Shown: piece after piece, positions 1 through 64,000 of the stretch
How the letters are laid out: the number at the start of each line of letters is the position of its first letter
How positions within the stretch are numbered: the stretch's first letter is position 1
Assembly (NCBI GenBank): GCA_965231015.1
Contig: OZ246408.1
Location: 481,237-545,236, forward strand
Reading direction: 5' to 3'
Source of the DNA: an uncultured Gammaproteobacteria bacterium
GTDB lineage: Bacteria > Patescibacteriota > Patescibacteriia > UBA9934 > CAZDDW01
DNA length: 64,000 nucleotides
Made by a program: the position numbers and the translations under genes
The notes under the pieces: model-generated
Database searches by the model: none
What the model was told of the DNA's origin: nothing
Seen by the model: the letters and a program-made list of their open reading frames with translations, nothing else

Positions 1-469
1 TACGGTCACACCACTTTATATTGGCATCGTAAGTGCGATTGTTAACACTCTGGCGGCTCTCTTGTTCTCGCGTGAGTTTGGGGTGGCCGGTCTTGGCATG
101 GCCTATTCGTTGTGGGCAGTGGTGCACATGTCTTTGCTTTGGGTAATGTTGCGCAATCGAGTGGGGAGTTTAGGGGAAGCAAGTATTATAAAATCAGTTT
201 ATGTGATTTCAGTTGCCGGGGTGGCCGCCGCAGTGATTATGCAGCTTGTCAAAACTCAGTTTGGTATTTTGCTCGAGCTCGATACTTTCTGGTCAGTGCT
301 TGCGCAAGGGGCTGCGGCCGGATTAGCTGGACTCGCTGTGTATGTGGCAGTATGTTGGGTCTTACATAGTCCTGAATTAAAAGAGGTTATTGAAGGATTA
401 AAAATCCGGTTACTTAGAAAAGCCGTTATTGAGTCACCAATCACCGAAGCTGGCGGCGGTACTGAATAA
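1..469 (+). CDS. C-terminal fragment (5' partial) of a polytopic membrane protein, MurJ/MviN-like lipid II flippase candidate
   Basis: The reading frame is open to the window edge. The hydrophobic segments with small-residue runs (GVAGLGMAYSLWAVVHMSLLWVMLR) resemble the last TM helices of MurJ. The tracked ORF 62..469 starts at an internal TTG. Confidence 0.4.
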   Translation, partial: TVTPLYIGIVSAIVNTLAALLFSREFGVAGLGMAYSLWAVVHMSLLWVMLRNRVGSLGEASIIKSVYVISVAGVAAAVIMQLVKTQFGILLELDTFWSVLAQGAAAGLAGLAVYVAVCWVLHSPELKEVIEGLKIRLLRKAVIESPITEAGGGTE

Positions 470-507
470 GTTGATTTAAATGATTTTTTTGTTAAACTGC
501 AATTGTT

Positions 508-2343
508 ATGACAACCAATGAATTACGGCAAAAATACCTGGATTATTTTAGGGCGTTTAACCATAAGGTGGTGCCGTCGTCTTCTTTGATTCCGGAAAAT
601 GATTCCACGACTTTGTTTACCAGCGCTGGTATGCAACCCATGATGCCGTACTTGCTCGGAGAATCGCATCCAAAGGGGAATCGTATAGCAGACTCCCAAA
701 AGTGTTTTCGTACCCAAGATATCGACGAAATAGGGGACAATCGGCACACTACATTTTTTGAAATGCTTGGAAATTGGTCATTTGGTGACTATTTTAAAGC
801 CGAACAGATTCCATGGGTGTTTGATTTTGTGGTGAACACGCTTGGACTTGATCCGTCTCGTCTTTACGTCACTTGTTACGAAGGAAATGATTCAATAGGG
901 ATTCCAAAGGATACTGAAGCTTTTGATTTATGGGTTGAGCAGTATCAAAAAGTTGGAATTGAAGCCAAAGAAAACGAACGAATTTATTTTTACGGGGACG
1001 ACAAAAACTGGTGGTCGCGCTCTGGTGTCTCAAGCAAGATGCCGGAAGGCGAACCTGGTGGACCGGATTCGGAAATGTTCTGGGACTTTGATCCAAATAA
1101 TGAACTGAAGCTGCACGAGAATTCTGAATGGGCAAATGAACCTTGTCACCCAAACTGTGATTGTGGTCGTTTTTTAGAGATTGGTAATTCAGTATTCATG
1201 CAGTATATGAAGACGGCAGATAGTTTTGAACCGCTCACGAATCAAAATATCGACTTTGGTGGAGGGTTAGAGCGCATGGTGGCGGCAGTAAACGATGATC
1301 CTGACATCTTTAACATTGATGTGTTTTCTGGCGTTAAAAAAGAGCTCGAACAATTATCCGGCCAGAAATATCTTGATGGGGAAGAGGATATGTTAGGAAT
1401 GCGGGTAATCATGGATCATTTGCGCGCGGCCACATTTTTAATTGGCGACGGGGCCTATCCATCTAACAAAGATCAAGGTTACTTTACACGTCGCTTGATT
1501 CGTCGCGCTGTGCGTTATGGGTCACAAATCGGAATCAAGGGTCAATTCACAACCAAACTTGCCGAGCTGTACATCGAAGTATATCGGAACACGTATCCAA
1601 ATTTACTCGAGCACAAGCAAAAAATCTTGGACGAGCTTGAAAAAGAAGAAAACAAGTTTATGAAAACCCTTGCTCGAGGTCTTAAGGAGCTAGACAAAGG
1701 ACTCGATGGTAACCTTGGTGAGCAAGCTTTTTATTATTTTGAGTCACATGGTTTTCCATTAGAGTTGTTCTTAGAAGAACTTGAGCGTCGAAATATTAAG
1801 CATGATAAGAAAAAGATTGAGTCAACTTTTAATGATTGGTTCAAGGCTCATCAGGAGATTTCTCGTGCCGGGGCAGAGCAGAAGTTTAAGGGCGGACTAG
1901 CTGATACTGGAGAAATGAGTATTAAGTATCACACAGCCACGCACTTGTTGCACGAGGCCTTGCGCCGAGTTCTGGGGAATCATGTTGAACAAAAGGGGAG
2001 CAATATCACAGAGAAGAGACTTCGATTTGATTTTTCGCATCCAGACAAAATGACGGATAAACAAACAGCCGAGGTCGAAAAAATGGTAAACGAGGTGATA
2101 GATCAGGATCTTGAAGTGGTTCAAGAAGAGGTGACCCTGGATGAGGCTAAAAAAGCTGGGGCAATCGGGTTGTTTGATGATAAATATGGTGATAAGGTTA
2201 AGGTGTACACCATAGGAAATTTTTCAAAGGAAATTTGTGGCGGTCCACATGTGGCTCGGACCGGGGAACTTGGTACATTTATAATCAAAAAGGAACAAGC
2301 TAGTTCTGCTGGAGTGAGACGTATTAAAGCAGTACTGGAATAA
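508..2343 (+). CDS. alaS: alanine--tRNA ligase (short form: catalytic + tRNA-recognition + editing domains, no C-Ala domain)
   Basis: The N-terminus (FTSAGMQPMMPYLLG, GNWSFGDYFK) matches the class II AlaRS core. The editing-domain HxxxH motif (HTATHLLHEALRRVLG) and CGGPHV are present near the C-terminus. At 611 aa it is about 250 aa shorter than typical bacterial AlaRS. Confidence 0.9.
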   Translation: MTTNELRQKYLDYFRAFNHKVVPSSSLIPENDSTTLFTSAGMQPMMPYLLGESHPKGNRIADSQKCFRTQDIDEIGDNRHTTFFEMLGNWSFGDYFKAEQIPWVFDFVVNTLGLDPSRLYVTCYEGNDSIGIPKDTEAFDLWVEQYQKVGIEAKENERIYFYGDDKNWWSRSGVSSKMPEGEPGGPDSEMFWDFDPNNELKLHENSEWANEPCHPNCDCGRFLEIGNSVFMQYMKTADSFEPLTNQNIDFGGGLERMVAAVNDDPDIFNIDVFSGVKKELEQLSGQKYLDGEEDMLGMRVIMDHLRAATFLIGDGAYPSNKDQGYFTRRLIRRAVRYGSQIGIKGQFTTKLAELYIEVYRNTYPNLLEHKQKILDELEKEENKFMKTLARGLKELDKGLDGNLGEQAFYYFESHGFPLELFLEELERRNIKHDKKKIESTFNDWFKAHQEISRAGAEQKFKGGLADTGEMSIKYHTATHLLHEALRRVLGNHVEQKGSNITEKRLRFDFSHPDKMTDKQTAEVEKMVNEVIDQDLEVVQEEVTLDEAKKAGAIGLFDDKYGDKVKVYTIGNFSKEICGGPHVARTGELGTFIIKKEQASSAGVRRIKAVLE

Positions 2344-2384
2344 TTGGCTAAAATTAGCCATGTTTAATATCCACACTATAAAAC

Positions 2385-2413
2385 TTGACAGAAATTCTAA
2401 ATAAGCTTAAAAT
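2385..2413 (+). promoter_or_regulatory. sigma70-like promoter (TTGACA-17 nt-TAAAAT) upstream of infA operon; a second candidate TTGCTA-17-TAGAAT at 2443..2471
   Basis: There is a direct hexamer match with a 17-nt spacer in the alaS-infA intergenic region. Confidence 0.45.
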
Positions 2414-2481
2414 AGGCGCGCCCTTAAATATCCACATAGGGCTTGCTATTTTTTAGCTTATTTGATAGAATTTCGGCACTT

Positions 2482-2706
2482 ATGGCCGAAAAACAAAGCA
2501 AAGAATTTATTGAAGCACGGGGTACTGTGGAGGAGCTCTTACCCTCAACTAACTTCAAAGTTCGGTTGGAAAATGGGCAGGAAGCCAAAGCTCATCTTTC
2601 CGGAAAAATGCGAAAGTTTCGCATCCGAATTTCAGTTGGAGATGAGGTAAAAGTGGAGTTGTCTCCCTACGATCTGACTCGTGGACGCATTGTCTTCCGA
2701 TTCTGA
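2482..2706 (+). CDS. infA: translation initiation factor IF-1
   Basis: The S1-like IF-1 sequence is present ([50 protein letters not shown]). The start was chosen at the internal ATG of the tracked ORF 2443..2706. Confidence 0.9.
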
Positions 2707-2735
2707 TTCGTACTACCGCGTGAATAACTTTATTT

Positions 2736-2849
2736 ATGAAAGTTCGTGCATCTGTAAAAAAGCGATGTCGTGATTGTAAAGTAATCCGTCGGCACGGACG
2801 AGTTGTTGTGGTTTGTAAAAACCCTCGACATAAACAGCGTCAAGGATAA
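2736..2849 (+). CDS. rpmJ: 50S ribosomal protein L36
   Basis: This 37-aa ORF ([37 protein letters not shown]) is below the ORF-track cutoff. The L36 zinc-ribbon pattern is present. Confidence 0.9.
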
Positions 2850-2851
2850 CT

Positions 2852-3238
2852 ATGGCACGTATCGCCGGTGTAACACTTCCAGCCGATAAACGAATCGTGA
2901 TTGCCCTCACGTATATTTATGGTATTGGATCGACCCGATCAAAGAAAATTTTAAAGGAAGCAAAAGTTGATGAAAGTGTTCGAACCAAAGATTTAACCGG
3001 AGAGCAGGAAACAGCAATTAGAAATGTTTTAGAGAAAACTTATCGTGTTGAAGGTGAACTTCGGCGCGATGTTTTACAAGATGTTAAACGATTAAAAGAG
3101 ATCGGTTGTTACCGGGGTGACCGTCACACCAAAAATCTGCCTTCCCGTGGCCAGCGAACCAAAACCAATTCACGAACTCGCCGCGGAAACAAACGGCAGA
3201 CTATGGGAAGTGGACGCCGTGCTCTTACTAAGACCTAA
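2852..3238 (+). CDS. rpsM: 30S ribosomal protein S13
   Basis: The sequence [26 protein letters not shown] with a basic C-tail matches S13. Confidence 0.95.
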
Positions 3239-3240
3239 TT

Positions 3241-3636
3241 ATGGCTCAGAAAAAGCAGGTAAAAAGCAAAAAGAAAAAAGCTGTACGGCACGTTTCACAA
3301 GGACGCGCTTACATTCAGGCTACTTATAACAACACTATCGTGACTTTGACTGACTTGAACGGTAATACGCTCGCTTGGTCAAGTGCAGGGAAGTGTGGTT
3401 TTAAGGGTCCGAAAAAAGCAACCCCGTATGCTGCTAGTGTGATCGTAAAAAATGCCGCTGAAATGGTGGCGGACAGTGGCCTGCGGGATGTATTTGTTTA
3501 TGTAAAGGGAGTTGGATCAGGACGTGATTCAGCTGTTCGTTCTCTTAACGCAAATGGATTTAATGTAACCGGAATTCAGGATATGACCCCGATTCCGCAT
3601 AATGGGTGCCGTCCACCGGGACCACGACGAGTATAA
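3241..3636 (+). CDS. rpsK: 30S ribosomal protein S11
   Basis: The motif TYNNTIVTLTDLNGNTLAWSSAG....ATPYAA matches S11. Confidence 0.95.
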   Translation: MAQKKQVKSKKKKAVRHVSQGRAYIQATYNNTIVTLTDLNGNTLAWSSAGKCGFKGPKKATPYAASVIVKNAAEMVADSGLRDVFVYVKGVGSGRDSAVRSLNANGFNVTGIQDMTPIPHNGCRPPGPRRV

Positions 3637-3638
3637 AT

Positions 3639-4250
3639 ATGGGACGAACAATGATGCCAACTTGTAAGATGTGTCGACGCGAAGGTGTTTCGCTTTGTGG
3701 TCGGGAAAAGTGTGCCGTAAAGCGTCGTTCTTTTACACCGGGTCAGCACGGTCCGGGGCGACGACCACGATTGACCCCCTACGGACAGCAGCTGCGAGAA
3801 AAGCAAAAAGCCAAGCGTTTTTATAACGTAATGGAGCGTCAGTTTAGAAATTATTTTGCTAAGGCTAACAGCATGAAAGGGAATACCGGTGAGTTGCTGG
3901 TTCGCATGTTGGAAATTCGCCTGGACAACGTGGTTTATCGACTCGGTTTTGCCAGCACTCGTCGGCAAGCACGTCAGATGGTCAACCATGCCATGTTTGA
4001 GGTGAATGGACAAAAGGTAGATATTCCTTCCTATCAAGTAAAAATCGGTGACACTATCAACATTCGAGCGAACAAAGTCGACAAAAAAGTGTTCGAAGGT
4101 CTTCAGGAGCGACTGGCTAAGCTAGAGGCTCCTTCTTGGCTTCACATGGACGCCAAAGCTCTGTCAGGTAAAGTTACATCTTTGCCAGAAGGTGAGGACC
4201 TAAAACAAGTCTTTGATACCAAACTAATCGTTGAGTTTTATTCACGATAA
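3639..4250 (+). CDS. rpsD: 30S ribosomal protein S4
   Basis: An N-terminal zinc-ribbon (CKMCRREGVSLCGREKC) is followed by an S4 domain. The start was set at the ATG directly after the rpsK stop. Confidence 0.9.
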   Translation: MGRTMMPTCKMCRREGVSLCGREKCAVKRRSFTPGQHGPGRRPRLTPYGQQLREKQKAKRFYNVMERQFRNYFAKANSMKGNTGELLVRMLEIRLDNVVYRLGFASTRRQARQMVNHAMFEVNGQKVDIPSYQVKIGDTINIRANKVDKKVFEGLQERLAKLEAPSWLHMDAKALSGKVTSLPEGEDLKQVFDTKLIVEFYSR

Positions 4251-4255
4251 TTTTT

Positions 4256-5041
4256 ATGGAGAATATTCTTCTACCCTCCAAAATTAATTTCGAGCCTGGA
4301 AGCCACGAATATGAGGCTAATCTCGTGGTTGAACCGTGCTACTACGGCTACGGTACCACGCTCGGAAATGCCCTGCGCAGAGTTTTGCTCTCATCCCTGC
4401 CAGGTGCGGCTGTTACGGCCGTCAAGATCAAAGGCGTCACCCACGAATTTTCATCTTTGGAAAACGTTAAGGAGGACGTTTTAGAAATTATTCTTAATAT
4501 AAAGGCTTTGCGCATGAAGGTTCACGTTGATGAACCGGTTAAGTTGACCCTGAAGAAAAAGGGTACCGGCGATGTGTTAGCCAAAGACATTGATGCTAAC
4601 GCCGATGTCGAGATTGTTAATCCTGAGACAAAAATTGCTACGATCACAGATGACAATTTTGAATTTGAAATGGATCTTATTGTTGAGCGAGGGCGTGGTT
4701 TTCGTCCTACAGAGGATCGCAAGAGTGAAGGTGAGTTGGGACTGATTGCGGTTGATGCTGTATTTTCACCGGTTCGTAATGTGGCCTATAAAGTTGAGGC
4801 TACTCGTGTGGGTGAGATTACGAACTTTGATAAGTTGGTGATGACTATTGAAACCGATGGTACTATCACACCTCAGGAAGCTGTAGAAGAGTCAGGAAAA
4901 ATTTTGATGGATTATTTCAGCTTGATTTCACCGGGTAGTTTTGGTTCAGATGATGCGGAAGATACCCAAGAGGCAGAAGGGCCCGTTGAAGAAACAGGTG
5001 AATCCACTATAGAAGATGAGCCTGAAGAAGATAAAAAATAA
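4256..5041 (+). CDS. rpoA: DNA-directed RNA polymerase alpha subunit, N-terminal domain only (no alpha-CTD), acidic C-tail
   Basis: The alpha-NTD signature is present (EPGSHEYEANLVVEPCYYGYGTTLGNALRRVLLSSLPGAAVTAVKIKGV...). At 261 aa it ends in a DE-rich tail and rplQ starts 6 nt later. Confidence 0.85.
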   Translation: MENILLPSKINFEPGSHEYEANLVVEPCYYGYGTTLGNALRRVLLSSLPGAAVTAVKIKGVTHEFSSLENVKEDVLEIILNIKALRMKVHVDEPVKLTLKKKGTGDVLAKDIDANADVEIVNPETKIATITDDNFEFEMDLIVERGRGFRPTEDRKSEGELGLIAVDAVFSPVRNVAYKVEATRVGEITNFDKLVMTIETDGTITPQEAVEESGKILMDYFSLISPGSFGSDDAEDTQEAEGPVEETGESTIEDEPEEDKK

Positions 5042-5047
5042 ATTATT

Positions 5048-5398
5048 ATGCGTCATCGTAACAAGACAAAAACATTAGGACGAGTAAAAGCTTCTCGCGA
5101 AGCTATGCTTAGTGCGTTGGCGCAAAATATTATTCTTTACGAAAAAGTAAAGACCACTGAGGCAAAGGCCAAGGTTGTTCGGTCAATCGTGGAAAAGATG
5201 ATCACCACTGCAAAAGCAGGGGATCTGAATGCTCGACGAAAGTTAATGAAAGACTTACGTGCTGAAGGGGCAGTGAAGAAGGCTTTGGAAGTTTTAGGAC
5301 CACGCTATAAGGATAGACAGGGTGGTTATACTAGAATTGTTAAACTTGGCACCCGGCAGGGCGATGGCGCTCCTATGGTGCAGATTGAACTTGTGTAA
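5048..5398 (+). CDS. rplQ: 50S ribosomal protein L17
   Basis: The sequence MRHRNKTKTLGRVKASREAML....GGYTRIVKLGTRQGDGAPMVQIELV matches L17. Confidence 0.95.
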   Translation: MRHRNKTKTLGRVKASREAMLSALAQNIILYEKVKTTEAKAKVVRSIVEKMITTAKAGDLNARRKLMKDLRAEGAVKKALEVLGPRYKDRQGGYTRIVKLGTRQGDGAPMVQIELV

Positions 5399-5399
5399 T

Positions 5400-5756
5400 A
5401 TGACTACCATTGATAGAACAACTCATAAGATTGATGCAACTGATAAAGCGGCCGGGCGTTTAGCCTCGGAAATTGCTCAGCTTCTGCTTGGGAAACACAA
5501 ACCGGAGTTTCAGCTCCACGTTGATATGGGAGATACAGTGGTGGTTGAGAATGTGAAGAAAATGAAGTTTACCGGCAAGAAGCTTGATCAGAAGGTATAT
5601 TACAAACACACTAATTATCCGGGCAGTCTTAGAGAAATTCCGGTTAAAAAAGTGATGGATGAAAATCCAGCCAAAGTACTTGAAATGGCGGTTAAGCGAA
5701 TGTTGCCGGATAATAAATTGCGCAAAAACCGCATGAAGCGTTTAATCATCAAATAA
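5400..5756 (+). CDS. rplM: 50S ribosomal protein L13
   Basis: The L13 pattern ...KKLDQKVYYKHTNYPGSLREIP is present. The start was chosen at the ATG overlapping the rplQ stop. Confidence 0.9.
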   Translation: MTTIDRTTHKIDATDKAAGRLASEIAQLLLGKHKPEFQLHVDMGDTVVVENVKKMKFTGKKLDQKVYYKHTNYPGSLREIPVKKVMDENPAKVLEMAVKRMLPDNKLRKNRMKRLIIK

Positions 5757-5758
5757 TT

Positions 5759-6163
5759 ATGGCTGAAACAGTAAAAAAATACATTGAAGCAATTGGGCGA
5801 CGCAAGTCTGCAGTAGCTCGAGTTCGTTTGTTTGAGAAAGGGAAGGGAACTGTGATTGTGAATGAGAAAGACGCCAAGGAATTTTTTCCAGTAGATGAGC
5901 TGCAAGCCATGATGGTTGAACCGTTTACTGCGGTTGGACTGGAAGGAAAGTTTGATGTTTCTGCTAAAGTTTCTGGTGGTGGAATTCGTGGACAGGCTGA
6001 AAGTGTGCGACTCGGAATCGCCCGAGCGCTTGTAGAACGCGATCCGGAAATGCGAACCTCGCTTAAGAAACTTGGATATTTGAAGCGTGATCCACGATCA
6101 CGAGAGAGAAAGAAGTTCGGCTTGAAAGGTGCTCGACGAGCTCCACAGTGGAGCAAGCGATAA
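5759..6163 (+). CDS. rpsI: 30S ribosomal protein S9
   Basis: The motif GRRKSAVARVRL....GGGIRGQAESVRLGIARAL...KRAPQWSKR matches S9. Confidence 0.95.
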   Translation: MAETVKKYIEAIGRRKSAVARVRLFEKGKGTVIVNEKDAKEFFPVDELQAMMVEPFTAVGLEGKFDVSAKVSGGGIRGQAESVRLGIARALVERDPEMRTSLKKLGYLKRDPRSRERKKFGLKGARRAPQWSKR

Positions 6164-6178
6164 ATTCAGAATACAAAA

Positions 6179-6206
6179 CAGACCCCGTTCGGACGGGGTC
6201 TTTTGG
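6179..6206 (+). terminator. Rho-independent terminator after rpsI (AGACCCCGTTCGGACGGGGTCTTTTGG)
   Basis: A perfect 9-bp GC stem and tetraloop are followed by a T-run. Confidence 0.8.
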
Positions 6207-6260
6207 TCATCGAATAAATCTTCGGAGAACAACTATGTATTATCGTGTTATAATACAAAC

Positions 6261-6296
6261 GGGCAAATTTTTACGATCGTGAGATTCTGCCTGGAA
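6261..6296. repeat. 36-nt repeat copy A (GGGCAAATTTTTACGATCGTGAGATTCTGCCTGGAA) immediately upstream of PaaX-like gene
   Basis: There are about 31 matches over 36 nt with copy B at 6828..6863. The two copies bracket the CDS 6316..6813. Confidence 0.7.
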
Positions 6297-6315
6297 ATGT
6301 TAATTGAATAAGAAT

Positions 6316-6813
6316 ATGTCGGAAACAATTGAAATGTTGAAGGATTTAATGCATATGACTGGAGTTGCATTATCGTCCGGTCGGCATATGCCTTCGACCT
6401 CGATTCTCAGCAGGGCTTCCTATGAGGAAATAATGGAGAAAAGGAAGCTTTATGAGTCAAGAAAATTACTAAAACGATTAAAGGATCAGAAGTTGTTAAA
6501 GATAAAAGAAAAGGGGAATAGAATAATCGTTTCAATTACAGATAAGGGAAAATACAGATTACTCAAAAGTGATGTTTTGTACGGTGCCGAGTTCCTTTCA
6601 GGGTATAAGGTGTGTCTTGTTAGTTTCGATATACCAGAACATGTCCGGGCTAGCCGTGATGTGTTGCGAGCTTTTTTAAAAGAGGCGGATTTCGAGCAGG
6701 TGCACAGAAGTGTTTGGAGGACAAAATATGACGTTGTTAAACCATTAAAAGAATTGATTGATAATCTCGGAATAGGAGATTGGGTTAAGGTTTATGTAGC
6801 TAACGAGGTTTGA
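6316..6813 (+). CDS. PaaX-like mini regulator: N-terminal winged-helix + Cas2-fold (beta-alpha-beta) domain; paralog of 16047..16541
   Basis: The N-terminus has a wHTH-like segment (LKRLKDQKLLKIKEKGNRIIVSITDKGKYRL). The C-terminal segment (VCLVSFDIPEHVRASRDVLRAFLKEADFEQVHRSVWRT) matches the Cas2/PaaX-middle-domain pattern (hhhhSYDI..RR.V.+.L...GF..lQ.SVW). Confidence 0.55.
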   Translation: MSETIEMLKDLMHMTGVALSSGRHMPSTSILSRASYEEIMEKRKLYESRKLLKRLKDQKLLKIKEKGNRIIVSITDKGKYRLLKSDVLYGAEFLSGYKVCLVSFDIPEHVRASRDVLRAFLKEADFEQVHRSVWRTKYDVVKPLKELIDNLGIGDWVKVYVANEV

Positions 6814-6827
6814 TTAGTGATAGATCT

Positions 6828-6863
6828 GGGCAAAATATTACGATCGTGAATTTTTGCCTGGAA
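6828..6863. repeat. 36-nt repeat copy B (GGGCAAAATATTACGATCGTGAATTTTTGCCTGGAA) immediately downstream of PaaX-like gene
   Basis: See copy A. Confidence 0.7.
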
Positions 6864-6982
6864 TCTGTTTAGTATTTATCTGGTCTTTAGGTATTCTAGT
6901 AAAGAATATAAAAAATAAAAACACTGAACCTCGCATGAGTGGTGCGGGGTAGTTGGCCGGGAAGGTCTAGTTGGTGACGGGA

Positions 6983-7240
6983 TTATTGTTGGAGAACAAA
7001 CCGATCACATGCAGGATGTTTGTCGGCCTGTTGAGAGGCACCTTGATCGGTTCGCCCTTGATATAGAACCATTCCTCCACATGCGTTTGCCTTCTTGATC
7101 CACCCGAAGTTATTGGTTTCCGGCTGCCTGTCACGATGCCAGTCGTGCTTCCAGGAGTTATGTTTGTCAGTCAGAGCTTGGTGGAGCCTCTCCAGCTGAT
7201 CCGCACAGAGTTCCAATTTGTCAAGGTTGTCCCTCGACAA
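6983..7240 (-). CDS. GC-rich orphan ORF (TTG start), probable gene relic of foreign origin
   Basis: This 85-aa ORF lies in a locally GC-rich ~300 bp patch between the PaaX-like gene and wzx. No recognisable domain was found. Confidence 0.2.
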   Translation of the reverse strand: MSRDNLDKLELCADQLERLHQALTDKHNSWKHDWHRDRQPETNNFGWIKKANACGGMVLYQGRTDQGASQQADKHPACDRFVLQQ

Positions 7241-7263
7241 TTAGCCCAAAAATAAGGTAAAAT

Positions 7264-8736
7264 ATGGTCATGTCTGAAGGGAATATTGCTAAAAATACAC
7301 TGTATTTAACCATTGCATCAGTAGGTCAAAAGGTGCTCGCTTTTGTTTATTTCATGTTCATTGCTCGTGTAATGGGTGTGGAAGGGACCGGAGCTTACTT
7401 TTTAGCCCTCTCAATCACCACTATTTTTTCTGTGGTGGCTGACTTTGGACTACAGCCGGTGCTGGTTCGGGAAATTGCCAAAGGGCGGGATGCGGACGGC
7501 ATGATTAAATCGATTTTGGGTGCCAAGATCGGTTTTGTTTTATTGGGGGCGCTGGCCGCTAATGCAACTGCTTGGGTGCTCGGATACAGTCCACTTGTTC
7601 TCGGGCTGGTGGCGTTGGCGTCGCTCGTTATGATTCTTGATTCACTTCACCTGACTTTCTATGGAATTCTCCGCGGTAAACAGAAGTTGCAGTATGAGTC
7701 ACTCGGCGTGTTCATTGGCCAGTTGTTGATTCTCGTTACTGGAGGAGCTGTACTCATGCTCGGACCATCGCTTTATTGGTTGATCGTGGCTTTGATGATG
7801 GGTTCTCTTTTCAATGTCGCTTATTCCTCAAGCCGAGTTGTAAAACACATCGGAACTAATGTCTTAGTCCCAACCTGGAATTGGACTTACACTAAACGCT
7901 TGCTCATAATCGCGCTGCCGTTTTTTCTAGCTGGTGCGTTCACCAAAGTCTATTCCTACATCGATACAGTTTTAATCTCGCAATATCACGGCGAGGCCGC
8001 AGTCGGTCTCTACTCAATTGCCTATAAGCTCACGTACTCGTTTCAGTTTTTACCGCTCGCGTTTGTGGCCGCATTGTACCCGGGTTTGAGCTCACTTCTT
8101 GTCACGGATAAGAAACGAGTGGCTGAAGTATTTGAAGACGCCATGTGGTACATGATGATTTTAGTGACTCCGATCGTGCTTGGAATCTGGAGTATTGCGC
8201 CTGAACTCGTGGTTGCTTTTGCAGGGTCTGAGTTCACAGGCTCGATCTTTCCACTTCAGGTCTTGATTTTCGTTCTTTTCTTCATCTTCCTAGATTTCCC
8301 AATTGGTTCACTCTTGAATGCTGCTGATCGACAGGGAACAAAAACCGCTATCATGGGAGCGACCATGGTAGTGAACGTGATTTTGAACTTTATCTTTGTG
8401 CCAACACATGGAGTGGTTGGAGCCTGTTATGCTGCACTTGGCAGCTTCTTTGTTTTATTTGCGGGTGGAATGTGTTTTGTTCCCCAGATTATTAAAATCA
8501 GTTTTTGGAGTTTAACTAAGCGATTAGCACCGATTTTACTATCCGGAATTATCATGGCTGTAACAGCATATTTTTTAAGTCAGTATTTACATTTTATTCT
8601 GGTGATTGGTGCGGCCGCAGTGGTATATTTTGCTCTATTGTTTACATTAAAAGCAGTTAATGTGGGACACGTTCGTCATGCCGCTCAACTAATAAAACCT
8701 GAAAAACATGAAACGAATCCTCCTCATAACGCCTGA
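7264..8736 (+). CDS. polysaccharide biosynthesis protein / oligosaccharide flippase (Wzx/MOP superfamily)
   Basis: This 490-aa protein has about 12-14 TM segments with the Wzx-like pattern (N-terminal KNTLYLTIASVGQKVLAFVYFMFIAR). Confidence 0.8.
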   Translation: MVMSEGNIAKNTLYLTIASVGQKVLAFVYFMFIARVMGVEGTGAYFLALSITTIFSVVADFGLQPVLVREIAKGRDADGMIKSILGAKIGFVLLGALAANATAWVLGYSPLVLGLVALASLVMILDSLHLTFYGILRGKQKLQYESLGVFIGQLLILVTGGAVLMLGPSLYWLIVALMMGSLFNVAYSSSRVVKHIGTNVLVPTWNWTYTKRLLIIALPFFLAGAFTKVYSYIDTVLISQYHGEAAVGLYSIAYKLTYSFQFLPLAFVAALYPGLSSLLVTDKKRVAEVFEDAMWYMMILVTPIVLGIWSIAPELVVAFAGSEFTGSIFPLQVLIFVLFFIFLDFPIGSLLNAADRQGTKTAIMGATMVVNVILNFIFVPTHGVVGACYAALGSFFVLFAGGMCFVPQIIKISFWSLTKRLAPILLSGIIMAVTAYFLSQYLHFILVIGAAAVVYFALLFTLKAVNVGHVRHAAQLIKPEKHETNPPHNA

Positions 8737-9808
8737 TTTTCCGCCCCGCCGAGGAGGAGTGGCGCGGTACTTAGACAGTCTTTGTCACGAATTCAAAGAC
8801 CAGGTTTTGGTTTTAGCCGAACATGAAGTGGGGGAGAAAAGTTTTGATCCCGTGGCAGGTTATAAAATCGAGCGAGTTAATCTGATGTTTAAGTATTGGT
8901 GGCCGCGGTGGAAAAAGATGTTGTGGCTCGTATTTACTCGTCTGCGCCAGTTCGATGTGATTTGGACATCTCACGTTTTACCAGTTGGTTTGGTAGCCAT
9001 GATTTCTAAGTTGGTCTATCGCAAGCCATACTTTGTGTTTTTACATGGTATGGATTTTGCTTTGGCCACACGAAACTCGTGGAAAAAGTTTTTAACTCGG
9101 CAGATCATTAAACGAGCCGAACTTGTACTGACAAATTCTTGTGCCCTAGAAAAAAGAGTCCTTAAGTTTGTACCAGGGGTTCAAACCGAGGTAATATATC
9201 CGTCCGTGTCAGCCAAACTAACCGCGGTTGATTCTGATCGAGACTATCGAGCTGATGATACTGTTCATTTACTATCAGTGTCTCGGCTGGTTGGCCGCAA
9301 AGGTCACTATAACGTTATGCGAGCTTTGCGTCAGGTGTTGCTTGAAAAACCGGACATTAAAATTCACTACAACATCGTTGGTTCGGGAATTGAATACGCC
9401 AGCTTGCTTCGTCATATGGAAAATTTAAATCTTGAAAACCAGGTTTCATTTCATCAGCACGTAGAAGATCGGGAACTACCAAGTTTTTATACGAATGCTG
9501 ACATATTTATTTTGCCAACCGAGAACATGGGAGCAGATCTAGAAGGTTTCGGGATCGTATATTTAGAAGCTGGGCTTTCCGGGCTTCCAGTAATTGCCTC
9601 GAATTTGCCAGGGGTGAATGAGGCGGTGCTTGATGGTCAAACCGGAGTGTTAGTAGAACCGGGGAATGTGGACGATATTGCGCGAGCCATTAAGATCCTG
9701 ATCGATAATCCGGATCTTTGTAAGAAAATGGGAAAGGCGGGGTATGATCGTGCTCGGACCGAGTTTACCTCTCGTGCTCAAGCGGATAAACTGAAAAAAT
9801 ATCTATGA
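8708..9808 (+). CDS. glycosyltransferase family 4 (GT-B, group 1)
   Basis: The C-terminal EX7E-like region (GFGIVYLEAGLSGLPVIASNLPGVNEAVLDGQTGVLVEPGN) matches GT4. Confidence 0.85.
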   Translation: MKRILLITPDFPPRRGGVARYLDSLCHEFKDQVLVLAEHEVGEKSFDPVAGYKIERVNLMFKYWWPRWKKMLWLVFTRLRQFDVIWTSHVLPVGLVAMISKLVYRKPYFVFLHGMDFALATRNSWKKFLTRQIIKRAELVLTNSCALEKRVLKFVPGVQTEVIYPSVSAKLTAVDSDRDYRADDTVHLLSVSRLVGRKGHYNVMRALRQVLLEKPDIKIHYNIVGSGIEYASLLRHMENLNLENQVSFHQHVEDRELPSFYTNADIFILPTENMGADLEGFGIVYLEAGLSGLPVIASNLPGVNEAVLDGQTGVLVEPGNVDDIARAIKILIDNPDLCKKMGKAGYDRARTEFTSRAQADKLKKYL

Positions 9809-10497
9809 TTAGTATAATTATTCCAACTTATAATGATGCGGAATTTTTACCTCTATGCTTAGAATCAGTATTTGGTCAGACCTTTCGGGATTTCGAGATC
9901 ATCGTAGTCAACGATGGATCAACGGACAATACTAAAGAAATTTTATCGAGCTACGAAAACCAGATTAAGGTCATTCATCAGGAAAACACGGGGCGCAATC
10001 CTGCCCGCATGCGCGGCTACGCTGAAGCGAATGGGGACTATCTATTATTTCTCGATTCAGATATTGAAATGGAACCGGACATGCTTGAGAATTTGTATCG
10101 AGCTCTTGAAACAAGCCCGGACGCGTCTTTTGCTTATGGTCAGTTCGTTTTTGGCAATAAAATGTTTTCGAGTTTTCCGTATGATCCGGAGCTTCTCAAA
10201 AAGATGAACTATATTCACACCTCAGCTCTAATTCGCCGAGCCCATTTTCCTGGGTTTGATCCAGAGATTAAAAAATTTCAGGATTGGGATGTGTGGCTCA
10301 CCATGCTCGGGCAAGGTCACACCGGAGTGTATGTTCCGAAGCTTGTGTTTAAAGCTCACGTAGATGGACAAGCCCTATCAAAATGGTTGCCCGCGTTTGT
10401 ATACAAGATTCCGTGGAAGTATCTTGGCTGGACACCAAAAAGAATTCGAGAGTATGAGGAAGCAAAAAGAATAATACAAAATAAACATAGCATATAG
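9805..10497 (+). CDS. glycosyltransferase family 2
   Basis: The motif MISIIIPTYNDAEFLPLCLESVFGQTFRDFEIIVVNDGSTD plus a DSD motif matches GT2. Confidence 0.85.
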   Translation: MISIIIPTYNDAEFLPLCLESVFGQTFRDFEIIVVNDGSTDNTKEILSSYENQIKVIHQENTGRNPARMRGYAEANGDYLLFLDSDIEMEPDMLENLYRALETSPDASFAYGQFVFGNKMFSSFPYDPELLKKMNYIHTSALIRRAHFPGFDPEIKKFQDWDVWLTMLGQGHTGVYVPKLVFKAHVDGQALSKWLPAFVYKIPWKYLGWTPKRIREYEEAKRIIQNKHSI

Positions 10498-10499
10498 CA

Positions 10500-10537
10500 C
10501 GTCGCAAATCGCTCGTCGTCCAGAAACGACATGCGAC
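10500..10537 (+). promoter_or_regulatory. palindromic leader element (CGTCGCAAATCGCTCGTCGTCCAGAAACGACATGCGAC) in 5' UTR of GT2 gene; second copy at 29627..29664
   Basis: A second copy with about 38/42 matches lies in the equivalent position upstream of another glycosyltransferase gene. It has nested inverted repeats (GTCGCA...GTCGT / ACGAC..GCGAC). Confidence 0.5.
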
Positions 10538-10562
10538 AAGCGACGCGCAACGTGTGATATAT

Positions 10563-11420
10563 ATGAACGACGTTTCGATTATTATTGTGAACTATAAAGT
10601 CGCCGATCTAGTGGAACGGTGTATTGCTTCGGTTTATGAATATACCAAAGGAGTGAATTTTGAGATCTATTTAGTCGACAATGCTTCAGGAGATGATGTG
10701 GTGCCGCGCATTAGCTCGAAATTTCCCGAGGTCAACATTGTAGCCAACAACAAGAATCTAGGTTTTGCCGCGGCCTGTGATCAGGGAATTGAGCTCTCAC
10801 GCGGTGAGTTTGTGTTGTTATTGAATCCTGATACCGAGCTCAAGGATGACGCGATCAGTCAGGTAGTCTCGAAGATGCAAACGGATAGGGAAGTTGGAGT
10901 TGGGGGTGTGCACCTGGTGAACCCGGACGGAACCCACCAGAGTTCAGGGGTGCGGCGTTTTCCGGGCGTACTCGATCAGTTGCTGATTATGCTCAAGATT
11001 CCGCATCTGTTTGGCGAAGTCGGACCGGTGAAACGGTATTTAATGTCGAATCTCGATTACGCCGAGTCGCAAGATGTGGACCAAGTCATGGGCGCGTTCT
11101 TCTGCATCCGCCGGGAGTTAATGCAAAAAATCGGTATGCTCGACCCTGGATTTTTTATCTGGTTTGAAGAGGTGGATTTTTGTAAACGAGCCGTCGATTC
11201 AGGATATCGAGTTCGTTACTATGCGGATATTGACGTCGTGCATCATCGCGGCGCGAGCTTCGGCCAAGTTGCCACGATCAAGAAACAACGCTGGATCCGC
11301 AACAGTCTGCGCAGATATATCCGCAAGCACAAAGGTGTACCTGCGTGGTTGCTCTTTGTCCTGCTCGAGCCCGTGTTTATCGTTCTCGCAATCATGGCTC
11401 AAATAATTAAACCGAAATAA
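10563..11420 (+). CDS. glycosyltransferase family 2
   Basis: The motif MNDVSIIIVNYKVADLVERCIASVYEY....YLVDNASGDD matches GT2. The tracked ORF starts at a GTG at 10554; the ATG at 10563 is preferred. Confidence 0.85.
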   Translation: MNDVSIIIVNYKVADLVERCIASVYEYTKGVNFEIYLVDNASGDDVVPRISSKFPEVNIVANNKNLGFAAACDQGIELSRGEFVLLLNPDTELKDDAISQVVSKMQTDREVGVGGVHLVNPDGTHQSSGVRRFPGVLDQLLIMLKIPHLFGEVGPVKRYLMSNLDYAESQDVDQVMGAFFCIRRELMQKIGMLDPGFFIWFEEVDFCKRAVDSGYRVRYYADIDVVHHRGASFGQVATIKKQRWIRNSLRRYIRKHKGVPAWLLFVLLEPVFIVLAIMAQIIKPK

Positions 11421-11463
11421 TTATGATTCCAATTTTGATAAAGTTTAATAGAAAAACTTAAAT

Positions 11464-11724
11464 TTGATTTTCATAGAGAAAATTACACTTGTTGTAGATG
11501 TTGTTCCGGTAGACCTGGATGTCGAATCATCTGAAGGTATTGAAGTGCATGGGGCGGTCGGTTTTTACCATTCAAAAGAAGATGTTATTACTTTTGATGT
11601 TGCTAATAATAAGAGGAAAGAGTTTGAGTTTATGGGGCGACAGTTCTCTATTCATTTAACTGATCAAATAAATGTTGCCACGCCTTTTGAGTATGTATTT
11701 GGTATATCAGAATTAGATTCGTAG
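11464..11724 (+). CDS. hypothetical small protein
   Basis: This 86-aa ORF has no recognisable motif. Confidence 0.25.
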   Translation: MIFIEKITLVVDVVPVDLDVESSEGIEVHGAVGFYHSKEDVITFDVANNKRKEFEFMGRQFSIHLTDQINVATPFEYVFGISELDS

Positions 11725-11830
11725 ACCTTGCCACGCTCTAAATCAAAAACAAAAATCACCCTACGTTCTTTAAACCCAAACCCACCCTCAATTGAAATCA
11801 ATCGAAGGTGAGTGGGTTGGACCTAAACTT

Positions 11831-11905
11831 TGGTGGACCCAACGAGAATTGAACTCGTGTTTCCCGGTACTCAAACGGGTGGGCTAACCATTACCCCATG
11901 GGCCC
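11831..11905 (-). tRNA. tRNA gene with encoded CCA; class I (short variable arm); anticodon loop UUGAGUA giving anticodon GAG by hand-fold, isotype uncertain
   Basis: The reverse complement reads GGGCCCATGGGGTAATGGTTAGCCCACCCGTTTGAGTACCGGGAAACACGAGTTCAATTCTCGTTGGGTCCACCA. It has a 7-bp acceptor stem, a D-arm with GG, a T-arm ACGAG/TTCAATT/CTCGT, and U8, A14, U33. Confidence 0.75.
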
Positions 11906-11938
11906 TGGCCCACAGCCTAGGATGTTTTTCAACAAAAA

Positions 11939-11968
11939 AACTCCTTCTGTAAAAAGGGGAGTTCTTTT
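11939..11968. terminator. hairpin (AACTCCT..GGGAGTT) flanked by A-run / T-run; bidirectional terminator-like
   Basis: It sits between the tRNA and the 12056 operon. There is an A7 run on one side and T4 on the other. Confidence 0.4.
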
Positions 11969-12055
11969 GGAGTACCGGGAATGGGACCATGAGTTGGTAC
12001 CACCCGTTCATAAATAGATTTAATCACGAAAAAGTGCTAATGTCAAGGCACTGAT

Positions 12056-12580
12056 GTGGACAATATGCCTCGATCTAAGCCAAAAAAAGTGACTGTGAAC
12101 GATAAGATGCAGAAGAGTTACCGCTACGAGCTGACGGAACCGTCAGGTCGGAATTTTGATCCCGAATTTAAGCCAGATCTCACGCCTGCGCAAATGCTTA
12201 AGATGGGCGTGTTTGGAGGGAAGTACATGACCGATTGTAAAAAAGAATTTCCGGCTAGTTGGTTTAAAGGTGCCAAGCTGAACTCGAAGCATCATGATCC
12301 GACACTCAATTTTTTCAAGATAGACGCGTCTCAACGTCTCGCGGTCTGGCAAGAAAAAGGTTGGATTCATCCGGATGACCCACGCGGCTGGTTCCAGTGG
12401 TACTGCCGGTATTACATGGGTCGACGACACGAAGATGATGAGCGACAAATCAAACGCTGGAAAGCCATGACGCGCCACGTGGCGCAGGTCAAAAAGAACT
12501 GTGCCAAGGGAGACAAAAAGTGCCACCCGCGCCAGCGCCAAGCCCTGCTTCATTGGGCGTATGATTCACGCAAATTTTAA
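12056..12580 (+). CDS. conserved-looking hypothetical protein (174 aa; motif GWIHPDDPRGWFQWYCRYYMGRR), moderately GC-rich
   Basis: It is clearly coding, with low complexity absent and conserved-looking aromatic motifs. It is 2 nt from the next gene. Confidence 0.6.
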   Translation: MDNMPRSKPKKVTVNDKMQKSYRYELTEPSGRNFDPEFKPDLTPAQMLKMGVFGGKYMTDCKKEFPASWFKGAKLNSKHHDPTLNFFKIDASQRLAVWQEKGWIHPDDPRGWFQWYCRYYMGRRHEDDERQIKRWKAMTRHVAQVKKNCAKGDKKCHPRQRQALLHWAYDSRKF

Positions 12581-12582
12581 CT

Positions 12583-14316
12583 ATGTCCAAAACCCCCAAC
12601 TACGACGCGAAAGTTAAAGCTATCCTCGACGAGCTCACGCCCGGCGAGCGGGTTTGTGAGTTGACCGGGGAGAAGTGGAAGATGACCGAGCGAGAGATTA
12701 GTTGGTACAAAAAGTTCAACGTCCCGCCATCCAAGTACTCGCCGCTCACACGATGGCGGCTCATGACGTCTTTCTTCTGTGGTTGGCAATGGTGGTATAA
12801 TCCGCACCCGAAAACAGGGAAGCCGGTGTTGAGTTATATCCATCCAGCAAGCGGATACAAGGTGCTGCCAGATAATGAGTGGTATGATACAGACTTCAGT
12901 GAAATATCTGCGAAATATAATCCCGATCGTTCGTTTTTTGAACAATTTGACGAGTTTAATAAACAAATTCCTCAATCTGCATCCAAAGATGTAAAGGAAT
13001 CCTATAATTCAATCACAGTAGTTTCGCTTGGAGATGAGGATAGCTATTTTGTTTTAGCCAGCAACACCAAGCGGTCAATCAATTGTTCTTGTGCCAAAGA
13101 TACAGAGGACTCGGCAGAAGTTTATTGGTCAACGAAGGTTCAGAAGTCATATAATATTGTTAATTCACACCGGGTTCATAATTGTAAATATTTACGTGAA
13201 TGTTTTAATTGCCTTAATTCATCTTTTTTGTTTGATTGTAGAGATTGTGAAGATTGTTTTGGGGCTGCTAACAAGCGTCACAAAAAGTACTTATGGTTTA
13301 ATGAACAATTGAGTGAGGGTGAATACCGTCAAAGATTAAAAGAAGTTGATCTCAGTTGTCGCTCCGGGCTTGAAAAATACATTGAGCGTTTCAAAACAAT
13401 GATTACCGAAGAAAGTGTTTGGCCAGAAAATTTTAATGATGCCGTTGAAAACTGTACGGGTGAATATCTTGAAGGGTGCACCGATCTTGATTATTGTTTT
13501 GCCTGCAATCCCGGATCAAGAAACTTGTATTATTGTTCCTTTGTCCACGGTGCTTCCAATGATTGTGCTTTTTGTTGTGGCCCGCACTCGAGTAATTTAT
13601 GTTATTACACCATTCCGTCAGAGTGTTCAAGATCATATTTTTGTTATGAGACTTTCAAATGCAGTAATGTTGAATATTGCATGAATTGTATTAATTGTGA
13701 ACATTGTTTTGCATGTTCCGGTTTACAACACAAAAGGTTTTGTATCTTTAATCGGCAATATCCAGAATCAGAGTATTGGCAAAAGCTCGATGAGATTAAA
13801 TCAAACATGCTCGAGCAAGGAGATTACGGCGAATTTTTTCCCGCCCAGTATGCGCCTGGTTATTTTCCTGATGCAGGGGCTCTCGTTTTTGATGCTCAGG
13901 ATATGGGCAAAAAGTTTGGTGCATTAGAATACGACCCTGAATCGCTTGGTGCTATTGGGGAAGAACTCGCCGATATCTCGAAGATGCGAGACACAAGCGA
14001 AGTACCCGACTGTATTGATGAAATGGCCTTGGATGACTGGACTGACATTCCGGTGTATGATTCAAAGATTAATCGGCGGTTTTCTTATTTGCGCCCGGAA
14101 ATAGATTTTTATAAAAAGAACAGGATCGCTCCGCCCAATGTGCATTTTATTCCACGGGTTAAGCAGTTATACTGGGAAGGGAACACAGGAGTATTTGTTG
14201 ATGCTCGTTGTGCCAAATGTGATCAGGAAATTATGGTGGCTCGAAATAAGACCTACCCAAACCGAACTATCTATTGCAAACCTTGTTACCTAGAGTATCT
14301 TGAACAATATGGGTAA
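12583..14316 (+). CDS. cysteine-rich protein with 7-residue periodic repeats (Cys at fixed heptad position) and C-terminal CxxC...CxxC zinc-ribbon
   Basis: In this 577-aa protein, residues ~165-400 form heptads with Cys repeatedly at the 4th position. Examples are INCSCAK / FNCLNSS / FLFDCRD / CEDCFGA and VENCTGE / YLEGCTD / LDYCFAC / YYCSFVH / FCCGPHS / YCMNCIN / CEHCFAC. There is no signal peptide. Confidence 0.65.
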   Translation: MSKTPNYDAKVKAILDELTPGERVCELTGEKWKMTEREISWYKKFNVPPSKYSPLTRWRLMTSFFCGWQWWYNPHPKTGKPVLSYIHPASGYKVLPDNEWYDTDFSEISAKYNPDRSFFEQFDEFNKQIPQSASKDVKESYNSITVVSLGDEDSYFVLASNTKRSINCSCAKDTEDSAEVYWSTKVQKSYNIVNSHRVHNCKYLRECFNCLNSSFLFDCRDCEDCFGAANKRHKKYLWFNEQLSEGEYRQRLKEVDLSCRSGLEKYIERFKTMITEESVWPENFNDAVENCTGEYLEGCTDLDYCFACNPGSRNLYYCSFVHGASNDCAFCCGPHSSNLCYYTIPSECSRSYFCYETFKCSNVEYCMNCINCEHCFACSGLQHKRFCIFNRQYPESEYWQKLDEIKSNMLEQGDYGEFFPAQYAPGYFPDAGALVFDAQDMGKKFGALEYDPESLGAIGEELADISKMRDTSEVPDCIDEMALDDWTDIPVYDSKINRRFSYLRPEIDFYKKNRIAPPNVHFIPRVKQLYWEGNTGVFVDARCAKCDQEIMVARNKTYPNRTIYCKPCYLEYLEQYG

Positions 14317-15895
14317 GCTGTCAAAACACTTCATTCCGAATGAACAAAGGAATCCACTGATCTCACAATTTGTTGGACCGTTGTTTTGGATTGTCTTGAG
14401 CTCGGTCTTGGTCGCGCATGTGGTTTCGTTCTTCACCCTCGGCACAGTGGCCGAATCGGTCATGGTGGTGGTAATCGGGGTTTTGGTGTTTGGTTTAAGC
14501 CTGTGGAAGCTTGAATATGGGCTTTATTTTGCCTTTGCAGAGCTATTTGTGGGCTCACATGGTCACTTATTCGATTTCGGGTGGTTCAGCGTAAGAATGG
14601 CCATTTTTGCGGCCGTGATGTTGGCTTGGTTGGTCAAATTTGTTACTCGCCGGATCGATTTCTTTTTGAAGGATTACCGGATTTATCCGTATTTACTGTT
14701 GGTTGTGTCCGTGATTATCGGAACCGCGGTCGGGCTTGTGGCCGGAAACGATAAAATGGACGTGTTTAATGACATGAACGCCTATTTGTTTCTTGGGTAT
14801 TTATTGCCAGTGCTTTCGATCCGTTGGACAGCGCTTCGTAAGCGCTCGCTTTTAGAGGTGCTGGCTGCCGGCGGAGCCTGGATCGTGGTCGAGTCACTGG
14901 CTCTGTTCTACGTGTTCACGCACGCGAGCGAAGACTTAGAGCGATTACTTTACATTTTTTTCCGTGACGCTCGTATTGCTGAAATTACACGAGTCTCCGG
15001 AGATGTGTTTCGGGTGTTCATGCAGTCACAGTTCACAGTTGTGATTGTGCTCATAATTGCCACGGCCGCACTTTTTTACTTGTGGCAACGTCACGTTAAT
15101 CGTAACTTTATTGCCTTGTCGTTGATCGGACTTTGGGCTGCAGTAATTTTGAGTATGTCACGCAGTTTCTGGGTCGGCCTCGCAGCCGGACTTGGTGTGC
15201 TAGGATTGTTTGTTCTTTTTAGTAAGGGGTATGGATTTGGAAAATTTGTCACGCGAGTTTTTCTCTCGGTTCTCATGCTTGGATCCGGCGTGTTGCTGCT
15301 TTGGAACTTGTTGGCTGTACCATTTCCGCAAGCGCTTGGGGTAGGGGACTTTGGTTCGATCTTGTCGTCCCGAGCCACAGACTTGGACGAGGCCGCAGCC
15401 CGAAGTCGTTGGAGTTTGATTGGGCCAATGATGGAACAGATTGGGCAGAGCCCGCTTGCTGGACGCGGATTTGGTACCATTGTTGAATATGAATCAGATG
15501 ATCCACGCGTACAAAAATTCTATGGTGGAGTTGCTACTACGTATGCATTTGAATGGGGGTTCCTGGATCTGTGGCTAAAGATGGGACTGCTCGGTCTGGC
15601 TGCATTTGTTTGGATCTTTGTGATGTATATTCGTTCACTCTTTGGTGCGGCTAAGACCGAGGAACACGGTTGGCTTATGCTCGCGCTTGGTTGCGGACTC
15701 ATTGCCCTTTATGCTACCCATATTTTTTCACCATACTTGAATCATCCAATCGGGCTCGGGTTTTTGGTCTTCCTAATGCCATTTTTAGATCTGACTCATC
15801 CTCATTTTTCCTTCGAATCAATTAAGGAAACCGTTAAGCAAAAAACTGCTGTGCAAACAACCACCCCGGCCATGACTTCAAAGATTGTGGATTAA
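14300..15895 (+). CDS. O-antigen ligase (Wzy_C/WaaL) family membrane protein
   Basis: It is a multi-TM protein. The central loop has an SMSRSFWVGLAAGLGVLGLFVLF motif typical of Wzy_C. It overlaps the previous gene by 17 nt. Confidence 0.6.
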   Translation: MNNMGKLSKHFIPNEQRNPLISQFVGPLFWIVLSSVLVAHVVSFFTLGTVAESVMVVVIGVLVFGLSLWKLEYGLYFAFAELFVGSHGHLFDFGWFSVRMAIFAAVMLAWLVKFVTRRIDFFLKDYRIYPYLLLVVSVIIGTAVGLVAGNDKMDVFNDMNAYLFLGYLLPVLSIRWTALRKRSLLEVLAAGGAWIVVESLALFYVFTHASEDLERLLYIFFRDARIAEITRVSGDVFRVFMQSQFTVVIVLIIATAALFYLWQRHVNRNFIALSLIGLWAAVILSMSRSFWVGLAAGLGVLGLFVLFSKGYGFGKFVTRVFLSVLMLGSGVLLLWNLLAVPFPQALGVGDFGSILSSRATDLDEAAARSRWSLIGPMMEQIGQSPLAGRGFGTIVEYESDDPRVQKFYGGVATTYAFEWGFLDLWLKMGLLGLAAFVWIFVMYIRSLFGAAKTEEHGWLMLALGCGLIALYATHIFSPYLNHPIGLGFLVFLMPFLDLTHPHFSFESIKETVKQKTAVQTTTPAMTSKIVD

Positions 15896-16046
15896 GATTT
15901 CCACAATCTTAATCTTGACGATCAGGTCAAACCGTGTTAAACAGAAAATAGATTATAAAAGACTCCCCAATTTTTTTTGCGGAGTTTTTATTTTCAAAAA
16001 CAGTTGTATAAACAGTTCGATCGCATCATATTTAGAACCAAAGACA

Positions 16047-16541
16047 ATGTCTGAAATTAAGGAAACATTTCTGGATTTGCTACACTTGGCTGGTATGGCA
16101 ATGAGTAATGGTCGGCATATGCCTTCGACCATGTTTTTAGATCGCGAGTCATATAACAGATGGTGTGAAATACAGGAAAGAAAGAAGATGAAACGCTTCA
16201 AATATGAAATAAAACGGCAGAATATTCTTAAAATAGAAGAGAGACACAATGAGATAATTTTACATATATCGCAAAAAGGAAAGCTTGAAGCCCTGAAACA
16301 GCAGATAATGAGCACAGAAGATGAACTACCAAAAGGACAATTGTGTGTTGTGAGTTACGATATTCCAGAGATTGCAAAAAAGAGCAGGGCGGTTTTTCGG
16401 GGGTTTTTAAAACGATCAGGATTTGCTCAGTTGCATAAAAGCACCTGGCATACGAGAAAAAATGTTGTTAAAACACTTAAGCAGTTGATCGATAAACTAG
16501 AGATCAATGAATGGGTTTCTGTTTTTCATGTTGTTGGTTAG
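16047..16541 (+). CDS. PaaX-like mini regulator (wHTH + Cas2-fold domain), paralog of 6316..6813
   Basis: It begins MSEIKETFLDLLHLAGMAMSNGRHMPSTMFLDRESY, versus MSETIEMLKDLMHMTGVALSSGRHMPSTSILSRASY in copy 1. The C-terminus reads LCVVSYDIPEIAKKSRAVFRGFLKRSGFAQLHKSTWHT. The tracked ORF starts upstream at 15885; the ATG at 16047 is preferred. Confidence 0.55.
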   Translation: MSEIKETFLDLLHLAGMAMSNGRHMPSTMFLDRESYNRWCEIQERKKMKRFKYEIKRQNILKIEERHNEIILHISQKGKLEALKQQIMSTEDELPKGQLCVVSYDIPEIAKKSRAVFRGFLKRSGFAQLHKSTWHTRKNVVKTLKQLIDKLEINEWVSVFHVVG

Positions 16542-16608
16542 TGGTTGTAAAAATAGTGCGATCGCGCGTTTTCTGAAACCAGATTGCGTGATTCTATTTA
16601 TTGGAATA

Positions 16609-16634
16609 ACAAAAAACCGCGGTTTAAACCACGA
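16609..16634 (-). terminator. second (backup) Rho-independent terminator of the minus-strand ncRNA (CGUGGUUUAAACCGCG + U6)
   Basis: On the minus strand, the hairpin is followed by TTTTTTGTT. Confidence 0.55.
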
Positions 16635-16659
16635 CTGCTGCAGTCACGAGTGAAATATT

Positions 16660-17183
16660 TGATTAAAAAAAGGCGGGATCGTTTCAATTCACTAGGAATT
16701 GTCGTTTCCCGCCAGAGTGAAGACCATACAGTCACAGCCTGCCCTGATAAAGTAGCTGTTTTTTGACCGTACGTGACACCTTTTTTCACCCTCGGAAGGG
16801 AGACCTGATCGTGCCAAACCAGGATTATCTTTCGTTGCCCGTTAAGGATGCGGGCCTTTGGTGGATGATTAGTCGCACAACGCTGATCGTCCTAGCTCAT
16901 GGGTGGGAACCCCCAATCATTGCCAGGCAATCGACTCTTGCCGCATCAGTTTCCCTGGTTCTCACCTGAACCATCTGATGGGCCTGTCCTTAAGGACCGG
17001 TGAGCTTATCGGGGATCTTGCCAACGTCAGGGTCGCCAGCATCCCTTGGATAAGTGTCCCGTGGTATAGTAGGTCACCCTTTTCCTGAGCCACGTCTCAG
17101 GGGGTGGGCAAGGACGGGGGGGCCGCCTTGCCTCGGCCTTTTCCACTCCGCAGAAACCCTTCAAGTTGGATTCCCACGGTGAT
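16660..17183 (-). ncRNA. candidate ~0.5 kb structured non-coding RNA of unknown class (GC-rich, no ORF over 68 aa in any frame)
   Basis: A consensus promoter lies at 17190..17218 and tandem terminators at its far end. The region is markedly GC-richer than its flanks and has many internal hairpins (e.g. GGCAAGGCGGCCCCCCCGUCCUUGCC). There is no downstream gene on this strand. Confidence 0.55.
16663..16712 (-). terminator. Rho-independent terminator (GGCGGGAAACGA....CGAUCCCGCC + U7) ending the minus-strand ncRNA
   Basis: On the minus strand, an 8-bp GC stem is followed by TTTTTTT. Confidence 0.7.
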
Positions 17184-17189
17184 GCGCCC

Positions 17190-17218
17190 AATATAACACA
17201 AAATAACACTTTTGTCAA
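17190..17218 (-). promoter_or_regulatory. consensus sigma70 promoter on minus strand: TTGACA-17 nt-TATATT
   Basis: On the minus strand the sequence reads TTGACAAAAGTGTTATTTTGTGTTATATTGGGCGCA. The -35 is perfect and the -10 is 5/6, with a 17-nt spacer. The tracked minus ORF 17027..17218 starts with the TTG of the -35 box and is rejected. Confidence 0.7.
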
Positions 17219-17270
17219 GTGTCAGACACAAAAGCGACCTCAAAAGTCGCTTATTTTAGTACAATTTTAC

Positions 17271-18188
17271 CTAATCAAATTTTACTAAGTTTTTGTGGCC
17301 GTTAGCAAATTCGCTGGCGGTCATTGGTTTTTTTCCAGCTGGCTGCAACTTTGTGACTCGGATTGGGTTACTCCCAGTTCCGACTAAGATAGAATCGTCT
17401 TCAAGCTTGATTTGCCCCGGATTTAGAGGATGAAGATCAGTAATTTCGAACTCGATCAACTTAACACGCTTGCCATCAAGCTCGGTATAAATACCAGGCC
17501 AGGCCTCAAAGGCCCGGTGCACCCGATCTATTTCCTCAGCGGTTGCCTTCCAATCGATCCGTCCATCTTCACGTTCAATCATGTGGCAATAGCTAGCCTC
17601 TTCTTCTTTTTGTACAATCGGATCAATTTTGCCCGCTATATAGTCCTCTAAACTTCGGACCAATAATTTCGGACCAACGGTGTGAACCTTTGACTCAAGA
17701 TCAGTATAGGTTTCATTGCCTTTGAGCGGAATTTCATATTGAGCCAAAATCGGACCATGATCCATTTGTTCATCCAAGAGCATGATGCTGACACCGGTTT
17801 TATTATCTCCATTCAAAATTGCGGCTTGCATTGGTGAAGGGCCTCGATATTTTGGTAAAAGGGAAGGATGAACGTTAATAAAAGGACCAAACTCGAGTAC
17901 TCCGTCAGGAATCATTCGACCATACGCCACCACAACATAAAGATCCGCCTTTAGATCCTTGAGTTTGTTTTGGGGAATCGGATGGCGTAAGGTTTTTAGA
18001 ATGAGAACCGGAAGATCTAGTTCTTCCGCTCGAGTTTTGACAGCGCTTGGTTTCATAACCTGTTTTCGCCCAACCGGCTTATCAGATTGTGTGACAACTC
18101 CCACGACTTCAAAATTAGACGCCTCATTAAGGGCGTCTAGAAAAGGAACTGCAAAACCTGGGGTTCCGAAAAATACGACCTTCTTCAT
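17271..18188 (-). CDS. fmt: methionyl-tRNA formyltransferase
   Basis: The motif MKKVVFFGTPGFAVPFLDAL....HPSLLPKYRGPSPMQAAILNGD matches Fmt, including the SLLP motif. Confidence 0.9.
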   Translation of the reverse strand: MKKVVFFGTPGFAVPFLDALNEASNFEVVGVVTQSDKPVGRKQVMKPSAVKTRAEELDLPVLILKTLRHPIPQNKLKDLKADLYVVVAYGRMIPDGVLEFGPFINVHPSLLPKYRGPSPMQAAILNGDNKTGVSIMLLDEQMDHGPILAQYEIPLKGNETYTDLESKVHTVGPKLLVRSLEDYIAGKIDPIVQKEEEASYCHMIEREDGRIDWKATAEEIDRVHRAFEAWPGIYTELDGKRVKLIEFEITDLHPLNPGQIKLEDDSILVGTGSNPIRVTKLQPAGKKPMTASEFANGHKNLVKFD

Positions 18189-18655
18189 AGCTTGGGAGGA
18201 TTGGTGTAGTTGATAACACGATCGATAAACAGAATGCCGTCCAGATGATCAATTTCGTGCTGAAAAATAATGGCCTCCATGCCACCCACCTTGCGTTTCA
18301 TTTTATGACCATGTCGATCCTTGGCCTTGATGGTAACAGATTTGTTTCGTTTTACTTGACCGTAAACTCCGGGAATAGAAAGACACCCCTCTTCCGAAGT
18401 AGTGTGCCAGATAGAACGGCGGATAATTTTCGGATTAACAAAAACTTCCGGACCGGTCTTAGTCTCAATAATTATAATTCGTTTATGAATTCCGATTTGT
18501 GGTGCGGCCAAACCAACTCCATCGGCCAGTTTCATGGTATCAATCATGTTGTCAATCAGGCTCTGGATTTTGTCCTCGGTCAGTTCTTTTTTATTGACCT
18601 CTTCAGACTTCAAACGTAAGTCATGATTGGGGTCAGTTAGAATGTTTAGTTTCAT
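18185..18655 (-). CDS. def: peptide deformylase
   Basis: The motifs GVGLAAPQIG, EGCLSIPG and QHEIDHLDG are present. It overlaps fmt by 4 nt. Confidence 0.9.
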   Translation of the reverse strand: MKLNILTDPNHDLRLKSEEVNKKELTEDKIQSLIDNMIDTMKLADGVGLAAPQIGIHKRIIIIETKTGPEVFVNPKIIRRSIWHTTSEEGCLSIPGVYGQVKRNKSVTIKAKDRHGHKMKRKVGGMEAIIFQHEIDHLDGILFIDRVINYTNPPKL

Positions 18656-20478
18656 AGTGATTCAATTGGATTTGTCTCTATAATGAAAGAATCTGGTAAA
18701 TTTTGCAAGGTTTGATTGATTCTTTCAGTTACTTCTTTGGGTGAGCGAATTTCCAAAGCATACTTTTTATTATTGGTTAAATTTTGTTTTACATTGGGAA
18801 AGGATTCAGTCAAGTGATCGGAAAGTTGGTCTATCATTTGTTGTGCCTCGGTTGGTCTTCCGCGAACCGTGATTCGCCACATACTACCAAAAGGCGGATA
18901 CGAAAAGTGGCGGCGAACCTGTGCTTCATCATCAAGGGTCGTTTTTGGTTCATTGATGATTCGACTGATTAGTTCAGGTGACCAGGTTTGAACCATGAAG
19001 TTGGCTCGAGCCCGCCAGGCTAAACCGCGCAGTTCGTGTAAACGGACCATTGTCTTTTCCACGGCGTTGTAAAACGGTTCAGAGAGACCAATGTCTGCGG
19101 CTAGTTCAGCGACTAATCCGAATTGAGGAGGATTCAAACGGTCAAGTATGTTTTCAAAGTAAAATTGGGTAGCCACTATTATCTCAGTTTCCGGATCAAA
19201 CTGCGTTCCTTTTTCCGCCACACCGATTGTTTCAGTGGGAAAGCGCTTCATTAACTGGCGTACGATTTCTCGGTTACCAATTCCACGTGAAGTTAGCTCG
19301 GTTCCGTTGCAGTTCGGGCAGTTTAAAGGAATGGGCATCAGGTGACCGCAACGGTGACACTTTAGTTCTTGCTCCCAGACCGTTGAGACTCCGTGGCATT
19401 TCGGACACTCGGCTAAATAGTTACAGTCTTTGCATACTAATCGTGGAGCAACACCCTTACGATTATAAGAAAATAACACTTTTTGACCTTTTTGTAAAGC
19501 CTCCCGAGTAGCTTTTAAGACAGGGTTGGAAAGAAGAATAAAATCTGTTGTTTCAGCTTCGGTCTTTAAGTTTAAGGGACGGGTTTTAGGAAGAAGGTCG
19601 TTTGGCAATCGGGTAATTGTGCGGAATTGTTCAGTGGTTTCAAGGGTTGGCACAACATCGAAAAAAGCTAGTGTGGCTCCGGTTGCTTTTTGCCAGGCCA
19701 AAGATAAATCCGTAGCACTGTAGCGCGGGTTCCGATCGTACTGTCGGTGCTCTGGGGAATTTGGTCTTAAAACAAAAATTGCTCCAAGCTCACACGCTGG
19801 AAGCAAAGCTCCCACCCGGGTGGCTACCATGGTCTTGATTCCTCCGGCTCGCCAAGCTGCGGCAGTATCAGCCCGACGCGTACGGGTGGTACGACTATCA
19901 AGCAGATGAACTGCATGTTCGCTTGCCAGAGCCTGACTAACTTCGTCAGCGTCATGTGTGTGGGGAACCAAGATCAGAGTTTGTCGGTTTTTATTTTGTC
20001 GTAGATATGCATCAATAGATCCAACCGCCTGAATCAAATCCGTGACTTCAAAAAAATTAGTACCCCCGTGTTGTATTTTTTTGACCAGGTTTTGCAGGTG
20101 ACTGATTTCTTCGGCGCGTAAACGAACCGCCTGTCCAGGCTGAACCTGAGGAATCGAGTAGGACCCACGTTTACGTGGTGGTAAAAACGCAGTGTCAAGT
20201 ACGGTTGATACCGACTGTACTATTTTTTCAGCCATGTCTTCATAAATTGCCAATTCATCTGAATTAAGCCAATTTTTGTCAAGTACTGATTCTACAGGTT
20301 TCAAGTTGGATTGCTTTGATTTTTCTGAGATTGCTTTTACCAATCCTCGGATTGTAATATTGCGAAATGGGATATAGACCAAAGAACCCCGTTCAACTTC
20401 TATTGAAGACGGGATCTCATAATCAAAGGCGTGAAAGCGTCGTGGTAAACGCTTGATTGGGTAAATTTGGGCAATCAT
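18652..20478 (-). CDS. priA: primosomal protein N' (replication restart helicase PriA)
   Basis: The protein has a 3'-DNA-binding N-terminus, helicase motifs and a Cys-rich zinc-binding insert (CPKCHGVS...CHRCGH...CPNCNG). Confidence 0.85.
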   Translation of the reverse strand: MIAQIYPIKRLPRRFHAFDYEIPSSIEVERGSLVYIPFRNITIRGLVKAISEKSKQSNLKPVESVLDKNWLNSDELAIYEDMAEKIVQSVSTVLDTAFLPPRKRGSYSIPQVQPGQAVRLRAEEISHLQNLVKKIQHGGTNFFEVTDLIQAVGSIDAYLRQNKNRQTLILVPHTHDADEVSQALASEHAVHLLDSRTTRTRRADTAAAWRAGGIKTMVATRVGALLPACELGAIFVLRPNSPEHRQYDRNPRYSATDLSLAWQKATGATLAFFDVVPTLETTEQFRTITRLPNDLLPKTRPLNLKTEAETTDFILLSNPVLKATREALQKGQKVLFSYNRKGVAPRLVCKDCNYLAECPKCHGVSTVWEQELKCHRCGHLMPIPLNCPNCNGTELTSRGIGNREIVRQLMKRFPTETIGVAEKGTQFDPETEIIVATQFYFENILDRLNPPQFGLVAELAADIGLSEPFYNAVEKTMVRLHELRGLAWRARANFMVQTWSPELISRIINEPKTTLDDEAQVRRHFSYPPFGSMWRITVRGRPTEAQQMIDQLSDHLTESFPNVKQNLTNNKKYALEIRSPKEVTERINQTLQNLPDSFIIETNPIESL

Positions 20479-21272
20479 TATTTTAATTCAAAGGTAGCGG
20501 TAAGGTAACCAACACCAAACGGCGCTTCGTAGGATAAGATACTGCTCCTAATATTTACTGAATCCAGAATTCCAAATAAAACAAGTAAGGGGCGCCAACC
20601 GCATTGTGCAACTTCCTTAGCGACCCTGGGATCAATACTTAATAATCCCATAGCGTTATTGCCACTTATCACTTCTTGGATTTTTTCGTCAAAGTCGTGT
20701 CCTTTTGGGTTGAATTCAACCGGGGCATCGCTGGTCAGACAGTGAGATAGATCTCCGGAAGAAATAACAGCCACTCTTTTAGGTGAGTCCTCGATAGTAT
20801 CCCGCAAAGCCTGACCAAAATGAAAATGAGTTTTTGCAGTTAAACCGGCAGTGGTATTAATCGGCACGATTTTAATGTTTGGTAACCGGTCAGTTAATCT
20901 TAAAAGAGGTACTGCCGTGCCGTAATCAAGACTATCTTCCGCGTGCAGGGAAACAGGTAAGTCCGCTTGGCGCAATTGACGTTGTAAGCGATCAATTAAC
21001 AGAAAATCAGGGCGAAATTCACGGTCTACTTCAACACTACCCAATCTTGACAGGTCTAATTTGTATGGGTCATCCATGTGAACCGTGACGGCGTCATCGT
21101 ACGCTGACCCATGGCCTGAAATGACCAAAATTACCTCTGGTTTTGCCGCATACAGTTCGTTGGCGATTTCATTTAAGGCTGCATTCGTTGCGGGTAATTT
21201 TTCTAAGTTTTCTTTCCCCACCTCCGGTAATAATAGGGGAGTGTGAGGAGTAAAGGCTGCAAAGACAAGCAT
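20478..21272 (-). CDS. class III extradiol dioxygenase-fold protein (LigB/DODA/YgiD or AmmeMemoRadiSam-B-like)
   Basis: The motifs PHTPLLLPEVG, ISGHGSAY and LDYGTAVPL match the LigB-type fold. Confidence 0.6.
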   Translation of the reverse strand: MLVFAAFTPHTPLLLPEVGKENLEKLPATNAALNEIANELYAAKPEVILVISGHGSAYDDAVTVHMDDPYKLDLSRLGSVEVDREFRPDFLLIDRLQRQLRQADLPVSLHAEDSLDYGTAVPLLRLTDRLPNIKIVPINTTAGLTAKTHFHFGQALRDTIEDSPKRVAVISSGDLSHCLTSDAPVEFNPKGHDFDEKIQEVISGNNAMGLLSIDPRVAKEVAQCGWRPLLVLFGILDSVNIRSSILSYEAPFGVGYLTATFELK

Positions 21273-21274
21273 AT

Positions 21275-22684
21275 TTATGGCGAGGTGGCGACGGTAAGAT
21301 CGTCTTGTTCAATCAGGTAGACAAAATCACCAAGCGGTTGATTAAGAACTGACCGTTCGTCTGTGACAACGATGTCTTCCCATTCATAACCAAGACCAAG
21401 AAAGACTTCTTCGCTCGGTATCGGTCGGCGCAGGCCTTCTGAAACAACAAAAACGTCCGGACTTTCCGTAGCTTTAATGAGTGTTCCGTCAAAGAATTTA
21501 ACGGGTTCACCGGTCGGATATTCTTCTAATGTTTCTGTTGCTGTTGGAACAATTGACCAAGAAGTGAAACGGTTGTTTAACACGTCTCGAGATTGCACGG
21601 CCTGTTTGATTCCATCTTCCACGTAATAAACTCCACCCGTGGTAGTATCTTGTAAAAGTGAGCCCTGTGGGTGGTCGCTTGCGGCAGTGACGGTTTCACC
21701 AACTGTGAATCCGTTAAGATCATCATTGGCAACAACAATTAATTCATCTTCTACAAAACCGATAGCTCTAAAGTCATCCATACTAGCGATTGGTTTTAAT
21801 ACGTCATCTACGAGTAAATAAATCACCCCGTCTTCGTCCTGAAGCAGGGAATAGTTGGCAAAACTAATTGGTGTTCCTTCCGGATAGGCATTTAAAACAC
21901 TTGGATCAACCGGAATGATCAGGTTTGGATTATACCGTGAAAGAAGAGCGGTTTGTGAGGTGATCGGACGTTTTTCGCCAAACTGAATTAGATACACCCC
22001 ACCGGTGGTGTTATCCTGAAGCAGAGTTCCTGATGGGTAATACAATCCGAAATACTGATTCCAAATTTTTACAAAGTTTTCATTGCCGTGCAGATGAGGG
22101 GTATAGGTGTAGAGCGCAGCAGTTGAAGCGTTTACAAAAGTGACGTCCGTGTCATCAATCTCTGCCGTCACGCCCGGACCATAGCCCATAACTGTCACAC
22201 CATCGTTTTCAATGTCTTCTAAATATCCCTCGATCATCTGAAGAGACGCACTATTTAGCTGTTTGGAAAAACCACGCCAGCGTTGGATGTTTGGGTCATC
22301 ATGAGTGCAATTGTCACATACACCGTATCCAAGAGCCCAATCAAGTTGGCTTTGGTTTGGGTCGTCATCTTCAATCAAGCTTTGCTCTTTTTGGAGCATG
22401 ACGAGCAGTACTTTCGGGTTAATCATGTGGGTGTTGGCGGTCCACCAAATAATTTCTGTGGCGGTACGGAGTCGACCGTCAATATCTTCAGTAACATAAT
22501 CAGCTAAAAAACCACGGTTTAATATGCGCTGAATATCATCCAAATCAAGGGAAAGATAATCAGTAAATTCAGCATCAGAGATCAAAAAATTTGGATTAAA
22601 AGAAGTAGCCGCAAAAGCCGGGGAAAGCGGATAAAAGGCTAAGATAAGCATAATAATAGTAAGGAAAACAGGTTTCATGTACAC
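21275..22684 (-). CDS. secreted hypothetical protein (N-terminal signal peptide)
   Basis: It begins MKPVFLTIIMLILAFYPLSPAFA followed by a cleavage-like site. It is 469 aa with no catalytic motif recognised. Confidence 0.6.
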   Translation of the reverse strand: MYMKPVFLTIIMLILAFYPLSPAFAATSFNPNFLISDAEFTDYLSLDLDDIQRILNRGFLADYVTEDIDGRLRTATEIIWWTANTHMINPKVLLVMLQKEQSLIEDDDPNQSQLDWALGYGVCDNCTHDDPNIQRWRGFSKQLNSASLQMIEGYLEDIENDGVTVMGYGPGVTAEIDDTDVTFVNASTAALYTYTPHLHGNENFVKIWNQYFGLYYPSGTLLQDNTTGGVYLIQFGEKRPITSQTALLSRYNPNLIIPVDPSVLNAYPEGTPISFANYSLLQDEDGVIYLLVDDVLKPIASMDDFRAIGFVEDELIVVANDDLNGFTVGETVTAASDHPQGSLLQDTTTGGVYYVEDGIKQAVQSRDVLNNRFTSWSIVPTATETLEEYPTGEPVKFFDGTLIKATESPDVFVVSEGLRRPIPSEEVFLGLGYEWEDIVVTDERSVLNQPLGDFVYLIEQDDLTVATSP

Positions 22685-22775
22685 TAAATATTAGCATATT
22701 TTAGCATGTTTGGCGAATTGACAGAGAAGGAAAAACATGGTTAGGTAATTAGGCTTTGTGAAAGGTGGTTCATTG

Positions 22776-23132
22776 ATGAATATCGAACACCCGAATGTGG
22801 TTGTGGCCGTGGTCTGGTGTGGTCTTGGGATCGAGCCGACCGGCAACAAGCGTTTTGCCGGGCTCTGGATCCTCGAGAACAACCTGGGGTTCGACAGAGC
22901 CGACAAGAGTTCTTACTACTTCACAGTCAGTTCTTTCAGTCCGATGATGGTGCGGGTTTTTCCTCCGAACTCGGAATATTCGATCGGGGTTTTGGAGGTG
23001 GACGGGGAAGAGCGACGCATGGCTGACAACGACCTGTTCATGCGCGCCGGAACTGACCGCGCCGCAATCATCAGCTGGGCCCAGGCCAAGTTCGAGGCCC
23101 TTGTTCGGCTGGCTACCAAGCCGCCAAACTGA
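22776..23132 (+). CDS. GC-rich hypothetical ORF (possible horizontally acquired small gene)
   Basis: There is a local GC jump, with ORFs on both strands, which is typical of GC-rich DNA. The plus-strand ORF is followed by a strong terminator. No domain was found. Confidence 0.3.
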   Translation: MNIEHPNVVVAVVWCGLGIEPTGNKRFAGLWILENNLGFDRADKSSYYFTVSSFSPMMVRVFPPNSEYSIGVLEVDGEERRMADNDLFMRAGTDRAAIISWAQAKFEALVRLATKPPN

Positions 23133-23150
23133 CACACCTTCTTAAAACGA

Positions 23151-23195
23151 AAAGCCGGAGTAGCAATACGCGCCACTCCGGCTTGATTTGTTTTG
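23151..23195. terminator. bidirectional Rho-independent terminator (AGCCGGAGT..ACTCCGGCT) shared by plus ORF and clpB
   Basis: A 9-bp stem has T-runs on both sides (AAAACGAAA upstream, TGATTTGTTTTG downstream). Confidence 0.75.
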
Positions 23196-23203
23196 AAATT
23201 TTC

Positions 23204-25876
23204 TTACGCCTTGGCTTTTACTTTTGCAGTTTTCTGTTGCTTGATACCGATCTTATCTTTTGTGGTGTCAACTTGTACCGTACTTTCTTCATTGATTTTG
23301 CCACCGATAATCATTTTGGCTAACTCGTCTAGAATTTCAGACTGAATTAAGCGTTTCAAAGGCCGAGCGCCGTAAGCCGGATCGTATCCTTTTTGGGCTA
23401 AATACCCTTTGGCTTTATCTGTGATTTCAAGAGTGATTTTGCGTTGGTCCAACAGGCGTTTAGCTACACGGTTAACCTGCAACTCAACAATCGAACTGAT
23501 TTCGTCCTGACTTAAAGCGTGGAACATGATGATGTCATCGAGTCGATTTAAGAATTCCGGTCTAAATTGCTCGGTTAACATTTCCATGACTCGAGTGCGC
23601 ATGGTTTTATCTTTGGTTGTCTCGGACTCATCATCTTCAGAGAATCCCATCACCCCACTTGTTCCTTTAATAGTCATGTTCATGATGGCATCAGACCCAA
23701 CGTTCGAGGTCATTATCACTACGCAATTCTTAAAGTTCACTTTGCGACCCTTGGCGTCAGTCAGGTGTCCATCATCAAGAATTTGTAGCAGCATGTTAAA
23801 GGTGTCCGGATGAGCCTTTTCAATTTCATCAAACAGAAGTACTGAATACGGTTTACGTCGAACGATTTCGGTCAACTGTCCGCCTTCTTCATGACCAATA
23901 TAACCAGGAGGCGAACCAATCATTTTGGAGACCGAATGCTTTTCCATGTATTCGGACATGTCCAGTCGCACAAGCGCCGATTCATCGTTGAACATAAACT
24001 CGGCCAAAGCTCGGGCTAGTTCAGTCTTACCAACTCCGGTCGGACCAAGGAACAGGAACGAACCAATTGGTCGGCCTTCTTCCGAGATTCCAGCTCGGCT
24101 TCGGCGCAGGGCATTTGAAACAGCTACAATCGATTCTTGTTGACCAACCACTCGTTTCTTAAGCTCCTCTTCCATTCGGTTCAACTTCTCAAGTTCGCTT
24201 TCCAGCATCTTGGAAACAGGAATATTAGTCCAGCGCGATACTACCGCGGCTACATCTTCATCGCTCACAACTTCTTTTAAGATTCCACGATCCTTTTGCA
24301 ATTTAGCTAAGGCGGTTTCAGATTTGCGTAATTCTTTTTCTTTGGCCGGGATTTCACCATAACGAATTTCCGCCACCCGTTGCAGGTCACCTTTACGTTC
24401 TTCAATTTCGGCTTTGATACGCAGCTTGTCGATTTCTTTTTTAGTAGCCCGAATTTCAGCAATTTTATCTTTTTCGTTTTTCCATTTCATTTCCAGTTCT
24501 CGAGACGATTCCTTAGTATCAGCCAGCTGTTTTTCGATTTCAGCTAGACGAGCCTTAGAATCCTTGTCTTCTTCTTTGAGCAAAGCCTGACGCTCAATTT
24601 CAAGCCGCATAATGTCGCGCTTGGCTTTATCCAGGTCCTCGGGCATGGAATCAATCTGCATCTTGAGCGCGGAACTAGCTTCGTCAATCAAGTCCACGGC
24701 CTTATCCGGTAAAAAACGATCTGTGATATATCGGGTTGAAAGTTCAGCCGCGGCAATAATGGCAGAATCTGCAATTCTAATTCCGTGGTGCAGTTCGTAG
24801 CGGTCCTTGATTCCTCGGAGAATAGCAATAGTGTCATCAATGGAGGGCTCTTCTACAAGCACCGGCTGAAAACGGCGTTCAAAAGCCGGGTCCTTCTCAA
24901 TGTGCCGCTGATATTCTTTAAGTGTAGTGGCTCCGATAGTTTTAAACCGACCGCGAGCCAGAGCCGGCTTTAACATGTTTGACGCATCAAGCGGAGAACC
25001 ATCACTTGTTCCTGCACCAACTAAAGTATGAATCTCATCGATAAAACAAATAATCCGACCATCACTGTCTTCGATTTCCTTTATTACTGCCTTGAGCCGA
25101 TCTTCAAATTCACCCCGGTACTTTGTTCCGGCGACCAACGCTCCCAGATCCAATGAAACCAGTTCTCTGTTTTGCAAAGACTCAGGCACGTCACCACCGG
25201 CAATTCGTTGAGCCAGTCCTTCTACGATGGCGGTTTTACCAACTCCGGCCTCACCAATTAACACCGGGTTATTTTTGGTGCGGCGCGAAAGAATCTGCAT
25301 TACACGACGTATCTCTGCATCACGACCGATCACCGGATCCAGCTTTTCTTCGCGTGCCAGTTCGGTCAGGTTCTGGGCGTATTTCTCGAGCGCCTGATAC
25401 TTGGCTTCAGGTTCTGGGGAGTCAACTTTTTGGTTTCCTCGAATGTCTTTTAATACTCGCATGATCTCATCTTCCAACACACCATTTTGTTCCAAAAGTC
25501 GTCGGATGTTTTTGTCAGTCATTAATCCGAGCAATAAATGTTCAGTCGAAATATAATCGTCTTTAAATGATTTGGCGGTTTTATTCGAAGCGGCAAATAC
25601 ACGTGCCATTTGTGGAGAAAGATAAATCTGACCCACACCACCGTTTGTAAATTGGTTTTTGGGCAGAGCGTCCATGATTTTGTCGATCTGTCCGCGTAAT
25701 TCCGCTACATCAATTTCTAATTTTTCAATAGCGCTTATTACCACACCTTCATCTTGAGAAAGCAGGGAAGAGAGAAGGTGGATTGGTTCAATGGCCTGCT
25801 GACCGTTTTCTACGGCCAAATTGTGCGAATTTTGAATTGCCTCTTGAGCCTTGTGAGTGAAGTTTTGTGGGAGCAT
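23204..25876 (-). CDS. clpB: ATP-dependent chaperone ClpB (two AAA+ modules with coiled-coil M-domain)
   Basis: The 890-aa protein has a Clp_N repeat and two Walker A motifs ([30 protein letters not shown]). A long coiled coil lies between NBD1 and NBD2. Confidence 0.95.
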
Positions 25877-25976
25877 AGGGAATTTTCAGTTTTCTATTTT
25901 GCAATTTTCAAGTAAATAATTTACAGAATTGATCATTATATATTAAATGAAAAATTGGTAAATTGATAATTTTCAA

Positions 25977-26003
25977 TTAGCACTCTCAATTATAGAGTGC
26001 TAA
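25977..26003. promoter_or_regulatory. CIRCE element (HrcA operator): TTAGCACTC-N9-GAGTGCTAA
   Basis: It is an exact match to the canonical CIRCE inverted repeat with a 9-nt spacer. It lies about 100 nt upstream of the clpB start and about 80 nt upstream of the 26082 gene. Confidence 0.85.
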
Positions 26004-26081
26004 TCGATAATAGTCAAGCTGGCTAAAATGAGGGTATTTTGGTACAATTTATAGATTATAAAGTGCTTAAATTGGCTAAAT

Positions 26082-29072
26082 ATGCCTAAGGGAAGAGAAG
26101 GATACAGACCAGCCGGGGAAGAGATCCGGCCGGAAGTGGATAAGCCAAGTCTGCCTGAAGAAGCAGAACGTGTTTTGCGTGAAAATGACAAGGAAAAAGT
26201 TCTGGAAGTGGCTAAAGATTTAGATCCCAAATATCACAGCGAATTTGCCATCCGTGTTTTAAACGAATTTGATAGCATTTCTTTGTCACATTCTCTCATT
26301 CAAGAACTTCAAGGTTTAAACGCTGAGGTATCTAAGGCCTGCCAAAATTATGAATTGGTGACTCTCGTGGGTCAAAATTTAGATAATTTTCAAGCCATTG
26401 ATCAATACGCGGCTTTTGCTTTAGCTAGATATGGTTCGAAAGAAGTAAAGAAAAAGTTGTTTGAATCAGCCGACCGACTCGGTTTGGATAAAACGAAGCT
26501 CATTGAGGATTTATTATATGTGGGTCGTGGTTTTACGGTTTTGGAAAATAGGGATTTGCTCTCAGAGATCTCACCGGAGAAGCTTGTAGAAATGTTTGTG
26601 GAATCGGCTGAAACCGAAGTGTTGATTGTTAATCTGCCCAATCACCCAGAATTTGATCAAGCCATGGTGATTAAAAAAATCATGAGCTTACCTCACCCGG
26701 AAGTAGTAAAAATAATATTTGATGAGATAGATAATTTTGATCACCTTGATCATAATGAATTGGTCAAAGATATGCTCGAGGCCACAGAGGTTCATGATGG
26801 GGAGCCAGAAGAGGATGACGCAGAAAAAGAATTTATCAAGTATCAAAAGCGGCGAGTGTTTTTTGATAATTTAGGCAAGCTTGAAGGTTTAAGTTCCGAA
26901 ACAGCAGACAGACTACTCAAAACCGAAGATTACCCAATAGAAAAATTATTGAGAGACCTAAAGAGTTTTAAGGGGTTGGACATGGAAAAAATAGAAGAGA
27001 AAGCACGAAAAGAAAATAAAATATACCTGATCGCAGAAAAAATCGATCATTTTCCTCATATTGACAAGCAACAATTTGCTGAAGAACTGAAGAAAACTGA
27101 TATCCATTTATTGTTGGACAACATTAGAAAATTTCCTGAAATTGACCATGCGGCACTAGGAGACGACTTAATCGCTGAAGGGTGGGGTAAATTGTTTATT
27201 CGAACCAGTAGAAGACTGAATGCAATATCCCCTGAAGCCGCAGATTATTTATGGGATAATATGCAGTACTCCAGTTATGCCGATGCCTTACATAAATTAA
27301 CTGGAATTCCGGTGGATCGGGGGTTAGATTTAGTTGAGATTGGTTTTGTTGCTCAAGTGATCAATAATATTCACAGATTTGAATCTAGCGGTCAGTCAAA
27401 AATCATCGACGCGGTTTTAGAGGTTAATCCGGGCGCGGTAGCCGGGTACATGAACAAGATTTCTGAATTGACTCCAGATCAAGGGTATCGACTTGCTGCA
27501 ACCGGTTTTGGGGAAGTGGTTATTGCACACTTAGATAAGGTTCCCGGAATAGATCACGAAAAAATAGCTCGTTATTTAATCAAGAATGCCCAACCTGAGG
27601 TTTTGTTCAAGCACTTTGAAAAAATTCAAATTAAAGACTGGAATAAGTTGTTGGAGTTAGCTGTTAGGACAGGAAACGGATGGGATGTTTTTGCTCAACT
27701 TCATCGTTTTGAGAGCTATGATAAAGATGCCTTATTGGATGTTTTGTTAGCTAAAAATGAACTTTCTTTGGCAGCGGAATATATCCATTATTTTGAGGCC
27801 AAAAGACACCAGGAGGTAGCAATGGTTTTACTGGAAAGAGGTCATGTATCCGAGTTTCAATCAAATATAAACAAGTTTAAAGATCTAATAAATTGGCGGG
27901 AATTAATTGATAAAAATATAAAAACAGTGTTGAATATTGCCTGGCAAGTTCCGGTAGAAATAATCTCTCAACTTGATGAAAAAGACCAACAACGATTTAA
28001 GCTTCGACTTGAAAGAGGAGTCTCGGAAAAAATGTTTTTACTAAAGTATGATGAGCTTTTGCCGTATATTGAATCTGGATTGGTTGATTTAGAGCTCCCC
28101 GGGTATTCTAAAGAACAACTTCAGCGGCATATTGATCAGGTGATGGAAAACTTACAAAAAAAAGGGTTAGAATATTTAGCCGCTCAAGTGGCTGAATGTG
28201 CTGAGGCCTCAGGTCTTGAAGTAAATCATGCAGAGTTAAATAAGTTGCGGCAAGCTGAAAGGGAAGAAGAGGCAAGGAGGGAAAATCGGGAAGCCCGTGA
28301 GGTGGATCTAGGGAACCATGAAGTAGCTGATGAAATGACTCGTTTTTATGTGTATCAGTTGATCTCATCACATTTACCGGCCAAGCGGTTGAATTATGAA
28401 GCGTGGGGTATTAAATTACCTCATCGGGATCGGGTTGCCCTGAATGATATTACCCGCCAAGCCGAGCCCTTTAATGAAGAACTGTATAAATGGATGAAGG
28501 ATTATGGGGTTTTTGCTGTTGTTTCAGAGTTGTCACATCAGGCTGATGTTTTTCCAAGACAGGAATGGCTGGAACTACCTCAGATGGAGGTTCCAGAATG
28601 GGATATAGCAGTCAAGGATAGGGCAAATGTAGATGTTTTTTTAAAGTACGCAACTAAGCAAGAGATTGGTGAGTTTTTGCACCAAGCCTCATTGGTATTT
28701 AGGAAGCGCGGTTGGTACACTAGTTTTGGTGGAGAGCCTTGGGCTAAAATAGCTGAAGTGGTGGCTGAGGCCTGGCAAGAAAAGTATCCGGAAGAGGTTG
28801 TGTGTGATAGGATTTTTGACCTAGAACATAATTCAGGAATGATTTTTGATAAACGGCCGGACAGAATTCGGGCCGAAAATTCTGAACTGCAGAAGATTTT
28901 AGATTTTAAATTTAAAGCCAAGGGCGATGTGGATGAATGGCTGGAAGAAATACCGAAGATGGAAATCAGTGACCAAACAACCCGACATCTAACCAATAGC
29001 CTGAAGACATTTAAACGTCTTCAGCCACAGTTAAATAAAATGCAGGCTAAGTATACTGGTCAATTTAGTTAA
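26082..29072 (+). CDS. large hypothetical protein (996 aa, mostly alpha-helical repeats, acidic)
   Basis: It is a long uninterrupted ORF with no recognisable catalytic motif. Confidence 0.6.
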   Translation: MPKGREGYRPAGEEIRPEVDKPSLPEEAERVLRENDKEKVLEVAKDLDPKYHSEFAIRVLNEFDSISLSHSLIQELQGLNAEVSKACQNYELVTLVGQNLDNFQAIDQYAAFALARYGSKEVKKKLFESADRLGLDKTKLIEDLLYVGRGFTVLENRDLLSEISPEKLVEMFVESAETEVLIVNLPNHPEFDQAMVIKKIMSLPHPEVVKIIFDEIDNFDHLDHNELVKDMLEATEVHDGEPEEDDAEKEFIKYQKRRVFFDNLGKLEGLSSETADRLLKTEDYPIEKLLRDLKSFKGLDMEKIEEKARKENKIYLIAEKIDHFPHIDKQQFAEELKKTDIHLLLDNIRKFPEIDHAALGDDLIAEGWGKLFIRTSRRLNAISPEAADYLWDNMQYSSYADALHKLTGIPVDRGLDLVEIGFVAQVINNIHRFESSGQSKIIDAVLEVNPGAVAGYMNKISELTPDQGYRLAATGFGEVVIAHLDKVPGIDHEKIARYLIKNAQPEVLFKHFEKIQIKDWNKLLELAVRTGNGWDVFAQLHRFESYDKDALLDVLLAKNELSLAAEYIHYFEAKRHQEVAMVLLERGHVSEFQSNINKFKDLINWRELIDKNIKTVLNIAWQVPVEIISQLDEKDQQRFKLRLERGVSEKMFLLKYDELLPYIESGLVDLELPGYSKEQLQRHIDQVMENLQKKGLEYLAAQVAECAEASGLEVNHAELNKLRQAEREEEARRENREAREVDLGNHEVADEMTRFYVYQLISSHLPAKRLNYEAWGIKLPHRDRVALNDITRQAEPFNEELYKWMKDYGVFAVVSELSHQADVFPRQEWLELPQMEVPEWDIAVKDRANVDVFLKYATKQEIGEFLHQASLVFRKRGWYTSFGGEPWAKIAEVVAEAWQEKYPEEVVCDRIFDLEHNSGMIFDKRPDRIRAENSELQKILDFKFKAKGDVDEWLEEIPKMEISDQTTRHLTNSLKTFKRLQPQLNKMQAKYTGQFS

Positions 29073-29074
29073 GT

Positions 29075-29617
29075 ATGAAACGTCTATTTCTAGCTATAAA
29101 ATTGCCGCCAGAGGTTAAAGGGGTTCTTTATGGAATGCAGGATGACATGAAGAAGGTTTTTAAGCATTCTAAAATAACCTGGGTGGATCCGGAGATTGCT
29201 CATATCACGCTTCAGTTTCTTGGTGATGTGCTTGAAGAAGATCTTGAGTCATTGATCTCGGAAATTAGGGCAGGGGAGTACCCTGAACCGTTTGAGCTAG
29301 AAACGCGTAGCACATCTTGTTTTCCAAATCCGAAAAAACCAAAAACACTCTATATCGAGACCTCAAACCATACAGCCGCAACCGGGTTGCACAAAAGATT
29401 GTCAAAAATTTTGGTGGAAAACGGGTTTGAAATCGATGATCGTCCCTGGGTGCCACATATCACACTTGGACGAGTTAAGACTCAATCCGAGACATATCCG
29501 TCAGAAGGTTTCGAGGTTGAGCCGGTTAGTTTTGAAGTTGACTCGTTTGAACTTCTTGAGTCTGATCTGAGCGAAGACGGACCAATTTATACAACTCTTG
29601 AAATTTTTAAACTATAG
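29075..29617 (+). CDS. thpR: RNA 2',3'-cyclic phosphodiesterase (2H phosphoesterase, LigT/ThpR family)
   Basis: It carries two H-x-T/S-x motifs (HITLQFLG and HITLGRV) in a 180-aa protein. Confidence 0.8.
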   Translation: MKRLFLAIKLPPEVKGVLYGMQDDMKKVFKHSKITWVDPEIAHITLQFLGDVLEEDLESLISEIRAGEYPEPFELETRSTSCFPNPKKPKTLYIETSNHTAATGLHKRLSKILVENGFEIDDRPWVPHITLGRVKTQSETYPSEGFEVEPVSFEVDSFELLESDLSEDGPIYTTLEIFKL

Positions 29618-29626
29618 CCAATCGTT

Positions 29627-29664
29627 CGTCGCAAATCGCTTGTCGTTCTGAAACGACGTGCGAC
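29627..29664 (+). promoter_or_regulatory. second copy of palindromic leader element (CGTCGCAAATCGCTTGTCGTTCTGAAACGACGTGCGAC), followed by (GCGATAT)x3 tandem heptamer
   Basis: See 10500..10537. Here it sits about 21 nt upstream of the TagA-like start codon. Confidence 0.5.
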
Positions 29665-29685
29665 GTGCGATATGCGATATGCGAT

Positions 29686-30459
29686 ATGATACAAATCCTA
29701 GGAGTGAAAATTAGCATGCTCGATAAAAAAGCTGTTCGTGAGGCCTTGCGTTCTTATCTTGAGTCAGACCGTCAGTATTACGTAGTCACCCCGAATCCGG
29801 AAATGGTGGTTCGGGCTCGACGCGATAAAGAGTTTCGTGAAATTTTGAACGGGGCGGATTTAGCTATTGCTGATGGAGTCGGGTTGCAACATGCTGCGTC
29901 ACTGAATCGCGACAAGTGGCCACCACGAATAACCGGAAATGATGTCATGCAAATGTTGGCAGAAATTTGTGCGGGATCCGGCAAGAAAATTTTTTTGCTC
30001 GGCGGAGAAAAAAACGATGTAGCAAAAAAGTCAGCTGATTTGTTAAAAGAAAAATATCCCACGCTTGAGATCGGGCATGATCCAGCCGGACCAGTGTATT
30101 TTGAACATGGAGAATGGCACATGAATCCGGCAGTGATTGATCGGCTCAAAGAGTTTGAACCAGATTGTTTGCTCGTAGCCCTTGGGCACGGCAAACAAGA
30201 ACGTTGGATCACGAAATTTATGCCTCATTTACCGAGTGTAAAAGTGGCCGTGGGGATCGGTGGAGCTTTTGACTATCTGGCCGGAGCAGTAGAGCGAGCG
30301 CCTGAAGCTATGCGAAGCGTGGGGCTCGAATGGCTATTTAGGTTGTACAAAGAACCGAAAAGATTTAAGCGGATCATGAACGCGGTGCTTGTCTTTCCAA
30401 TTCTCGTTATTTGGAGTAAAATAAGACCTCAAAATAAAGTTAAAAAGGATAAAGGATAA
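29686..30459 (+). CDS. WecB/TagA/CpsF-family glycosyltransferase (N-acetylmannosaminyltransferase-like)
   Basis: The sequence MIQILGVKISMLDKKAVREAL...YVVTPNPEMVV...LGHGKQERWI matches the family. The tracked ORF starts at a GTG at 29665; the ATG at 29686 is preferred. Confidence 0.8.
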   Translation: MIQILGVKISMLDKKAVREALRSYLESDRQYYVVTPNPEMVVRARRDKEFREILNGADLAIADGVGLQHAASLNRDKWPPRITGNDVMQMLAEICAGSGKKIFLLGGEKNDVAKKSADLLKEKYPTLEIGHDPAGPVYFEHGEWHMNPAVIDRLKEFEPDCLLVALGHGKQERWITKFMPHLPSVKVAVGIGGAFDYLAGAVERAPEAMRSVGLEWLFRLYKEPKRFKRIMNAVLVFPILVIWSKIRPQNKVKKDKG

Positions 30460-30462
30460 AGT

Positions 30463-31935
30463 ATGTCAATTCGAACCAGATTTGCACCGTCACCAACCGG
30501 ATATTTGCACATTGGAGGTCTTAGAACCGCCCTTTATAACTATTTGCACGCTCGCCATGAAAAAGGGGAGTTTATATTACGCATTGAAGACACTGACCGC
30601 GAGCGTTATGTTGAAGGAGCGGTGGAGGGATTGATTGATGCTTTGAATCGCTGTGGGTTGGATTACGATGAAGGCCCGGTATTAAACGGGGACGTTGTTG
30701 AGCAAAAAGGGAAGAAGGGGCCGTATATACAATCGGATCGAGTTGATACTTATCGAGAACACGCAGAGGCCTTACTCGTTAAAGGTCATGCCTACCGTTG
30801 TTTTTGTTCGCCCGAGCGGCTTGAGTCTATGCGCAAGGAGCAACAGTTAGCCAAAATGCCAACTAAGTATGACCGGCATTGCATGAACTTGAGCGAGGAG
30901 GAAGTAGTGAAGAAAATTGAGCTCGGAGAGCCATTTGTGGTGCGGATGAGGGTGCCGGAAGGGGAGACCGTGATGGAAGATGTGATTCGTGGCAAGGTCA
31001 AGTTTCCTAATGCAGAGGTGGATGACCAGGTTCTGTTAAAGTCTGACGGTTTTCCAACTTATCATTTGGCCAATGTGGTTGATGACCACTTAATGGAAAT
31101 CACCCATGTGATTAGGGGAGAGGAGTGGTTGAGCTCAACGCCCAAGCACGTGATTTTATACAACATGCTGGGATGGGATGTTCCAACGTTTGCTCACCTG
31201 CCTTTGATTTTGAACCCGGACAAATCTAAGCTCTCTAAACGTCAGGGTGATGTAGCGGTTGAGGATTATCTGGTCAAGGGTTATTTGCCGGAAGCCTTGC
31301 TAAATTTTGTGGCCACGCTTGGGTACAACCCAAAGGGTGACCAAGAGATTTACTCTATGGACGAGCTGGTAAAATTATTTGATTTATCTAAGGTAAATTC
31401 TTCAGGGGCAGTTTTTAACACGGAAAAACTCAACTGGCTCAATGCGCATTACATCAAAGAAAAAGATATAGATGAGCTGGTTGATTTGGTTCAGTACTTT
31501 CTTATTCGCGCGAATAAGAAAGTGGAAGAGGGTAGGCTCGAGAAAATTGTCACTGTCGAACGCGAGCGCTTAACTCGGCTGGATGAAATCGTTGACCTAG
31601 TTGATATGTATGAAGGTTTGCCTGAATTTGCAGACCCGAATATTTTGGTTTGGAAAAAGTCAGACGCAGCTGACTCCAGAGCTATGCTAGAAGGTTTAAT
31701 TGAGCAGGTTGAGTCCATGAAAGATAGTGATTTTGCTGAGCTTGGCCTGGTCGAAACCGCCATAAAAAGGTATATTGAAGAAAAGGGATATGCCAATGGT
31801 AACGTTTTGTGGCCAATGCGTGTGGCATTGTCTGGGAAATCTGCTTCTCCGAGTCCTTTTGAGTTGTCTTGGGTTTTTGGAAAAAATACGACTTTAGAGC
31901 GTTTAAAGCACGCCCTGGAAACCCTAAAAAAATAA
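30463..31935 (+). CDS. gltX: glutamate--tRNA ligase
   Basis: The motifs RFAPSPTGYLHIGGLRTALYNYL (HIGH) and KLSKRQG (KMSKS) are present. Confidence 0.9.
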   Translation: MSIRTRFAPSPTGYLHIGGLRTALYNYLHARHEKGEFILRIEDTDRERYVEGAVEGLIDALNRCGLDYDEGPVLNGDVVEQKGKKGPYIQSDRVDTYREHAEALLVKGHAYRCFCSPERLESMRKEQQLAKMPTKYDRHCMNLSEEEVVKKIELGEPFVVRMRVPEGETVMEDVIRGKVKFPNAEVDDQVLLKSDGFPTYHLANVVDDHLMEITHVIRGEEWLSSTPKHVILYNMLGWDVPTFAHLPLILNPDKSKLSKRQGDVAVEDYLVKGYLPEALLNFVATLGYNPKGDQEIYSMDELVKLFDLSKVNSSGAVFNTEKLNWLNAHYIKEKDIDELVDLVQYFLIRANKKVEEGRLEKIVTVERERLTRLDEIVDLVDMYEGLPEFADPNILVWKKSDAADSRAMLEGLIEQVESMKDSDFAELGLVETAIKRYIEEKGYANGNVLWPMRVALSGKSASPSPFELSWVFGKNTTLERLKHALETLKK

Positions 31936-31939
31936 ATTC

Positions 31940-33178
31940 ATGTCAAAAAAGCTTGTTATCTTTACACTGTTTGCCACCCTGATTATACCGTTAGGTTCAA
32001 TTCAGTTATTTGCCGCTGAAACGGATGTAACTGAGGACATTGACGAAATTAATGAGGATATTGAAGAAAAACAAACTCGGATTGATGAAATTGATCGGCG
32101 CATGAATCAGTATCAAAGTGAGATTGATGCGGCTCAGGATCAGGAAATTACGCTTTCTAATGAGGTGGCCATGCTGGAAAACCAAATTGCGTTAACCGAG
32201 CTCGACATTGAGTCCACCCAGTTACAAATAGAAGAAGTAGAACTGGAAATCGCTGTTTTAGAGGTTCGGATAGGGGAGTTAGAAGATCAATTAGAACGAC
32301 AACGTGGGGTCTTAGCCTCTATTTTACGACGCATAAACGAATTTGATGATGATTCTATTTTAGAGCTTGTTTTTGGAACGGATAATTTTTCCGAACTTTT
32401 TGACCAAGTGCGTTACCTGGAAGAAGTAAACTCTGATTTGGATGATGCTTTAGAGTTGGCCCAAACCACACGAGATTCGTTTCAGCTGGAGCAGCAAAGT
32501 AGGGAAGAGCGGTTAGAGCGTTTGGTGGTGCTGGGAGAAGAACTGGAAGGGGAGCAGTTGCGTTTGGAGCATGAAATGGCGGCGAAAGAGGTTTTGATTG
32601 CCGAGGCTCAGTATTCAGAGGCTCAGTTTTCAACACTGCTTTACGAGTTGCGTCAAGAACAGCAATATGTCGATCAACAGGTGGCTCAGTTGCAACGTGA
32701 AATTGAATCTTTGCTTTATGAGCACGACGAAATTGGAGACGCTACAGTATTAACTTGGCCGTTAGATCCAAGTTATCGTGGTATTTCAGCATACTTTCAT
32801 GATCCAACCTATCCATTCCGTCATTTGTTTGAGCACTCCGGTATAGACATTCCAGCCCCACAAGGTTCAGTCATTGTATCTCCGGCACCTGGTTATGTGG
32901 CTTGGGTTAAACAGGGTCGTTCATACGGAAATTACGTCATGATCATTCATGCCAATGGTTTAGCCACTCTGTACGCCCACTTGTCTCAGCCGCTTGTGGA
33001 AGCAGATCAGTTTGTGACTCGCGGAGAGACAATTGCGTTATCAGGTGGCATGCCAGGCACAAGTGGTGCCGGGTTGTCTACCGGGCCGCATCTTCACTTT
33101 GAGGTTCGCTTGAACGGTATTCCGGTCAACCCAATGAATTACATGATTGATACTTATATTCCGGACTATCCGGGTTAA
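31940..33178 (+). CDS. M23-family metallopeptidase with N-terminal signal/TM and long coiled-coil (EnvC/NlpD-like)
   Basis: The C-terminal LytM domain carries HxxxD and HxH motifs (YGNYVMIIHANGLATLYAHL, GPHLHFEV). Confidence 0.85.
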   Translation: MSKKLVIFTLFATLIIPLGSIQLFAAETDVTEDIDEINEDIEEKQTRIDEIDRRMNQYQSEIDAAQDQEITLSNEVAMLENQIALTELDIESTQLQIEEVELEIAVLEVRIGELEDQLERQRGVLASILRRINEFDDDSILELVFGTDNFSELFDQVRYLEEVNSDLDDALELAQTTRDSFQLEQQSREERLERLVVLGEELEGEQLRLEHEMAAKEVLIAEAQYSEAQFSTLLYELRQEQQYVDQQVAQLQREIESLLYEHDEIGDATVLTWPLDPSYRGISAYFHDPTYPFRHLFEHSGIDIPAPQGSVIVSPAPGYVAWVKQGRSYGNYVMIIHANGLATLYAHLSQPLVEADQFVTRGETIALSGGMPGTSGAGLSTGPHLHFEVRLNGIPVNPMNYMIDTYIPDYPG

Positions 33179-33183
33179 TACAT

Positions 33184-33384
33184 ATGGATTCAATTTGGAA
33201 ATTAGTTTTATATCTTGGAATCGTTTTCTTCTTCTTACCGCTTTCATTATTTGTCGGTTTATCCGTGATGATGATGAAAGAGTTAATGGACGAGGAAGAC
33301 ACTGTTAAGACAATAATCATGACCGGCTTTTTTGTTATGATGGCCGGTGCGTTAATGTTGTTGCTCTACTACTTGCTACACTAA
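33184..33384 (+). CDS. small two-TM membrane protein (66 aa)
   Basis: It is a hydrophobic ORF directly after the M23 gene and is followed by a terminator. Confidence 0.45.
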   Translation: MDSIWKLVLYLGIVFFFLPLSLFVGLSVMMMKELMDEEDTVKTIIMTGFFVMMAGALMLLLYYLLH

Positions 33385-33413
33385 TATTTTCCGACACATA
33401 ATAAAACGACACA

Positions 33414-33439
33414 CCTCCCCGGGGTAGGGGAGGTTTTTT
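33414..33439 (+). terminator. Rho-independent terminator (CCTCCCCGGGGTAGGGGAGG + T6)
   Basis: A GC stem is followed by TTTTTT. Confidence 0.8.
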
Positions 33440-34044
33440 AATTGTATCGATCCTAAGTCTTAAGTATAAAAAATAAAGTTCCACATCACGAAATTTTTTT
33501 ATCTGATTTAATAGTTTCTCAAGAATCCCAAAGGGGGATAACGGGAAACACCATAATAAATAAGAAATCTAGGGTCGCACAATATATGTTAGACGACGCT
33601 TAATAAAGCGTTTAAGCCTGACGTTTTTCATGTTTATTAAGCGTTTGTCTAACATTCGGAACATTGTTACGGCACAAAAATGCAAAATAAGTTTTGTGAT
33701 CGTAAAATGTTCCTTGGCGCGTTTATATGCTTCAAATCGAAGTTTTATTTGCGGAAATACATTTTTTCACTTTATCTTTAATTCTTTATACTTTTTGTTA
33801 TTTCGAGAGGTATGTAGATACCTCCCAAATTCAAATACGGCAAATTTGAGCGTCACAAATAAACAAGTTTCATAAAAATCAAATTGAAAACCACCAATAC
33901 AAAATTAAGCTCGTATCAGTGATTATTTTGTTTTATGGTTGTTTCTAGGTATCAACAGCAATCAAAATCATTGTTTTCCATACCTCTCCTCTTCCCTGTA
34001 GGTACACCTCCTGATTATGTGTCGTAAAATACATCAATAAGTTT

Positions 34045-34527
34045 TTAATAGAACTTTAACGATTCTATTATTAAAAACATGTTGTCATTATATTCGTATC
34101 CAGAAAAGACAAACCAACCATGATCAGTCTCACGTATCACATGCGTCACTTCATTTGCTGCCGGATCCATTCCCGTTCCTACTAACCGAGTCATTTCAAC
34201 ATCATCAATCTTTGCTCCGTCTTTAGTTTCAACGTTCAGGTGTGACTCGATTAAACCGGTTGGATCGTCATCAGTGAAGACTTGCAGTGTCACAGTCTCG
34301 CTACTGGTTTTGTCATAAAACTTAATTAAACTGGCCGTGGCATCTTCTTCAAAATCCCAACCATTTGGAAATGAGAGTTCAAACGTTGTTTCGGTAAAGT
34401 CATTATTTATATAGAAAAGGCTTGAGTCAGATGGCTCGTATCGCGACACTCGAACTGGCTCGGCAGATGATTTACATCCACCCCCAAGTAAAATAAGGGC
34501 TAAACTAAAAAATATAATTTTTTTCAT
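34045..34527 (-). CDS. lipoprotein, hypothetical (signal peptide + lipobox LLGGGC)
   Basis: It begins MKKIIFFSLALILLGGGCKS. Confidence 0.65.
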   Translation of the reverse strand: MKKIIFFSLALILLGGGCKSSAEPVRVSRYEPSDSSLFYINNDFTETTFELSFPNGWDFEEDATASLIKFYDKTSSETVTLQVFTDDDPTGLIESHLNVETKDGAKIDDVEMTRLVGTGMDPAANEVTHVIRETDHGWFVFSGYEYNDNMFLIIESLKFY

Positions 34528-34618
34528 ATAAATCTATTTTAGCAGAAATCAAAAGACTCCACCAAGGTGGAATCTTTTGATCGGGCTCTTCATAACGAGA
34601 CCCTTAGCTTTTTGAGTA

Positions 34619-34768
34619 TTACTCAGCAGCAGGAGCTTCTGGAGCACCTTCAGCTGGAGCCTCAGGAGTAGCTTCACCTTCAGCAGGTGCAGCATTCTCC
34701 TCAGCTGGAGCGTCAGCCGTAGGCTGTGCGTCATCACCAGCTGGCATATCGTCGAAGAACATAGTCAT
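34619..34768 (-). CDS. small acidic Pro/Ala/Glu-rich protein (about 50 aa), hypothetical
   Basis: The sequence is MTMFFDDMPAGDDAQPTADAPAEENAAPAEGEATPEAPAEGAPEAPAAE. It is GC-rich and low-complexity, and could be spurious. Confidence 0.25.
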   Translation of the reverse strand: MTMFFDDMPAGDDAQPTADAPAEENAAPAEGEATPEAPAEGAPEAPAAE

Positions 34769-34853
34769 AATCGGGTTAATTCTTATGTTCTGGCCTACAA
34801 GAGACCGCCTGAAGTATATCATTGACTTCAAATAAGGTCAAGCTCAGTATCAG

Positions 34854-36152
34854 CTATTTTTTCCTTAAAATACGCTTAGTAAGGTCTTTGCTCACCTGTA
34901 CCCCGGGTTGATTGTATGTGTTTACACCAAGTAATTCCCCCATAAACGCTGTGGCTGTTTCATAAAACTGAAACAGTGCACCTAGTGATTCTGGGCTAAT
35001 TTTAGGTATTTCTATCGTTCCATTCGGCTGTTTTACTTTTGTAAGAGCCTTTTCAGTCCCCTTTTGCTCGGCCTGAATGATTTTACTCATTTTTTGACCT
35101 AAAAAGTATGAAATTTTGCTAATTTTAGCATATTTTTTAGGTATGACAAGGTCGGATCTGTATGATTTGGGGATAATAAAGGTAAAAACCTTGTCTGCTG
35201 GGCCATCTGTGTATAATTGGAGCTGAGAGTGCTGATCCGTAGCTCCGAGAGCCGCCACCGGAGTTGGTCCAATATTGCGTCTTCCTTTGATTTTACCCAG
35301 TGATTCCGCCCAGAGTTGTCGGTACCAGAGAGAAAACTCTCTAAGCGAATCAGCATACGGCATCAGTACATTGATTCTTTGTTGCCGTTTTTCATAAGCT
35401 AAATAATGTAGAGCGGCAAATTTGGCTGCAGAGCAGCGGACTCCTAGTTTTTTGCGTTCTTCTTCAATGGTTCGAGCACCCTTCTGAAGCCCTGATATAT
35501 TGATTCCAGCACAGGCGGCAGGAAAAAGTCCAACCGTAGAAAGAACGGCAAAACGACCACTGACATTCAGTGGGTGTGGAATCAACGTATATCCTTCTTC
35601 TTTGGCTATTTGTTCTAAGACACCACCGTTTATATCAGTTGTGGCCCAAATATGGTCTTTGTGATTTTTTTGTCCAACCTTTTTGATTAGTGCTTCTTGC
35701 AGAATGAAAAAAGCAGACATGGTTTCTATTGTAGAACCTGATTTAGAGACCACGTTAATGGCGGTCTTTTTCAGATCGATTGAGTTCATGAGGACGGATA
35801 AAGTTTCCGGGTCAGTGTTTCCACCGGCAAAATAAAGGTTTACCCCATCCGAATCTATTTTTAGTGCTTGCCAAATAGCCCGGGCTCCTAAATCTGAACC
35901 GCCAATACCTACCACGATTAAATTCTTGAACCGGGTTTGTACTTTTTTTGCCTCTTTATTGACCAGACGAGGTGTTTGTTTGTCGTATGGCAAATCCATG
36001 AACCCCTGTTCCCCACTCTCTTTTAATTTGCTCAGACTTTGGTTGGCCCGTTTTAGTTTTGGTTGGATTTTTTTTAGTTCAGTTGTTGTTGCACCGAATG
36101 ATTTAACCTGGCCAGACATCATGTTAGCGGTCTTGTATTTTAAATATGGCAT
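34854..36152 (-). CDS. pgi: glucose-6-phosphate isomerase
   Basis: It has the sugar-isomerase motifs LIVVGIGGSDLGARA and the PGI fold. The tracked ORF is longer; the start was set to avoid a 38-nt overlap with ftsQ. Confidence 0.8.
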   Translation of the reverse strand: MPYLKYKTANMMSGQVKSFGATTTELKKIQPKLKRANQSLSKLKESGEQGFMDLPYDKQTPRLVNKEAKKVQTRFKNLIVVGIGGSDLGARAIWQALKIDSDGVNLYFAGGNTDPETLSVLMNSIDLKKTAINVVSKSGSTIETMSAFFILQEALIKKVGQKNHKDHIWATTDINGGVLEQIAKEEGYTLIPHPLNVSGRFAVLSTVGLFPAACAGINISGLQKGARTIEEERKKLGVRCSAAKFAALHYLAYEKRQQRINVLMPYADSLREFSLWYRQLWAESLGKIKGRRNIGPTPVAALGATDQHSQLQLYTDGPADKVFTFIIPKSYRSDLVIPKKYAKISKISYFLGQKMSKIIQAEQKGTEKALTKVKQPNGTIEIPKISPESLGALFQFYETATAFMGELLGVNTYNQPGVQVSKDLTKRILRKK

Positions 36153-36153
36153 A

Positions 36154-36996
36154 CTATTTGAAATATATGTGGTTTCCAAAGCGTAAATCAATATAATCGA
36201 TTGTCGTTGGGTTACTTATACTCTCTCTTAGTATAGCAAATAAATGATTTGCCTGCTCCTCTACGTCTTCATCCGGATTAAAATAAATCTCATAATCATT
36301 GGTGGTCTTGGCTGCCAACCATGAGGAATGTGGGGAGTCGGTAAAAACAGTCTGTACTTGAACCCCACCCTGCTCAAGAAGTTCCAAAAAATCAAATGTG
36401 CCTTGAATACAATGTTTATTCAGCACATTGTCTCCCACGTTTATTTTTGTATTCGATCGATCAACAAAAATAGGCAGGCTGGCCAATGGTGTGTCTAGGT
36501 ATTCGAGGGACAAGCTTCTGATGACCGTACCTTCAAAATCCACAAAAAACATTTTGTCACCGCTTTGCCAGACCAGACTGGAAATACTTTCGGACACGGT
36601 TATCAGCATGGTTTGTTTCCGTTTTTCTATTAAAATGTCATTGAAAATGAATTTTTGAGATAGGGTTTGTTTAACCCAATCTTCATTGAGTAAAAACCTA
36701 TTATTACCGGGTAGCACCAGCCAGTGTCTTTTTTCCAAAGCCTTCCAACCTTGCTCAACAACCGCCTGATTGGACACAAATTCAGTGCCCTGAACCCTGA
36801 TTTCCCAAATGCCAAAACGTGGAGCTGTTAAGAGCCAGATAATGAATCCAAGTACGAAAACAACCAGTATTATAATCAACCATTTTATCCAGGGACGATC
36901 AGGTTTTTTGGTAGGTTGAAAATATGGATTACGAAAACGCCGCTCGTCATAGCGTTTAAAGTGATATCGTTTAAAAAAGTCGTGCCTCCTGGGCAT
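36154..36996 (-). CDS. ftsQ: cell division protein FtsQ/DivIB (single TM + POTRA domain)
   Basis: A basic N-terminus and one TM segment (WLIIILVVFVLGFIIWLL) are followed by a POTRA-like region. It sits between alr and pgi. Confidence 0.6.
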   Translation of the reverse strand: MPRRHDFFKRYHFKRYDERRFRNPYFQPTKKPDRPWIKWLIIILVVFVLGFIIWLLTAPRFGIWEIRVQGTEFVSNQAVVEQGWKALEKRHWLVLPGNNRFLLNEDWVKQTLSQKFIFNDILIEKRKQTMLITVSESISSLVWQSGDKMFFVDFEGTVIRSLSLEYLDTPLASLPIFVDRSNTKINVGDNVLNKHCIQGTFDFLELLEQGGVQVQTVFTDSPHSSWLAAKTTNDYEIYFNPDEDVEEQANHLFAILRESISNPTTIDYIDLRFGNHIYFK

Positions 36997-36999
36997 AGA

Positions 37000-38145
37000 T
37001 TATACTGTCCGACGAGGAAGGTGCGGACTGATTCGAGCGACCACCTCGTAATTTATGGTTTCCATGATTTTAGCCAGGTCATCGGCGGTTATGCGTCCAG
37101 TTCCCTGTTGACCGATTAGAACCACTTCTTCTTCAGGTTTTATTTGCGGTAGACTAGAAATGTCAACCATGCACATATTCATACATATTCTACCCAGTAT
37201 TTTACATCTATGTCCGCGGATTAAAACTTCTCCTTTATTGCTAAGACGTCGATCAAACCCGTCATAATAGCCAACTGGAATAACGGCAATTCTACTACGC
37301 GATGGCATGATTTCCGTACAACCATAGCCTATTGGACTACCGGCCGGAACATCTTTTATTTGAGCAAGACGGGTCTTCCAGGATAAAACAGGATTCAAGT
37401 CAATGTGTCGGCTGATATTGCGAGAAGTCGTTTCAACGTCATCAGAGGGCCACAAACCATAGGCGGCAATCCCGGCTCGAACCATGTTGCCATGGCTTTC
37501 CGGAAACAAGATGATTGCGCCAGAAGCAGCTAGGTGGTATCGCTTTGGCTTTAGACCAACTACGTGCACTTTTTGAGCTGCTTCGTTATAACGTTTCAAT
37601 TGTGTGATTGCATGGCTTGGGTCTTTGGTATCCTCAATATTGGAGAAATGGGTTGAAATACCAATTAGCTCAATATTTTGACAAAATTTGATCTCCTTAC
37701 AGACATCAACCAGATTAGCTGTCATTACGCCCTGCCGATGAGTTCCTGTCTCGATTTTCAGGTGAATCTTCGCCACCTTACCAAGTCCGGCCGCGACTTC
37801 TTGAAGTTTCCGAACCGTTTCTGTGTCGTAAACCGTTTGTTCAAAGCCAGACTTAATTAGGTCTTCAAAATTTGTGTGCAGGGTGTAGCCAAGGATTAGG
37901 ATTTGATGCTTGGGGGCAACAGCTTTTACTTCACGGGCTTCTTCAAGACTGTCCACTGCAAAATAGGTAACAGACTCTTCAGAAGAGACGATTTTTACGG
38001 TCTCTTTTAAGCCGTGGCCATAGGCGTTAGCCTTAACTACAAAACAAAGCTCGGCTTCCGGCTCTAACAAAGAACTAAGCGCTCGGAGATTGTTCCGAAG
38101 CGCCTGTTCATTGATCTCGATCCAGGTTCGATAGACCTCAGGCAT
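37000..38145 (-). CDS. alr: alanine racemase
   Basis: It carries the PLP-binding motif VVKANAYGHG. Confidence 0.9.
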   Translation of the reverse strand: MPEVYRTWIEINEQALRNNLRALSSLLEPEAELCFVVKANAYGHGLKETVKIVSSEESVTYFAVDSLEEAREVKAVAPKHQILILGYTLHTNFEDLIKSGFEQTVYDTETVRKLQEVAAGLGKVAKIHLKIETGTHRQGVMTANLVDVCKEIKFCQNIELIGISTHFSNIEDTKDPSHAITQLKRYNEAAQKVHVVGLKPKRYHLAASGAIILFPESHGNMVRAGIAAYGLWPSDDVETTSRNISRHIDLNPVLSWKTRLAQIKDVPAGSPIGYGCTEIMPSRSRIAVIPVGYYDGFDRRLSNKGEVLIRGHRCKILGRICMNMCMVDISSLPQIKPEEEVVLIGQQGTGRITADDLAKIMETINYEVVARISPHLPRRTV

Positions 38146-38150
38146 ACAAG

Positions 38151-39449
38151 CTACACTTTTGGTTTTAAAGCTTTTTGTTTGCCCATGTACGGCCGAAGAA
38201 TCTTTGGAATAGTGATTGATCCGTCTTTGTTTTGATAGTTTTCGAGGATAGCAATCAGGATACGAGGAGAGGCGATCATGGTGTTGTTCAAAGTGTGACA
38301 GTACTTGATATCTCCGTCTGCGGTTCTGTATCGAAGTCCTCCCCGGCGAGCTTGCCAGTCGGTTAGGTATGAAACTGAGTGGGTTTCACAATAGTCTTGC
38401 CGTGACGGCATCCAGGTTTCAATGTCGTACATCTTGTACTTCCCTGCTCCCATGTCACCGGTACAGATCTGGATTACTCGATGCGGCAGCTCTAAGTCGC
38501 GTAACAGTTCAAGGGCGTTTTCTTTGATGGCCTCCATCCAGTACAATCCCTCAGTCAAATCGTTTTTACATAGAACCACCTGCTCTACCTTCATAAATTC
38601 GTGGACGCGATAAATACCGCGAGTGTCTTTGCCGTAACCACCGACTTCTCTGCGGTAGCACGGAGAAAAACCGGCCAACTGAACCGCTAGGTCTTCCTCG
38701 TTCAAGATCTCACCCGCATGATATTGCAATAGAGCCGGCTCACTAGTTCCAGCTAAATATTTGGTTTCGGCAGTCTTCCCTTCTTCAGCATGATCGTGAA
38801 TTTCATAGATCTCCTCACGCTCACCCGGGAAGTGTCCACTCGTGGTTAACGCTCCTTCGCGAACAATGGCTGGAGCGGTCATGATTGTAAAACCTTTTTC
38901 AGCCAATCGAGCTGCAGCTAGGTTTATAAGTCCCAGATGCATGAGTGCCAGCTCATTCTTGAGATAATAACCACGGAAACCACCGGTTTTAACGCCTCGT
39001 TCAGTGTCTAACAGATCCAATTTCTCGGCTAATTCTACATGATCTTTAGGTTCGAAATCAAACTTGGTTGGATCTCCGCTACGGTCAATCTCCACGTTAC
39101 CATTCTCGTCTGGACCAATTGGGGTGTCATCAGAAGGAATGTTTGGTACTCGGTACATCAGAGTTTGAAAACGTTCTTCAACTTCACGAAGCTGTGGTTC
39201 GATTTCAGATAATTTTTCTTTTACCTCTTTTCCCTCTTCGGCAATCTTGGCTTTGTCTTCCGGTTTGGCAGCTTGAACTCGATCAGCCACAGCACGCTTT
39301 TCAGCATTCAAAGTTTCGACTTTTTGCAATAATTCTCGGCGCTCTCGGTCAACTTCTAATAGTTCATCCAAATCAATGTCTACCCCCTTATCCTTGGCCG
39401 CCTTTTTGACCTCGGCTGTGTTTTCACGAATAAATTTAATGTCTAGCAT
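38151..39449 (-). CDS. serS: serine--tRNA ligase
   Basis: An N-terminal coiled coil and class II motifs are present (RGIYRVHEFMKVEQ). Confidence 0.9.
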   Translation of the reverse strand: MLDIKFIRENTAEVKKAAKDKGVDIDLDELLEVDRERRELLQKVETLNAEKRAVADRVQAAKPEDKAKIAEEGKEVKEKLSEIEPQLREVEERFQTLMYRVPNIPSDDTPIGPDENGNVEIDRSGDPTKFDFEPKDHVELAEKLDLLDTERGVKTGGFRGYYLKNELALMHLGLINLAAARLAEKGFTIMTAPAIVREGALTTSGHFPGEREEIYEIHDHAEEGKTAETKYLAGTSEPALLQYHAGEILNEEDLAVQLAGFSPCYRREVGGYGKDTRGIYRVHEFMKVEQVVLCKNDLTEGLYWMEAIKENALELLRDLELPHRVIQICTGDMGAGKYKMYDIETWMPSRQDYCETHSVSYLTDWQARRGGLRYRTADGDIKYCHTLNNTMIASPRILIAILENYQNKDGSITIPKILRPYMGKQKALKPKV

Positions 39450-39843
39450 ATGATGTTTTGTAATTATCCGGTTGAAACGGTTTTAATCGCACCAGCTGAA
39501 TGTGCCTGTTTTGAGTTTTTGCTAGATACTGTTTTAGACTTTCGTAAAGTTCATCTTGATCATATCCAACAGCGATCACATCTGGTTTGACCTCCTCGAC
39601 GATCTTGAATTTTCCTCGTTGGCGATCTGACAGCCAAGCCTCATCTATGAGCGGGTAATCCTTCACTATCTGCAATCGTTCTTGCTCATCAAATTTGGGG
39701 GCCCTGTCCTTGGTTTCTCTTACATATCGATCTCGAGCAACACTAGCTATTAAATAGTCACCATGTTCTCGAGCTTCATGCATCATGGCAAAGTGCCCAG
39801 GGTGTAGCTCATCAAAGGTCCCAAAAATTAATACGCGGCTCAT
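39436..39843 (-). CDS. cytidylyltransferase-like nucleotidyltransferase (TagD/RibL-like, HxGH motif)
   Basis: The sequence RVLIFGTFDELHPGHFAMMHEAREHGDYLIASV matches the family. The protein is 135 aa. Confidence 0.7.
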   Translation of the reverse strand: MSRVLIFGTFDELHPGHFAMMHEAREHGDYLIASVARDRYVRETKDRAPKFDEQERLQIVKDYPLIDEAWLSDRQRGKFKIVEEVKPDVIAVGYDQDELYESLKQYLAKTQNRHIQLVRLKPFQPDNYKTSYARH

Positions 39844-41927
39844 AATCCAAGTTCATCTGATCCTTCTTGCATGGCCTTGAGACTGGTTTCGATTACTTCT
39901 TCTAAGCTCATACCCATTAATTCATCACACCTCGCAATTATATCTCGATTTACATTTCGGGCGAACTCTTTCTTTTTGAATTTTTTCTTGACTGATGGCA
40001 CGGTCAAAGTTGCCAGTTTCTTTTCAGGTTGTACCAGCGCGGCGGCAGAAATCAGTCCGGTAAGCTCTTCTACGCAAAACAGAGTTTTATCAAGCAGGAG
40101 TTGCAAATCAATTCCGTGCATATGGTTGTGGGCTTTGACCGCGTTGACAATTCGAGAGTCAATTCCTTCCCCTTCCAAAATTTCAGCACTGCGCAGTGAG
40201 TGTTGTTCAGGGTCATCTCTTGTTTCTTCCCAGTCGATATCATGCAAGAGTCCGGTCATGCCCCAAAGGTTCTCATTCTTGCCAAAGTGACGGGCAAAAG
40301 ACCGCATTACCATTTCAGCGGCTAAATGATGCTTGATTAAACCGTCTTGTTTAATGTGTTTTTTTAGTAATTTTAGCGCATTTTCTCGCTCCGGGATTGT
40401 TCCGGTAATATCTAAACTTTCTCCGTCATCGTCATCCGACGGAGATGAATTACTTTTTAAACCAGCTTCCGGTTTCAAAGTTGGGAACAAGATCACTTCT
40501 TTTAAGTTTGGAGAATTGGTTAGCATTTTAGCCAATCGGTCCAACCCCATTCCAAGCCCAGCGGTCGGTGGCATACCATGTTTGAGAGCGTTCAAGAAAT
40601 CCTCGTCAAAGCGTTGGGCTTCATCATCTCCAGCCGCACGTAAAGATTCCTGTTCACGGAAACGCTCTTCTTGGTCTAATGGATCATTGAGCTCAGAAAA
40701 TCCATTACACAGTTCCACCCCGGCCGCACAAACAAGTTGCATGCGCTCCACGTAACGTGGATCTTCCGGCTTTCGTTTTGCAAGCGGTGAAAGTTCAACC
40801 GGATGATCGATCATGAAAATCGGATCAATTATTTTTGGTCGAGCGAAAGTCTTGTAAATTTCATCTACCAACTTACCTCGCCCATCAGTTTCTTTGATGT
40901 CTTCAACACCCTTCTTGACGGCGGCTTTATACAAACTGGTAGCGTCAGGATAATCCTCAATATCGATTCCTGCGTGGTCGATGATTAATTGACGCATGGT
41001 AATCCGCGGATACGGTGGTTTGAAGTTAGCGGTTTTGTCTCCGGCCTTAATCTTAAAACCGAGCCCAAGTTCAGTTAACAGATACGGCAACATTTGCTCA
41101 GTCAAATCCATTAAATCGTGATAATTGGCATAGGCCCAGTAGTACTCGATTTGAGTAAATTCCGGGTTGTGTTCATTGTCGATCCCCTCATTTCTAAAAC
41201 ACCGAGCAATCTCAAATACTTTTTCATATCCACCCACAATAAGTTTTTTTAGATACAGTTCCGGAGCGATACGCATGTACATGTCAACATTGAGTGCGTT
41301 ATGGTGGGTTTTAAAAGGCTTGGCTGTAGCGCCACCCGGAATAATTTGCAGAATAGGAGTTTCAACTTCCATAAAACCGCGTTCTTCAAAAAAGTCGCGG
41401 ATTAATTTGATCATTTTACTGCGAAGACGGAAAATATTGCGCACTTGTTCGTTCGCAATCAAATCCAGATAGCGCTGACGATAACGTATTTCAACATCAT
41501 TCAAACCATGCCATTTTTCTGGGAGCGGCAACAGGCTCTTGGTCAACATGAGGTAGTCTTTGGCAAGGAGTGTGTGTTCTCCGGTTTTGGTGACAAAAGT
41601 CGTGCCATTGATCTCGATGAAGTCTCCCATGTCATAAAGATCATGGAATTGTTTATAGTTGTCGGTCCCAAGATCGTCTTTTTTAAGCAAGACTTGAACG
41701 CGAGCAGTTTCGTCTTCAACCACGATAAAAGTTAACCCGCCATGTTTGCGAATACTGCGAATCCGTCCGGTAAGATGCACATGTTCTCCGGTTTTATCTA
41801 GTTCATCAAATAAATCTAAAAACTTATCAATGGTGTGAGTTCGGGTTGTTTTACAAGGGTACGGTTCAATCCCAGCCTGCCTAGCAAGCTCGAGACGCCG
41901 CCGCCGCATGGCCTCTTCATCAATCAT
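39840..41927 (-). CDS. lysS: lysine--tRNA ligase (class II) fused to C-terminal HD-domain phosphohydrolase
   Basis: The LysRS core runs over residues ~1-500 (OB fold, motifs 1-3 incl. GMGLDRL). An Asp/Ser-rich linker follows, then an HD domain (HHLAAEMVMRSFARHFG....LLHDIDWEE...HNHMH). Confidence 0.85.
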   Translation of the reverse strand: MIDEEAMRRRRLELARQAGIEPYPCKTTRTHTIDKFLDLFDELDKTGEHVHLTGRIRSIRKHGGLTFIVVEDETARVQVLLKKDDLGTDNYKQFHDLYDMGDFIEINGTTFVTKTGEHTLLAKDYLMLTKSLLPLPEKWHGLNDVEIRYRQRYLDLIANEQVRNIFRLRSKMIKLIRDFFEERGFMEVETPILQIIPGGATAKPFKTHHNALNVDMYMRIAPELYLKKLIVGGYEKVFEIARCFRNEGIDNEHNPEFTQIEYYWAYANYHDLMDLTEQMLPYLLTELGLGFKIKAGDKTANFKPPYPRITMRQLIIDHAGIDIEDYPDATSLYKAAVKKGVEDIKETDGRGKLVDEIYKTFARPKIIDPIFMIDHPVELSPLAKRKPEDPRYVERMQLVCAAGVELCNGFSELNDPLDQEERFREQESLRAAGDDEAQRFDEDFLNALKHGMPPTAGLGMGLDRLAKMLTNSPNLKEVILFPTLKPEAGLKSNSSPSDDDDGESLDITGTIPERENALKLLKKHIKQDGLIKHHLAAEMVMRSFARHFGKNENLWGMTGLLHDIDWEETRDDPEQHSLRSAEILEGEGIDSRIVNAVKAHNHMHGIDLQLLLDKTLFCVEELTGLISAAALVQPEKKLATLTVPSVKKKFKKKEFARNVNRDIIARCDELMGMSLEEVIETSLKAMQEGSDELGL

Positions 41928-42031
41928 AAATATAGGTTTTAAACGTAGATATTTTAACTTAATTTAGGCTTATAGTCAAAAACTCACCGGGCTTTTAACA
42001 CGGCGAGTTGAGCTTAAAATTATAAACGCCG

Positions 42032-42490
42032 CTACAGGATCTTTTTTACCTTGTATGAAACGTTTCCGGATGGCAGTTCTACTTCAACGGTTTCCCCTAC
42101 CCTAGCTCCCAAAAAGGCTTTACCTACCGGGGTTTCGTTACTGATTTTGCCGCTCATGGGATCGGCTTCGGTTGAACCAACCATTTCAAACTCCTTGTCT
42201 TCTCCATTTAGTTCAGCGATAAACTTGTTTCCAATATTTACACTGTCTCCACCAGCCTTTTCTTCTACTAATACTGCGTTTTGCAGCATGTCTTTGAGCT
42301 CAATAATCCGACTCTCGTTTTGAGCCTGCTCTTCTTTAGCCGCATGATACTCAAAGTTTTCGGAAAGATCTCCGAGTTCTTTGGCTTGTTCTATTTTGCC
42401 AGCAATAATTTTGCGTCCCTCACCTTGACGGTGTTCGAGCTCTTGTTTTAATTCTTCTAGCTTTTCAGCTGAAACAAATACTGCATCCAT
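42032..42490 (-). CDS. greA: transcription elongation factor GreA
   Basis: The motif GDLSENFEYHAAKEEQ and the FKBP-like C-domain are present. Confidence 0.9.
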   Translation of the reverse strand: MDAVFVSAEKLEELKQELEHRQGEGRKIIAGKIEQAKELGDLSENFEYHAAKEEQAQNESRIIELKDMLQNAVLVEEKAGGDSVNIGNKFIAELNGEDKEFEMVGSTEADPMSGKISNETPVGKAFLGARVGETVEVELPSGNVSYKVKKIL

Positions 42491-42574
42491 ATGTTCTTTT
42501 TAAATTGAACACCCGTGGCCATGCGGACACGAGTTGGTTAAATTACTATACCAAAAACTTGTCCACAGAGCAAG

Positions 42575-43117
42575 TTAGTCCTCAATAATAGCTTGTAAGA
42601 CACTCGGCACTTCGGTTATCCCGGTATCATCGTCGTAATGACTCATGTCGTGATCGATTACGGTCGAGGCACCAAAGTGTTCTTTGGTGTAATTAGTACT
42701 GCTGGTTGGTATAAATGGATCGTTGTCAGAAAAGACCGATGATTTTTTTGGCTGAACTCGAGATCTTGGTGTCGTTGAAAGGTTGTTCAAGCCATGGGGC
42801 GATAAATTCGGGCATATCGTCAGTTAATCCGTTGATAATATCAACCGCCGGGACCACCAAAACAGCTTTGTTGATTTTATTCCTTCAAGTAGTCGCTCGA
42901 GGTATCGCGGCGCTGTTGCTCCACCCATGCTGTGGCCGACAATAATAACGTCTTCACTTGGTGTGCCGACAACCTGTTCAAGGTATGATACCCAAGCTTC
43001 CATGCGTGGATTATCCGAATCCGGCATGGAAAGAGATTCGACTTCGTAACCCTCGGCTTCGAGCTCACGCTTGAGCCATGGAAAAAAATGAGTTGTTGGA
43101 GCTCCCTTCCCAACCAT
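42575..43117 (-). pseudogene. frameshifted RBBP9/YdeN-family alpha/beta serine hydrolase
   Basis: The N-terminal part (42824..43117) has FPWLKRELEAEGYEV....IIVGHSMGG. The C-terminal part (42575..42790) is in another frame. The frameshift lies between them near 42800-42860. Confidence 0.6.
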
Positions 43118-43234
43118 GAACCAAGAATGCTTTTGGCATAAAATTTTGTTTATAGATTTAACCTTTTGGTTAGAAGATTATTCACTGGCACATTCGTGCG
43201 AATGTGAAAGTAAGATACTTGTTATTTAGTATAG

Positions 43235-43350
43235 TTGCTGTTAGGCGCTGTCGCGAGCGGAGCGAGCGGCAAAGCGCCGACAGTCGCAGCCCGTTATATT
43301 CCTCGAAGGGCTGAAATTCAGTGCAACGTCCCGAAGGGCTGGCGAGCGTA
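43235..43350. repeat. GC-rich repeat element R0 (partial; contains GTTAGGC and GTGCAACG modules)
   Basis: It shares sub-modules with R1/R2, such as agtgcaacg...cgaag and gttaggcg. Confidence 0.5.
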
Positions 43351-43366
43351 ATAAATACCATTAAAT

Positions 43367-43726
43367 TTATTGCAATTTCTTGAGCATTCTTTCAACTATT
43401 CTTTGAGCTTGTCTTCCGGCGGCAGCGTGTATAAGGTCAAACATATCTCTTGATAGTGCTTCACACTCTCCTGTTTTTGAATCGACTTTGTATCCGGTAA
43501 AATTTTCTGAAACATCTGATGTTTTTTCGATTTCTTGAAGAAAATCAATTAATTCAGATCGAGGAACACCGCCGCCTTGATCAGGATTTTGTTCTAAAAT
43601 TTTTCTTAATGCTTGAGCTCTTTCTGGACTAAAATGTTTTGTTAATTCAGATAACTCTGCCGTCTTTTCTTTTGCTTGTTCGGCAAGGTCTCTGAGCTCT
43701 GTTGGTTGTTCTGATCCTTTTTCCAT
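43367..43726 (-). CDS. hypothetical protein (119 aa)
   Basis: It is a clean ORF preceded by repeat R1, with no domain found. Confidence 0.5.
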   Translation of the reverse strand: MEKGSEQPTELRDLAEQAKEKTAELSELTKHFSPERAQALRKILEQNPDQGGGVPRSELIDFLQEIEKTSDVSENFTGYKVDSKTGECEALSRDMFDLIHAAAGRQAQRIVERMLKKLQ

Positions 43727-43754
43727 AAGTTATAAATTTAATGGTATTTATTAT

Positions 43755-44058
43755 GGCGTATAACGGCCGGCGGCTATGCGACGTGGTCCGGAGACGAGCT
43801 TGCTCGTCGACGGGCCATGTCCGCATAGCTGACTGTTGTGCGATGTCGCGTAGCGACGAGCGCAACAAAAGGCGTAGCCGCCGGCCGTTGTGGCGAAGGA
43901 GCGAAGCGATTTCGCCACAACGTTTGCGTGTATCTGATGTTTTGCGGAGCAAAATATGGGAGATCGAAGTGCAACGAGTGAACCGCATATGCTGTGTTAG
44001 GCGAGCCGAACGGAGTGATAGCGAAGTGAGAGTGCAACGTGCCTTTAGCGTATTTTTG
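43755..44058. repeat. GC-rich hairpin-rich repeat element R1 (core module A + module C)
   Basis: A ~170-bp core is nearly identical to R2 and R3: a 14-bp perfect inverted repeat ACGGCCGGCGGCTA...TAGCCGCCGGCCGT encloses ~90 nt, followed by the hairpin GTTGTGGCGAA..TTCGCCACAAC. Arg-rich ORFs inside it are artefacts of GC-richness. Confidence 0.8.
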
Positions 44059-44115
44059 AAAAAATTATCATTATTATTCTTTTGTTGTTGGTCTTTTTAT
44101 AATTGTTGATTGCTA

Positions 44116-44520
44116 TTAACCAAATACTGCAAAACCTTCCCCAAATACCCTTGATGAAACCGCACTTAATATGATAACGCCAACAAGTAATGTCACCATT
44201 ATAAAAATAACTTCTCCAAGAATAACTTTTTTATATAACTTACCCAGCTCACTCTCACACGTTTTTTTCAGAAATTCAGATAAAAATTTTTCTTTGAAGT
44301 AGAAATATAAACCTAATAATATAAATAAGGTTCCTACAAGTAAATTGATGACAAAACCAATGCGAGATAAATAAATACTACCAATGATAATCAATCCACT
44401 TGTTATCCAAAGAAAAATCGTCAAATAAGTTGCGAACTGTAATAATTTTAATTGTAAGTTATTTTTCATAATGTTTAGTCTGAATAAATTAATTTTTATA
44501 TACTCCAACAACAAAAACAT
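44116..44520 (-). CDS. hypothetical integral membrane protein (4 TM)
   Basis: Hydrophobic helices are present. The 5' end of the tracked ORF overlaps a repeat motif, so the start was trimmed. Confidence 0.45.
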   Translation of the reverse strand: MFLLLEYIKINLFRLNIMKNNLQLKLLQFATYLTIFLWITSGLIIIGSIYLSRIGFVINLLVGTLFILLGLYFYFKEKFLSEFLKKTCESELGKLYKKVILGEVIFIMVTLLVGVIILSAVSSRVFGEGFAVFG

Positions 44521-44815
44521 TTTAAAAACAAATTTTTCAAAAATATGTCGCCTAACGTTCAAGTATATGAGAAGTTTCGCACACTCCTTATTAAAATTCA
44601 ATAATGTGTGTGCGAAATTTGGGTAAAAGAAATTGCGCCCCCGCTAAAAGTTAAGAAGCGTAATTTCTTGAACCTCTTATACTTTGTTGTACGATGTTGG
44701 CTTTCCATTTTATTCGATTTTTTGGGGAGTTTTCGGTCGTTTGCAATTGACAGGCGGGGAGCAACTTGCTATTATTCAAAGTCGCAATTCCGCGACCAAC
44801 GAAGGAGGTTTATCA

Positions 44816-45102
44816 TGAGTGACAAGACGAAGAGGCGACCGGCACACGAGATCATCATGGGGATGATACACGAGGCGTACAGAGATCTGGCTTCTGCCGA
44901 TAAGGGGCAGGAAGAACGGCATGCTGTTCGGATTCAGACTCTGTGCCAGGTGATGACTGACATGTTCATCCCCGAGGAATTGATGCCTCAGCTGACCAAT
45001 CAGCTCGAAATGGCCACCCGAGTCCCCATCATCGCCGATGTGGCCTACCTGGTGCACGAGGACATTCAGCGTCTCATGGGCAGGCTCATGTACGACGAGT
45101 AG
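44816..45102 (+). CDS. GC-rich hypothetical protein (95 aa) with strong SD (AAGGAGG 8 nt upstream); only plus-strand gene in the island
   Basis: Its composition differs from its neighbours. There is an RBS, and start is MSDKTKRRPAHEIIMGMIHEAYRDL. Confidence 0.5.
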
Positions 45103-45221
45103 AACGCCCCGCCGCCATCCGCTTCACCAACCCCCGTTCGGACAACATGTCCAGCAGGGGTTCATTTTTTATAGAGAAAACTGCCCAAATAATTGAATTG
45201 GAAAAGAGAAAAATGGAAAGC

Positions 45222-45345
45222 CAATTTCGCCACAACGTTCCTGCGTATGCGATGTTTGCTAGTGGTATAATTGCACGAAGTGCTTACCACTGGCAAATAT
45301 GGGTGCAGTGAGGAGGAGGTACAACGACGAACGGAACCGCATATT
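45222..45345. repeat. partial repeat R2' (module B: hairpin CCAGTGGTATAATTGCACGAAGTGCTTACCACTGG)
   Basis: It is near-identical to the right half of R3. Confidence 0.7.
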
Positions 45346-45350
45346 CTTTG

Positions 45351-45899
45351 TTATATGATGTTTTTGTGTGACACGTCATTAAGATAAAACAATATTGCAA
45401 TCAATGATATACCGTCTGATATTTCCTTGTTTTCAATCAGTTCTTTGACTTTAGCAATAGAGAGCCAATGGATTTCATTGACTTCATCTGTATCAAAATC
45501 TATTTGTTTAGAACTATCAGCTTCACCAATAACTACATGTGTCGTTTGGTTTGACATTCCGTTTGAAGGATTGAAAGAATAATGGAGTTTTAATGCCTTC
45601 GTTCTAAACCCAGTTTCTTCTAGCACTTCGCGTTCAGCGGCTTTCAAAATATCCTCGCTTTTATCGATTCCACCGGCGGGTAATTCCCACTGAATCTGTT
45701 GGGTTGTATAGCGAAGTGCTTTTATGAAGCAAATGTCTTTTTTATCGTTGGTCAACAAAACGACTACAGAATCGTTTGGATAGTCTAAAAAATGGTATTT
45801 TTCAATAATTTTACCAGAAGGCATTAAAACCCTGTCTGTATAGAGGTTGATCCATTGGCTCTCGTAGATTGTTTTTCGCTCTAGTCTTTCAGGTAACAT
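45351..45899 (-). CDS. NUDIX hydrolase
   Basis: It carries the Nudix box GGIDKSEDILKAAEREVLEETGF. Confidence 0.85.
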   Translation of the reverse strand: MLPERLERKTIYESQWINLYTDRVLMPSGKIIEKYHFLDYPNDSVVVLLTNDKKDICFIKALRYTTQQIQWELPAGGIDKSEDILKAAEREVLEETGFRTKALKLHYSFNPSNGMSNQTTHVVIGEADSSKQIDFDTDEVNEIHWLSIAKVKELIENKEISDGISLIAILFYLNDVSHKNII

Positions 45900-45943
45900 A
45901 TCTTGATTGTATTAGTGTCACACAAAAATTTCACACAACGGCC

Positions 45944-46240
45944 GGCGGCTATGCGACGTGGTCCGGAGACGAGCTTACTCGTCGACGGGCCATGTCCGCA
46001 TAGCTGACTGTTGTGCGATGTCGCGTAGCGACGAGCGCAACAAAAGGCGTAGCCGCCGGCCGTTGTGGCGAAGGAGCGAAGCGATTTCGCCACAACGTTC
46101 GCGTATATCTGATGTTTTGCGGAGCGTAGCGGAGCAAAATATGGGAGAGCGACGGCAGGAGCGAACCAGATATACGCTGTTGTGCGAGGGTGAGCGACGA
46201 TAGGAGCGAAAGTGCAACGACCCCGAAGCGTATTTTTCAA
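45944..46240. repeat. GC-rich repeat element R2 (core module A + modules C and D)
   Basis: See R1. The core 45944..46115 is nearly identical. Confidence 0.8.
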
Positions 46241-46359
46241 TATTTTTTCATTCTTTATTATTTTGTTGAAGAATTTTATTATTATTTGGAATTTTTATTT
46301 TTTCGTTTTTCTTTTTCCAAGAGGGATTAGGGGTGAATTGGAAAAAGAAAAACACCTTA

Positions 46360-47840
46360 CTAAAAAAATCCTCTCATTTTCTCAATAGACTGTTTTAGCT
46401 GTTTTATATCGGGTTTTCCATTATCTTTTTGATGATGAATTTGATTTCTCAAAAATGTATGAATAGTTACTTCATTTTGATTTCCTTTCCATGGAGAATC
46501 TTTTGTTTCTTGTTTTTCACTTTGAAAATAATCTATATCAAATTTTTTGATTGCTTTAGTAATGGTTTCCTTTGTTCCGTCTTTTTTTTCTATTTCTTCT
46601 TGTCCATGTTTAAATATTAATTCTTCGTATAATTCGTTGTGATATTCTTCAGTTGCTAACCCAAAAGCAATAAAATTTACTTCGTTAGCTGAAACATATG
46701 GTAAAACTCTTTTTTCTAATTCTAAAATTTTTACTTCTTCATTTTCTTTCTCTAAGCAATGAATTTGAATTTTGCTATTGTCATTATTTAATGTTTGTTT
46801 AACAAAAAGTGGAGAGTGAGTAGAAAATAGAAATTGATTTTTTTCAGAAATTGAAACTATGTGGTTAATAAAATTATTTTGTAAATCTGGGTGCAAATGT
46901 AGTTCTGGCTCATCAATTAAAATCAAAATGTTTTCTTTTGAAATTTCTGCCATTGTTTCTAAAAATAATAAGGAAACAACCATTTCAACACCTGATCCAA
47001 GTTGAGATATCGGCAAATCTAAACTTTCTAATTTTTGAGAAAGAAAAGCACTATCAAAAGGTGCGTTACAATCAATTAGTGAAAGATCTGCTTTCGGTAA
47101 GCCGACTTTTTCAAGTTTTTCGTTTAATGTCTGAAATGTTTTTTGTTGTGATTTTTCGTCAATTTTTTCTAAAACGCTTGTTTCAAAATTATTTTTTTGA
47201 GTTGTAAATTTTTCTCCGTCAAAATCTTCCTTTGTTTCATTTTTTTTATTTCTTTATTAAATCTCCAATTAAAATCTTCAAAAACTGACGAAATGGAAGA
47301 ATTAAACCCTCTCTGTAATTGTTTTTCTCTGTTTTTTGGAAAATAAAAACTTTTTGGCAACCCTTCTGATTCCAAAGGAAAAGATAACTGTCTTTCATCA
47401 AATTTAAATTTTGTTCCTGTCCCTCTTGTTATCTCCCAGCCATTTTCATTATCTTTTTCTCTGTTTGGTAAAACATAATGAGACACAACAACAATATCTG
47501 AAAATGCTTTTTTAGGAGTTGCCCTATCTCTCTTTTTTATTTCCAAGCAAACTTTACTGCATTCAACATCTTGTTTAGTATAGCCGTCAGGTAAAAAGAT
47601 TTTAAAGTTTTCATTAAATTCTAAAATAATCTTTATTTCAACATCTTCGCCTTTATAAAAATCTGTATGTTTTATTCTTCCTGATAAAAAATAAGGAGAA
47701 AGACAAAAATTTATTGCTTCCAAAATAGAGGTTTTACTTGTTCCATTTTCACCAACAAGCAAAGAAAGATTTTTTAGTTCAAAATCTTTTAATTCTTTTA
47801 TGCCTCTAAAATTTTGGATTGTGATTGTCTTTATCTTCAT
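46360..47840 (-). pseudogene. AAA_21/ABC-like ATPase (OLD/RecF-type) disrupted by frameshift(s): N-part 47169..47840, C-part 46360..47016
   Basis: The N-terminal part has Walker A (LLVGENGTSKTSILEAINF). The C-terminal part has the signature and Walker B (SQLGSGVEMV...LILIDEPELHLHP...STHSPLF). The roughly 150-nt gap between them contains T8 homopolymers. Confidence 0.55.
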
Positions 47841-47860
47841 AACTTTTTTATTTAAAAAAT

Positions 47861-48943
47861 CTAAACTCCCACAAAATATCTATTCTCTTCTTTTGTGGCA
47901 AAAACTTTTTCTTCTTTTTTCTTGTGTATCGATTCTGTTTTTGGCGTTTGATTCATTTTTTCATTCTTCTGTATTCTTTTATTTCTGATTAAAATTCTAA
48001 AATATGGACATTTTCCATTTATAGACAAATCTTTTTCGTCATTTCCTTTTCTGAATTTAATTATTTCAAACTGATCTGGGTTGAATTTATGTAAAAAAGT
48101 TATCGGTACACCCATAACACCTGAATAATCCAAAGGAATATTTTGTGTTTTATTCACATTAATTCCATGATAATTATCATAATGAGGATACTCAGTTTCG
48201 TTTCCAAAATATTTCTTAGTAAGAGGAATATCTTCGTGTCTTTTAGAAGTATCTAAATTGGTGAGCCATAGACAATTATTTGGGGAGACTATTCTATTTC
48301 CAAAGTCATCAATACGGGCTTCTGTTCCATAAAGCTCATAATGTTCTGGAACAATAAAGCCTGAAATACCTCTACCTAGATTTATTCCTAACCACGCTTT
48401 ACTTCTCTTAATTAATTTAAAAATTTCTTTGTAGGTTATAGCATTAATATTGCCAATAATCAGAAATTTCTTATCATATTTAACCAATTGATCTACGTGC
48501 TCTCTAAATAATGAAAATGGTGGATTAGTAACAACTATATCGGATTGTTTTAATAACTGGATACTTTCCGCACTACGAAAGTCCCCATCCCCTTTAAAGT
48601 GAACAATATCATCTGAACTTGGCTTTGTTTTTTCATCTTGAGCACCTGTATATTCATAAAAAAATCCACATTCAGATACCTCAGTATTAAATAAATTTCT
48701 TTCTTGTTTTTTATAACAAGCCGCTATTAATTTTTTAAGTCCTAGCTCTTTGAAGTTTAAAGCAAAATAATGAAAAAAATTACTAATTTTTGGATCATCG
48801 CAATTACAAAAAACCACTTTGTTTTTAAAATGATCTTTATAATGTTGCAATTCGCTTTCTATATCTGAAAGTTGAGTGTAAAACTCATCACTTTTTGATT
48901 TTTTAGCTTTTTGCAGTAATGTATTTGTTGCATTTCTTGCCAT
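47861..48943 (-). CDS. N6-adenine DNA methyltransferase, M.EcoRI family
   Basis: The N-terminus MARNATNTLLQKAKKSKSDEFYTQ...VVFCNCDDP is near-identical to M.EcoRI as recalled. The NPPF motif is present (IVVTNPPFSLF), and the C-terminus reads GKCPYFRILIRNKRIQK. Confidence 0.85.
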   Translation of the reverse strand: MARNATNTLLQKAKKSKSDEFYTQLSDIESELQHYKDHFKNKVVFCNCDDPKISNFFHYFALNFKELGLKKLIAACYKKQERNLFNTEVSECGFFYEYTGAQDEKTKPSSDDIVHFKGDGDFRSAESIQLLKQSDIVVTNPPFSLFREHVDQLVKYDKKFLIIGNINAITYKEIFKLIKRSKAWLGINLGRGISGFIVPEHYELYGTEARIDDFGNRIVSPNNCLWLTNLDTSKRHEDIPLTKKYFGNETEYPHYDNYHGINVNKTQNIPLDYSGVMGVPITFLHKFNPDQFEIIKFRKGNDEKDLSINGKCPYFRILIRNKRIQKNEKMNQTPKTESIHKKKEEKVFATKEENRYFVGV

Positions 48944-48970
48944 AATCAAATTTTATAAATAAAATTTTAG

Positions 48971-49806
48971 TTATTTGCTCTTAGTTATCTGTTTAAATAT
49001 TTCACTTCCTAATACTTGAAGAGAGGTTTTTGAAATCTCAATCATAATGTTAAACATCTCTTTTGCATCCCATTTTTCTCCATTGCCTTGTGTATATATT
49101 GAAGTTGCCTGAAGCATAATTGTTTTATCTTTGTGTTTAACAAATTTATTTTTACACAGATTAGTATTAATTGGCATTCCATAATTTGCAGAGGTCAGCC
49201 TATCTAACCTATTTAACATTCCTGAATTGTATTCAAGTGTCACAACCCTTCCATCAGGTCTTTTAATTGAAATAGTTTCTGTTAAAAAATTTGACCCCTC
49301 CAAAAATAAGATATATGGAAAATGGGATTCATATAGCATAAAGTTGGCAATTTCTGATATGTTTTTATGTGATCTTTCTATCGCGTTACCGGCAGCCATC
49401 AAGTCTTGATTGTTGTTTATACCAACTTGATTTCCTTTCAGTATATTTTCAATGTCTTTCCCTTGATGTTTAGCCTCCGTTACAAGTAATACTCTCCAAT
49501 TATCGCTATCGTCTTTTACTTCTATTATTCCGCCATCAGGTTTAATGCTTGAATTTGATACAAAAATAGTTTGTCCTAACTCTGGATCAATTTTCTTTAA
49601 TGCTTCGTTTATTTCTTCCTTTTTTATGCTTGTTCTATATCTAAAAGATAATTGAGGAAATTCTTTTTCAAGTTGTTCAATTACAAGATGTGAAATTTTA
49701 CCAACACTTATATCATGCGATTTTGCGTTTTCTCCAAATATACCAACTACTCCGTGAGATTTTTATGCTGATTTGTTAATCTTTTAGATTGATTCTTTTT
49801 AGCCAT
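48971..49806 (-). pseudogene. EcoRI-family type II restriction endonuclease, N-terminal frameshift in T5/A5 run at 49760..49764
   Basis: The region downstream of the frameshift matches R.EcoRI closely: GVVGIFGENAKSHD, PQLSFRYRTSIKKEEINEALKKIDPELGQTIFVSNSSIKPDGGIIEVKDDSDNWRVLLVTEAKHQGKDI and QDLMAAGNAIERSHKNISEIANFML. The N-terminus MAKKNQSKRLTNQHKN is in the -1 frame; one extra A restores the full ORF. Confidence 0.8.
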
Positions 49807-49894
49807 ATTGTTTTTTGAATAAGTAAGGTGTCTTTATTATAGTGTTTTTTTATAAAAATTTAAAATTCATTTTTTGCGGAAGTATGAAGCAAAA

Positions 49895-49918
49895 AATACC
49901 ATATATCCCCCTCATTAA
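49895..49918 (-). promoter_or_regulatory. motif ATGAGGGGGATATATGGTA (minus sense) about 110 nt upstream of the EcoRI-like R start; related copies upstream of C gene
   Basis: The same about 19-nt motif occurs twice at 56629..56647 and 56681..56697. Confidence 0.4.
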
Positions 49919-49981
49919 AATAAAAATTCCATTCCTTTTTAAATTCTTCAACAAAATTCTTTATTTGAGAAAAAATATTGA

Positions 49982-50150
49982 AAAATATGTCGCACAACGT
50001 TAGGGCTATACGAAGTTTTTCGACCGAAGGGAGAAAAATTTGGAGAAATGGCGAGCCGAGCCATTTCTCGTATAGCCCTTGTTATACGAGGGTGAGCGAC
50101 CAACGGGAGCGAAAGCGCAGCGTCCCCTTGCGTATGACGCAGGCAGGCGA
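49982..50150. repeat. partial repeat R3' (modules sharing AAAAATATGTCGCNNAACGTT and GAGGGTGAGCGAC..GGAGCGAAAG with R2 and 44539..44600)
   Basis: The same sub-modules occur in R2 and at 44539..44600, as seen by eye. Confidence 0.5.
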
Positions 50151-50156
50151 TTTTCG

Positions 50157-50936
50157 TCAGTCCATCTTTTTCATTGGTTTATTGGGATCAACATTATCAT
50201 AATAAAAGTCAAAACCCAGCTCATCAAAAATATTCTCAAATTCTGTAAATACTTGTTCCACCACTTTCTGAAGTTTGGCAAAATTTTGGTACTCACCATT
50301 AATAATGATTTGGAGTAAGTCGTCAAAATGCTCAGGCTTCTTTTTGAATTTCTTTGCTTCTTCTATGAATTTTGCAAATGTTGTATAAGGCTTCTGATTT
50401 AGAAAAGTTAATGTTATTAACATGTAATTGCACATGTCAAATACCAAAAGGGAAATGCCAAGTTTGTTTTTTTTCGTGATAGCATTTAGAACTTTAGCAG
50501 TTGATTCTTGTAGGTCTCCGAAGTGATGAATGATCTGCTTGTGACACTTTTCTTTAAGGTTCTTAACTTTGTAATTGTTGAGACGATCTATAAAAGGTTT
50601 ATTGATGAGTGGAAGTAATTTATCAGAACCGGAAAGAAACCAATCAGGCGTGGGCTCTTTCACTGTTTTTATGTATGAGTCTTTAGTCATCCAAACCAGT
50701 TCAACCAGAAGACCATCACGGATTTTGCCCATGCCCGCCCAGGTTTTACCTCTTGGCATTTCCCGAACAAATGCAATTAACTCTAAATCAGAATAGCCAA
50801 AATCTTCGTTTCTAGCAAAAGAAGCCTGAGCCGCTAATGCAATAAGATTTTTGCCAAACTTCTTTTTGATAAGTGGAACAAGTTCTTTAACTACTTGCTC
50901 TCTTTCTTTATGAGAATATTTTTGTAGACCACGCAT
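50157..50936 (-). CDS. nucleotidyltransferase of the ANT(4')/KNTase/Lnu superfamily (NTase domain + KNTase_C-like helical domain)
   Basis: The sequence KEREQVVKELVPLIKKKFGKNLIALAAQASFARNEDFGYSDLELIAFV matches the pol-beta-type NTase motif ([GA]S...SD[LI]E[LM]). The protein is 259 aa. Confidence 0.6.
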   Translation of the reverse strand: MRGLQKYSHKEREQVVKELVPLIKKKFGKNLIALAAQASFARNEDFGYSDLELIAFVREMPRGKTWAGMGKIRDGLLVELVWMTKDSYIKTVKEPTPDWFLSGSDKLLPLINKPFIDRLNNYKVKNLKEKCHKQIIHHFGDLQESTAKVLNAITKKNKLGISLLVFDMCNYMLITLTFLNQKPYTTFAKFIEEAKKFKKKPEHFDDLLQIIINGEYQNFAKLQKVVEQVFTEFENIFDELGFDFYYDNVDPNKPMKKMD

Positions 50937-51014
50937 AGTGTTAGATAGTTTATATTAGTATATAAATATTGCTGGGTTTTGACCATCTTAGAAAATCGCC
51001 TGCCGAGTAATATT

Positions 51015-51300
51015 TCGTATAACGGCCGGCGGCTATGCGACGTGGTCCGGAGACGAGCTTACTCGTCGACGGGCCATGTCCGCATAGCTGACTGTTGTGC
51101 GATGTCGCGTAGCGACGAGCGCAACAAAAGGCGTAGCCGCCGGCCGTTGTGGCGAAGGAGCGAAGCGATTTCGCCACAACGTACCTGCGTATGCGATGTT
51201 TGCCAGTGGTATAATTGCACGAAGTGCTTACCACTGGCAAATATGGGTGGAGGCTTGCGGAGGTACGGAGCAAGCCGTAACCGCATACGCAGTGTTAGCT
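51015..51300. repeat. GC-rich repeat element R3 (core module A + module B)
   Basis: See R1. The core 51020..51185 is nearly identical. Confidence 0.8.
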
Positions 51301-51364
51301 GATGTATTCCTTTTCTTTTCGACGATAGTCGTTTGTTTTAAAAATTTTCAAATTTCTTTTTCCG

Positions 51365-51473
51365 TTTTGGGTGGTGGGCAGAGGGGAATTAAAGGGGTGA
51401 ATGCCCGCCACCCAAAACACCTATTTCTGTTTGAGGGAGGGGCAAGAGGGGAACAAAAGGGGTGAATTGCCCC
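51365..51473 (-). terminator. two tandem GC-rich hairpins directly after the Ppl-like gene stop, loops sharing GAGGGGAAYWAAAGGGGTGAAT
   Basis: Hairpin 1 is TTTTGGGTGGTGGGC..GCCCGCCACCCAAAA. Hairpin 2 is GGGGCAA..TTGCCCC. Both are flanked by A/T runs. Confidence 0.5.
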
Positions 51474-51486
51474 GACCGAAAACATG

Positions 51487-54339
51487 TTATTTGTTTAACA
51501 AATATTTCCTTTCTCGCTGTCTAAAGGCTTCCTCTCCACCTTCAAGAATATCTCTTATATTTTTGTTTATTTCTGGATTTTCAATACTGCCTGATAAATA
51601 GCCTAATTCTTGATCTAGCCTTGCTACGATTATTTGTTCGGCATCCGCATTAACTACTAGATTAGCGTTGTGGGTCGACATTATGATTTGTCTTGATTGT
51701 TTGGCCTTCCGGATGAGTGGGACAAGTTCATTCATTATGAAATTGTTATCAAGGTTGTCTTCAGGTTGATCTATAATGAAAACTTGTTTTGCCGTTGCAG
51801 TAGCTAAATAGACTTTTAGTAAAAGGGTTCCTCTTTGTCCGATAGATAAAATTTCAGTTGCCTTTCCATTTAACTTTGCAATTGCTTTTACTCCCAAGAA
51901 GTCAGCCCATTCAGTGAAAATGTAATATGTGATTCCGCTGATTCCATCACGACTAAAACATTTTTGTTCGCCTAGGTCAGTTTTTTGTATCCATACTGAT
52001 AGATTCTCAAAGGTTATTTCTCGGGGCGTTCCGTCTTCATTTGTGCCAGCTATCATTTTTTTCAGATCAGTTTCATTTGCTACTTTCCGGTTATCCAGAA
52101 AATCATCCAATACACGCTTAGCAAACTTTTTGAAATTAAATTCAATTTTTCCCTCAACTTCAATGCCATTGATAATTTTTTCGAATAGTTCCTTCTCTTC
52201 GGCTGTTGAATCATCGCGTGAATTTTGAAAATCTTTAAATGCTTGTGTGATGGCATTTCGTAGGGCAAGTAATGAATTACTGATTTGTTCCAAGATTTTT
52301 CTTTTCTCCTCATGCAAGTCCACCAATTGTGTTATTGACCGATTGTAATTCTCAAGATCTTTTCCAATGTTGCTTATTTGGCGTTGTAAATTTTCACTGG
52401 CCTGTAATAAGGTATTAACATCTTCCTTAATACCCTGTTCAATAAGTTTCTTTTTTAGAGCAATGATTTCTTCTCTCAATTTAGTCATATCTGCCTCAAT
52501 TTTTGTCTGTAATTCGCTAAGTACTTTTGTCTGTTTGCTGATATTTAGACCCTCAATCTCTTCGTTGTCGGGGTAGTGGTTTTTTAGAATAATGTTGAAG
52601 TTGGCTATTTCTTGTGTGATTGGCAATTCACGAAGGCCTAGCAGTAGTGTGTTTGCTTTTTCTTTCAACTCTTTAAGCTTAAGTCCTTTTTCAGTTTTTT
52701 TATTTATTTCATCAAGTGTCTCCTTTGTTTCTTTTGATGAGAGTCTTTTTTGTTGGTCTGTAAGTTTTGCTAAATAGCTTGCTATCCATTTTTCCAAGTC
52801 TTCGCCCTCGGTATATCCAAGCTCTTTATACCGTTCAATAATGTCTCGGGTACGTTGCTGGGTATTATCAATATCACCAAGTACATCTCGTGCTTTTGAA
52901 GTTAAAACTTCTTGGCCTATTTCGTTAACGTCAATGCCAATCAAATCGCAAACAGTTCGTGTTAGTTCAAAATCATTTGTTGCAATACCGCTTAGCCTTT
53001 CTTGTCCTAGGTACAAAAATGGTAATTCAAGATTTGTTTTATCCGAAAGTTCCTTCTCAAATTCAGACATATCACCATCTTTATCTATCAATGAAGTTTT
53101 GAATGTATAAGAAGGACGTGGCTCTGTTCTTGCTTCATTATCTCTATAATATTCAATAATCTTTTTCTTATTGTTTTGATCTAATTTTAAATGTTCCTCA
53201 TTAAGAAAAGCGAAAGTATCAAGCAGAGCACTTTTTCCACTTCCTCTACCGCCAATTAATGCTATAAGCTCTCTATTTAATAGTATTTCTAAGTCAGGCA
53301 AAACAAAATTTTTACTTCCAGTTAGTTTTATTGAATCAAAATATATTTTCTTTTTTTCTTCGTATGGGTTCTGTTCTTGAATTTTTACTCTTTCCGAAGG
53401 TTCAAATAGTAATTGTTTCAGCCCGTCAAATGTTGGGTTGGATTTAATCCATGTATATCTTTTATTGTCTGGTTCAAATAACTTTTCGTAGGTGTGGGAA
53501 TCTGACCCCCAAATGCATGGTTTAAGGCTTTTAAATTCATTAATGTATTCTTGGGGATTCTCATGCTTTCTTCCAAGACCCCAATTTATCGTAGCTTGAT
53601 TTGAACTGATAAGTACATCAGATTTTTGAATATAAATTTTTCTTACATTATGATCTTGTCCATCCCAAGAAATTTTACTTAAATCTTCATCAGAAGGTAC
53701 ACACATCATATACATGCCTGCAAATTTCGATTTCTTATTAGTTAGTATTTCTGCTATCTGAGTGTGATTTACTACCGCACACTTCATGCCGACAAATAAG
53801 TCAGTATCTGAGTTAAACTCTGCGTGCTCTTTCTTTAGACTTTGACCCAACGTTTCAAGGTTGGGAATTTTTAATTTCCATTTTTCATCAGTGCCTTGAG
53901 GATTTCCTTCATAAATAAAATCTAATTCGTGGAGGAAATTTTCTTCAATATCTGTAATTAAAACTTCATCTGAAAAAATCACATGAAAATTTACTCGGTT
54001 ACCATCTACTAACGTATCAAGGCGAAATTCTACATTTGGGAACAGTTTTATTTTTTTAATTTGCTTAATTTCTTTATCCGTAAATAGTTCAGCAAGCTTG
54101 GTGTCATTATTCAGGTACTCCTGCTTTATCTTCTTATATCCTTCAATGCAGAAGTAATCAGTAATTCCTATAACCGCTATCTGCTTTTCAATGGCAGCTT
54201 TAAAAAGCTTTTTAACATATTCATCGAAGTCATCGCCAAAGCCATTACTTAAATGCGAAAAGGGAGTATGAACCTGTAAATCCCATTTTCTCCAAATCGA
54301 CCCCCTTTGAAACTGATTGTATTTAACTTCGTCAGACAT
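51487..54339 (-). CDS. PHP-domain phosphoesterase fused to SMC/ABC-type ATPase with coiled-coil (Ppl-like single-gene defence candidate)
   Basis: The N-terminal PHP motifs are WDLQVHTPFSH, NVEFRL, NFHVIF and GSDSH. Walker A is LIGGRGSGKSALLDTF, followed by a long coiled-coil middle. The C-terminus has Walker B/D-loop FIIDQPEDNLD and H-loop MSTHN. Confidence 0.7.
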   Translation of the reverse strand: MSDEVKYNQFQRGSIWRKWDLQVHTPFSHLSNGFGDDFDEYVKKLFKAAIEKQIAVIGITDYFCIEGYKKIKQEYLNNDTKLAELFTDKEIKQIKKIKLFPNVEFRLDTLVDGNRVNFHVIFSDEVLITDIEENFLHELDFIYEGNPQGTDEKWKLKIPNLETLGQSLKKEHAEFNSDTDLFVGMKCAVVNHTQIAEILTNKKSKFAGMYMMCVPSDEDLSKISWDGQDHNVRKIYIQKSDVLISSNQATINWGLGRKHENPQEYINEFKSLKPCIWGSDSHTYEKLFEPDNKRYTWIKSNPTFDGLKQLLFEPSERVKIQEQNPYEEKKKIYFDSIKLTGSKNFVLPDLEILLNRELIALIGGRGSGKSALLDTFAFLNEEHLKLDQNNKKKIIEYYRDNEARTEPRPSYTFKTSLIDKDGDMSEFEKELSDKTNLELPFLYLGQERLSGIATNDFELTRTVCDLIGIDVNEIGQEVLTSKARDVLGDIDNTQQRTRDIIERYKELGYTEGEDLEKWIASYLAKLTDQQKRLSSKETKETLDEINKKTEKGLKLKELKEKANTLLLGLRELPITQEIANFNIILKNHYPDNEEIEGLNISKQTKVLSELQTKIEADMTKLREEIIALKKKLIEQGIKEDVNTLLQASENLQRQISNIGKDLENYNRSITQLVDLHEEKRKILEQISNSLLALRNAITQAFKDFQNSRDDSTAEEKELFEKIINGIEVEGKIEFNFKKFAKRVLDDFLDNRKVANETDLKKMIAGTNEDGTPREITFENLSVWIQKTDLGEQKCFSRDGISGITYYIFTEWADFLGVKAIAKLNGKATEILSIGQRGTLLLKVYLATATAKQVFIIDQPEDNLDNNFIMNELVPLIRKAKQSRQIIMSTHNANLVVNADAEQIIVARLDQELGYLSGSIENPEINKNIRDILEGGEEAFRQRERKYLLNK

Positions 54340-54342
54340 AAA

Positions 54343-55419
54343 CTATTTGATAAATCGTATTTGCAGGTTGAGTTTGATAAACATTTCGCCGTTTTCTTCG
54401 TAAACTGTGCCGTATCCGTGGCGTGTTGCACTTGGTGATTCCATGCGAGTGTTATTAAACAAGTAATTTCGAAACGCTTCCGCATTATAAAGATGATAAC
54501 AAACGATTTCGCCGTCTTCACGAACCACAATCACTCCACCGTGGGCACGCAAGGTACCGTCCCATGCACTGGCGGGAACCATTCCGAGAGCTGCATTATT
54601 GAGTAATGCTTTGATTTTGTAGGCGTAGTCTTCGGTGGAAAGTTTGAAATTCAAAATTTGCATTTTTTCATCTTGCAAGTGTTGCAATAATTCCGGGAAA
54701 GTTGCGCCTTTGTCAGAGAAATAAGCCAAAAGAACTTCCGCCATTATTTCTGGCATGATCGTGTCGATTTTTCGTAAGTTTCGCTCGAAAACTTCGGAAT
54801 CAATGCCGTGAAACGCAAACGCTCCGCCCGCTTCACGAATTGCGAAAAGGCGATCACGAATTTTTGCCTTTGTATCAATTGTATTTATTTCTTCAATTTT
54901 TCGTTCATCAAGTCCTGTGATTTTGTATGTAAAGTTAGTTGCTCCCGAAGCGTTGAGAAGTGTTGCGGGTGAACCGAGTTTTGATTTGATACTGAATCCT
55001 ATTTCGTGATCTCGTCCGATCGTGTGATCATGGACTTTCAAAATCAAATCTTCTTTCCGTGCATTTCCGGCATTGAGGGTTTTTATTCCAAAGCGTTCAA
55101 AAAGTTCGTCCGCAAGTGGGACGGAAAAGGTTTGTGATTTTTCTTTAATCTCCGCAAATACTTCAACGACTTTCGATTTCAAATCGGAGGTGTCTACGAT
55201 TGTGGTTTCGCCGTCAATGTGCAAGATTTTCACTTTTTCTCCTTCTTGCAATTCGTATTCCGATTTCCCCTCGGTCTCCTCACGGATTATTTTCAAAATT
55301 GGAAAAAAGACCGCTTCGATTTTTTCGAGTTCTTCATCAGCTCCGATGATTTTTTTATCGACGAGAAGTTTTATAAAAGCATAAAACTCGCTCCATTCGC
55401 CTTTATTTCCTGTGATCAT
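54343..55419 (-). CDS. type II restriction endonuclease candidate (HpaII-like family by N-terminal GNKGEWSE.Y...KLL pattern; assignment tentative)
   Basis: It lies immediately downstream of, and 3'-overlapping, a C5-MTase in a C-M-R arrangement. Motifs GNKGEWSEFYAFIKLL and SIKSKLGSPATLLNASGATNFTYKI are present. Confidence 0.5.
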   Translation of the reverse strand: MITGNKGEWSEFYAFIKLLVDKKIIGADEELEKIEAVFFPILKIIREETEGKSEYELQEGEKVKILHIDGETTIVDTSDLKSKVVEVFAEIKEKSQTFSVPLADELFERFGIKTLNAGNARKEDLILKVHDHTIGRDHEIGFSIKSKLGSPATLLNASGATNFTYKITGLDERKIEEINTIDTKAKIRDRLFAIREAGGAFAFHGIDSEVFERNLRKIDTIMPEIMAEVLLAYFSDKGATFPELLQHLQDEKMQILNFKLSTEDYAYKIKALLNNAALGMVPASAWDGTLRAHGGVIVVREDGEIVCYHLYNAEAFRNYLFNNTRMESPSATRHGYGTVYEENGEMFIKLNLQIRFIK

Positions 55420-56320
55420 AAGTATTGAGTGATTGGATAATTTGTTGAGCGACCGCTTGAATGGCAGTAACCGCAACCGCATTTCCCAGTTGCTTCATTG
55501 CTTTCATGTCTGAAACTGGAAATTCAAAATCATCGGGGAAGCCCATCATTTTTTTACCTTCAACCGGTGAAAGTCGTTTTACTTTTCCTTTTACCATGTA
55601 TGAATCCCAGTTATGGCGATCATCAATTTTTGATCCTCGTCCACCAACACGAAGTGTATATCCGATTTTCTTTTCGCAAGGTGCGCCCCAAATGTCGGAC
55701 ATGGTTTTTTCGAGTTTGATTGGTTCCGGAAATTCAAATTTTATATTTGGATCTTTGAATCCGACCATAAATAGACGGGGTCGGTGTTGCGGAAGCCCAA
55801 AATCGGACGCTTTAACTATTTTGTAATGGAATGAATAGCCAAGATCATCGGTTATTGTTTTTTTAATAACTTCAAAAGTTTTTCCGTCGTCGTGATTCAA
55901 CAAGTGTCGAACATTTTCCAAAAAGAAAGCCGTCGGTTGTTTTTCTTTGATGATTCTTACTATGTCATGAAAAAGTGTTCCGCGAGTATCTGAAAAACCT
56001 TTTCTAAAGCCGGCTTGTGAGAATGGCTGACAAGGAAAACCACCCGTCAAAATATCAAAGTCGGGGATTTCTTTTTCATCTACCTTGGTAATGTCGCCTG
56101 CAAATAATTCTTTTCCTTCCGCAAAAAGGCCTTTTTTGAAAAGCTCAGGTTGGATTTTTTTGAAATTATGCTCGTATGTTTGGCGTGCGTGTTCGTCCCA
56201 TTCACTTACAAAAACGCATTTTGCACCCGCATTGTGAAAAGCCAAATGAAAACCACCTATTCCAGCGAACAGGTCAATGAAAGTGATTTCCCGTTTTTTC
56301 TTTTGAGTTTTCGCTTTCAT
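55403..56320 (-). CDS. DNA (cytosine-5)-methyltransferase (Dcm/HhaI-type, short TRD)
   Basis: Motif I is DLFAGIGGFHLAF, motif IV is GGFPCQPFSQAG, motif VI is FFLENV and motif X is QLGNAVAV. Confidence 0.9.
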   Translation of the reverse strand: MKAKTQKKKREITFIDLFAGIGGFHLAFHNAGAKCVFVSEWDEHARQTYEHNFKKIQPELFKKGLFAEGKELFAGDITKVDEKEIPDFDILTGGFPCQPFSQAGFRKGFSDTRGTLFHDIVRIIKEKQPTAFFLENVRHLLNHDDGKTFEVIKKTITDDLGYSFHYKIVKASDFGLPQHRPRLFMVGFKDPNIKFEFPEPIKLEKTMSDIWGAPCEKKIGYTLRVGGRGSKIDDRHNWDSYMVKGKVKRLSPVEGKKMMGFPDDFEFPVSDMKAMKQLGNAVAVTAIQAVAQQIIQSLNTYDHRK

Positions 56321-56322
56321 AG

Positions 56323-56532
56323 TTATTTTATTAAGTCGTTAATGTCCACTTCAAGTGCTTGCGCAATTTTTGTCATTGTTTCGATTGTTGGGTTTCCGTT
56401 GTTTCCTGATTCTAAAGTAACAATTGTATTGAGTGCGACATCAGCAAGTTTTGATAGTCGGTCTTGCGATATCCCTTTTTCGGTACGGATCTTTTTTAAG
56501 TTCTTACCTATGTTTGCAATGTTTGGTTTCAT
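56323..56532 (-). CDS. XRE-family HTH protein, R-M controller (C) protein candidate
   Basis: The sequence is MKPNIANIGKNLKKIRTEKGISQDRLSKLADVALNTIVTLESGNNGNPTIETMTKIAQALEVDINDLIK. It lies directly upstream of the MTase. The start was set at an internal ATG. Confidence 0.7.
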   Translation of the reverse strand: MKPNIANIGKNLKKIRTEKGISQDRLSKLADVALNTIVTLESGNNGNPTIETMTKIAQALEVDINDLIK

Positions 56533-56609
56533 ATACCAGTAGAATGTAATAGTTACACTGGTTGTATTGTATCGTGTCTGAAATGCTTGGTCAATTCTTA
56601 TAAATAAAT

Positions 56610-56705
56610 GTTCCGCCGACAGGCGGAACTCCATATATTCCCCTCATCAAAAAAGCGTTTCCGTAGCTTTGCGGAGGAAACACCATATTTCCCCTTATAA
56701 AAAAG
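56610..56705. promoter_or_regulatory. two tandem units of [GC hairpin + CCATATWTCCCCT motif] upstream of the C gene
   Basis: Unit 1 is GTTCCGCC gaca GGCGGAAC + tccatatattcccctcat. Unit 2 is GTTTCCG tagctttg CGGAGGAAAC + accatatttcccctta. Confidence 0.45.
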
Positions 56706-56840
56706 AAAAAGAAATTTGAAAATTTTTTAAAACAATTGGGCGATAGCCCAGAAAAGAAAAGGAATATTTCAGCTAACTCGTTTATATGTGAAGTAAAGTT
56801 CGGATAAAGTATGGATTTAAGATAATATCCGATCCTAATC

Positions 56841-58805
56841 TTACCTATTATCAAACCACCATGTAAAGATGTCACGGGCGATAGGGACGGCCACACTTGA
56901 TCCCTCCCCTCCGTTCTCAATCAATACGGCCATGGCGATTTCTGGCGACTCATATGGTCCAAACCCGGTAAACCAGGCGTGGTTTTCTGCGTCACCTCCG
57001 ACCTGAGCGGTTCCGGTTTTACCGGCCACCTTCTCAGAAGAACCGGCCATGTAACGGGCTGAACCATCAGTTACAGTTTGCCGCATTCCCGAGCGAACGA
57101 TTTCGATTGTATTGTCTGACACCACCTGATCATTAACTATGCTTGGTGGATTTATCACTTCCCCATCTTCTGCCCAAAAAGAGCGAATTACTCTTGGTTC
57201 ATAGAGTGTTCCACCGTTAGCAAACACGGTGGTCGATAAAGCCATTTGAAGCGGGGTCACCAATATATCTCCCTGTCCAATGGCTAAATGGTAAGTGTCA
57301 CCAATGTACCAGCGTTCACCCTTGACCTCCTCTTTCCATTCTTTGCTTGGTAGGAATCCAGTTGCTTCACCGGGTAAATCAATTCCGGTTTGGGAGCCGA
57401 GTCCAAACTTGGCCGCGTACTCAGTAATACGAGCAACTCCGAGACCAATAAAGTCATAATCTTCATGCCCACCTCCGACGATGTAGAAAAAAGTATTGAC
57501 GGAGTCAGCAATGGCTTTGCGAACATTTGTTATCCCGTGTCCACCTGCCCGCCAGTCAGGGAAAAACCATTCCGTTATTCTGACTCCTCCTACAGACAAG
57601 AAGCTGGTGCGCTCATCAATAATCCCTTCTTCTAGGGCGGCGCTGGCTACGATTGGTTTAAAAGTTGAGCCCGACGGGTATTCTCCAGAAATAGCTCGGA
57701 AGAACAGTGGCTGGTTATCATCATTGATTAAAGCCGAGTAATTTTCTGTGTCGATTCCACCAGAGAAGTCATTGCTGTCAAAAGATGGAAGGCTGACCAT
57801 TGATAGTACCTCGCCATTGTTTGGATCTATTACAACCACACTGGCTTTTCGGCTATTTGATGTTTTTTGGTATTCGATTAAACGGTCTTCGATGTATTCT
57901 TGAAGATCCGCATCAATACTCAGGCGGATATTGTAGCCATTCTGTGCTTCTTCATGAGTAAGCACGGTGACTTCTTGACCGAGCGCATCCACTTCCACAA
58001 TTTTTCTTCCCGGAATTCCTCGTAAAAAGGCCTCGTATGTTTTTTCGATTCCCTGCCGACCAATTTCTTCGCTACGACGGTATCCTTGTTCCAGGTACTG
58101 ATCAATTTCTTCTGCATTGATTTTACCCATGTAGCCAAGCAGATGGGAAAGAGACAGGGCTCGATCAGTGGCATAGTCACGCTTGGTGTTCAGATAAATT
58201 TTTACACCGCGCAAAAAATGGTTTGAAGTTGCCATGCGCAAGGCAGCCTCATAATCCATGTCACGAGCCACTGGAATAGGTTCTAATGGCACGGAGGAGT
58301 ACTCGGAAAGGAGATTTTCAATATCGAGTGGGTTTTGTCCGGTGGCTTCGGCAATGGTTTGAATCACCAAGGATCGCTCGTGCTCGTCTTCGGGTAGATC
58401 AGCCGCGGTGATTGCAACCGTAAAAGTGGAAACATTGTCTACCAGGGTGGAACCGTTTCGGTCGTACACTACCCCGCGCATTGGTGAAATAACCTCAATA
58501 CGAATCCGATTCCCTTCAGCTAACACTCGATAGTTGCCCCCTTCAATAACCTGAAGTTGAGCCGCCCTCCCCATAAAAATTCCGAAAACCAGTATGGTTA
58601 TGACGAGCAAATTTCGTAAAGTTTTCTTTTTTACTGTTTTGCTGATGTACTCACTCGAACGCGTTTCTTTAGTTTCCGTGATGATAGCCTCATTAATTTC
58701 ATGTTCCCGGTCTTCCTTATCCAAATTATAATTTTTAAAAACGTCCTTTTCTATTCCAAAAGGGTTAATAGATTGGTTAGATTGTCGGTGTTTAAACCAC
58801 TTCAT
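56841..58805 (-). CDS. mrdA: penicillin-binding protein 2 / peptidoglycan D,D-transpeptidase (MrdA/FtsI class B PBP)
   Basis: It has the dimerisation domain and a transpeptidase with SxxK (PSGSTFKP) and KTGT motifs. It is adjacent to mreBCD. Confidence 0.85.
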   Translation of the reverse strand: MKWFKHRQSNQSINPFGIEKDVFKNYNLDKEDREHEINEAIITETKETRSSEYISKTVKKKTLRNLLVITILVFGIFMGRAAQLQVIEGGNYRVLAEGNRIRIEVISPMRGVVYDRNGSTLVDNVSTFTVAITAADLPEDEHERSLVIQTIAEATGQNPLDIENLLSEYSSVPLEPIPVARDMDYEAALRMATSNHFLRGVKIYLNTKRDYATDRALSLSHLLGYMGKINAEEIDQYLEQGYRRSEEIGRQGIEKTYEAFLRGIPGRKIVEVDALGQEVTVLTHEEAQNGYNIRLSIDADLQEYIEDRLIEYQKTSNSRKASVVVIDPNNGEVLSMVSLPSFDSNDFSGGIDTENYSALINDDNQPLFFRAISGEYPSGSTFKPIVASAALEEGIIDERTSFLSVGGVRITEWFFPDWRAGGHGITNVRKAIADSVNTFFYIVGGGHEDYDFIGLGVARITEYAAKFGLGSQTGIDLPGEATGFLPSKEWKEEVKGERWYIGDTYHLAIGQGDILVTPLQMALSTTVFANGGTLYEPRVIRSFWAEDGEVINPPSIVNDQVVSDNTIEIVRSGMRQTVTDGSARYMAGSSEKVAGKTGTAQVGGDAENHAWFTGFGPYESPEIAMAVLIENGGEGSSVAVPIARDIFTWWFDNR

Positions 58806-59317
58806 GAGTTTGTGCGGCGTAAGGCCAGGCTTTTACGTAAGGTTTGGTTAGTTTGAAACACCAGAAAGGTGAGAACAATGAAAGAAAATGTTTGTGCGGT
58901 TAGGTAGACTAGATTTTGGGTCAGGTTAATTTCAGTATTAAGGAAGAAGGAAGTAATGGCGTGAAAACCAAAATGAATTGCAAAAACAGCAAGCAAGGTT
59001 AGAAGTCCGCAACCTATAATTCCGTAAAGAGAGCGGTTTGAGAAAATACTTCTGGACAGCAGAAAGGCCAGCATACCAGCAACAAAATAAATAATTGTTT
59101 CTCCTGGCATGTATCCGATTTGCAATATGTCCAGATACAGTCCATAACCAACAAGCCACCAAATGCCCATGGTTGAGCCGCGGTGCTGAATTACATAAAT
59201 TGCTGCGGTAAATAATAAAGGGGTGTAAGCAAGAGGTGCACCAAGTGATGCGAAAAAACTGGTCTCTACAGCAGTGAGAAAAAGTAAGGTAAAAAATGCC
59301 AGAAAGATACTTGTCAT
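58802..59317 (-). CDS. mreD: rod shape-determining protein MreD
   Basis: It is a 171-aa polytopic membrane protein directly after mreC. Confidence 0.7.
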   Translation of the reverse strand: MTSIFLAFFTLLFLTAVETSFFASLGAPLAYTPLLFTAAIYVIQHRGSTMGIWWLVGYGLYLDILQIGYMPGETIIYFVAGMLAFLLSRSIFSNRSLYGIIGCGLLTLLAVFAIHFGFHAITSFFLNTEINLTQNLVYLTAQTFSFIVLTFLVFQTNQTLRKSLALRRTNS

Positions 59318-59318
59318 A

Positions 59319-60113
59319 TTAAGGTTCTGTAATCACGGTTACGAATTGATATCGTCGGTAATCAATGACCGGTTCAATTACCGCTGATTTAAACGGGTCA
59401 GTATCAGATGAAGTGATTGAGTTGATGATACCAATAGCCAGGCCGTATGGTACTGCTTCTTCCAGTCCTGAAGTCACCACGATTTCATTTATGTTCAATT
59501 CTGTTTCTTGAGGAATGAATTGGAAGTCAAGTAAAAATCCGGATGAACCCTCAACTAATCCCAGAGTTCGGTCTTTGTTTAAAATGGTGGCGGCTGTACT
59601 GCTAGCTCGGTCAGAGAGAAAACGTACTGTAGAGGTTGTATTAGTGGTGGCCATTATCTTGCCCAATAAAACACCACTATCAACAATGACCGGATCACCC
59701 GGTTCAATTCCTGCGTCTGACCCCTGATCAAGCGTGGCGGTGTTAGAGTTAGGAGAAATGGAACGGGTTGTGATCGCGGCAGTGATTGAATCATTTTCGT
59801 GTTCAAATAGATATTCAAGTTGTAACTTCAAAGAAGCGTTTTCATCACGTAAAGTTTCCAGTTCAGATTGGTAAACTGCGAATGACTCCAGTTTATTTTT
59901 TAGATCCCGGTTCTCACTGACCAGGGCCGACCGGGTTTGAAAAAAATCTGAGGTTCCCTGGAGCCAAGTTCCAGCACTCACCAGAGGTCGTTGAATCAGG
60001 GCTAATCCTTTGGCAGCCTGTCCACTGATTAGTAAAACCAACAATATTAAGACCGCACCAATCAACATGACGGTAAACGTCCGTCTCATTTTTTTGGCCG
60101 GCCTTATATTCAT
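59319..60113 (-). CDS. mreC: rod shape-determining protein MreC
   Basis: It has an N-terminal TM segment, a coiled coil and a beta-domain, and follows mreB. Confidence 0.8.
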   Translation of the reverse strand: MNIRPAKKMRRTFTVMLIGAVLILLVLLISGQAAKGLALIQRPLVSAGTWLQGTSDFFQTRSALVSENRDLKNKLESFAVYQSELETLRDENASLKLQLEYLFEHENDSITAAITTRSISPNSNTATLDQGSDAGIEPGDPVIVDSGVLLGKIMATTNTTSTVRFLSDRASSTAATILNKDRTLGLVEGSSGFLLDFQFIPQETELNINEIVVTSGLEEAVPYGLAIGIINSITSSDTDPFKSAVIEPVIDYRRYQFVTVITEP

Positions 60114-60121
60114 GGAATTTT

Positions 60122-61174
60122 TTAAATGATTCCCTGATCAGTGGTGGAAGGAAGGGTTACGTCAGAAAGCAACGATTGATTATCTAGTAGAGCGCCCGCT
60201 CCCCGAGCAACACAGGTGAGCGGGTCTTCAGCAATGCGTACCGGAATTTGTGCGGCTTCTGCAATTGCCTTGTCTAGTCCGCGTAGTAACGCTCCCCCAC
60301 CGGTCAACACAATACCGCGTTCATAAATGTCTGCAACCAATTCTGGTGGGGTGACTTCAAGGGTTGATTTAATGTTGTCAATGATAGTTTTGATTGATTT
60401 TCCGATTGCGTCTCTCACTTCTTCGTCAGTGACCAATAATTCTTTCGGTAAACCGGTGATCAAGTCTCGACCACGCATTTGCATCTCAAGGCCTTCTTCA
60501 AGCTCAATGATTGAGCCGATTCGTATTTTTACCTGTTCGGCTACCCGTTCTCCGAGTAAAAGATTGAAGTTTTCCCGAGCGTATTGGATGATATTTTTAT
60601 TTAATTCTTCTCCGGCAATAGAAAGTGACTTCCAGGTTACCACGCCAGAAAGTGAAATTACAGCAATCTCAGTGGTACCACCTCCAATATCAACAATCAT
60701 TGAGCCAACTGAATCAGTCACTGGTAAACGTGCTCCGATCGCCGCCAGCATTGGCTCTTCAACCAAGTGGACGGAGCGGGCTCCGGCTGAAAGTACAGCG
60801 TCTTCAGCGGCCTTACGTTCCACTTCTGTGATCTCTAAAGGCACTCCAATAACCACGTTCGGACGTGGCACAATAGTGAAAGATTCCTGGTGAACACTAT
60901 CAATGAAATACTTTAACATCTTCTCTGCTACTTCAAAATCAGAAATAACTCCCTTGTTTAGTGGCTTTGTAATTTTGATATGCGGAGGAGTTTTACCAAG
61001 CATATCCTTGGCATCCTTTCCAACAGCCACTATTTGATCAGTCCTGGTGTTGATAGCCACAACAGAGGGTTCATTTATTATGATCCCCTTCTCTTTTACA
61101 AAAACTAACGTGTTGGCGGTTCCAAGGTCTATTCCCAAATCTTTTGAAAAGCGTCCAAACAGTTTTCCAAGCAT
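60122..61174 (-). CDS. mreB: rod shape-determining protein MreB (actin homologue)
   Basis: The motifs LGIDLGTANTLVF and DIGGGTTEIAVISL match the actin fold. Confidence 0.95.
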   Translation of the reverse strand: MLGKLFGRFSKDLGIDLGTANTLVFVKEKGIIINEPSVVAINTRTDQIVAVGKDAKDMLGKTPPHIKITKPLNKGVISDFEVAEKMLKYFIDSVHQESFTIVPRPNVVIGVPLEITEVERKAAEDAVLSAGARSVHLVEEPMLAAIGARLPVTDSVGSMIVDIGGGTTEIAVISLSGVVTWKSLSIAGEELNKNIIQYARENFNLLLGERVAEQVKIRIGSIIELEEGLEMQMRGRDLITGLPKELLVTDEEVRDAIGKSIKTIIDNIKSTLEVTPPELVADIYERGIVLTGGGALLRGLDKAIAEAAQIPVRIAEDPLTCVARGAGALLDNQSLLSDVTLPSTTDQGII

Positions 61175-61277
61175 ATTTCATTAAAGTCCCGTTCGACGGG
61201 ATATAAAAAATAAAGGCATTATTGAGCCTTCATTTTAACTCATCTAAACCTTGGTGGCAAGACAAAATTGGATACAA

Positions 61278-61679
61278 TTATTGTTCAGGGGTGTGTGTTC
61301 TACTGGTTCTTTTAGCAGTCAAGAAAAATAGTTCCAATAGACTCAAAACGATGATGATGAGTAGTCCTGCCCACCAGTACAAAATATCTCGTGAAAGCAG
61401 GATAAGGGATCCTGCAAGAAGCGCCGCAAACCAAATTGCTTGGCGAAATGAGACAGTAACTTCCCTACTGATAACGTCTGGACGTTTTACTAGAACACGT
61501 AGGCTGACTCCTGCGATTGAGAACGATCCGATTAATGCGACAGCGAGAGTAAGATAAAAAAATAAAAAACCGACAATCGAAGTTTCAACCGGGTCAATCG
61601 TAAACAAAGTTACAGCCCAGGTAATCCATGCGCCGATCGTTCCAATACTCATTACTAATAAGAAATGTTTAAACGTCAT
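61278..61679 (-). CDS. hypothetical membrane protein (4 TM)
   Basis: It is a hydrophobic 133-aa ORF. Confidence 0.45.
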   Translation of the reverse strand: MTFKHFLLVMSIGTIGAWITWAVTLFTIDPVETSIVGFLFFYLTLAVALIGSFSIAGVSLRVLVKRPDVISREVTVSFRQAIWFAALLAGSLILLSRDILYWWAGLLIIIVLSLLELFFLTAKRTSRTHTPEQ

Positions 61680-62014
61680 GTGATTAGCAACCCATCATCA
61701 TCGTACCATAAATCAGCTTCAGTTTTAATACGTGTTCTGACTTGCTTCAGATTCATTTCAGGAATCGCTCGGTGCATGTAATTGCGAAGTTCATTTTCAT
61801 GGCTCACGATCTCATTAGCCACCACGCTTGAGGTACAGTCGATATTTAAAGTCCCGAATTTATAACTGCAAGCTCGAGCAAGTCGATACTGCTCCCCAAG
61901 CAAATCTTTTAAATACACATTACAGGTATCAATAATCCCAGACGCTTCAAGCTGCCGCCCAATTTTAGCGCGGTTGACAGAGTCTTGGAGGTAATTACTA
62001 AGTGGCTTCATCAT
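61676..62014 (-). CDS. DUF721/DciA-like small protein (tentative)
   Basis: This 112-aa protein has a pattern (YLKDLLGEQ...ARACSYKFGTLNIDCTSSVVANEI) compatible with the DciA/DUF721 family. The assignment is weak. Confidence 0.35.
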   Translation of the reverse strand: MMKPLSNYLQDSVNRAKIGRQLEASGIIDTCNVYLKDLLGEQYRLARACSYKFGTLNIDCTSSVVANEIVSHENELRNYMHRAIPEMNLKQVRTRIKTEADLWYDDDGLLIT

Positions 62015-64000
62015 AACTTTCTAAACTCACAAATATCCTTAAAGTCGCAGAATTGGCAGGAGAAACCTGGAGTGGCGTCGAACTTGCTCGCCTTAATCTT
62101 ATCATAAAACTGATTCATTTTGTCACGGAGCTTATCGAGCTCTTTTTCGGTTCCGAGAAACGAGATCTGCGAGTTATCCTCAAGGTAGTGAAAAGTAAGT
62201 TTAACTGGTTGGTAACCGAGCGACTCGGCCGCGGCGAGCTGGTAAATCAAGAGTTGTTCTTTGTCATCGAAGGTGAGTTTTTCTTTTGGTTTGCCGGTCT
62301 TGTAATCTATAATCTCAACCCCGCCTTCAGCTTCGTCAATCCTATCGATCCGTCCTTTGATCACCAAGTCCTCATGCTTCAAAGTGAAGCCAGCCTCAAG
62401 GGCGATTGGCTTTGGTTGCTCGGTTTCGATCTGCTTGTAAAAGTCTTTAAGGGTCTTTCTTCCGGTGGCTCGGTACTCTTCCCTGAGTCCATCATTCGGG
62501 TACCACTCATCGATCCAGTGTTCCTTGTATATTTCTAGTAGCTCATCGACTCCAACTGGAATCGCATCGGTCGGTGCTTCCTCTCCCTCACCAAATAAAT
62601 CTTGCTGTGAGTTTTTGGTCCGCTCAATCCATCGTCTAAAGTATTCTTGTAAAGTGTTGTGCATGGTTTTTCCAAAAGACATTTGATATTTACCAAGCAC
62701 TGGAATTTTAAGTAGGTGTGCGAACTTGTATTGTAACGGACAGGTATTAAAGGCTCGGATTTGGGTGAATGAGAACTGTTTTGGAAGCTGGTATGTAATT
62801 TTGTTGTACTTGCCTTCCGTAGCCTTGGCGGAGGATGGGTCTTCGAACGGCCCAACCGCTTCCGTTGGTTTGGTCGAATCATTAATTAGTCCGATCTCGT
62901 GCAGGAAGCGCGACATTTTACGCTTACGAACACCGCCATAGTCTTCTGCAGAGGTCAGATACAGCTCGTCTTTGGCTCGTGTGACCGCGACATAAAATAA
63001 TCGACGTTCTTCTTCTAGATGAACATCTCCTTCTGGTACCCTGTCTTTAATCAGTCCATCCGGTAATGGAATAGCTTCCTTGCGTTCACTTGTCGGAAAG
63101 CGTCGGTCGATCAAGTTGGTCACAAAAATATATTTGAACTCCAACCCTTTTGAACCATGCACGGTCATAATTTTCACCGTGTCCGGTCCGGTCTCAATGT
63201 CGAACTGCAGGCTTCCCTCTTCTCCGGCAGAACGTTCATGCTCAAATTCGGCTAAGAAGTTTTTAAGAACCGGGTGGTCGTGCCGGGCCTCGAATCGTTT
63301 AACGCGCTCAAAAAACTGATGCAGGTAGCGAAACGAGTCATGTTTGGTTTGTTCGTCTAGTCCGTTAATCCATTCTAAGAGCCCGGTCTTCTGCACTGTG
63401 TTCACTATAATCTCGGTAACGTTTTTGGTTTTAGCTTCTTGAGAGAGTTCGTTTGTAATCGAGATCACGTTTTCAATCTTGCTAGCAGTCTCTTCTTTGA
63501 TTCCGTCTACTGCTCGAATCGTTTTTAAGATATCGAAACTAGTCTTTCCTGCTTTATCAGCCTCTAAGTTCAGTTTCGCGATCTCTTCGTGGCTGATATC
63601 AAACATGGGGTGGGTCAGAAGGCGGTACCAAGCCGGGCTGTTGTATGGGTTGTCGATGATATTGAGATAAGCTACCAAGTCCATAACAGTGGGTTTCGTG
63701 TATAGTCCTCGCAAAGCCAGAAATTGATACGGGATACCGCGGCGTTCAAGCGCAGATAAAAAGTCGTTAGCTGCATCGTTGGCTCGAACCAGGATTCCAA
63801 AGTCGCTCCAAAGGGCATCGGGGTTCTCGGTTCTAATTTTCATGATTTGGTCAGCTACTCCTTCGATCTCTTGTTCAAGTGTTACATAGTGCAAGTGTTC
63901 AATTTTGCCCTCGTGATTAAGTTGAGATGCGAGTTCTTTGGAAAGTCCCTCCCGTTCTAAACGATTCGGGTTGTTCATCTGTATAAACTTGTAAGCATGG
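62011..64000 (-). CDS. UvrD/PcrA-like helicase C-terminal half fused to PD-(D/E)xK nuclease with Cas4/AddB-like Cys cluster (5' partial; continues beyond window)
   Basis: Helicase motifs V-VI are present (TVHGSKGLEF, FYVAVTRAKDEL). The nuclease has GRIDRID...IIDYKTGK and terminal CQFCDFKDIC. The frame is open at the window edge. Confidence 0.8.
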   Translation of the reverse strand, partial: HAYKFIQMNNPNRLEREGLSKELASQLNHEGKIEHLHYVTLEQEIEGVADQIMKIRTENPDALWSDFGILVRANDAANDFLSALERRGIPYQFLALRGLYTKPTVMDLVAYLNIIDNPYNSPAWYRLLTHPMFDISHEEIAKLNLEADKAGKTSFDILKTIRAVDGIKEETASKIENVISITNELSQEAKTKNVTEIIVNTVQKTGLLEWINGLDEQTKHDSFRYLHQFFERVKRFEARHDHPVLKNFLAEFEHERSAGEEGSLQFDIETGPDTVKIMTVHGSKGLEFKYIFVTNLIDRRFPTSERKEAIPLPDGLIKDRVPEGDVHLEEERRLFYVAVTRAKDELYLTSAEDYGGVRKRKMSRFLHEIGLINDSTKPTEAVGPFEDPSSAKATEGKYNKITYQLPKQFSFTQIRAFNTCPLQYKFAHLLKIPVLGKYQMSFGKTMHNTLQEYFRRWIERTKNSQQDLFGEGEEAPTDAIPVGVDELLEIYKEHWIDEWYPNDGLREEYRATGRKTLKDFYKQIETEQPKPIALEAGFTLKHEDLVIKGRIDRIDEAEGGVEIIDYKTGKPKEKLTFDDKEQLLIYQLAAAESLGYQPVKLTFHYLEDNSQISFLGTEKELDKLRDKMNQFYDKIKASKFDATPGFSCQFCDFKDICEFRKL

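What the first reader, a model, noticed from the sequence alone, without database searches (positions are those of the whole stretch)
6261..6863. wHTH + Cas2-fold (PaaX-like) mini-protein bracketed by a 36-nt direct repeat
The 166-aa protein has a winged-helix N-domain and a C-domain with the Cas2/PaaX-middle-domain beta-alpha-beta signature (VSFDIPE..R..LRAFLKEADFEQV.RSVW). It is not next to any CRISPR array or cas gene.

The same 36-nt sequence (31/36 identical) lies 20 nt upstream of the start (6261-6296) and 15 nt downstream of the stop (6828-6863). Each copy contains GATTC/GAATY half-sites like PaaX operators. Either this is an auto-regulatory operator pair, or the gene is a small mobile cassette with terminal repeats.
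Basis: partly seen in the sequence, partly recalled or inferred. Interest (0 to 1): 0.6.

Follow-up and report, generated by a model that had tools for sequence, protein, structure and literature searches.

The report
Mini-PaaX regulator bracketed by own palindromes
A small DNA-binding protein (winged helix plus Cas2-like fold) of an ultra-small "candidate phyla radiation" bacterium has the same ~36-base palindrome just before and just after its gene, and nearly every relative in a very large, unstudied family shows the same bracket with its own palindrome version, so these are most likely the protein's own binding sites.

Summary
Copies at 6261-6296 and 6828-6863 match 31/36. Each is an imperfect 30-nt palindrome centred on CGATCG, and no other copy occurs in the 64 kb.

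The protein (6316-6813, 165 aa) passes Pfam PaaX_M. Its AlphaFold model (pLDDT 87.6) matches E. coli PaaX best, then about 20 Cas2 structures.

New result: the bracket is a family trait. About 35 of 39 testable relatives (23-100% identity; family of at least 2,300 clusters at 50% identity) carry a palindrome upstream and within 0-70 nt of the stop. Only 7 of 190 control genes do. A second paralog in the window (16047-16541) has its own pair.

Palindrome centres (CGRYCG) and the Cas2-like half are conserved. Palindrome arms and the winged-helix half diverge together. Conserved positions recur about 10.5 bp apart.

Best reading (0.55): a PaaX-type dimer binds two cognate dyad operators flanking its own gene and autoregulates through a loop or roadblock.

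Not excluded: RNA hairpins at both transcript ends, or a selfish or mobile cassette. Syntenic empty sites exist, and one cassette is 99% identical between genomes whose flanks are 85-88% identical.

The GATTC/GAATY half-site idea is not supported. I found no paper describing this architecture.

The parts
6180..6201 (+). Intrinsic terminator hairpin of the upstream rpsI gene (context; marks the end of the ribosomal-protein operon)
   Evidence: (I10). Stem AGACCCCGT/ACGGGGTCT followed by TTTTGG.
6246..6254 (+). Candidate extended -10 promoter TGtTATAAT. It would place the transcription start at about 6261, the first base of the upstream palindrome copy.
   Evidence: Read from the sequence. Inference only; the two-hexamer scan did not call it.
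6261..6296 (.). Upstream copy of the 36-nt repeat. The imperfect 30-nt palindrome core is 6262-6291, centred on CGATCG (6274-6279). Proposed primary operator.
6316..6813 (+). Mini-PaaX gene (165 aa; alternative TTG start at 6304). Contains N-terminal helices, a winged helix-turn-helix (about residues 33-90) and a Cas2-like beta-alpha-beta-beta-alpha-beta domain (98-163). D105, P107, R114 and S132 are invariant across the family.
6828..6863 (.). Downstream copy of the repeat, 14 nt after the stop codon. The palindrome core is 6829-6858, centred on CGATCG (6841-6846). Proposed auxiliary operator.
16003..16040 (.). Upstream dyad of the second paralog: GTTGTATAAACAGTTCGATCGCATCATATTTAGAACCA.
   Evidence: The upstream-versus-downstream score beats 500/500 shuffles at mismatch penalty -2.
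16047..16541 (+). Second family member in the window (164 aa, 47% identical to the first). Pfam PaaX_M E=1.3e-12.
16542..16581 (.). Downstream dyad of the second paralog (TGGTTGTAAAAATAGTGCGATCGCGCGTTTTCTGAAACCA). It abuts the stop codon. The next genes downstream are on the opposite strand.
7234..7263 (+). The flippase operon's own promoter (TCGACA-18-TAAAAT). Context only: it is conserved in relatives with and without the cassette, so the downstream dyad is not needed to drive the flippase.

Best explanation
The 165-aa protein is a truncated PaaX-type DNA-binding protein. It has a winged helix-turn-helix joined to a Cas2-fold dimerisation domain and lacks the ligand-binding C-domain.

Proposed mechanism (inferred):
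- It binds as a symmetric dimer to its cognate ~30-36 bp dyad.
- The conserved Cas2-like dimer sits over the conserved centre (CGATCG).
- The fast-evolving winged helices read the lineage-specific arms.
- One dyad lies between a likely promoter and the start codon. The other lies directly after the stop codon.
- Occupancy of the upstream site represses the gene's own transcription.
- The downstream site raises local occupancy, either through a ~570 bp loop between two bound dimers or as a roadblock that insulates the unit.

The result is a self-contained, tightly autoregulated module.

Shown here: the fold, the repeat, its family-wide conservation, and the co-divergence of palindrome arms with the N-terminal half of the protein.

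Inferred only: binding itself, dsDNA as the bound form, repression, and looping.

What the module does for the cell beyond regulating itself is unknown. In at least one relative (L017) the same dyad also flanks a neighbouring gene, so a small local regulon is possible.
For: 1. Homology and fold. PaaX_M scores above its gathering cut-off. The AF2 model's best PDB match is E. coli PaaX across both domains (119 columns), followed by Cas2. IMG names one member 'DNA-binding transcriptional regulator PaaX'.

2. PaaX precedent. PaaX is an autorepressor whose reported operator is a long dyad, TGATTC-N27-GAATCA (PMC9493321). That is comparable in span to the dyads here.

3. The bracket is a family trait. 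About 35/39 testable loci have it, against 7/190 control genes with a score of 15 or more (Fisher p about 8e-30). It also holds for the second paralog in this window.

4. Copies per locus. Most loci have exactly two copies and the 64-kb window has none elsewhere.

5. Concerted evolution. The two copies within a locus stay near-identical (often 100%). Orthologous loci differ in the arms. Between the window and L002, flanking genes are 84-97% identical, while the protein's N-half is 64% and its C-half 89% identical. Both palindrome arms changed from GGCAAA to TGTATA.

6. Family-wide dyad profile. Positions conserved are 1-3 (YCG) and 13-14 (TG), with an A/T-rich stretch at 8-11. This gives ~10.5-bp periodicity on one face of B-DNA.

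7. Orientation is not fixed. In L040 and L051 the downstream copy is the reverse complement of the upstream copy. That fits a symmetric dimer better than strand-specific RNA or directional recombination.

8. The downstream copy is not a promoter for the next gene. 8 of 30 downstream genes converge on it. The flippase keeps its own conserved promoter even at empty sites.
Against: No binding, transcription or looping data exist.

- Promoter position relative to the upstream copy is not consistent across loci. A -10-like hexamer is no commoner upstream of the upstream copies than of the downstream copies.
- Several palindromes are perfect over 40-48 bp. When the two copies in a locus differ on both arms, complementarity is always kept (11/11, against 1/3 expected by chance). 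This means dyad symmetry itself is maintained. Independent half-site recognition does not require that; it points to hairpin or cruciform formation, or to templated repair.
- G.T mismatches exceed A.C on the sense strand (38 vs 18, p about 0.01, but the data are not independent). This is a weak hint of an RNA-level structure.
- A regulator whose only visible sites flank its own gene has no obvious host function.
- The invariant Asp-x-Pro (Cas2-like; absent from E. coli PaaX) suggests more than a passive dimerisation role.
Confidence: 0.55

Rival explanations
1. RNA-level module. Both palindromes are transcribed and fold into matching hairpins at the 5' and 3' ends of the mRNA. The protein binds them, or its Cas2-like domain cleaves them. 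This would give translational autorepression at the hairpin next to the start codon, and stabilisation or processing at the 3' end.
For: - The hairpins fold well: -13 to -24 kcal/mol, z-scores -3 to -9.5.
- In the window a TGtTATAAT element would start transcription at the first base of the upstream copy.
- Upstream copies often end only 5-25 nt from the start codon.
- Symmetric compensatory differences between the two copies are kept in 11/11 cases, and sense-strand G.T exceeds A.C (38 vs 18).
- From general knowledge, some Cas2 and VapD proteins have been reported as endoribonucleases. The invariant beta1 Asp of Cas2 is retained here.
Against: - In L040 and L051 the downstream copy is inverted relative to the upstream copy.
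- L017 carries a copy upstream of another gene's promoter.
- The conserved positions follow B-DNA helical periodicity, and mismatches cluster at 9-11 like a non-contacted spacer.
- The nearest characterised homologue, PaaX, is a dsDNA-binding repressor.
- There is no Rfam hit.
- The G.T excess is small and the copies are not independent.
Confidence: 0.17
2. Selfish or mobile cassette. The unit palindrome-gene-palindrome is a minimal element whose ends are recognised, and possibly cut at the dyad centre, by its own wHTH-Cas2-fold protein. That would allow excision, insertion or spread by recombination.
For: - Presence/absence at a syntenic site. rpsI-flippase genomes L057 and L059 lack both the gene and any palindrome.
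- Neighbours are unrelated housekeeping genes.
- There are several paralogs per genome, tandem cassettes and palindrome arrays.
- In L012 vs L013, a 931-nt block holding the cassette is 99.1% identical while the flanks are 85-88% identical.
- Because each site is a palindrome, the two copies also read as terminal inverted repeats (I1).
- The Cas2-type Asp is invariant.
Against: - No target-site duplication.
- No DDE, HUH, serine- or tyrosine-recombinase domain.
- All near-identical copies sit in identical contexts.
- The position between rpsI and the flippase is stable across relatives whose proteins are only 67-75% identical.
- The boundaries of the 99% block do not coincide with the palindromes.
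- None found in viral contigs.
- The two copies in a locus are 86% identical here, not fresh duplicates.
Confidence: 0.15
3. Generic repeats unrelated to the protein, such as REP-like dispersed palindromes, protein-independent bidirectional terminators, or chance.
For: Palindromes are common in intergenic DNA. The upstream copies often follow the upstream gene's terminator.
Against: - Only two copies in 64 kb.
- No T-run follows the hairpins.
- The link to this gene family is overwhelming: 35/39 loci against 7/190 controls.
- The sequence is lineage-specific and co-varies with the protein.
Confidence: 0.03

Closest known systems
PaaX, phenylacetyl-CoA-responsive repressor (E. coli; PDB 8a39; COG3327/TIGR02277)
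   Same: Both have an N-terminal winged helix followed by a Cas2-like middle domain (PF20803 hit; best Foldseek hit). PaaX represses its own promoter and recognises a long dyad, TGATTC-N27-GAATCA.
   Different: - About half the size, with no PaaX_C ligand domain.
- TIGR02277 scores 13 bits against a cut-off of 264.
- No paa genes nearby.
- The dyad has a conserved centre (CGRYCG) and a different sequence.
- It keeps the Cas2-type Asp-x-Pro that E. coli PaaX lacks.
- The sites bracket the gene.
Cas2 (CRISPR adaptation subunit)
   Same: - Ferredoxin-like beta-alpha-beta-beta-alpha-beta fold.
- Conserved beta1 Asp and the 'FD[IM]P...R...F..SV[FWY]' signature.
- From general knowledge, Cas2 works as a dimer that cradles duplex DNA in the Cas1-Cas2 complex.
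- Associated with ~30-36-nt, partly palindromic direct repeats.
   Different: - No cas1 and no array.
- Fused to a winged helix.
- No Pfam CRISPR_Cas2 hit for this protein; PADLOC Cas2 only at E=0.011.
- Only two repeats, separated by the gene itself.
Repressors with an auxiliary downstream operator (lac O1/O2, gal OE/OI, lambda CI OR/OL). Comparison from general knowledge.
   Same: A primary operator at the promoter plus a second cognate site hundreds of bp away. In lambda these sites flank the repressor gene, and looping tightens autoregulation.
   Different: - Here the second site sits immediately after the stop codon.
- The arrangement is conserved across thousands of family members.
- Oligomerisation beyond a dimer is unknown.
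REP/RAYT and IS200/IS605 (a small ferredoxin-fold protein gene flanked by hairpins). Comparison from general knowledge.
   Same: A single small gene of about 150 aa bracketed by palindromic sequences that its product is thought to recognise.
   Different: - No HUH motif or catalytic Tyr among the invariant residues.
- The palindromes are not dispersed in the genome.
- No evidence of transposition.

Membership tests
PaaX family repressor (TIGR02277 / COG3327) | Central Cas2-like domain (Pfam PF20803 PaaX_M) | tested here: met
   E=1.5e-11, 44.6 bits against a gathering score of 24. The second paralog scores 48.1 bits.
PaaX family repressor (TIGR02277 / COG3327) | [quoted passage not shown] | tested here: inconclusive
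   The Pfam PaaX N-terminal domain family (PF07848, named from memory) is not among the hits at E<=10; only weak hits to other winged-helix families appear. The AF2 model has a wHTH, and the Foldseek and hhalign alignments to PaaX run through it.
PaaX family repressor (TIGR02277 / COG3327) | C-terminal helical effector domain (PaaX_C) that senses phenylacetyl-CoA | tested here: not met
   The protein ends at residue 165, right after the Cas2-like domain. There is no PaaX_C hit.
PaaX family repressor (TIGR02277 / COG3327) | Full-length equivalog score | tested here: not met
   TIGR02277 scores 13.2 bits against a cut-off of 264.55.
PaaX family repressor (TIGR02277 / COG3327) | Genomic association with paa catabolic genes | tested here: not met
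   Neighbours here are a ribosomal-protein operon and polysaccharide genes. Across 57 neighbouring genes at the other loci, no paa genes were found.
Cas2 (CRISPR-Cas adaptation) | Ferredoxin-like fold with a conserved beta1 Asp | tested here: met
   About 20 Cas2 chains match in Foldseek with probability about 1. D105 is invariant in 64 diverse members and aligns to the FDMP motif of E. faecalis Cas2.
Cas2 (CRISPR-Cas adaptation) | Adjacent cas1 and a CRISPR array | tested here: not met
   No regularly spaced repeat array in 64 kb. The neighbours are not cas genes. cas1 elsewhere in the genome was not tested.
Cas2 (CRISPR-Cas adaptation) | Significant match to Cas2 sequence models | tested here: not met
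   No Pfam CRISPR_Cas2 hit at E<=10. PADLOC Cas2 E=0.011. The PDB profile search finds Cas2 only at E about 5e-3.
Transposable element (IS / MITE / REP-RAYT) | Transposase or recombinase catalytic domain | tested here: not met
   No such Pfam or NCBIfam hit. No HUH motif or invariant Tyr.
Transposable element (IS / MITE / REP-RAYT) | Target-site duplication and multiple near-identical copies in different contexts | tested here: not met
   The flanks show no significant duplication. All pairs of loci with at least 90% identical proteins share the same flanks, except L012/L013, whose distal flanks are homologous.
Transposable element (IS / MITE / REP-RAYT) | Presence/absence polymorphism at a syntenic site | tested here: met
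   rpsI-flippase without the cassette and without a palindrome in L057 and L059. Gain and loss cannot be told apart.
Autoregulated repressor with paired operators | Protein binds both sites and represses its own promoter | not testable with these tools
   This needs EMSA or footprinting and reporter assays. The support here is only comparative.

The most novel reading that the evidence does not exclude
The module is a free-living, self-recognising Cas2-fold element. A wHTH-Cas2 dimer specifically binds, and perhaps nicks at the CGRYCG centre, the ~36-bp palindromic repeats that bracket its own gene. This would make it a minimal selfish or mobile cassette abundant in CPR bacteria. It would also be a living analogue of the Cas2-repeat relationship that preceded or paralleled CRISPR arrays.
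Probability: 0.1. Interest if true: 0.9.

Novelty: new variant of a known kind. Interest (0 to 1): 0.6.

Why it matters
CPR/Patescibacteria have very few recognisable regulators, and almost nothing is known about how they control genes.

- **A large, stereotyped family.** This family has at least 2,300 clusters at 50% identity and 549 hits at E<=1e-10. Each gene sits between two copies of what is very probably its own recognition site. That gives hundreds of predicted protein-DNA cognate pairs for free: a specificity code for a PaaX/Cas2-fold DNA binder and a source of orthogonal repressor/operator parts.

- **An evolutionary bridge.** The family links PaaX-type repressors to Cas2. It has the PaaX architecture but keeps the Cas2 Asp-x-Pro signature that E. 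coli PaaX has lost. This bears on how the Cas2 fold came to handle duplex DNA and palindromic repeats.

- **An open question.** The strict maintenance of dyad symmetry and the cassette-like distribution leave room for a mechanism beyond plain repression.

Tried and rejected
1. PaaX-like GATTC/GAATC half-sites. They are not symmetric, differ between the two copies and are absent in relatives.

2. Downstream copy as promoter/operator of the next gene. Rejected as a general rule. 8 of 30 downstream genes converge on it, paralog 2 is followed by opposite-strand genes, and the flippase promoter is conserved even at empty sites.

3. A -10 box just upstream of the upstream copies but not the downstream copies. 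No difference was found.

4. Canonical terminator role. No T-run follows the hairpins, and the upstream copies are themselves preceded by normal terminators.

5. Target-site duplication around the cassette. The 22-nt match 6197/6882 is not significant; 24 of 300 shuffles score as well.

6. Known RNA family. No Rfam match to the palindromes or to the candidate leader/sRNA.

7. Defence-system or phage link. PADLOC and PHROGs gave only weak domain-level hits, and no relatives were found in IMG/VR.

8. CGATCG avoidance or enrichment genome-wide. 13 observed against 12 expected.

9. A family-wide pattern search (CA-N9-CGRYCG-N9-TG) in the window found nothing, because the window's own arms are shifted by one base.

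10. Other long palindromes in the window. The one at 31496 lies inside gltX and is unrelated.

11. Literature. No paper combines PaaX with Cas2, PaaX with Patescibacteria, or otherwise describes this bracket.

Full report
**Context**

The window carries a ribosomal-protein/rpoA operon (rpsM, rpsK, rpsD, rpoA, rplQ, rplM, rpsI). It ends at 6163 with a terminator hairpin at 6180-6201. Next come the 165-aa ORF 6316-6813 and about 450 bp of spacer. A polysaccharide flippase/glycosyltransferase operon then starts at 7264 with its own promoter. The nearest named RpsI relatives are Candidatus Uhrbacteria/Parcubacteria. The identical RpsI lies on an NCBI contig of 1,002,985 bp, so this is a ~1 Mb CPR/Patescibacteria genome.

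**Check of the observation**

- The two 36-nt copies (6261-6296, 6828-6863) are 31/36 identical.
- A degenerate 30-mer finds only these two sites in 64 kb, against 0.00 expected.
- The upstream/downstream match beats all 500 shuffles.
- Each copy is itself an imperfect palindrome, GGCAAA-N5-TACGATCGTG-N5-TTGCC-like, centred on CGATCG.
- A TGtTATAAT element at 6246-6254 would start transcription at the first base of the upstream copy. This is read from the sequence and is an inference.
- The GATTC/GAATY 'half-sites' are not symmetric, differ between the copies and are not conserved.

**The protein**

- Pfam PaaX_M (PF20803) is hit above its gathering score. No PaaX_C and no full-length PaaX equivalog are found.
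- An AlphaFold model built from 64 diverse relatives has pLDDT 87.6. It shows N-terminal helices, a winged helix-turn-helix, then beta-alpha-beta-beta-alpha-beta.
- The best PDB match is E. coli PaaX (8a39) over 119 columns spanning both domains, followed by about 20 Cas2 structures.
- A family profile weakly hits Cas2 and ArsR/AspA winged helices in PDB.
- Across 64 members at 25-75% identity, the invariant residues are D105, P107, R114 and S132.
- A profile alignment to E. coli PaaX shows that PaaX has a gap/SEG where this family has F-D-I-P-E. Genuine Cas2 has F-D-M-P there.
- So the architecture is PaaX-like, but the C-domain keeps a Cas2 signature.
- The family is large. A profile search of 1.84 billion representatives gives 2,300 clusters at E<=1e-3 and 549 at E<=1e-10, almost all 160-200 aa.
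- One member is named PaaX by IMG; the rest are unnamed.

**The bracket is a family trait**

Close relatives (67-75% identity; L002, L005, L007) have a palindrome before and after the gene. They keep the same centre ([C/G/T]ACGATCGT[G/C]) but have different outer arms. Distant relatives do the same with quite different sequences: L008 (46% identity) and L009 (37%).

I examined 46 metagenomic loci plus these. About 35 of 39 unique loci with enough flank have a 20-45-nt repeat upstream of the start and 0-70 nt after the stop. In several loci it abuts or overlaps the stop codon. Among 190 other genes in the same DNA, only 7 reach a comparable score, and one of those is flanked by the same palindrome class. 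Fisher p is about 8e-30.

A second family member in this window (16047-16541, 47% identical) has its own pair (16003-16040, 16542-16581). That pair shares only the CGATCG centre with the first. Most loci have exactly two copies. A few have arrays (L017 has six copies over 2.2 kb, also flanking a hypothetical gene) or tandem cassettes (L033).

**What the palindromes look like family-wide**

I aligned the palindromes on the dyad.

- Positions 1-3 (YCG; centre CGRYCG) are conserved.
- Positions 13-14 (TG) are conserved.
- Positions 8-11 are A/T-rich.
- Positions 4-7 are lineage-specific but symmetric.
- Mismatches between arms concentrate at positions 9-11.

This is a ~10.5-bp periodic pattern on one face of B-DNA, as expected for a dimer on duplex DNA. 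The span (30-40 bp) resembles the reported PaaX operator TGATTC-N27-GAATCA (PMC9493321).

Between the window and L002, flanking genes are 84-97% identical. The mini-PaaX protein is 75% identical overall: the N-terminal (winged-helix) half is 64% and the Cas2-like half 89%. Both palindrome copies changed arms in parallel while keeping the centre.

The simplest inference is that the conserved Cas2-like dimer covers the conserved centre and the variable winged helices read the variable arms. From general knowledge, the Cas2 dimer in Cas1-Cas2 likewise cradles the middle of a DNA duplex.

**Why two sites**

The downstream copy is not a promoter/operator for the next gene as a rule.

- 8 of 30 downstream genes converge on it.
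- Paralog 2 is followed by opposite-strand fmt/def/priA.
- The flippase promoter CTCGACAAT...AAGGTAAAAT is conserved in genomes with and without the cassette.

The relative orientation of the two copies is not fixed; it is inverted in L040 and L051. I therefore favour an auxiliary operator. It would either loop with the promoter-proximal site, as lac O1/O2 or lambda OR/OL do, or act as a bound roadblock. This step is inferred.

**Evidence that does not fit neatly**

1. Many palindromes are perfect over 40-48 bp. Where the two copies in a locus differ on both arms, complementarity is preserved in 11 of 11 cases, against 1/3 expected. Dyad symmetry itself is therefore maintained. That points to hairpin or cruciform formation (RNA or DNA) or to hairpin-templated repair.
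2. G.T mismatches outnumber A.C on the sense strand (38 vs 18). The data are not independent.
3. The Asp-x-Pro motif is invariant.
4. The unit behaves like a cassette:
 - Neighbours are unrelated housekeeping genes.
 - Related genomes (RpsI 70-76% identical) have rpsI directly followed by the flippase, with neither gene nor palindrome.
 - Between L012 and L013, a 931-nt block containing the cassette is 99.1% identical while flanking genes are 85-88% identical. This implies recent exchange.

Against mobility:

- No target-site duplication.
- No transposase-type domain.
- Identical contexts for all near-identical copies.
- A stable position across relatives with 67-75% identical proteins.
- The 99% block's boundaries do not fall at the palindromes.

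**Comparison with the known, and verdict**

The protein works like, and is related to, PaaX. It fails PaaX membership on the effector domain, the equivalog score and gene context.

It has the Cas2 fold and signature but no CRISPR context.

It is not REP/RAYT- or IS200-like in catalytic motifs or in repeat dispersal.

I found no paper describing this family or its bracket.

Verdict: the feature is real. It is a new variant of a known kind, namely an autoregulated PaaX/Cas2-fold DNA binder with paired flanking cognate dyads, and it generalises to a very large CPR family. The RNA-hairpin and selfish-cassette readings are not excluded.

Noticed in passing
window 16003-16581: A second mini-PaaX paralog (16047-16541, 47% identical) has its own flanking dyads. 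It lies after a Wzy_C-like membrane protein gene (14300-15895). About 730 bp without a called gene follow, before the convergent fmt/def/priA genes.
   Followed up: yes
L012 2560-2690; L013 1800-1915; L017 2630-2715; L019 648-730; L027, L029 (2705), L030, L033, L039: A conserved element lies next to, or inside, the brackets in one clade. It comprises a TGnTATAAT promoter, a 5' part of variable length and sequence, a conserved stretch ...AACAATTCCCAGCGATCTGACTGACTAAGAC, and a strong 13-bp terminator hairpin with a T-run. It is a candidate small RNA or attenuating leader. There is no Rfam match. The 5' part differs between L012 and L013 although the rest is 99% identical.
   Followed up: partly
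L013 2771-4131: An IS element lies just downstream of the cassette in L013 and is absent from L012. It has a 410-aa transposase-like ORF (2844-4076), 46-nt imperfect terminal inverted repeats (2774-2819 / 4081-4126) and a duplicated GTTAGCACGTTGAGCGT.
   Followed up: partly
L033 3538-3920: Immediately after a full cassette lies a 103-aa gene encoding only the Cas2-like domain (PaaX_M E=8.7e-7; weak CRISPR_Cas2 E=0.004). It is followed by a different palindrome, CACCGTTGTCGCGGCCGCGACAACGGTG.
   Followed up: partly
L058 end / L007 start; L020 1-125: The palindromes disturb assemblies. Contigs L058 and L007 (same sample) break exactly at the repeat. The start of L020 is a ~120-nt perfect fold-back around the palindrome, probably an assembly artefact.
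   Followed up: partly
window 6864-7263: About 400 bp lie between the downstream dyad and the flippase promoter, and they are absent from L002 and L007. They hold a minus-strand 85-aa ORF (6983-7240, no Pfam hit) with a terminator-like hairpin at about 6925-6947.
   Followed up: partly
window 43762-43950, 45937-46125, 51021-51209; 45224-45322 and 51168-51266: A 189-nt segment occurs three times (93-98% identity) and a 99-nt segment containing a TGGTATAAT promoter-like motif occurs twice. Both lie in a region of short minus-strand ORFs, possibly a duplicated gene family or island.
   Followed up: no
window 10487-10560 and 29614-29687: A 74-nt intergenic repeat (76% identity), rich in GCGAC/CGTCGC motifs, lies directly upstream of two glycosyltransferase-type genes (10554..11420 and 29665..30459). 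It may be a shared regulatory leader.
   Followed up: no
window 31496-31523: A perfect 28-bp palindrome, ACTTTCTTATTCGCGCGAATAAGAAAGT, lies inside the glutamyl-tRNA synthetase coding region. Its arms resemble the family's CACTTTC/GAAAGTG motif, but no family gene is nearby.
   Followed up: partly
window 12583-14316: A 577-aa Cys-rich ORF with no Pfam hit lies next to the Wzy_C-like gene.
   Followed up: no

What the first reader, a model, noticed from the sequence alone, without database searches (positions are those of the whole stretch)
10500..10537. Conserved palindromic 38-nt leader element shared by two glycosyltransferase genes (copy 1)
CGTCGCAAATCGCTCGTCGTCCAGAAACGACATGCGAC lies immediately upstream (25 nt) of the GT2 gene start at 10563. 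A copy with 4 substitutions lies 21 nt upstream of the TagA/WecG-like gene at 29686. It can fold as GTCGCA..GTCGT / ACGAC..GCGAC nested stems. Neither gene has a recognisable Shine-Dalgarno. This suggests a cis-regulatory RNA structure or protein operator coordinating cell-wall polysaccharide genes.
Basis: seen in the sequence. Interest (0 to 1): 0.6.

Follow-up and report, generated by a model that had tools for sequence, protein, structure and literature searches.

The report
Inserted heptamer-repeat hairpin between operon genes
Two copies of a ~66-69-base palindromic insert sit exactly between the stop codon of one gene and the start codon of the next in two operons of a tiny-genome (Candidatus Uhrbacteria) bacterium. 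One copy is kept almost unchanged in a distant relative, so it is a retained, probably functional inserted hairpin rather than an ancestral leader shared by glycosyltransferase genes.

Summary
The 38-nt copies lie at 10500-10537 and 29627-29664 and differ by 4 substitutions. None is expected by chance.

The unit is larger than reported. It is a 66-nt and a 69-nt insert that fill the whole spacer from upstream stop to downstream start. Each arm is built of about five tandem heptamers (xTCGCxx / GCGAYxx), and the insert folds into a 3-5-tier hairpin.

More distant relatives (65-81% protein identity) have a 4-nt TATGA stop/start overlap at both junctions. The window has TAT + insert + TATGA, so these are insertions with a TAT (or TA) duplication. 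One close relative carries an unrelated palindrome at the same site.

Another relative (L040) carries the same element: 61/68 spacer bases are identical, while fourfold sites of the flanking genes are saturated (27-39% identical). That points to constraint.

Lack of a Shine-Dalgarno sequence is genome-wide, so it is not a special feature here. The link to glycosyltransferases is not significant once the TATGA target preference is allowed for (p about 0.1). No further copy was found in 73.5 kb or in three public collections.

Best reading: a palindromic element of mobile type, retained as an intercistronic hairpin that affects coupling or expression of the downstream gene. The function is inferred, not shown. 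A REP/MITE-like selfish repeat remains a serious rival.

The parts
10496..10561 (+). Insert copy 1 (66 nt), filling the GT2|GT2 spacer. Sequence: AGCACGTCGCAAATCGCTCGTCGTCCAGAAACGACATGCGACAAGCGACGCGCAACGTGTGATATA
   Evidence: Empty-site alignment with L015/L016, which read ...CC/TC-TATGA.... Sequence printed.
10500..10537 (+).
10487..10560 (+). Full predicted hairpin of copy 1. It has five tiers. The outer tiers pair the last codons and stop codon of the upstream GT2 with the bases just 5' of the downstream ATG.
   Evidence: Pair list (-29.7 kcal/mol)..
10493..10495 (+). Left TAT of the direct duplication. With the insert's first bases AG it creates the new stop codon TAG at 10495-10497.
10562..10566 (+). 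Right TATGA, the regenerated junction. It contains start codon ATG 10563-10565 of the downstream GT2.
29616..29684 (+). Insert copy 2 (69 nt), filling the LigT|WecG spacer. Sequence: AGCCAATCGTTCGTCGCAAATCGCTTGTCGTTCTGAAACGACGTGCGACGTGCGATATGCGATATGCGA
   Evidence: Empty-site alignment with L009/L010/L012, which read ...TATGA..... The ortholog in L040 is 61/68 identical.
29627..29664 (+). 38-nt core, copy 2 (4 substitutions relative to copy 1)
29613..29686 (+). Full predicted hairpin of copy 2 (five tiers). U29613 pairs with A29686, the A of the start codon. Stop codon UAG 29615-17 pairs with 29682-84.
   Evidence: Pair list (-31.3 kcal/mol)
29654..29688 (+). Tandem heptamers of the right arm (CGACGTG x2.4, TGCGATA x3.3). 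The last unit contains the ATG.
   Evidence: TRF. Lag-7 self-identity 0.90.
29613..29615 (+). Left TAT of the duplication. The stop codon TAG is at 29615-29617.
29685..29689 (+). Right TATGA, with the WecG start codon ATG at 29686-29688
9805..10497 (+). Upstream GT2 glycosyltransferase (its stop codon lies in the hairpin base)
   Evidence: Pfam PF00535, 4.7e-37
10563..11420 (+). Downstream GT2 glycosyltransferase. It has only a weak match to the rhamnosyltransferase subfamily. Some homologues are named GlcNAc-PP-decaprenol rhamnosyltransferase by JGI.
29075..29617 (+). Upstream LigT-like 2'-5' RNA ligase/phosphoesterase
   Evidence: Pfam PF02834
29686..30459 (+). Downstream WecG/TagA-family glycosyltransferase
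   Evidence: Pfam PF03808, 3.1e-47. TIGR00696 above its cutoff. Start confirmed.

Best explanation
This is a small (66-69 nt) palindromic element of the kind left by non-autonomous mobile DNA. It was inserted, with a TAT (or TA) duplication, into the TATGA stop/start overlap of two tightly packed operons of a Candidatus Uhrbacteria genome. The insert begins with AG, so TAT+AG makes a new stop codon at once. The duplicated TAT plus GA restores the start codon. Both genes therefore stay intact.

Each arm is an array of about five heptamers, and the two arrays are inverted relative to each other. The operon transcript can therefore fold into a stepped hairpin of 4-7-bp tiers separated by 1-3-nt internal loops. 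The base of this hairpin brings the upstream stop codon next to the downstream start codon.

At least the LigT|WecG copy has since been kept under purifying selection.

The most likely mode of action is post-transcriptional. The hairpin replaces direct termination-reinitiation coupling. It makes initiation on the SD-less downstream glycosyltransferase cistron depend on, and be tuned by, ribosomes finishing the upstream cistron. A ribosome at the stop codon would melt the outer tiers and free the roughly 15-20 nt in front of the AUG. The hairpin may also act as a barrier or processing site for mRNA decay.

The near-invariance of loops and mismatches suggests that a protein also reads the sequence.

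Shown: the insertion, the duplication, the heptamer architecture, the folding potential and the cross-lineage conservation. Inferred: transcription as RNA, the coupling or stability effect, and any binding factor.
For: - Empty sites: relatives have overlapping TATGA junctions at both loci. These are L015, L016, L017 and L018 for GT2|GT2, and L009, L010, L011, L012, L013 and L014 for LigT|WecG. The window has TAT+insert+TATGA at both.
- Conservation: in L040 (GCA_043807295.1; WecG 83% aa identity) the 68-nt spacer has the same length and 61/68 identical bases. The flanking LigT, WecG and GluRS genes are 71-74% identical at nucleotide level and only 27-39% identical at fourfold sites. The spacer is the best-conserved stretch in about 750 nt. 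Binomial p is 1e-3 against the coding average and 1e-17 against a neutral expectation of 40%.
- Tier 3: three of the seven substitutions fall here, and all keep or improve pairing (G.U to G-C, C x A to C-G, A-U to G.U). This is my reading.
- Folding: -22 to -31 kcal/mol, z -2.4 to -4.4. These two 5' regions are the most structured of 40 genes examined.
- Operon context: other intra-operon junctions are -38 to +8 nt. These are the only two long intra-operon spacers, and the element fills both.
- No SD genome-wide. A subgroup of Parcubacteria lacks the anti-SD motif (PMC9297842).
- The RNA-unfolding model of coupling at +52 to +62 nt spacing is established elsewhere (PMC12548453).
- Heptamer periodicity: lag-7 identity is 0.46-0.90 in all six arms, and 0 of 5000 shuffles reach it.
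Against: - There is no experimental or transcript evidence.
- Start-codon accessibility (-12..+6) is only average, 0.44-0.45, so strong occlusion of the AUG is not predicted.
- No compensatory covariation was seen. The outer tiers, the ones that bridge stop and start, are the least conserved. Tier 4 loses 2 pairs in L040.
- Folding energy does not favour the sense strand consistently. Copy 1 folds better as antisense, -27.7 vs -22.0.
- Conservation of loops is not needed for a plain coupling hairpin.
- Only two copies and one ortholog are available.
- An unrelated palindrome occupies the same site in L007. Analogous hairpins in the L012 genome occur in both orientations relative to transcription. 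Both facts fit selfish DNA better than a dedicated RNA device.
Confidence: 0.45

Rival explanations
1. REP/MITE-like selfish dispersed repeat. Under this reading the element is one of many genome-wide copies mobilised in trans by a transposase (TA-duplicating IS630/Tc1-like, or a Y1/RAYT-type enzyme acting on hairpins). Its sequence is conserved because the enzyme must recognise it. Its position before two glycosyltransferase genes is a by-product of a preference for TATGA overlaps.
For: - Insertion with TAT/TA duplication at two unlinked sites.
- Palindromic structure.
- A different palindrome at the same site in L007, and another at GT2|GT2 in L019.
- The L012 genome has its own family with tandem-octamer arms, in both orientations.
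- Similar GTCGY-heptamer hairpins occur several times per contig in unrelated bacteria: L029 has 5 in 9 kb, and L001 has one.
- The GT association is not significant given the target preference: 3/28 = 0.11.
Against: - Only 2 copies in 73.5 kb, even allowing 9 substitutions or using a covariance model.
- Six TATGA overlaps in the same 73.5 kb remain empty.
- No transposase was found among the window proteins scanned. Not all ORFs were scanned.
- No family member in 185,579 species genomes, JGI metagenomes or IMG/VR with patterns that match both copies.
- The orthologous copy keeps the same length and 90% identity over a divergence that saturates synonymous sites. A resident, immobile selfish copy would not do this without host-level selection.
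Confidence: 0.3
2. Dedicated regulon element. Under this reading a sequence-specific operator or RNA motif, bound by one trans-acting factor, co-regulates the two glycosyltransferases. Both plausibly act on undecaprenyl-PP-GlcNAc.
For: - Both copies are in the same orientation, each directly 5' of a glycosyltransferase.
- The core, including loops and internal mismatches, is nearly invariant: W2-L040 37/38, W1-W2 34/38.
- WecG is TagA/TarA-like. Some GT2 homologues are named GlcNAc-PP-decaprenol rhamnosyltransferase by JGI.
- If any co-directional junction could be hit, the naive chance of both being GT-preceding is about 0.006 (4 of 45 junctions).
Against: - n=2.
- The element is absent from the same junctions in all more distant relatives and in the closest GT2 homologue, which manage with overlapping genes.
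- It lies inside operons, not at promoters. Downstream of copy 2 lie gltX and an M23 peptidase, which would be co-affected.
- The GT2 function is not established: its rhamnosyltransferase match scores 53 bits against a cutoff of 200.
- No Rfam family matches.
Confidence: 0.13
3. Intra-operon intrinsic terminator or attenuator that lowers read-through into the downstream genes.
For: A stable GC-rich hairpin lies directly after a stop codon. One Acidobacteriaceae heptamer hairpin of similar design is followed by a T-run (L004/L034).
Against: - No U-tract follows either copy. The terminator scan finds nothing there.
- No recognisable promoter lies between the hairpin and the next ATG. Termination would therefore starve essential gltX downstream of copy 2.
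Confidence: 0.07
4. Independent local origin. Under this reading the two hairpins arose separately by slippage and template switching at AT-rich junctions, and resemble each other by chance.
For: Heptamer arrays change by unit conversion: GCGATAT x2 in W2 against GCGACGT x2 in L040.
Against: 34/38 identity of the cores, with 0 matches in shuffles.
Confidence: 0.02

Closest known systems
REP/BIME elements of Enterobacteria and Pseudomonas (repetitive extragenic palindromes)
   Same: Both are short imperfect palindromes located between co-transcribed genes. Both are presumably transcribed, can stabilise upstream mRNA or affect downstream translation, and are conserved in sequence across species. 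The REP definition is taken from PMC12306157.
   Different: REPs are 14-40 nt, occur in tens to hundreds of copies, carry a 5' GTAG-type tetranucleotide and are tied to RAYT transposases. Here only 2 copies are seen. The element is 66-69 nt, has heptamer-array arms and no GTAG, and no RAYT was found. A TAT duplication is present, which REPs do not make.
Bacterial MITEs with TA duplication (e.g. Neisseria Correia elements; IS630/Tc1-derived MITEs)
   Same: Both are non-coding palindromic inserts flanked by a duplicated TA-containing target. Both are found between genes of one operon, and their transcripts form long hairpins. The comparison to Correia elements rests on my own knowledge.
   Different: MITEs are usually 100-400 nt with defined terminal inverted repeats matching a parent IS. 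No parent IS, no clear TIR consensus and no multi-copy family could be shown here. The arms are internally repetitive with a 7-nt period.
Tandem heptamer repeats in intergenic DNA (cyanobacterial STRR; TAACTGA repeats of Beggiatoaceae, PMC4679880; heptameric repeats noted in PMC4692102)
   Same: Both have a 7-nt unit repeated head-to-tail in non-coding spacers, with unit turnover by conversion.
   Different: Those are direct arrays, often long and very numerous. Here two short arrays (about 5 units) face each other as an inverted repeat and fill a stop-to-start spacer.
RNA-unfolding translational coupling hairpins (E. coli rpmI-rplT at +52 nt; phage f1 genes VII-IX), reviewed in PMC12548453
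   Same: In both, structure spans the end of the upstream cistron and the initiation region of the downstream one, at a spacing of 50-70 nt. A terminating ribosome would open it.
   Different: Those structures are ancestral parts of their operons and occlude an SD. This one is a recent insert in an SD-less genome, and its predicted occlusion of the AUG is only moderate.

Membership tests
REP (repetitive extragenic palindrome) | Short imperfect palindrome in extragenic DNA | tested here: met
   The hairpin folds at -22 to -31 kcal/mol and lies entirely in the two spacers. At 66-69 nt it is longer than the 14-40 nt given for E. coli REPs (PMC12306157).
REP (repetitive extragenic palindrome) | Many dispersed copies per genome sharing a consensus | tested here: inconclusive
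   2 copies in 73.5 kb, about 7% of a ~1.0-Mb genome.
REP (repetitive extragenic palindrome) | Association with a RAYT (Y1) transposase and a conserved 5' GTAG-like tetranucleotide | tested here: not met
   No GTAG lies 5' of the stem. No transposase domain was found in the window proteins scanned. The whole genome was not examined.
MITE | Target-site duplication flanking the insert | tested here: met
   TAT...TATGA at both sites, against a single TATGA in empty-site relatives. The duplication length (TA, AT or TAT) is ambiguous.
MITE | Terminal inverted repeats matching an autonomous IS in the same or related genomes | tested here: inconclusive
   The whole element is an imperfect inverted repeat. 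No IS or transposase was found in 73.5 kb. No related sequence was found in public scans.
MITE | Presence/absence polymorphism among related genomes | tested here: met
   Present in the window and L040. Absent in L009, L010, L012, L015 and L016. Replaced by a different element in L007.
Intrinsic (Rho-independent) terminator | GC-rich hairpin followed by a U-tract | tested here: not met
   No T-run follows either hairpin, and the scan did not report them.
Conserved cis-regulatory RNA leader (riboswitch/attenuator type) | Present upstream of orthologous genes across related genomes | tested here: not met
   Orthologous junctions in most relatives are 4-nt overlaps. The element is conserved only in L040.
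Conserved cis-regulatory RNA leader (riboswitch/attenuator type) | Structure supported by compensatory base changes | tested here: inconclusive
   0 of 24 pairs show double changes among 3 sequences. The core is almost invariant.
Any Rfam family | Score at or above the family gathering threshold | tested here: not met
   Only a tRNA was found in the window at gathering threshold. The element regions give only sub-threshold miRNA-precursor-like hairpin hits, 16-18 bits against cutoffs of 62-104.
Tandem heptamer repeat arrays (STRR-like) | Head-to-tail 7-nt units | tested here: met
   TRF finds period 7 at 29654-29688. Lag-7 identity is 0.46-0.90 in all arms, and 0 of 5000 shuffles reach it.
Tandem heptamer repeat arrays (STRR-like) | Same unit sequence as a described family (e.g. 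CCCCAGT, TAACTGA) | tested here: not met
   The units here are xTCGCxx / GCGAYxx.

The most novel reading that the evidence does not exclude
A site-specific miniature hairpin element that homes to (C/T)TATGA stop/start overlaps. It brings its own stop codon (AG after the duplicated TAT) and regenerates the start codon. Through a stop-to-start bridging helix it keeps the two cistrons translationally coupled in a genome that has no Shine-Dalgarno initiation. In the Uhrbacteria lineage it has been co-opted, and is read by a sequence-specific factor, to set the level of the TagA-like and GT2 enzymes of cell-envelope glycan synthesis.
Probability: 0.15. Interest if true: 0.65.

Novelty: new variant of a known kind. 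Interest (0 to 1): 0.42.

Why it matters
CPR/Patescibacteria genomes are tiny and tightly packed, and this one has no SD-led initiation. How internal cistrons are translated and regulated in such genomes is poorly understood.

A palindromic insert that splits a stop/start overlap without damaging either gene, and is then conserved better than the proteins around it, suggests one of two things. Either there is a simple evolvable way to retune coupling inside operons, or there is a class of very small mobile elements adapted to compact genomes.

It also warns annotators. The element caused a wrong start call for the WecG gene. 'Shared leader motifs' can be insertions rather than regulons.

Tried and rejected
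1. Genome-wide and collection-wide copy search.
- Structured patterns that match both copies were run against 185,579 species genomes, JGI metagenomes and IMG/VR.
- These returned only GC-rich unrelated hairpins or coding matches.

2. Extending the window.
- The left extension gave 9.5 kb (L037) with no copy.
- The right-end look-up failed.

3. SD absence as a special feature. Rejected, because it is genome-wide.

4. Promoter or leaderless-start idea. No acceptable -35/-10 lies in or after the element, and -10-like GATATA is too close to the ATG (and my own reading of the sequence).

5. Terminator. No U-tract.

6. attC/integron-like site. No RYYYAAC/GTTRRRY ends are visible. This rests on inspection only.

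7. Strand asymmetry (G.U pairs) to decide RNA versus DNA. Inconsistent between copies.

8. Covariation. Too few and too similar sequences.

9. Strong sequestration of the start codon. Not supported, since accessibility is average.

10. Rfam. No family matches.

11. Transposase in the window. None among the scanned proteins. The 43-56 kb island holds restriction-modification and ATPase defence genes instead.

Full report
**Observation.** The 38-mer CGTCGCAAATCGCTCGTCGTCCAGAAACGACATGCGAC is at 10500-10537. A copy with four substitutions is at 29627-29664, on the same strand. No match occurs in shuffled sequence. Repeat finding shows that the similarity runs for about 74 nt (10487-10560 vs 29614-29687, 76%, D3).

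A GT2 gene (9805-10497) is followed by a second GT2 gene (10563-11420). A LigT-like gene (29075-29617) is followed by a WecG/TagA-family gene (29686-30459). The WecG start at 29686 is right, because the N-terminus MI(Q/E)ILGV is conserved in homologues. The public gene call starts 10 codons too late, at 29716.

**Anatomy.** Each copy folds into a stepped hairpin.
- The core has three tiers: CGUCGC/GCGACG, UCGC/GCGA and GUCGU/ACGAC. It folds at -22.0 and -23.2 kcal/mol, z -4.4 and -3.2.
- With its flanks it has five tiers, at -29.7 and -31.3 kcal/mol. These reach from the upstream stop codon to the downstream start. In copy 2, U29613 pairs with A29686 of the AUG, and UAG 29615-17 pairs with 29682-84.
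- The arms are tandem heptamers. The left arm reads ATAGCCA ATCGTTC GTCGCAA ATCGCTT GTCGTTC. The right arm reads ACGACGT GCGACGT GCGATAT GCGATAT GCGATAT-G.
- TRF reports period 7 at 29654-29688. Lag-7 self-identity is 0.46-0.90 in all six arms of the three known copies and at most 0.40 at other lags. None of 5000 shuffles reaches it.
- No Rfam family matches.

**Organism and genome style.** Homologues are named Candidatus Uhrbacteria (Patescibacteria/CPR). The same proteins lie on a contig of 1,002,985 bp.

Co-directional junctions inside operons are -38 to +8 nt. The two element-bearing spacers (65 and 68 nt) are the only long intra-operon spacers, and the element fills both.

Almost none of about 35 inspected starts has a Shine-Dalgarno sequence. 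Upstream regions are A/T-rich. A subgroup of Parcubacteria is reported to lack the anti-SD motif (PMC9297842). So 'no SD' is a property of the genome, not of these two genes.

**The element is an insertion.** In relatives the two junctions are 4-nt overlaps.
- GT2|GT2 reads ...CC TATGA TCG... in L015 (81% identical GT2) and ...TC TATGA CAG... in L016, L017 and L018.
- LigT|WecG reads ...AC TATGA TAG... in L009, and similarly in L010, L011, L012, L013 and L014.
- The window reads TAT + 66-nt insert + TATGA at the first site and TAT + 69-nt insert + TATGA at the second.

Both inserts begin with AG, which turns the left TAT into a TAG stop. The right TAT-GA restores the ATG. This is the signature of an insertion with a TAT (or TA) target duplication that leaves both ORFs whole.

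L007/L008 (WecG 82% identical) have a different, 120-nt G+C-rich palindromic insert at the same LigT|WecG site, again TAT...TATGA. L019 has yet another palindrome (GTAGGGTCACATAATTATGTGACCCTAC) at GT2|GT2. The junctions are therefore colonised repeatedly by unrelated hairpins.

**Conservation.** L040 (GCA_043807295.1, Candidatus Uhrbacteria, WecG 83% identical) has the same element at LigT|WecG. The spacer is 68 nt in both genomes, without indels, and 61/68 bases are identical.

| Comparison (window vs L040) | Identity |
|---|---|
| Element spacer | 61/68 (90%) |
| Flanking LigT, WecG, GluRS, nucleotide level | 71-74% |
| Same genes, fourfold-degenerate sites | 27-39% (saturated) |

In 34-nt windows the spacer scores 0.88-0.91 and the coding flanks 0.59-0.85.

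The 38-nt cores give 37/38 for W2-L040, 34/38 for W1-W2 and 33/38 for W1-L040. W2 and L040 therefore look orthologous, and W1 looks like an older or faster-evolving paralog.

The seven W2/L040 differences include two identical changes in two neighbouring units (GCGATAT to GCGACGT). This is unit conversion within the array. Three changes fall in tier 3, and all keep or improve pairing. Two break pairs in tier 4. With three sequences there is no compensatory double change.

A resident neutral copy could not stay 90% identical over this divergence. Either the copy is under selection, or the family is still being re-delivered to this exact site.

**How many copies?** No further copy exists in the window or in the 9.5 kb upstream of it (L037). 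This holds with up to 9 substitutions and with a covariance model built from the three copies.

Patterns that match both copies found nothing related in 185,579 species genomes, the JGI metagenomes or IMG/VR. The source genome is absent from those sets. The rest of it could not be fetched, so the genome-wide census that would decide between a REP-like repeat and a dedicated element is still missing.

**Gene association.** If any of the 45 co-directional junctions could be hit, two hits before glycosyltransferases (4 such junctions) have a chance of about 0.006. The element sits in TATGA overlaps, however. The 73.5 kb hold six empty TATGA overlaps plus the two occupied ones, and three of these eight precede glycosyltransferases. 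That gives 3/28 = 0.11. The association is therefore suggestive at most.

Both enzymes may act on polyprenyl-PP-GlcNAc. WecG is TagA/TarA-like. Some GT2 homologues are named rhamnosyltransferase by JGI. The GT2 assignment is weak, however, at 53 bits against a cutoff of 200.

**Wider context.**
- The L012/L019 genome has its own hairpins whose arms are tandem octamers (AACCATTT). One is at WecG|GluRS and one is at another junction. The two have opposite orientation relative to transcription, and the first folds better in the sense strand because of G.U pairs.
- The model also picked up GTCGY-heptamer hairpins in unrelated bacteria. One, with 7-8 units per arm, lies after ahcY in L001. Five lie within 9 kb of a 63% G+C contig, L029.
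- Hairpins built from short tandem units are thus a recurrent kind of intergenic DNA, and they resemble the tandem heptamers known from cyanobacteria and Beggiatoaceae (PMC4692102, PMC4679880).

**Mechanism.** The supported steps are insertion, duplication, architecture, folding potential and selection. For function I favour a post-transcriptional role.

Before the insertion the gene pairs overlapped (ATGA). This is the arrangement associated with termination-reinitiation coupling (PMC6728339, PMC12548453). After it, 65-68 structured nucleotides separate stop and start in a genome without SD.

A ribosome at the stop codon covers roughly the next 12-15 nt. It would open the outer tiers and free the 15-20 nt in front of the AUG. 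This is the RNA-unfolding model, documented at +52 nt for rpmI-rplT (PMC12548453).

The two 5' regions are the most structured of 40 genes tested (-31 kcal/mol). The predicted accessibility of the AUG itself is only average, at 0.44-0.45, so the effect may be tuning rather than on/off control. A role as a decay barrier is equally possible.

The invariance of loops and mismatches hints at a protein partner.

Terminator and promoter readings are not supported.

**Verdict.** The 'shared glycosyltransferase leader' reading is only partly supported. The element is an inserted, heptamer-armed palindrome that has been retained under constraint. It is a new variant of the small intergenic palindromic elements known from other bacteria, and the choice between 'co-opted hairpin' and 'selfish repeat' remains open.

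Noticed in passing
window 43762-43950, 45937-46125, 51021-51209: Three 189-nt direct repeats (93-98% identical). Each holds a very stable hairpin (-53 kcal/mol) and a second palindrome, CGTTGTGGCGAAGGAGCGAAGCGATTTCGCCACAACG. A 99-nt repeat pair lies next to two of them (45224-45322, 51168-51266). They are scattered through a low-GC island.
   Followed up: partly
window 43000-56000: Low-GC (29-40%) island carrying an EcoRI-like adenine methyltransferase (47861-48949), an HpaII-like restriction endonuclease (54343-55482), split AAA_15/AbiEii-like ATPases (46360-47840), a 950-aa SMC/AAA_21 protein (51487-54339), KNTase_C and NUDIX proteins. It looks like a defence island.
   Followed up: partly
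window 6261-6296 and 6828-6863: A 36-nt direct repeat (86%) flanks the PaaX_M-domain gene (6304-6813) on both sides, just upstream of the Wzx/glycosyltransferase operon. PaaX_M genes also sit beside the same operons in relatives. It may be an operator pair or the ends of an inserted gene.
   Followed up: no
window 29686 vs 29716: The public gene call for WecG (P0001, 247 aa) starts at the internal ATG 29716, behind an AGGAG. The conserved N-terminus shows that the true start is 29686. The element probably misled the gene caller.
   Followed up: yes
L012 10745-10832 and 3180-3235: In another Uhrbacteria genome (GCA_018824525.1), stop-to-start spacers are filled by hairpins whose arms are tandem octamers (AACCATTT / GGATGGTT). 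The two copies have opposite orientation relative to transcription. The first uses G.U pairs on the sense strand, -30.2 vs -21.2 kcal/mol.
   Followed up: partly
L007 9851-9970 (also L008): An unrelated 120-nt G+C-rich double hairpin (CCCCTCCTTAAAGGAGGGG ... GCCCCTCCCCTCTAAGGGGAGGCTAGGAGGGGC) is inserted at the same LigT|WecG TATGA junction, also flanked by TAT...TATGA. GGGG-rich hairpins of similar flavour lie at window 51356-51484.
   Followed up: partly
L029 2982-3066, 6282-6378, 6958-7025, 7392-7471, 8652-8737; L001 7240-7365: Unrelated bacteria carry multiple hairpins made of GTCGTAC/GTCGCAG-type heptamer arrays. L029 is a 63% G+C metagenome contig with hairpins of up to -75 kcal/mol. L001 is MAG HyVt-354. 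This suggests a widespread but undescribed style of intergenic repeat.
   Followed up: partly
window, all gene starts: Nearly all genes lack a Shine-Dalgarno motif and have A/T-rich upstream regions. Operon junctions are mostly -4 to +8 nt, and eight are ATGA overlaps in 73.5 kb.
   Followed up: yes
window 26082-29072: A 996-aa ORF with no Pfam or NCBIfam match lies between clpB and LigT. It is absent from the syntenic position in L007, L009, L010 and L012, but a homologous ORF end precedes LigT in L040.
   Followed up: no

What the first reader, a model, noticed from the sequence alone, without database searches (positions are those of the whole stretch)
12056..14316. Two-gene operon: conserved unknown 174-aa protein + 577-aa cytoplasmic cysteine-rich heptad-repeat protein
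The second protein contains about 45 cysteines. Over ~240 residues they recur with strict 7-residue periodicity, in patterns such as ..NC..., Y.EGCTD, LDYCFAC and YCMNCIN. This is unlike ferredoxin, zinc-finger or known beta-solenoid motifs. A C-terminal CxxC-N17-CxxC ribbon follows. It has no signal peptide.

The upstream partner (stop-start gap 2 nt) has conserved aromatic motifs (GWFQWYCRYYMGRR) and is moderately GC-rich. Possible functions are a metal- or cluster-binding scaffold, or a Cys-ladder solenoid.
Basis: seen in the sequence. Interest (0 to 1): 0.7.

Follow-up and report, generated by a model that had tools for sequence, protein, structure and literature searches.

The report
Orphan cysteine-rich solenoid gene, unrelated neighbour
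The two adjacent genes are real but are not a conserved pair: the cysteine-rich one is a stray copy of a large, uncharacterised protein family of ultra-small (CPR/Patescibacteria) bacteria that usually sits in long tandem arrays behind two secretion-type ATPases, and its repeat is six residues long, not seven.

Summary
Both ORFs exist as described (A 12056-12580, B 12583-14316, 2-nt gap). B is truly Cys-rich: 34 Cys, 5.9% against a window median of 0.6%. It has 34 Cys, not about 45, and the spacing follows 3 and 6 residues, not 7 (p=0.82 for 7).

B belongs to a Patescibacteria-wide family with no informative annotation (3559 clusters at 50% identity). Its members form same-strand tandem arrays of up to 9 copies. 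Arrays of three or more copies lie directly downstream of TrwB/VirD4-like ATPases in 9 of 13 cases, usually a pair. The window copy is an orphan singleton in a polysaccharide locus.

A is an unrelated, very basic, highly conserved solitary protein. It has more than 8000 clusters across bacteria, archaea, phages and giant-virus MAGs, and no Pfam or PDB match. It neighbours B only here and in the closest relative, so the "operon" is a lineage-specific juxtaposition.

The function of both proteins is inferred, not shown.

The parts
11831..11905 (-). tRNA-Leu(GAG), 150 nt upstream of gene A. It lies in a roughly 290-nt tRNA-bearing segment that occurs on both sides of A in the closest relative.
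   Evidence: ARAGORN. L007 has tRNA-Leu, an odd tRNA-like call and tRNA-Ser around A. blastn shows window 11767-12060 matching both L007 2850-3188 and 4048-4330.
12056..12580 (+). Gene A: a 174-aa basic protein (171 aa if it starts at ATG 12065), pI 9.85, net charge +17. It has four invariant Cys (C61, C117, C149, C156) and seven invariant Trp. It belongs to a very large, solitary, unannotated family and is not a conserved partner of B.
12583..14316 (+). Gene B: a 577-aa acidic protein (pI 5.2, net charge -18) with 34 Cys. It is an orphan single copy of a Patescibacteria-wide family that normally forms tandem arrays.
12583..12972 (+). B residues 1-130: N-terminal module. It is a degenerate copy of the C-terminal ribbon module. 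In the wider family it carries CxxC...CPxCR; here only C25 remains.
   Evidence: Wide-family alignment. HHalign of N-module against C-module gives probability 99.6%, E 2e-23. A weak zf_Tbcl hit in a distant member.
12973..13302 (+). B residues 131-240: beta-solenoid 1. Short strands recur every 6 residues and the solenoid ends in a conserved Cys cap: C210, C219, C222, C225 (nt 13210-13257).
13303..13437 (+). B residues 241-285: helical linker following the conserved FNEQL..EY cap motif.
   Evidence: AF2 helices 245-253 and 260-276. Alignments.
13438..13758 (+). B residues 286-392: beta-solenoid 2, homologous to solenoid 1. Its body (286-362) is variable and acidic. Its cap holds a conserved Cys cluster: C366, C369, C372, C375, C378, C387 (nt 13678-13743).
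   Evidence: HHalign of solenoid 1 against solenoid 2 gives probability 99.9%, E 1.5e-35. Entropy is 2.68 bits for the body against 1.20 for the cap. Cys conservation. AF2 confidence is lower here, pLDDT 63-73.
13759..14202 (+). B residues 393-540: a conserved helix (393-419), a variable acidic stretch (420-470), and the first part of the C-terminal module (F.I...E..FY.K...PP..H..R).
   Evidence: AF2. Entropy profile and charges. Invariant D493, R498, E506, H521, R525.
14203..14313 (+). B residues 541-577: C-terminal CxxC-18-CxxC treble-clef or zinc-ribbon-like element (C543, C546, C565, C568).
   Evidence: C543, C546 and C565 are Cys in all 59 aligned relatives, and C568 in 81%. Sub-threshold hits to zf-dskA_traR (E 0.011) and, in a relative, zf_Tbcl_2. 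The PDB profile search gives S27e and LIM ribbons at E 0.3-0.7. AF2 shows strands 538-542, 549-553 and 562-564, then a helix.
14309..15895 (+). Downstream Wzy_C (O-antigen ligase/polymerase-like) membrane protein. Its probable ATG lies inside B's ...TATGGGTAA end, giving an 8-nt overlap. It marks the syntenic polysaccharide locus in which this B copy sits.
   Evidence: Junction sequence. Pfam Wzy_C. The same order and the same 8-nt overlap occur in L007.

Best explanation
SHOWN. Gene B encodes a cytoplasmic, acidic protein with an internal duplication. Its order is: ribbon module, beta-solenoid, beta-solenoid, ribbon module. The solenoids are built on a 6-residue register. A Cys or Ser sits at the turn, and a hydrophobic residue or Cys sits in the middle of each strand. 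The Cys that are conserved across the family form three groups:
- a cap on solenoid 1 (C210, C219, C222, C225);
- a cap on solenoid 2 (C366-C387, CxxC repeated);
- a C-terminal CxxC-18-CxxC ribbon.

B belongs to a large family restricted to Patescibacteria that carries no informative annotation. Its genes form same-strand, tightly spaced tandem arrays of old paralogues (40-44% identical to each other). The larger arrays lie directly downstream of one or, usually, two TrwB/VirD4/TraG-like (T4CP-type) ATPases. One of these ATPases carries the same type of ribbon as B. The window's B is a dispersed orphan copy: no such ATPase lies within the 64 kb. It sits between glycosyltransferase genes and a Wzy-like gene, in a slot whose other contents differ between close relatives.

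Gene A is an unrelated, horizontally spread, solitary gene. Its 2-nt spacing from B results from a lineage-specific indel. The two genes are probably co-transcribed, simply because no room is left for separate signals.

INFERRED. The conserved Cys groups are structural metal sites, most likely Zn(Cys)4. The variable acidic surface of solenoid 2 and of residues 420-470 determines what each paralogue binds. The family works with the T4CP-like ATPases as their clients or adaptors, that is, as a repertoire of proteins those ATPases recognise or translocate. The orphan copies would use the same machinery in trans.
For: Architecture:
- AF2 pLDDT 87.5 and pTM 0.88, with strands every 6 residues.
- HHalign finds both internal duplications at E 2e-23 and 1.5e-35, and cross-controls score below 1% probability.
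- Cys spacing statistics and Cys conservation.

Family:
- 692 close homologues, nearly all from Uhrbacteria/Patescibacteria.
- 3559 clusters at 50% identity, mostly full-length proteins of about 550 aa.
- Source names are only 'hypothetical' or 'Zinc-binding domain-containing protein'.

Arrays:
- About 200 copies in about 70 loci, always on one strand.
- Most of 101 adjacent pairs are spaced between -8 and about +130 nt.
- Within-array identity is 0.40-0.44.

ATPase link:
- ATPase pairs lie directly upstream of B in 15 Uhrbacteria-clade loci. Single ATPases do so in Giovannonibacteria, Paceibacterota and Saccharibacteria loci.
- ATPases lie directly upstream of 9 of 13 arrays with three or more copies, 4 of 11 doublets and 1 of 12 singletons. 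My rough estimate of the chance expectation is below 1%: about 2 T4CP genes per roughly 1-Mb genome, within a 3-kb span.
- Pfam matches TrwB_AAD_bind, TraG-D_C, T4SS-DNA_transf and DUF87, plus zf_Tbcl_2 on ATPase 1.
- PMC12102498 reports 5,713 VirD4-type T4CP homologues in 2,918 Patescibacteria genomes, only 148 of them near virB4, with their role left open.

Orphan status and non-pairing with A:
- No paralogue and no ATPase in the window.
- A co-occurs with B only in the window and L007.
- No B or ATPase lies near A in 83 loci.
- Synteny and the indel.
Against: - No experiment or direct computation links B to the ATPases. The case rests on gene adjacency and a shared ribbon type.
- The window copy itself has no ATPase nearby, and singletons generally lack one (1 of 12).
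- PMC12102498 notes that the t4cp gene was not essential for epibiotic growth of Ca. S. epibionticum. This argues against an essential effector-delivery role.
- B has no recognisable secretion signal. Its conservation runs along the whole length, unlike typical effectors, which have a variable body and a conserved C-terminal signal.
- Solenoid 2 is modelled with only moderate confidence (pLDDT 63-73).
- Metal binding is untested, and CxxCxxC runs could equally hold Fe-S clusters.
- Toxin-type genes interleaved in the arrays could point to a conflict or defence role instead.
Confidence: 0.55

Rival explanations
1. B-family proteins are part of an inter-genomic conflict system. They would act as antitoxin, immunity or sensor-like partners of the toxin-type genes interleaved in the arrays. 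The arrays would then be defence or toxin-antitoxin islands, and gene A would be one more cargo gene of this kind.
For: - The genes interleaved in the arrays lie directly downstream of a B gene on the same strand. They are NYN RNase x3, PemK/MazF x2, Fic/DOC x2, Bro-N x2, RhuM, a DUF433 plus PIN-like DUF5615 pair, and an IS200-like gene.
- PemK and NYN overlap the preceding B gene by 8 nt, as a toxin gene overlaps its antitoxin gene.
- The slot holding the window's B varies between relatives.
Against: - Most B genes (101 adjacent B-B pairs) have no toxin next to them.
- The same 8-nt overlap occurs at B-B and B-Wzy junctions. It follows from the conserved ...Y-G-stop ending, TATGGNTAA.
- The DUF433/DUF5615 insert is already a complete toxin-antitoxin pair.
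- PADLOC gives no hit for B.
- B is absent from 2.9 million viral contigs.
- At 577 aa, and with old paralogues that each keep their own orthologues, B does not resemble an antitoxin.
Confidence: 0.15
2. B is a redox or Fe-S protein. The CxxCxxC(xxC) runs at the two solenoid caps would bind [4Fe-4S] or similar clusters, and the protein would act in electron transfer or as a cluster scaffold.
For: - Conserved C219-x2-C222-x2-C225 and C366-x2-C369-x2-C372-x2-C375-x2-C378.
- The protein is cytoplasmic.
- Cys makes up 5.9% of residues.
Against: - No Fer4 or other Fe-S family match in Pfam or NCBIfam.
- The spacing is not the ferredoxin CxxCxxCxxxCP.
- Dozens of diverged paralogues per genome would be unusual for a redox carrier in organisms with minimal metabolism.
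- Many other Cys positions interchange with Ser or Asn. That fits structural ladder positions better than ligands.
Confidence: 0.1
3. A and B form a dedicated two-gene functional module, with a partner protein plus a heptad Cys-ladder scaffold.
For: The two genes share a strand, are 2 nt apart, and have no terminator between them. The adjacent order A then B is also seen in the closest relative, L007, though not contiguously.
Against: - The heptad is refuted.
- A is found without B in 83 of 83 other loci, and also in phages and giant-virus MAGs.
- B is found without A in about 200 other copies.
- L007 has a tRNA-Ser and another B gene between them.
- L001, whose B orthologue is 70% identical, has no A.
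- The codon GC3 of the two genes differs, 0.55 against 0.40.
Confidence: 0.04
4. B is a self-assembling structural solenoid, a bactofilin-like or curli-like filament or scaffold subunit. Many paralogues would co-polymerise.
Against: - The capped ends (Cys clusters plus helices) and the large globular N- and C-terminal modules argue against open-ended stacking.
- There is no Pfam match to bactofilin or curlin.
Confidence: 0.05
5. B is a precursor or substrate for a radical-SAM or other maturase, in the manner of a Cys-rich RiPP-like protein.
For: A radical-SAM gene lies four genes upstream of the B orthologue in L001, immediately before a NUDIX gene and a B paralogue.
Against: - Radical-SAM homologues occur in only that one contig among about 70 B loci.
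- A 577-aa folded multi-domain protein is not RiPP-like.
- The window holds no maturase next to B.
Confidence: 0.02

Closest known systems
Hexapeptide-repeat left-handed beta-helix proteins (LpxA, GlmU, DapD, gamma-carbonic anhydrase, dynactin p27)
   Different: - Pfam gives no Hexapep match.
- B's hexad has Ser/Cys at the turn, a hydrophobic residue or Cys three residues later, and N/D at position 6. This is not the [LIV]-[GAED]-x2-[STAV]-x pattern (my reading against the textbook consensus).
- B has no acyltransferase context.
- B's solenoids are capped by Cys clusters.
Cys-rich insect antifreeze beta-helices (Tenebrio TmAFP, spruce budworm CfAFP)
   Different: From general knowledge, those are small secreted proteins with a disulfide ladder and Thr-x-Thr ice-binding faces. 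B is 577 aa, has no signal peptide and no TxT arrays, and most of its ladder Cys are replaceable by Ser or Asn.
Substrate repertoires encoded next to a secretion ATPase, such as VirD4-recognised T4SS effectors or the variable gene modules downstream of T7SS EssC (comparison from general knowledge)
   Same: In both, a variable, multi-copy set of genes lies immediately downstream of FtsK/VirD4-type ATPases, and toxin-type genes are interspersed.
   Different: - No translocation channel genes are adjacent.
- Most Patescibacteria t4cp genes lie far from virB4 (PMC12102498).
- B has no known secretion signal.
- Nothing shows that B is exported.
VirB2 pilin arrays of Patescibacteria (PMC12102498)
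   Same: Both are tandem arrays of 2-11 diverged paralogues (mean identity 25% for the pilins) linked to T4SS-type genes in the same phylum.
   Different: The pilins are small, membrane-inserted or secreted proteins next to virB4. B is a large soluble protein next to orphan T4CP-like ATPases.
Treble-clef and zinc-ribbon domains (Pfam zf_Tbcl PF13451, zf_Tbcl_2 PF23477, zf-dskA_traR PF01258; S27e and LIM ribbons)
   Same: B has CxxC...CxxC with beta-hairpins followed by a helix. It gives weak hits to these models and to S27e/LIM chains. The same ribbon type occurs on ATPase 1.
   Different: All hits for B-family proteins are below the Pfam gathering scores. The ribbon is about 6% of the protein. 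The N-terminal copy has lost its Cys in the window's clade.

Membership tests
Hexapeptide-repeat left-handed beta-helix (Pfam Hexapep PF00132) | A match to the Hexapep profile or the [LIV]-[GAED]-x2-[STAV]-x consensus | tested here: not met
   Pfam scan of B at E<=1 shows no Hexapep hit. B's hexads place the small residue at i+3 rather than i+4 (by reading).
Hexapeptide-repeat left-handed beta-helix (Pfam Hexapep PF00132) | Six-residue periodicity and a solenoid fold | tested here: met
Insect antifreeze Cys-ladder beta-helix (TmAFP type) | A secreted protein with a conserved disulfide ladder and a TxT ice-binding face | tested here: not met
   B has no signal peptide (direct reading of its N-terminus). 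Ladder Cys are conserved in only 7-66% of relatives. No TxT arrays appear in the sequence.
Ferredoxin-type 4Fe-4S proteins | The CxxCxxCxxxCP motif or a Fer4 profile match | tested here: not met
   No Fer4-type hit in Pfam or NCBIfam. The motif is CxxCxxCxxC with no CP. Actual cluster binding cannot be tested here.
Treble-clef / zinc-ribbon domain (zf_Tbcl_2, zf-dskA_traR) | Two CxxC knuckles on beta-hairpins, and a profile match above threshold | tested here: inconclusive
   The four Cys are conserved in 81-100% of relatives, and AF2 shows hairpins plus a helix. The scores are below cut-off: 16.1 against 24.9 bits for B, and 21.5 against 27 for relative P0343.
T4SS coupling-protein (VirD4/TrwB) substrate or client | The gene is genomically linked to a T4CP gene | tested here: inconclusive
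   Met for the family: 9 of 13 large arrays lie directly downstream of T4CP-like ATPases, and in 19 loci overall. Not met for the window copy: no such ATPase in 64 kb.
T4SS coupling-protein (VirD4/TrwB) substrate or client | Physical recognition by the T4CP and ATPase-dependent translocation | not testable with these tools
   This needs interaction and secretion assays, or complex prediction, and neither was available. The shared ribbon type on ATPase 1 is only suggestive.
Type II toxin-antitoxin antitoxin | A small protein encoded immediately upstream of, and overlapping, its toxin gene, consistently | tested here: not met
   A toxin-type gene follows only a minority of B genes: about 12 cases against 101 direct B-B junctions. 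B is 577 aa. The window's B is followed by a Wzy_C gene.
Conserved A-B two-gene operon | Co-occurrence of the two genes across genomes | tested here: not met
   A lies next to or near B only in the window and L007, among about 70 B loci. None of 83 A loci hold a B relative.
Any curated family for protein A (Pfam, NCBIfam, PHROGs, PADLOC, PDB) | A significant profile or fold match | tested here: not met

The most novel reading that the evidence does not exclude
Across Patescibacteria, the 'orphan' VirD4-type ATPases, whose role is unknown, form a dedicated system with the B family. In this reading, a membrane-anchored pair of T4CP-like ATPases recognises a diversified repertoire of zinc-capped beta-solenoid proteins through a shared treble-clef module. 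It then hands them to the envelope or the T4SS as host-interaction effectors or adaptors. Dispersed copies such as the window's B would be extra members of that repertoire. Separately, protein A would be the first member seen of an undescribed, near-universal fold: a Cys4-, Trp-rich, basic nucleic-acid or nucleotide-directed protein shared by bacteria, archaea, phages and giant viruses.
Probability: 0.25. Interest if true: 0.8.

Novelty: new variant of a known kind. Interest (0 to 1): 0.55.

Why it matters
Patescibacteria make up a large share of bacterial diversity. They live as epibionts on other microbes, and how they deal with their hosts is largely unknown.

A recent survey found about two VirD4-type coupling ATPases per genome, far from the T4SS genes and with no assigned role (PMC12102498). 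Here, those ATPases are repeatedly followed by arrays of one uncharacterised family of cysteine-capped solenoid proteins. That gives the ATPases a concrete candidate client and gives the family a testable context.

For the finding as written, the practical result is a correction:
- the repeat is a hexad, not a heptad;
- most of the Cys are not conserved;
- the 'operon partner' is an unrelated gene.

That unrelated gene (A) is itself a very large, very conserved family with no annotation and no known fold. It also occurs in phages with hypermodified thymidine and in giant-virus MAGs, so it deserves its own study.

Tried and rejected
- **Curated libraries.** Pfam, NCBIfam, PHROGs and PADLOC gave nothing above threshold for A or B.
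- **PDB by sequence and by profile.** Only sub-threshold zinc-ribbon similarities for B, and nothing for A.
- **Heptad periodicity.** Rejected.
- **Paralogues of A or B in the window.** None.
- **Radical-SAM or maturase link.** Present in one contig only.
- **B on viral contigs.** None.
- **Promoter and terminator scans around the pair.** Counts were no higher than in shuffled sequence, so they are uninformative.
- **Literature.** Searches for the B family, DUF8128 and CPR Cys-rich families found nothing relevant. The YerA41 and Carin-5 papers do not mention the A homologue.
- **A conserved neighbour for A.** None. The largest neighbour cluster occurs in 4 of 82 loci. There is only a weak theme of CMAS, DUF1722, TspO, DUF2177, DUF1295 and carotenoid-cyclase neighbours.
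- **Chimeric origin of the window's B from two L007 copies.** Rejected. It is orthologous to the second copy along its whole length.
- **Not possible.** I could not inspect model coordinates, so Cys-Cys distances and metal-site geometry in the AF2 model were not checked.
Full report
**1. What is in the sequence**

A lies at 12056-12580 and B at 12583-14316, both on the + strand, with 2 nt between stop and start.

B contains 34 cysteines, not about 45. That is still exceptional. It is 5.9% of residues, against a median of 0.6% for the 34 long non-overlapping ORFs of the window; the next highest is 1.9%.

The claimed strict 7-residue periodicity is not there. For Cys pairs up to 24 residues apart within residues 160-400:

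| Spacing is a multiple of | Observed | Random placement | p |
|---|---|---|---|
| 3 | 68% | 33% | <0.0002 |
| 6 | 35% | 16% | 0.0008 |
| 7 | 9% | 12% | 0.82 |

The sequence reads naturally in hexads: SYNIVN/SHRVHN/CKYLRE/CFNCLN/SSFLFD/CRDCED/CFGAAN (189-230) and CSRSYF/CYETFK/CSNVEY/CMNCIN/CEHCFA/CSGLQH (348-383).

The C-terminal ribbon is CxxC-18-CxxC. B's N-terminus is hydrophilic, so there is no sign of a signal peptide. A's motif GWFQWYCRYYMGRR is real, and A is more GC-rich than its neighbours (GC3 0.554 against 0.401 for B).

**2. What B looks like**

No curated library recognises B. The only hit is a sub-threshold zinc-finger match at the C-terminus, and no solved structure is related by sequence or profile.

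An AlphaFold model built on 59 relatives is confident (pLDDT 87.5, pTM 0.88). It shows these parts in order:
- an alpha/beta N-terminal module (1-130);
- a solenoid with four-residue strands every six residues (131-240);
- helices;
- a second Cys-rich region, modelled less confidently (286-392, pLDDT 63-73);
- a helix;
- an alpha/beta C-terminal domain ending in a hairpin-hairpin-helix ribbon.

Profile-profile comparison of pieces of a wide-family alignment shows the protein is internally duplicated. The N-module matches the C-module at 99.6% probability (E 2e-23), and solenoid 1 matches solenoid 2 at 99.9% (E 1.5e-35). Cross-controls score below 1%. In more distant relatives the N-module still carries CxxC...CPxCR. 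In the window's clade only C25 survives.

Only about 14 of the 34 Cys are conserved: C25; C210, C219, C222, C225; C369, C372, C375, C378, C387; and C543, C546, C565, C568. Family members have a median of 26 Cys. Many other positions alternate between Cys, Ser and Asn.

It is wrong about the period and about how far the ladder is conserved.

**3. The family and its real genomic context**

B has 692 close relatives, nearly all from Candidatus Uhrbacteria or unclassified Patescibacteria. An exhaustive profile search finds 3559 clusters at 50% identity, mostly full-length proteins of about 550 aa. Where sources name them, they are 'hypothetical' or 'Zinc-binding domain-containing protein'.

In 67 genome loci fetched with the family profile, plus three fetched earlier, I counted about 200 copies. 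A few loci overlap, so this is an upper bound. The copies lie head to tail on one strand, in arrays of up to nine. Most of 101 adjacent pairs are spaced between -8 and about +130 nt. Paralogues within an array are only 40-44% identical. These are therefore old duplications that have been retained.

Variation is concentrated in the body of solenoid 2 (286-362) and in residues 420-470. Both are acidic in the window's B. The Cys caps and the first 50 residues are conserved.

The strongest regularity is upstream. In 15 Uhrbacteria-clade loci, a pair of ATPases of about 610-710 aa and about 470-530 aa directly precedes the first B gene. In Giovannonibacteria, Paceibacterota and two Saccharibacteria loci, a single such ATPase does so. 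They match TrwB_AAD_bind, TraG-D_C, T4SS-DNA_transf and HerA/DUF87. The longer ATPase ends in a C..C...YC..C ribbon of the same Pfam type (zf_Tbcl_2) that weakly matches B's C-terminus.

Among arrays whose upstream 4.5 kb is visible, the ATPases are present for 9 of 13 arrays with three or more copies, 4 of 11 doublets and 1 of 12 singletons. Upstream of the ATPases lie a membrane protein of about 550-680 aa (DUF8128 in L002) and SecDF.

A 2025 survey of Patescibacteria T4SS genes reports 5,713 VirD4-type T4CP homologues in 2,918 genomes, about two per genome. Only 148 of them lie near virB4. The authors conclude that exaptation to another function cannot be excluded (PMC12102498). I found no paper describing the B family or its link to these ATPases.

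**4. The window's copy is an orphan**

The window holds one B gene, no paralogue and no T4CP-like ATPase. B sits between glycosyltransferase genes (GT4, GT2, GT2) and a Wzy_C-type gene. The Wzy_C start probably overlaps B's end by 8 nt...TATGGGTAA.

The same locus exists in two related genomes:
- L007 has the order GT2, GT2, 214-aa ORF, tRNA-Leu, A, tRNA-Ser, B', B, Wzy_C. Its B orthologue is 77% identical.
- L001 has radical SAM, NUDIX, B', PemK, B, a 138-aa ORF and Fic. It has no A. Its B orthologue is 70% identical.

The window's B is orthologous to L007's second copy over its whole length. The window lacks the roughly 2.1-kb segment (tRNA-Ser plus B') that separates A from B in L007. The 2-nt spacing is therefore an indel difference between very close genomes, not a conserved junction.

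**5. Gene A is a separate story**

A has more than 8000 relatives (clusters at 90% identity) that are 70-80% identical to it. They come from Woesearchaeota, Kiritimatiellota, Planctomycetota, Gammaproteobacteria, Omnitrophota and others. A has 63 invariant columns in 39 diverse sequences, including four Cys and seven Trp. It is very basic (pI 9.85).

In 83 further loci there is never a B relative or a T4CP-like ATPase nearby. No conserved neighbour exists; the largest cluster occurs in 4 of 82 loci.

The rare recurring neighbours are cyclopropane-fatty-acid synthase, DUF1722/YbgA-type, TspO, DUF2177, DUF1295 and carotenoid cyclase. From memory, these are typical companions of photolyase and photo-oxidative-stress operons. 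I offer that only as a lead.

Homologues at 32-49% identity occur in large phages. They lie next to ribonucleotide reductase and dUTPase (YerA41), next to thymidylate synthase (pVa-21), and about 4.5 kb from dCTP deaminase (Carin-5). YerA41 and Carin-5 have hypermodified thymidine, but neither paper discusses this gene. Relatives also occur in 24 viral contigs, four of them giant-virus MAGs.

My best guess is that A is a stand-alone protein acting on nucleic acids or nucleotides, acquired horizontally next to a tRNA gene. I hold this with low confidence.

**6. How B most likely works**

Shown:
- the fold class;
- the internal duplication;
- the conserved Cys groups;
- restriction of the family to Patescibacteria;
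- the array organisation;
- the ATPase linkage for large arrays;
- the orphan status of this copy.

Inferred:
- The three conserved Cys groups are structural metal sites, most simply zinc, that cap the solenoids and hold the ribbon.
- The variable acidic face is a recognition surface that differs between paralogues.
- The family serves the T4CP-like ATPases as clients or adaptors.

I put about 0.55 on this package. Most of the doubt lies in the last step.

The main rival is a conflict-system role. It is suggested by the NYN, PemK, Fic, Bro-N, RhuM and PIN-type genes inserted between array members. However, most B genes have no such neighbour. The 8-nt overlap is a by-product of the conserved Y-G-stop ending. 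PADLOC does not recognise B, and B is absent from viral contigs. Fe-S binding cannot be excluded without biochemistry.

**7. Verdict**

The locus itself is an ordinary juxtaposition of two unrelated genes. Both genes, though, belong to large families with no known function. Following B outside the window reveals a conserved cassette of ATPases plus a B array, which the literature I could search does not describe.

I rate the novelty as a new variant of a known kind: a beta-solenoid with zinc-ribbon modules, of unknown function. I rate the interest as moderate.

Noticed in passing
L002, L011, L012, L014, L021, L025, L028, L032, L033, L044, L047, L057, L059, L064, L065 (ATPase pairs); L067, L070, L072, L073 (single ATPase): A conserved cassette: [SecD]-[SecF]-[membrane protein of about 550-680 aa, DUF8128 in L002]-[T4CP-like ATPase of about 650 aa, with a C-terminal treble-clef ribbon and a disordered tail]-[T4CP-like ATPase of about 475 aa]-[B-family array]. 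The pairs match the roughly two orphan VirD4-type genes per Patescibacteria genome reported in PMC12102498.
   Followed up: partly
window 12056-12580, and loci L003-L006, L075-L182: Protein A's family is very large, about 75% identical across phyla and domains, and has no Pfam entry and no PDB fold match. It also occurs in jumbo and large phages, including the thymidine-hypermodified YerA41 and Carin-5, where it lies beside nucleotide-metabolism genes, and in giant-virus MAG contigs.
   Followed up: partly
L079-L158 (A loci): A's rare recurring neighbours are CMAS (6 proteins), DUF1722 plus 2-thiouracil desulfurase (3), and TspO, DUF2177, DUF1295 and lycopene cyclase (2 each). From memory, this set resembles photolyase or photo-oxidative-stress clusters. 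A tRNA-Ser lies within 500 nt of A in 5 of 83 loci, and also in L007.
   Followed up: partly
L001 9410-9808; L002 12865-13380; L024 9581-9946; L041 1977-2792, 6468-7286, 9121-10008; L029 11761-12177; L030 277-771; L051 2760-3406; L062 3708-4097: Toxin-type and mobile-element-type genes are inserted between B-family array members, always directly downstream of a B gene. They are PemK/MazF, NYN, Fic/DOC, Bro-N, RhuM and a DUF433 plus PIN-like DUF5615 pair.
   Followed up: partly
window 46000-55500: A low-GC island (GC 0.29-0.34, against 0.42 for the window) carries restriction and defence genes. These are an AAA_15/OLD-type ATPase split into two ORFs (46360-47016 and 47169-47840), an EcoRI-type adenine methyltransferase (47861-48949), a KNTase_C protein, a 950-aa SMC_N/AAA_21 ATPase (51487-54339) and an HpaII-type restriction endonuclease (54343-55482).
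   Followed up: partly
L007 2850-3188 and 4048-4330; window 11767-12060: A tRNA-bearing segment of about 290 nt (hairpin, tRNA, then ...AAAAAGTGCTAATGTCAAGG) is repeated on both sides of gene A in L007. It is present once upstream of A in the window. This suggests A was inserted or shuffled at a tRNA-associated repeat.
   Followed up: partly
window 15885-16541: A 218-aa ORF downstream of the Wzy-like gene matches the PaaX central Cas2-like domain (PF20803). The same gene is present at the syntenic position in L007.
   Followed up: no
window, about 32000-36000: Cumulative GC skew rises steadily to about 34 kb and then falls. This could mark a replication origin or terminus, or a switch in gene orientation.
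   Followed up: no
L002 6974-7345; L005 10851-11228: Genes for 23S_rRNA_IVP/bAvd-like four-helix-bundle proteins lie just upstream of a B array (L002) and about 4.3 kb downstream of an A homologue (L005). I did not look for a reverse transcriptase or template/variable repeats.
   Followed up: no
P0355 (731 aa): One distant B-family member carries an N-terminal GNAT acetyltransferase domain fused to the full B architecture.
   Followed up: no
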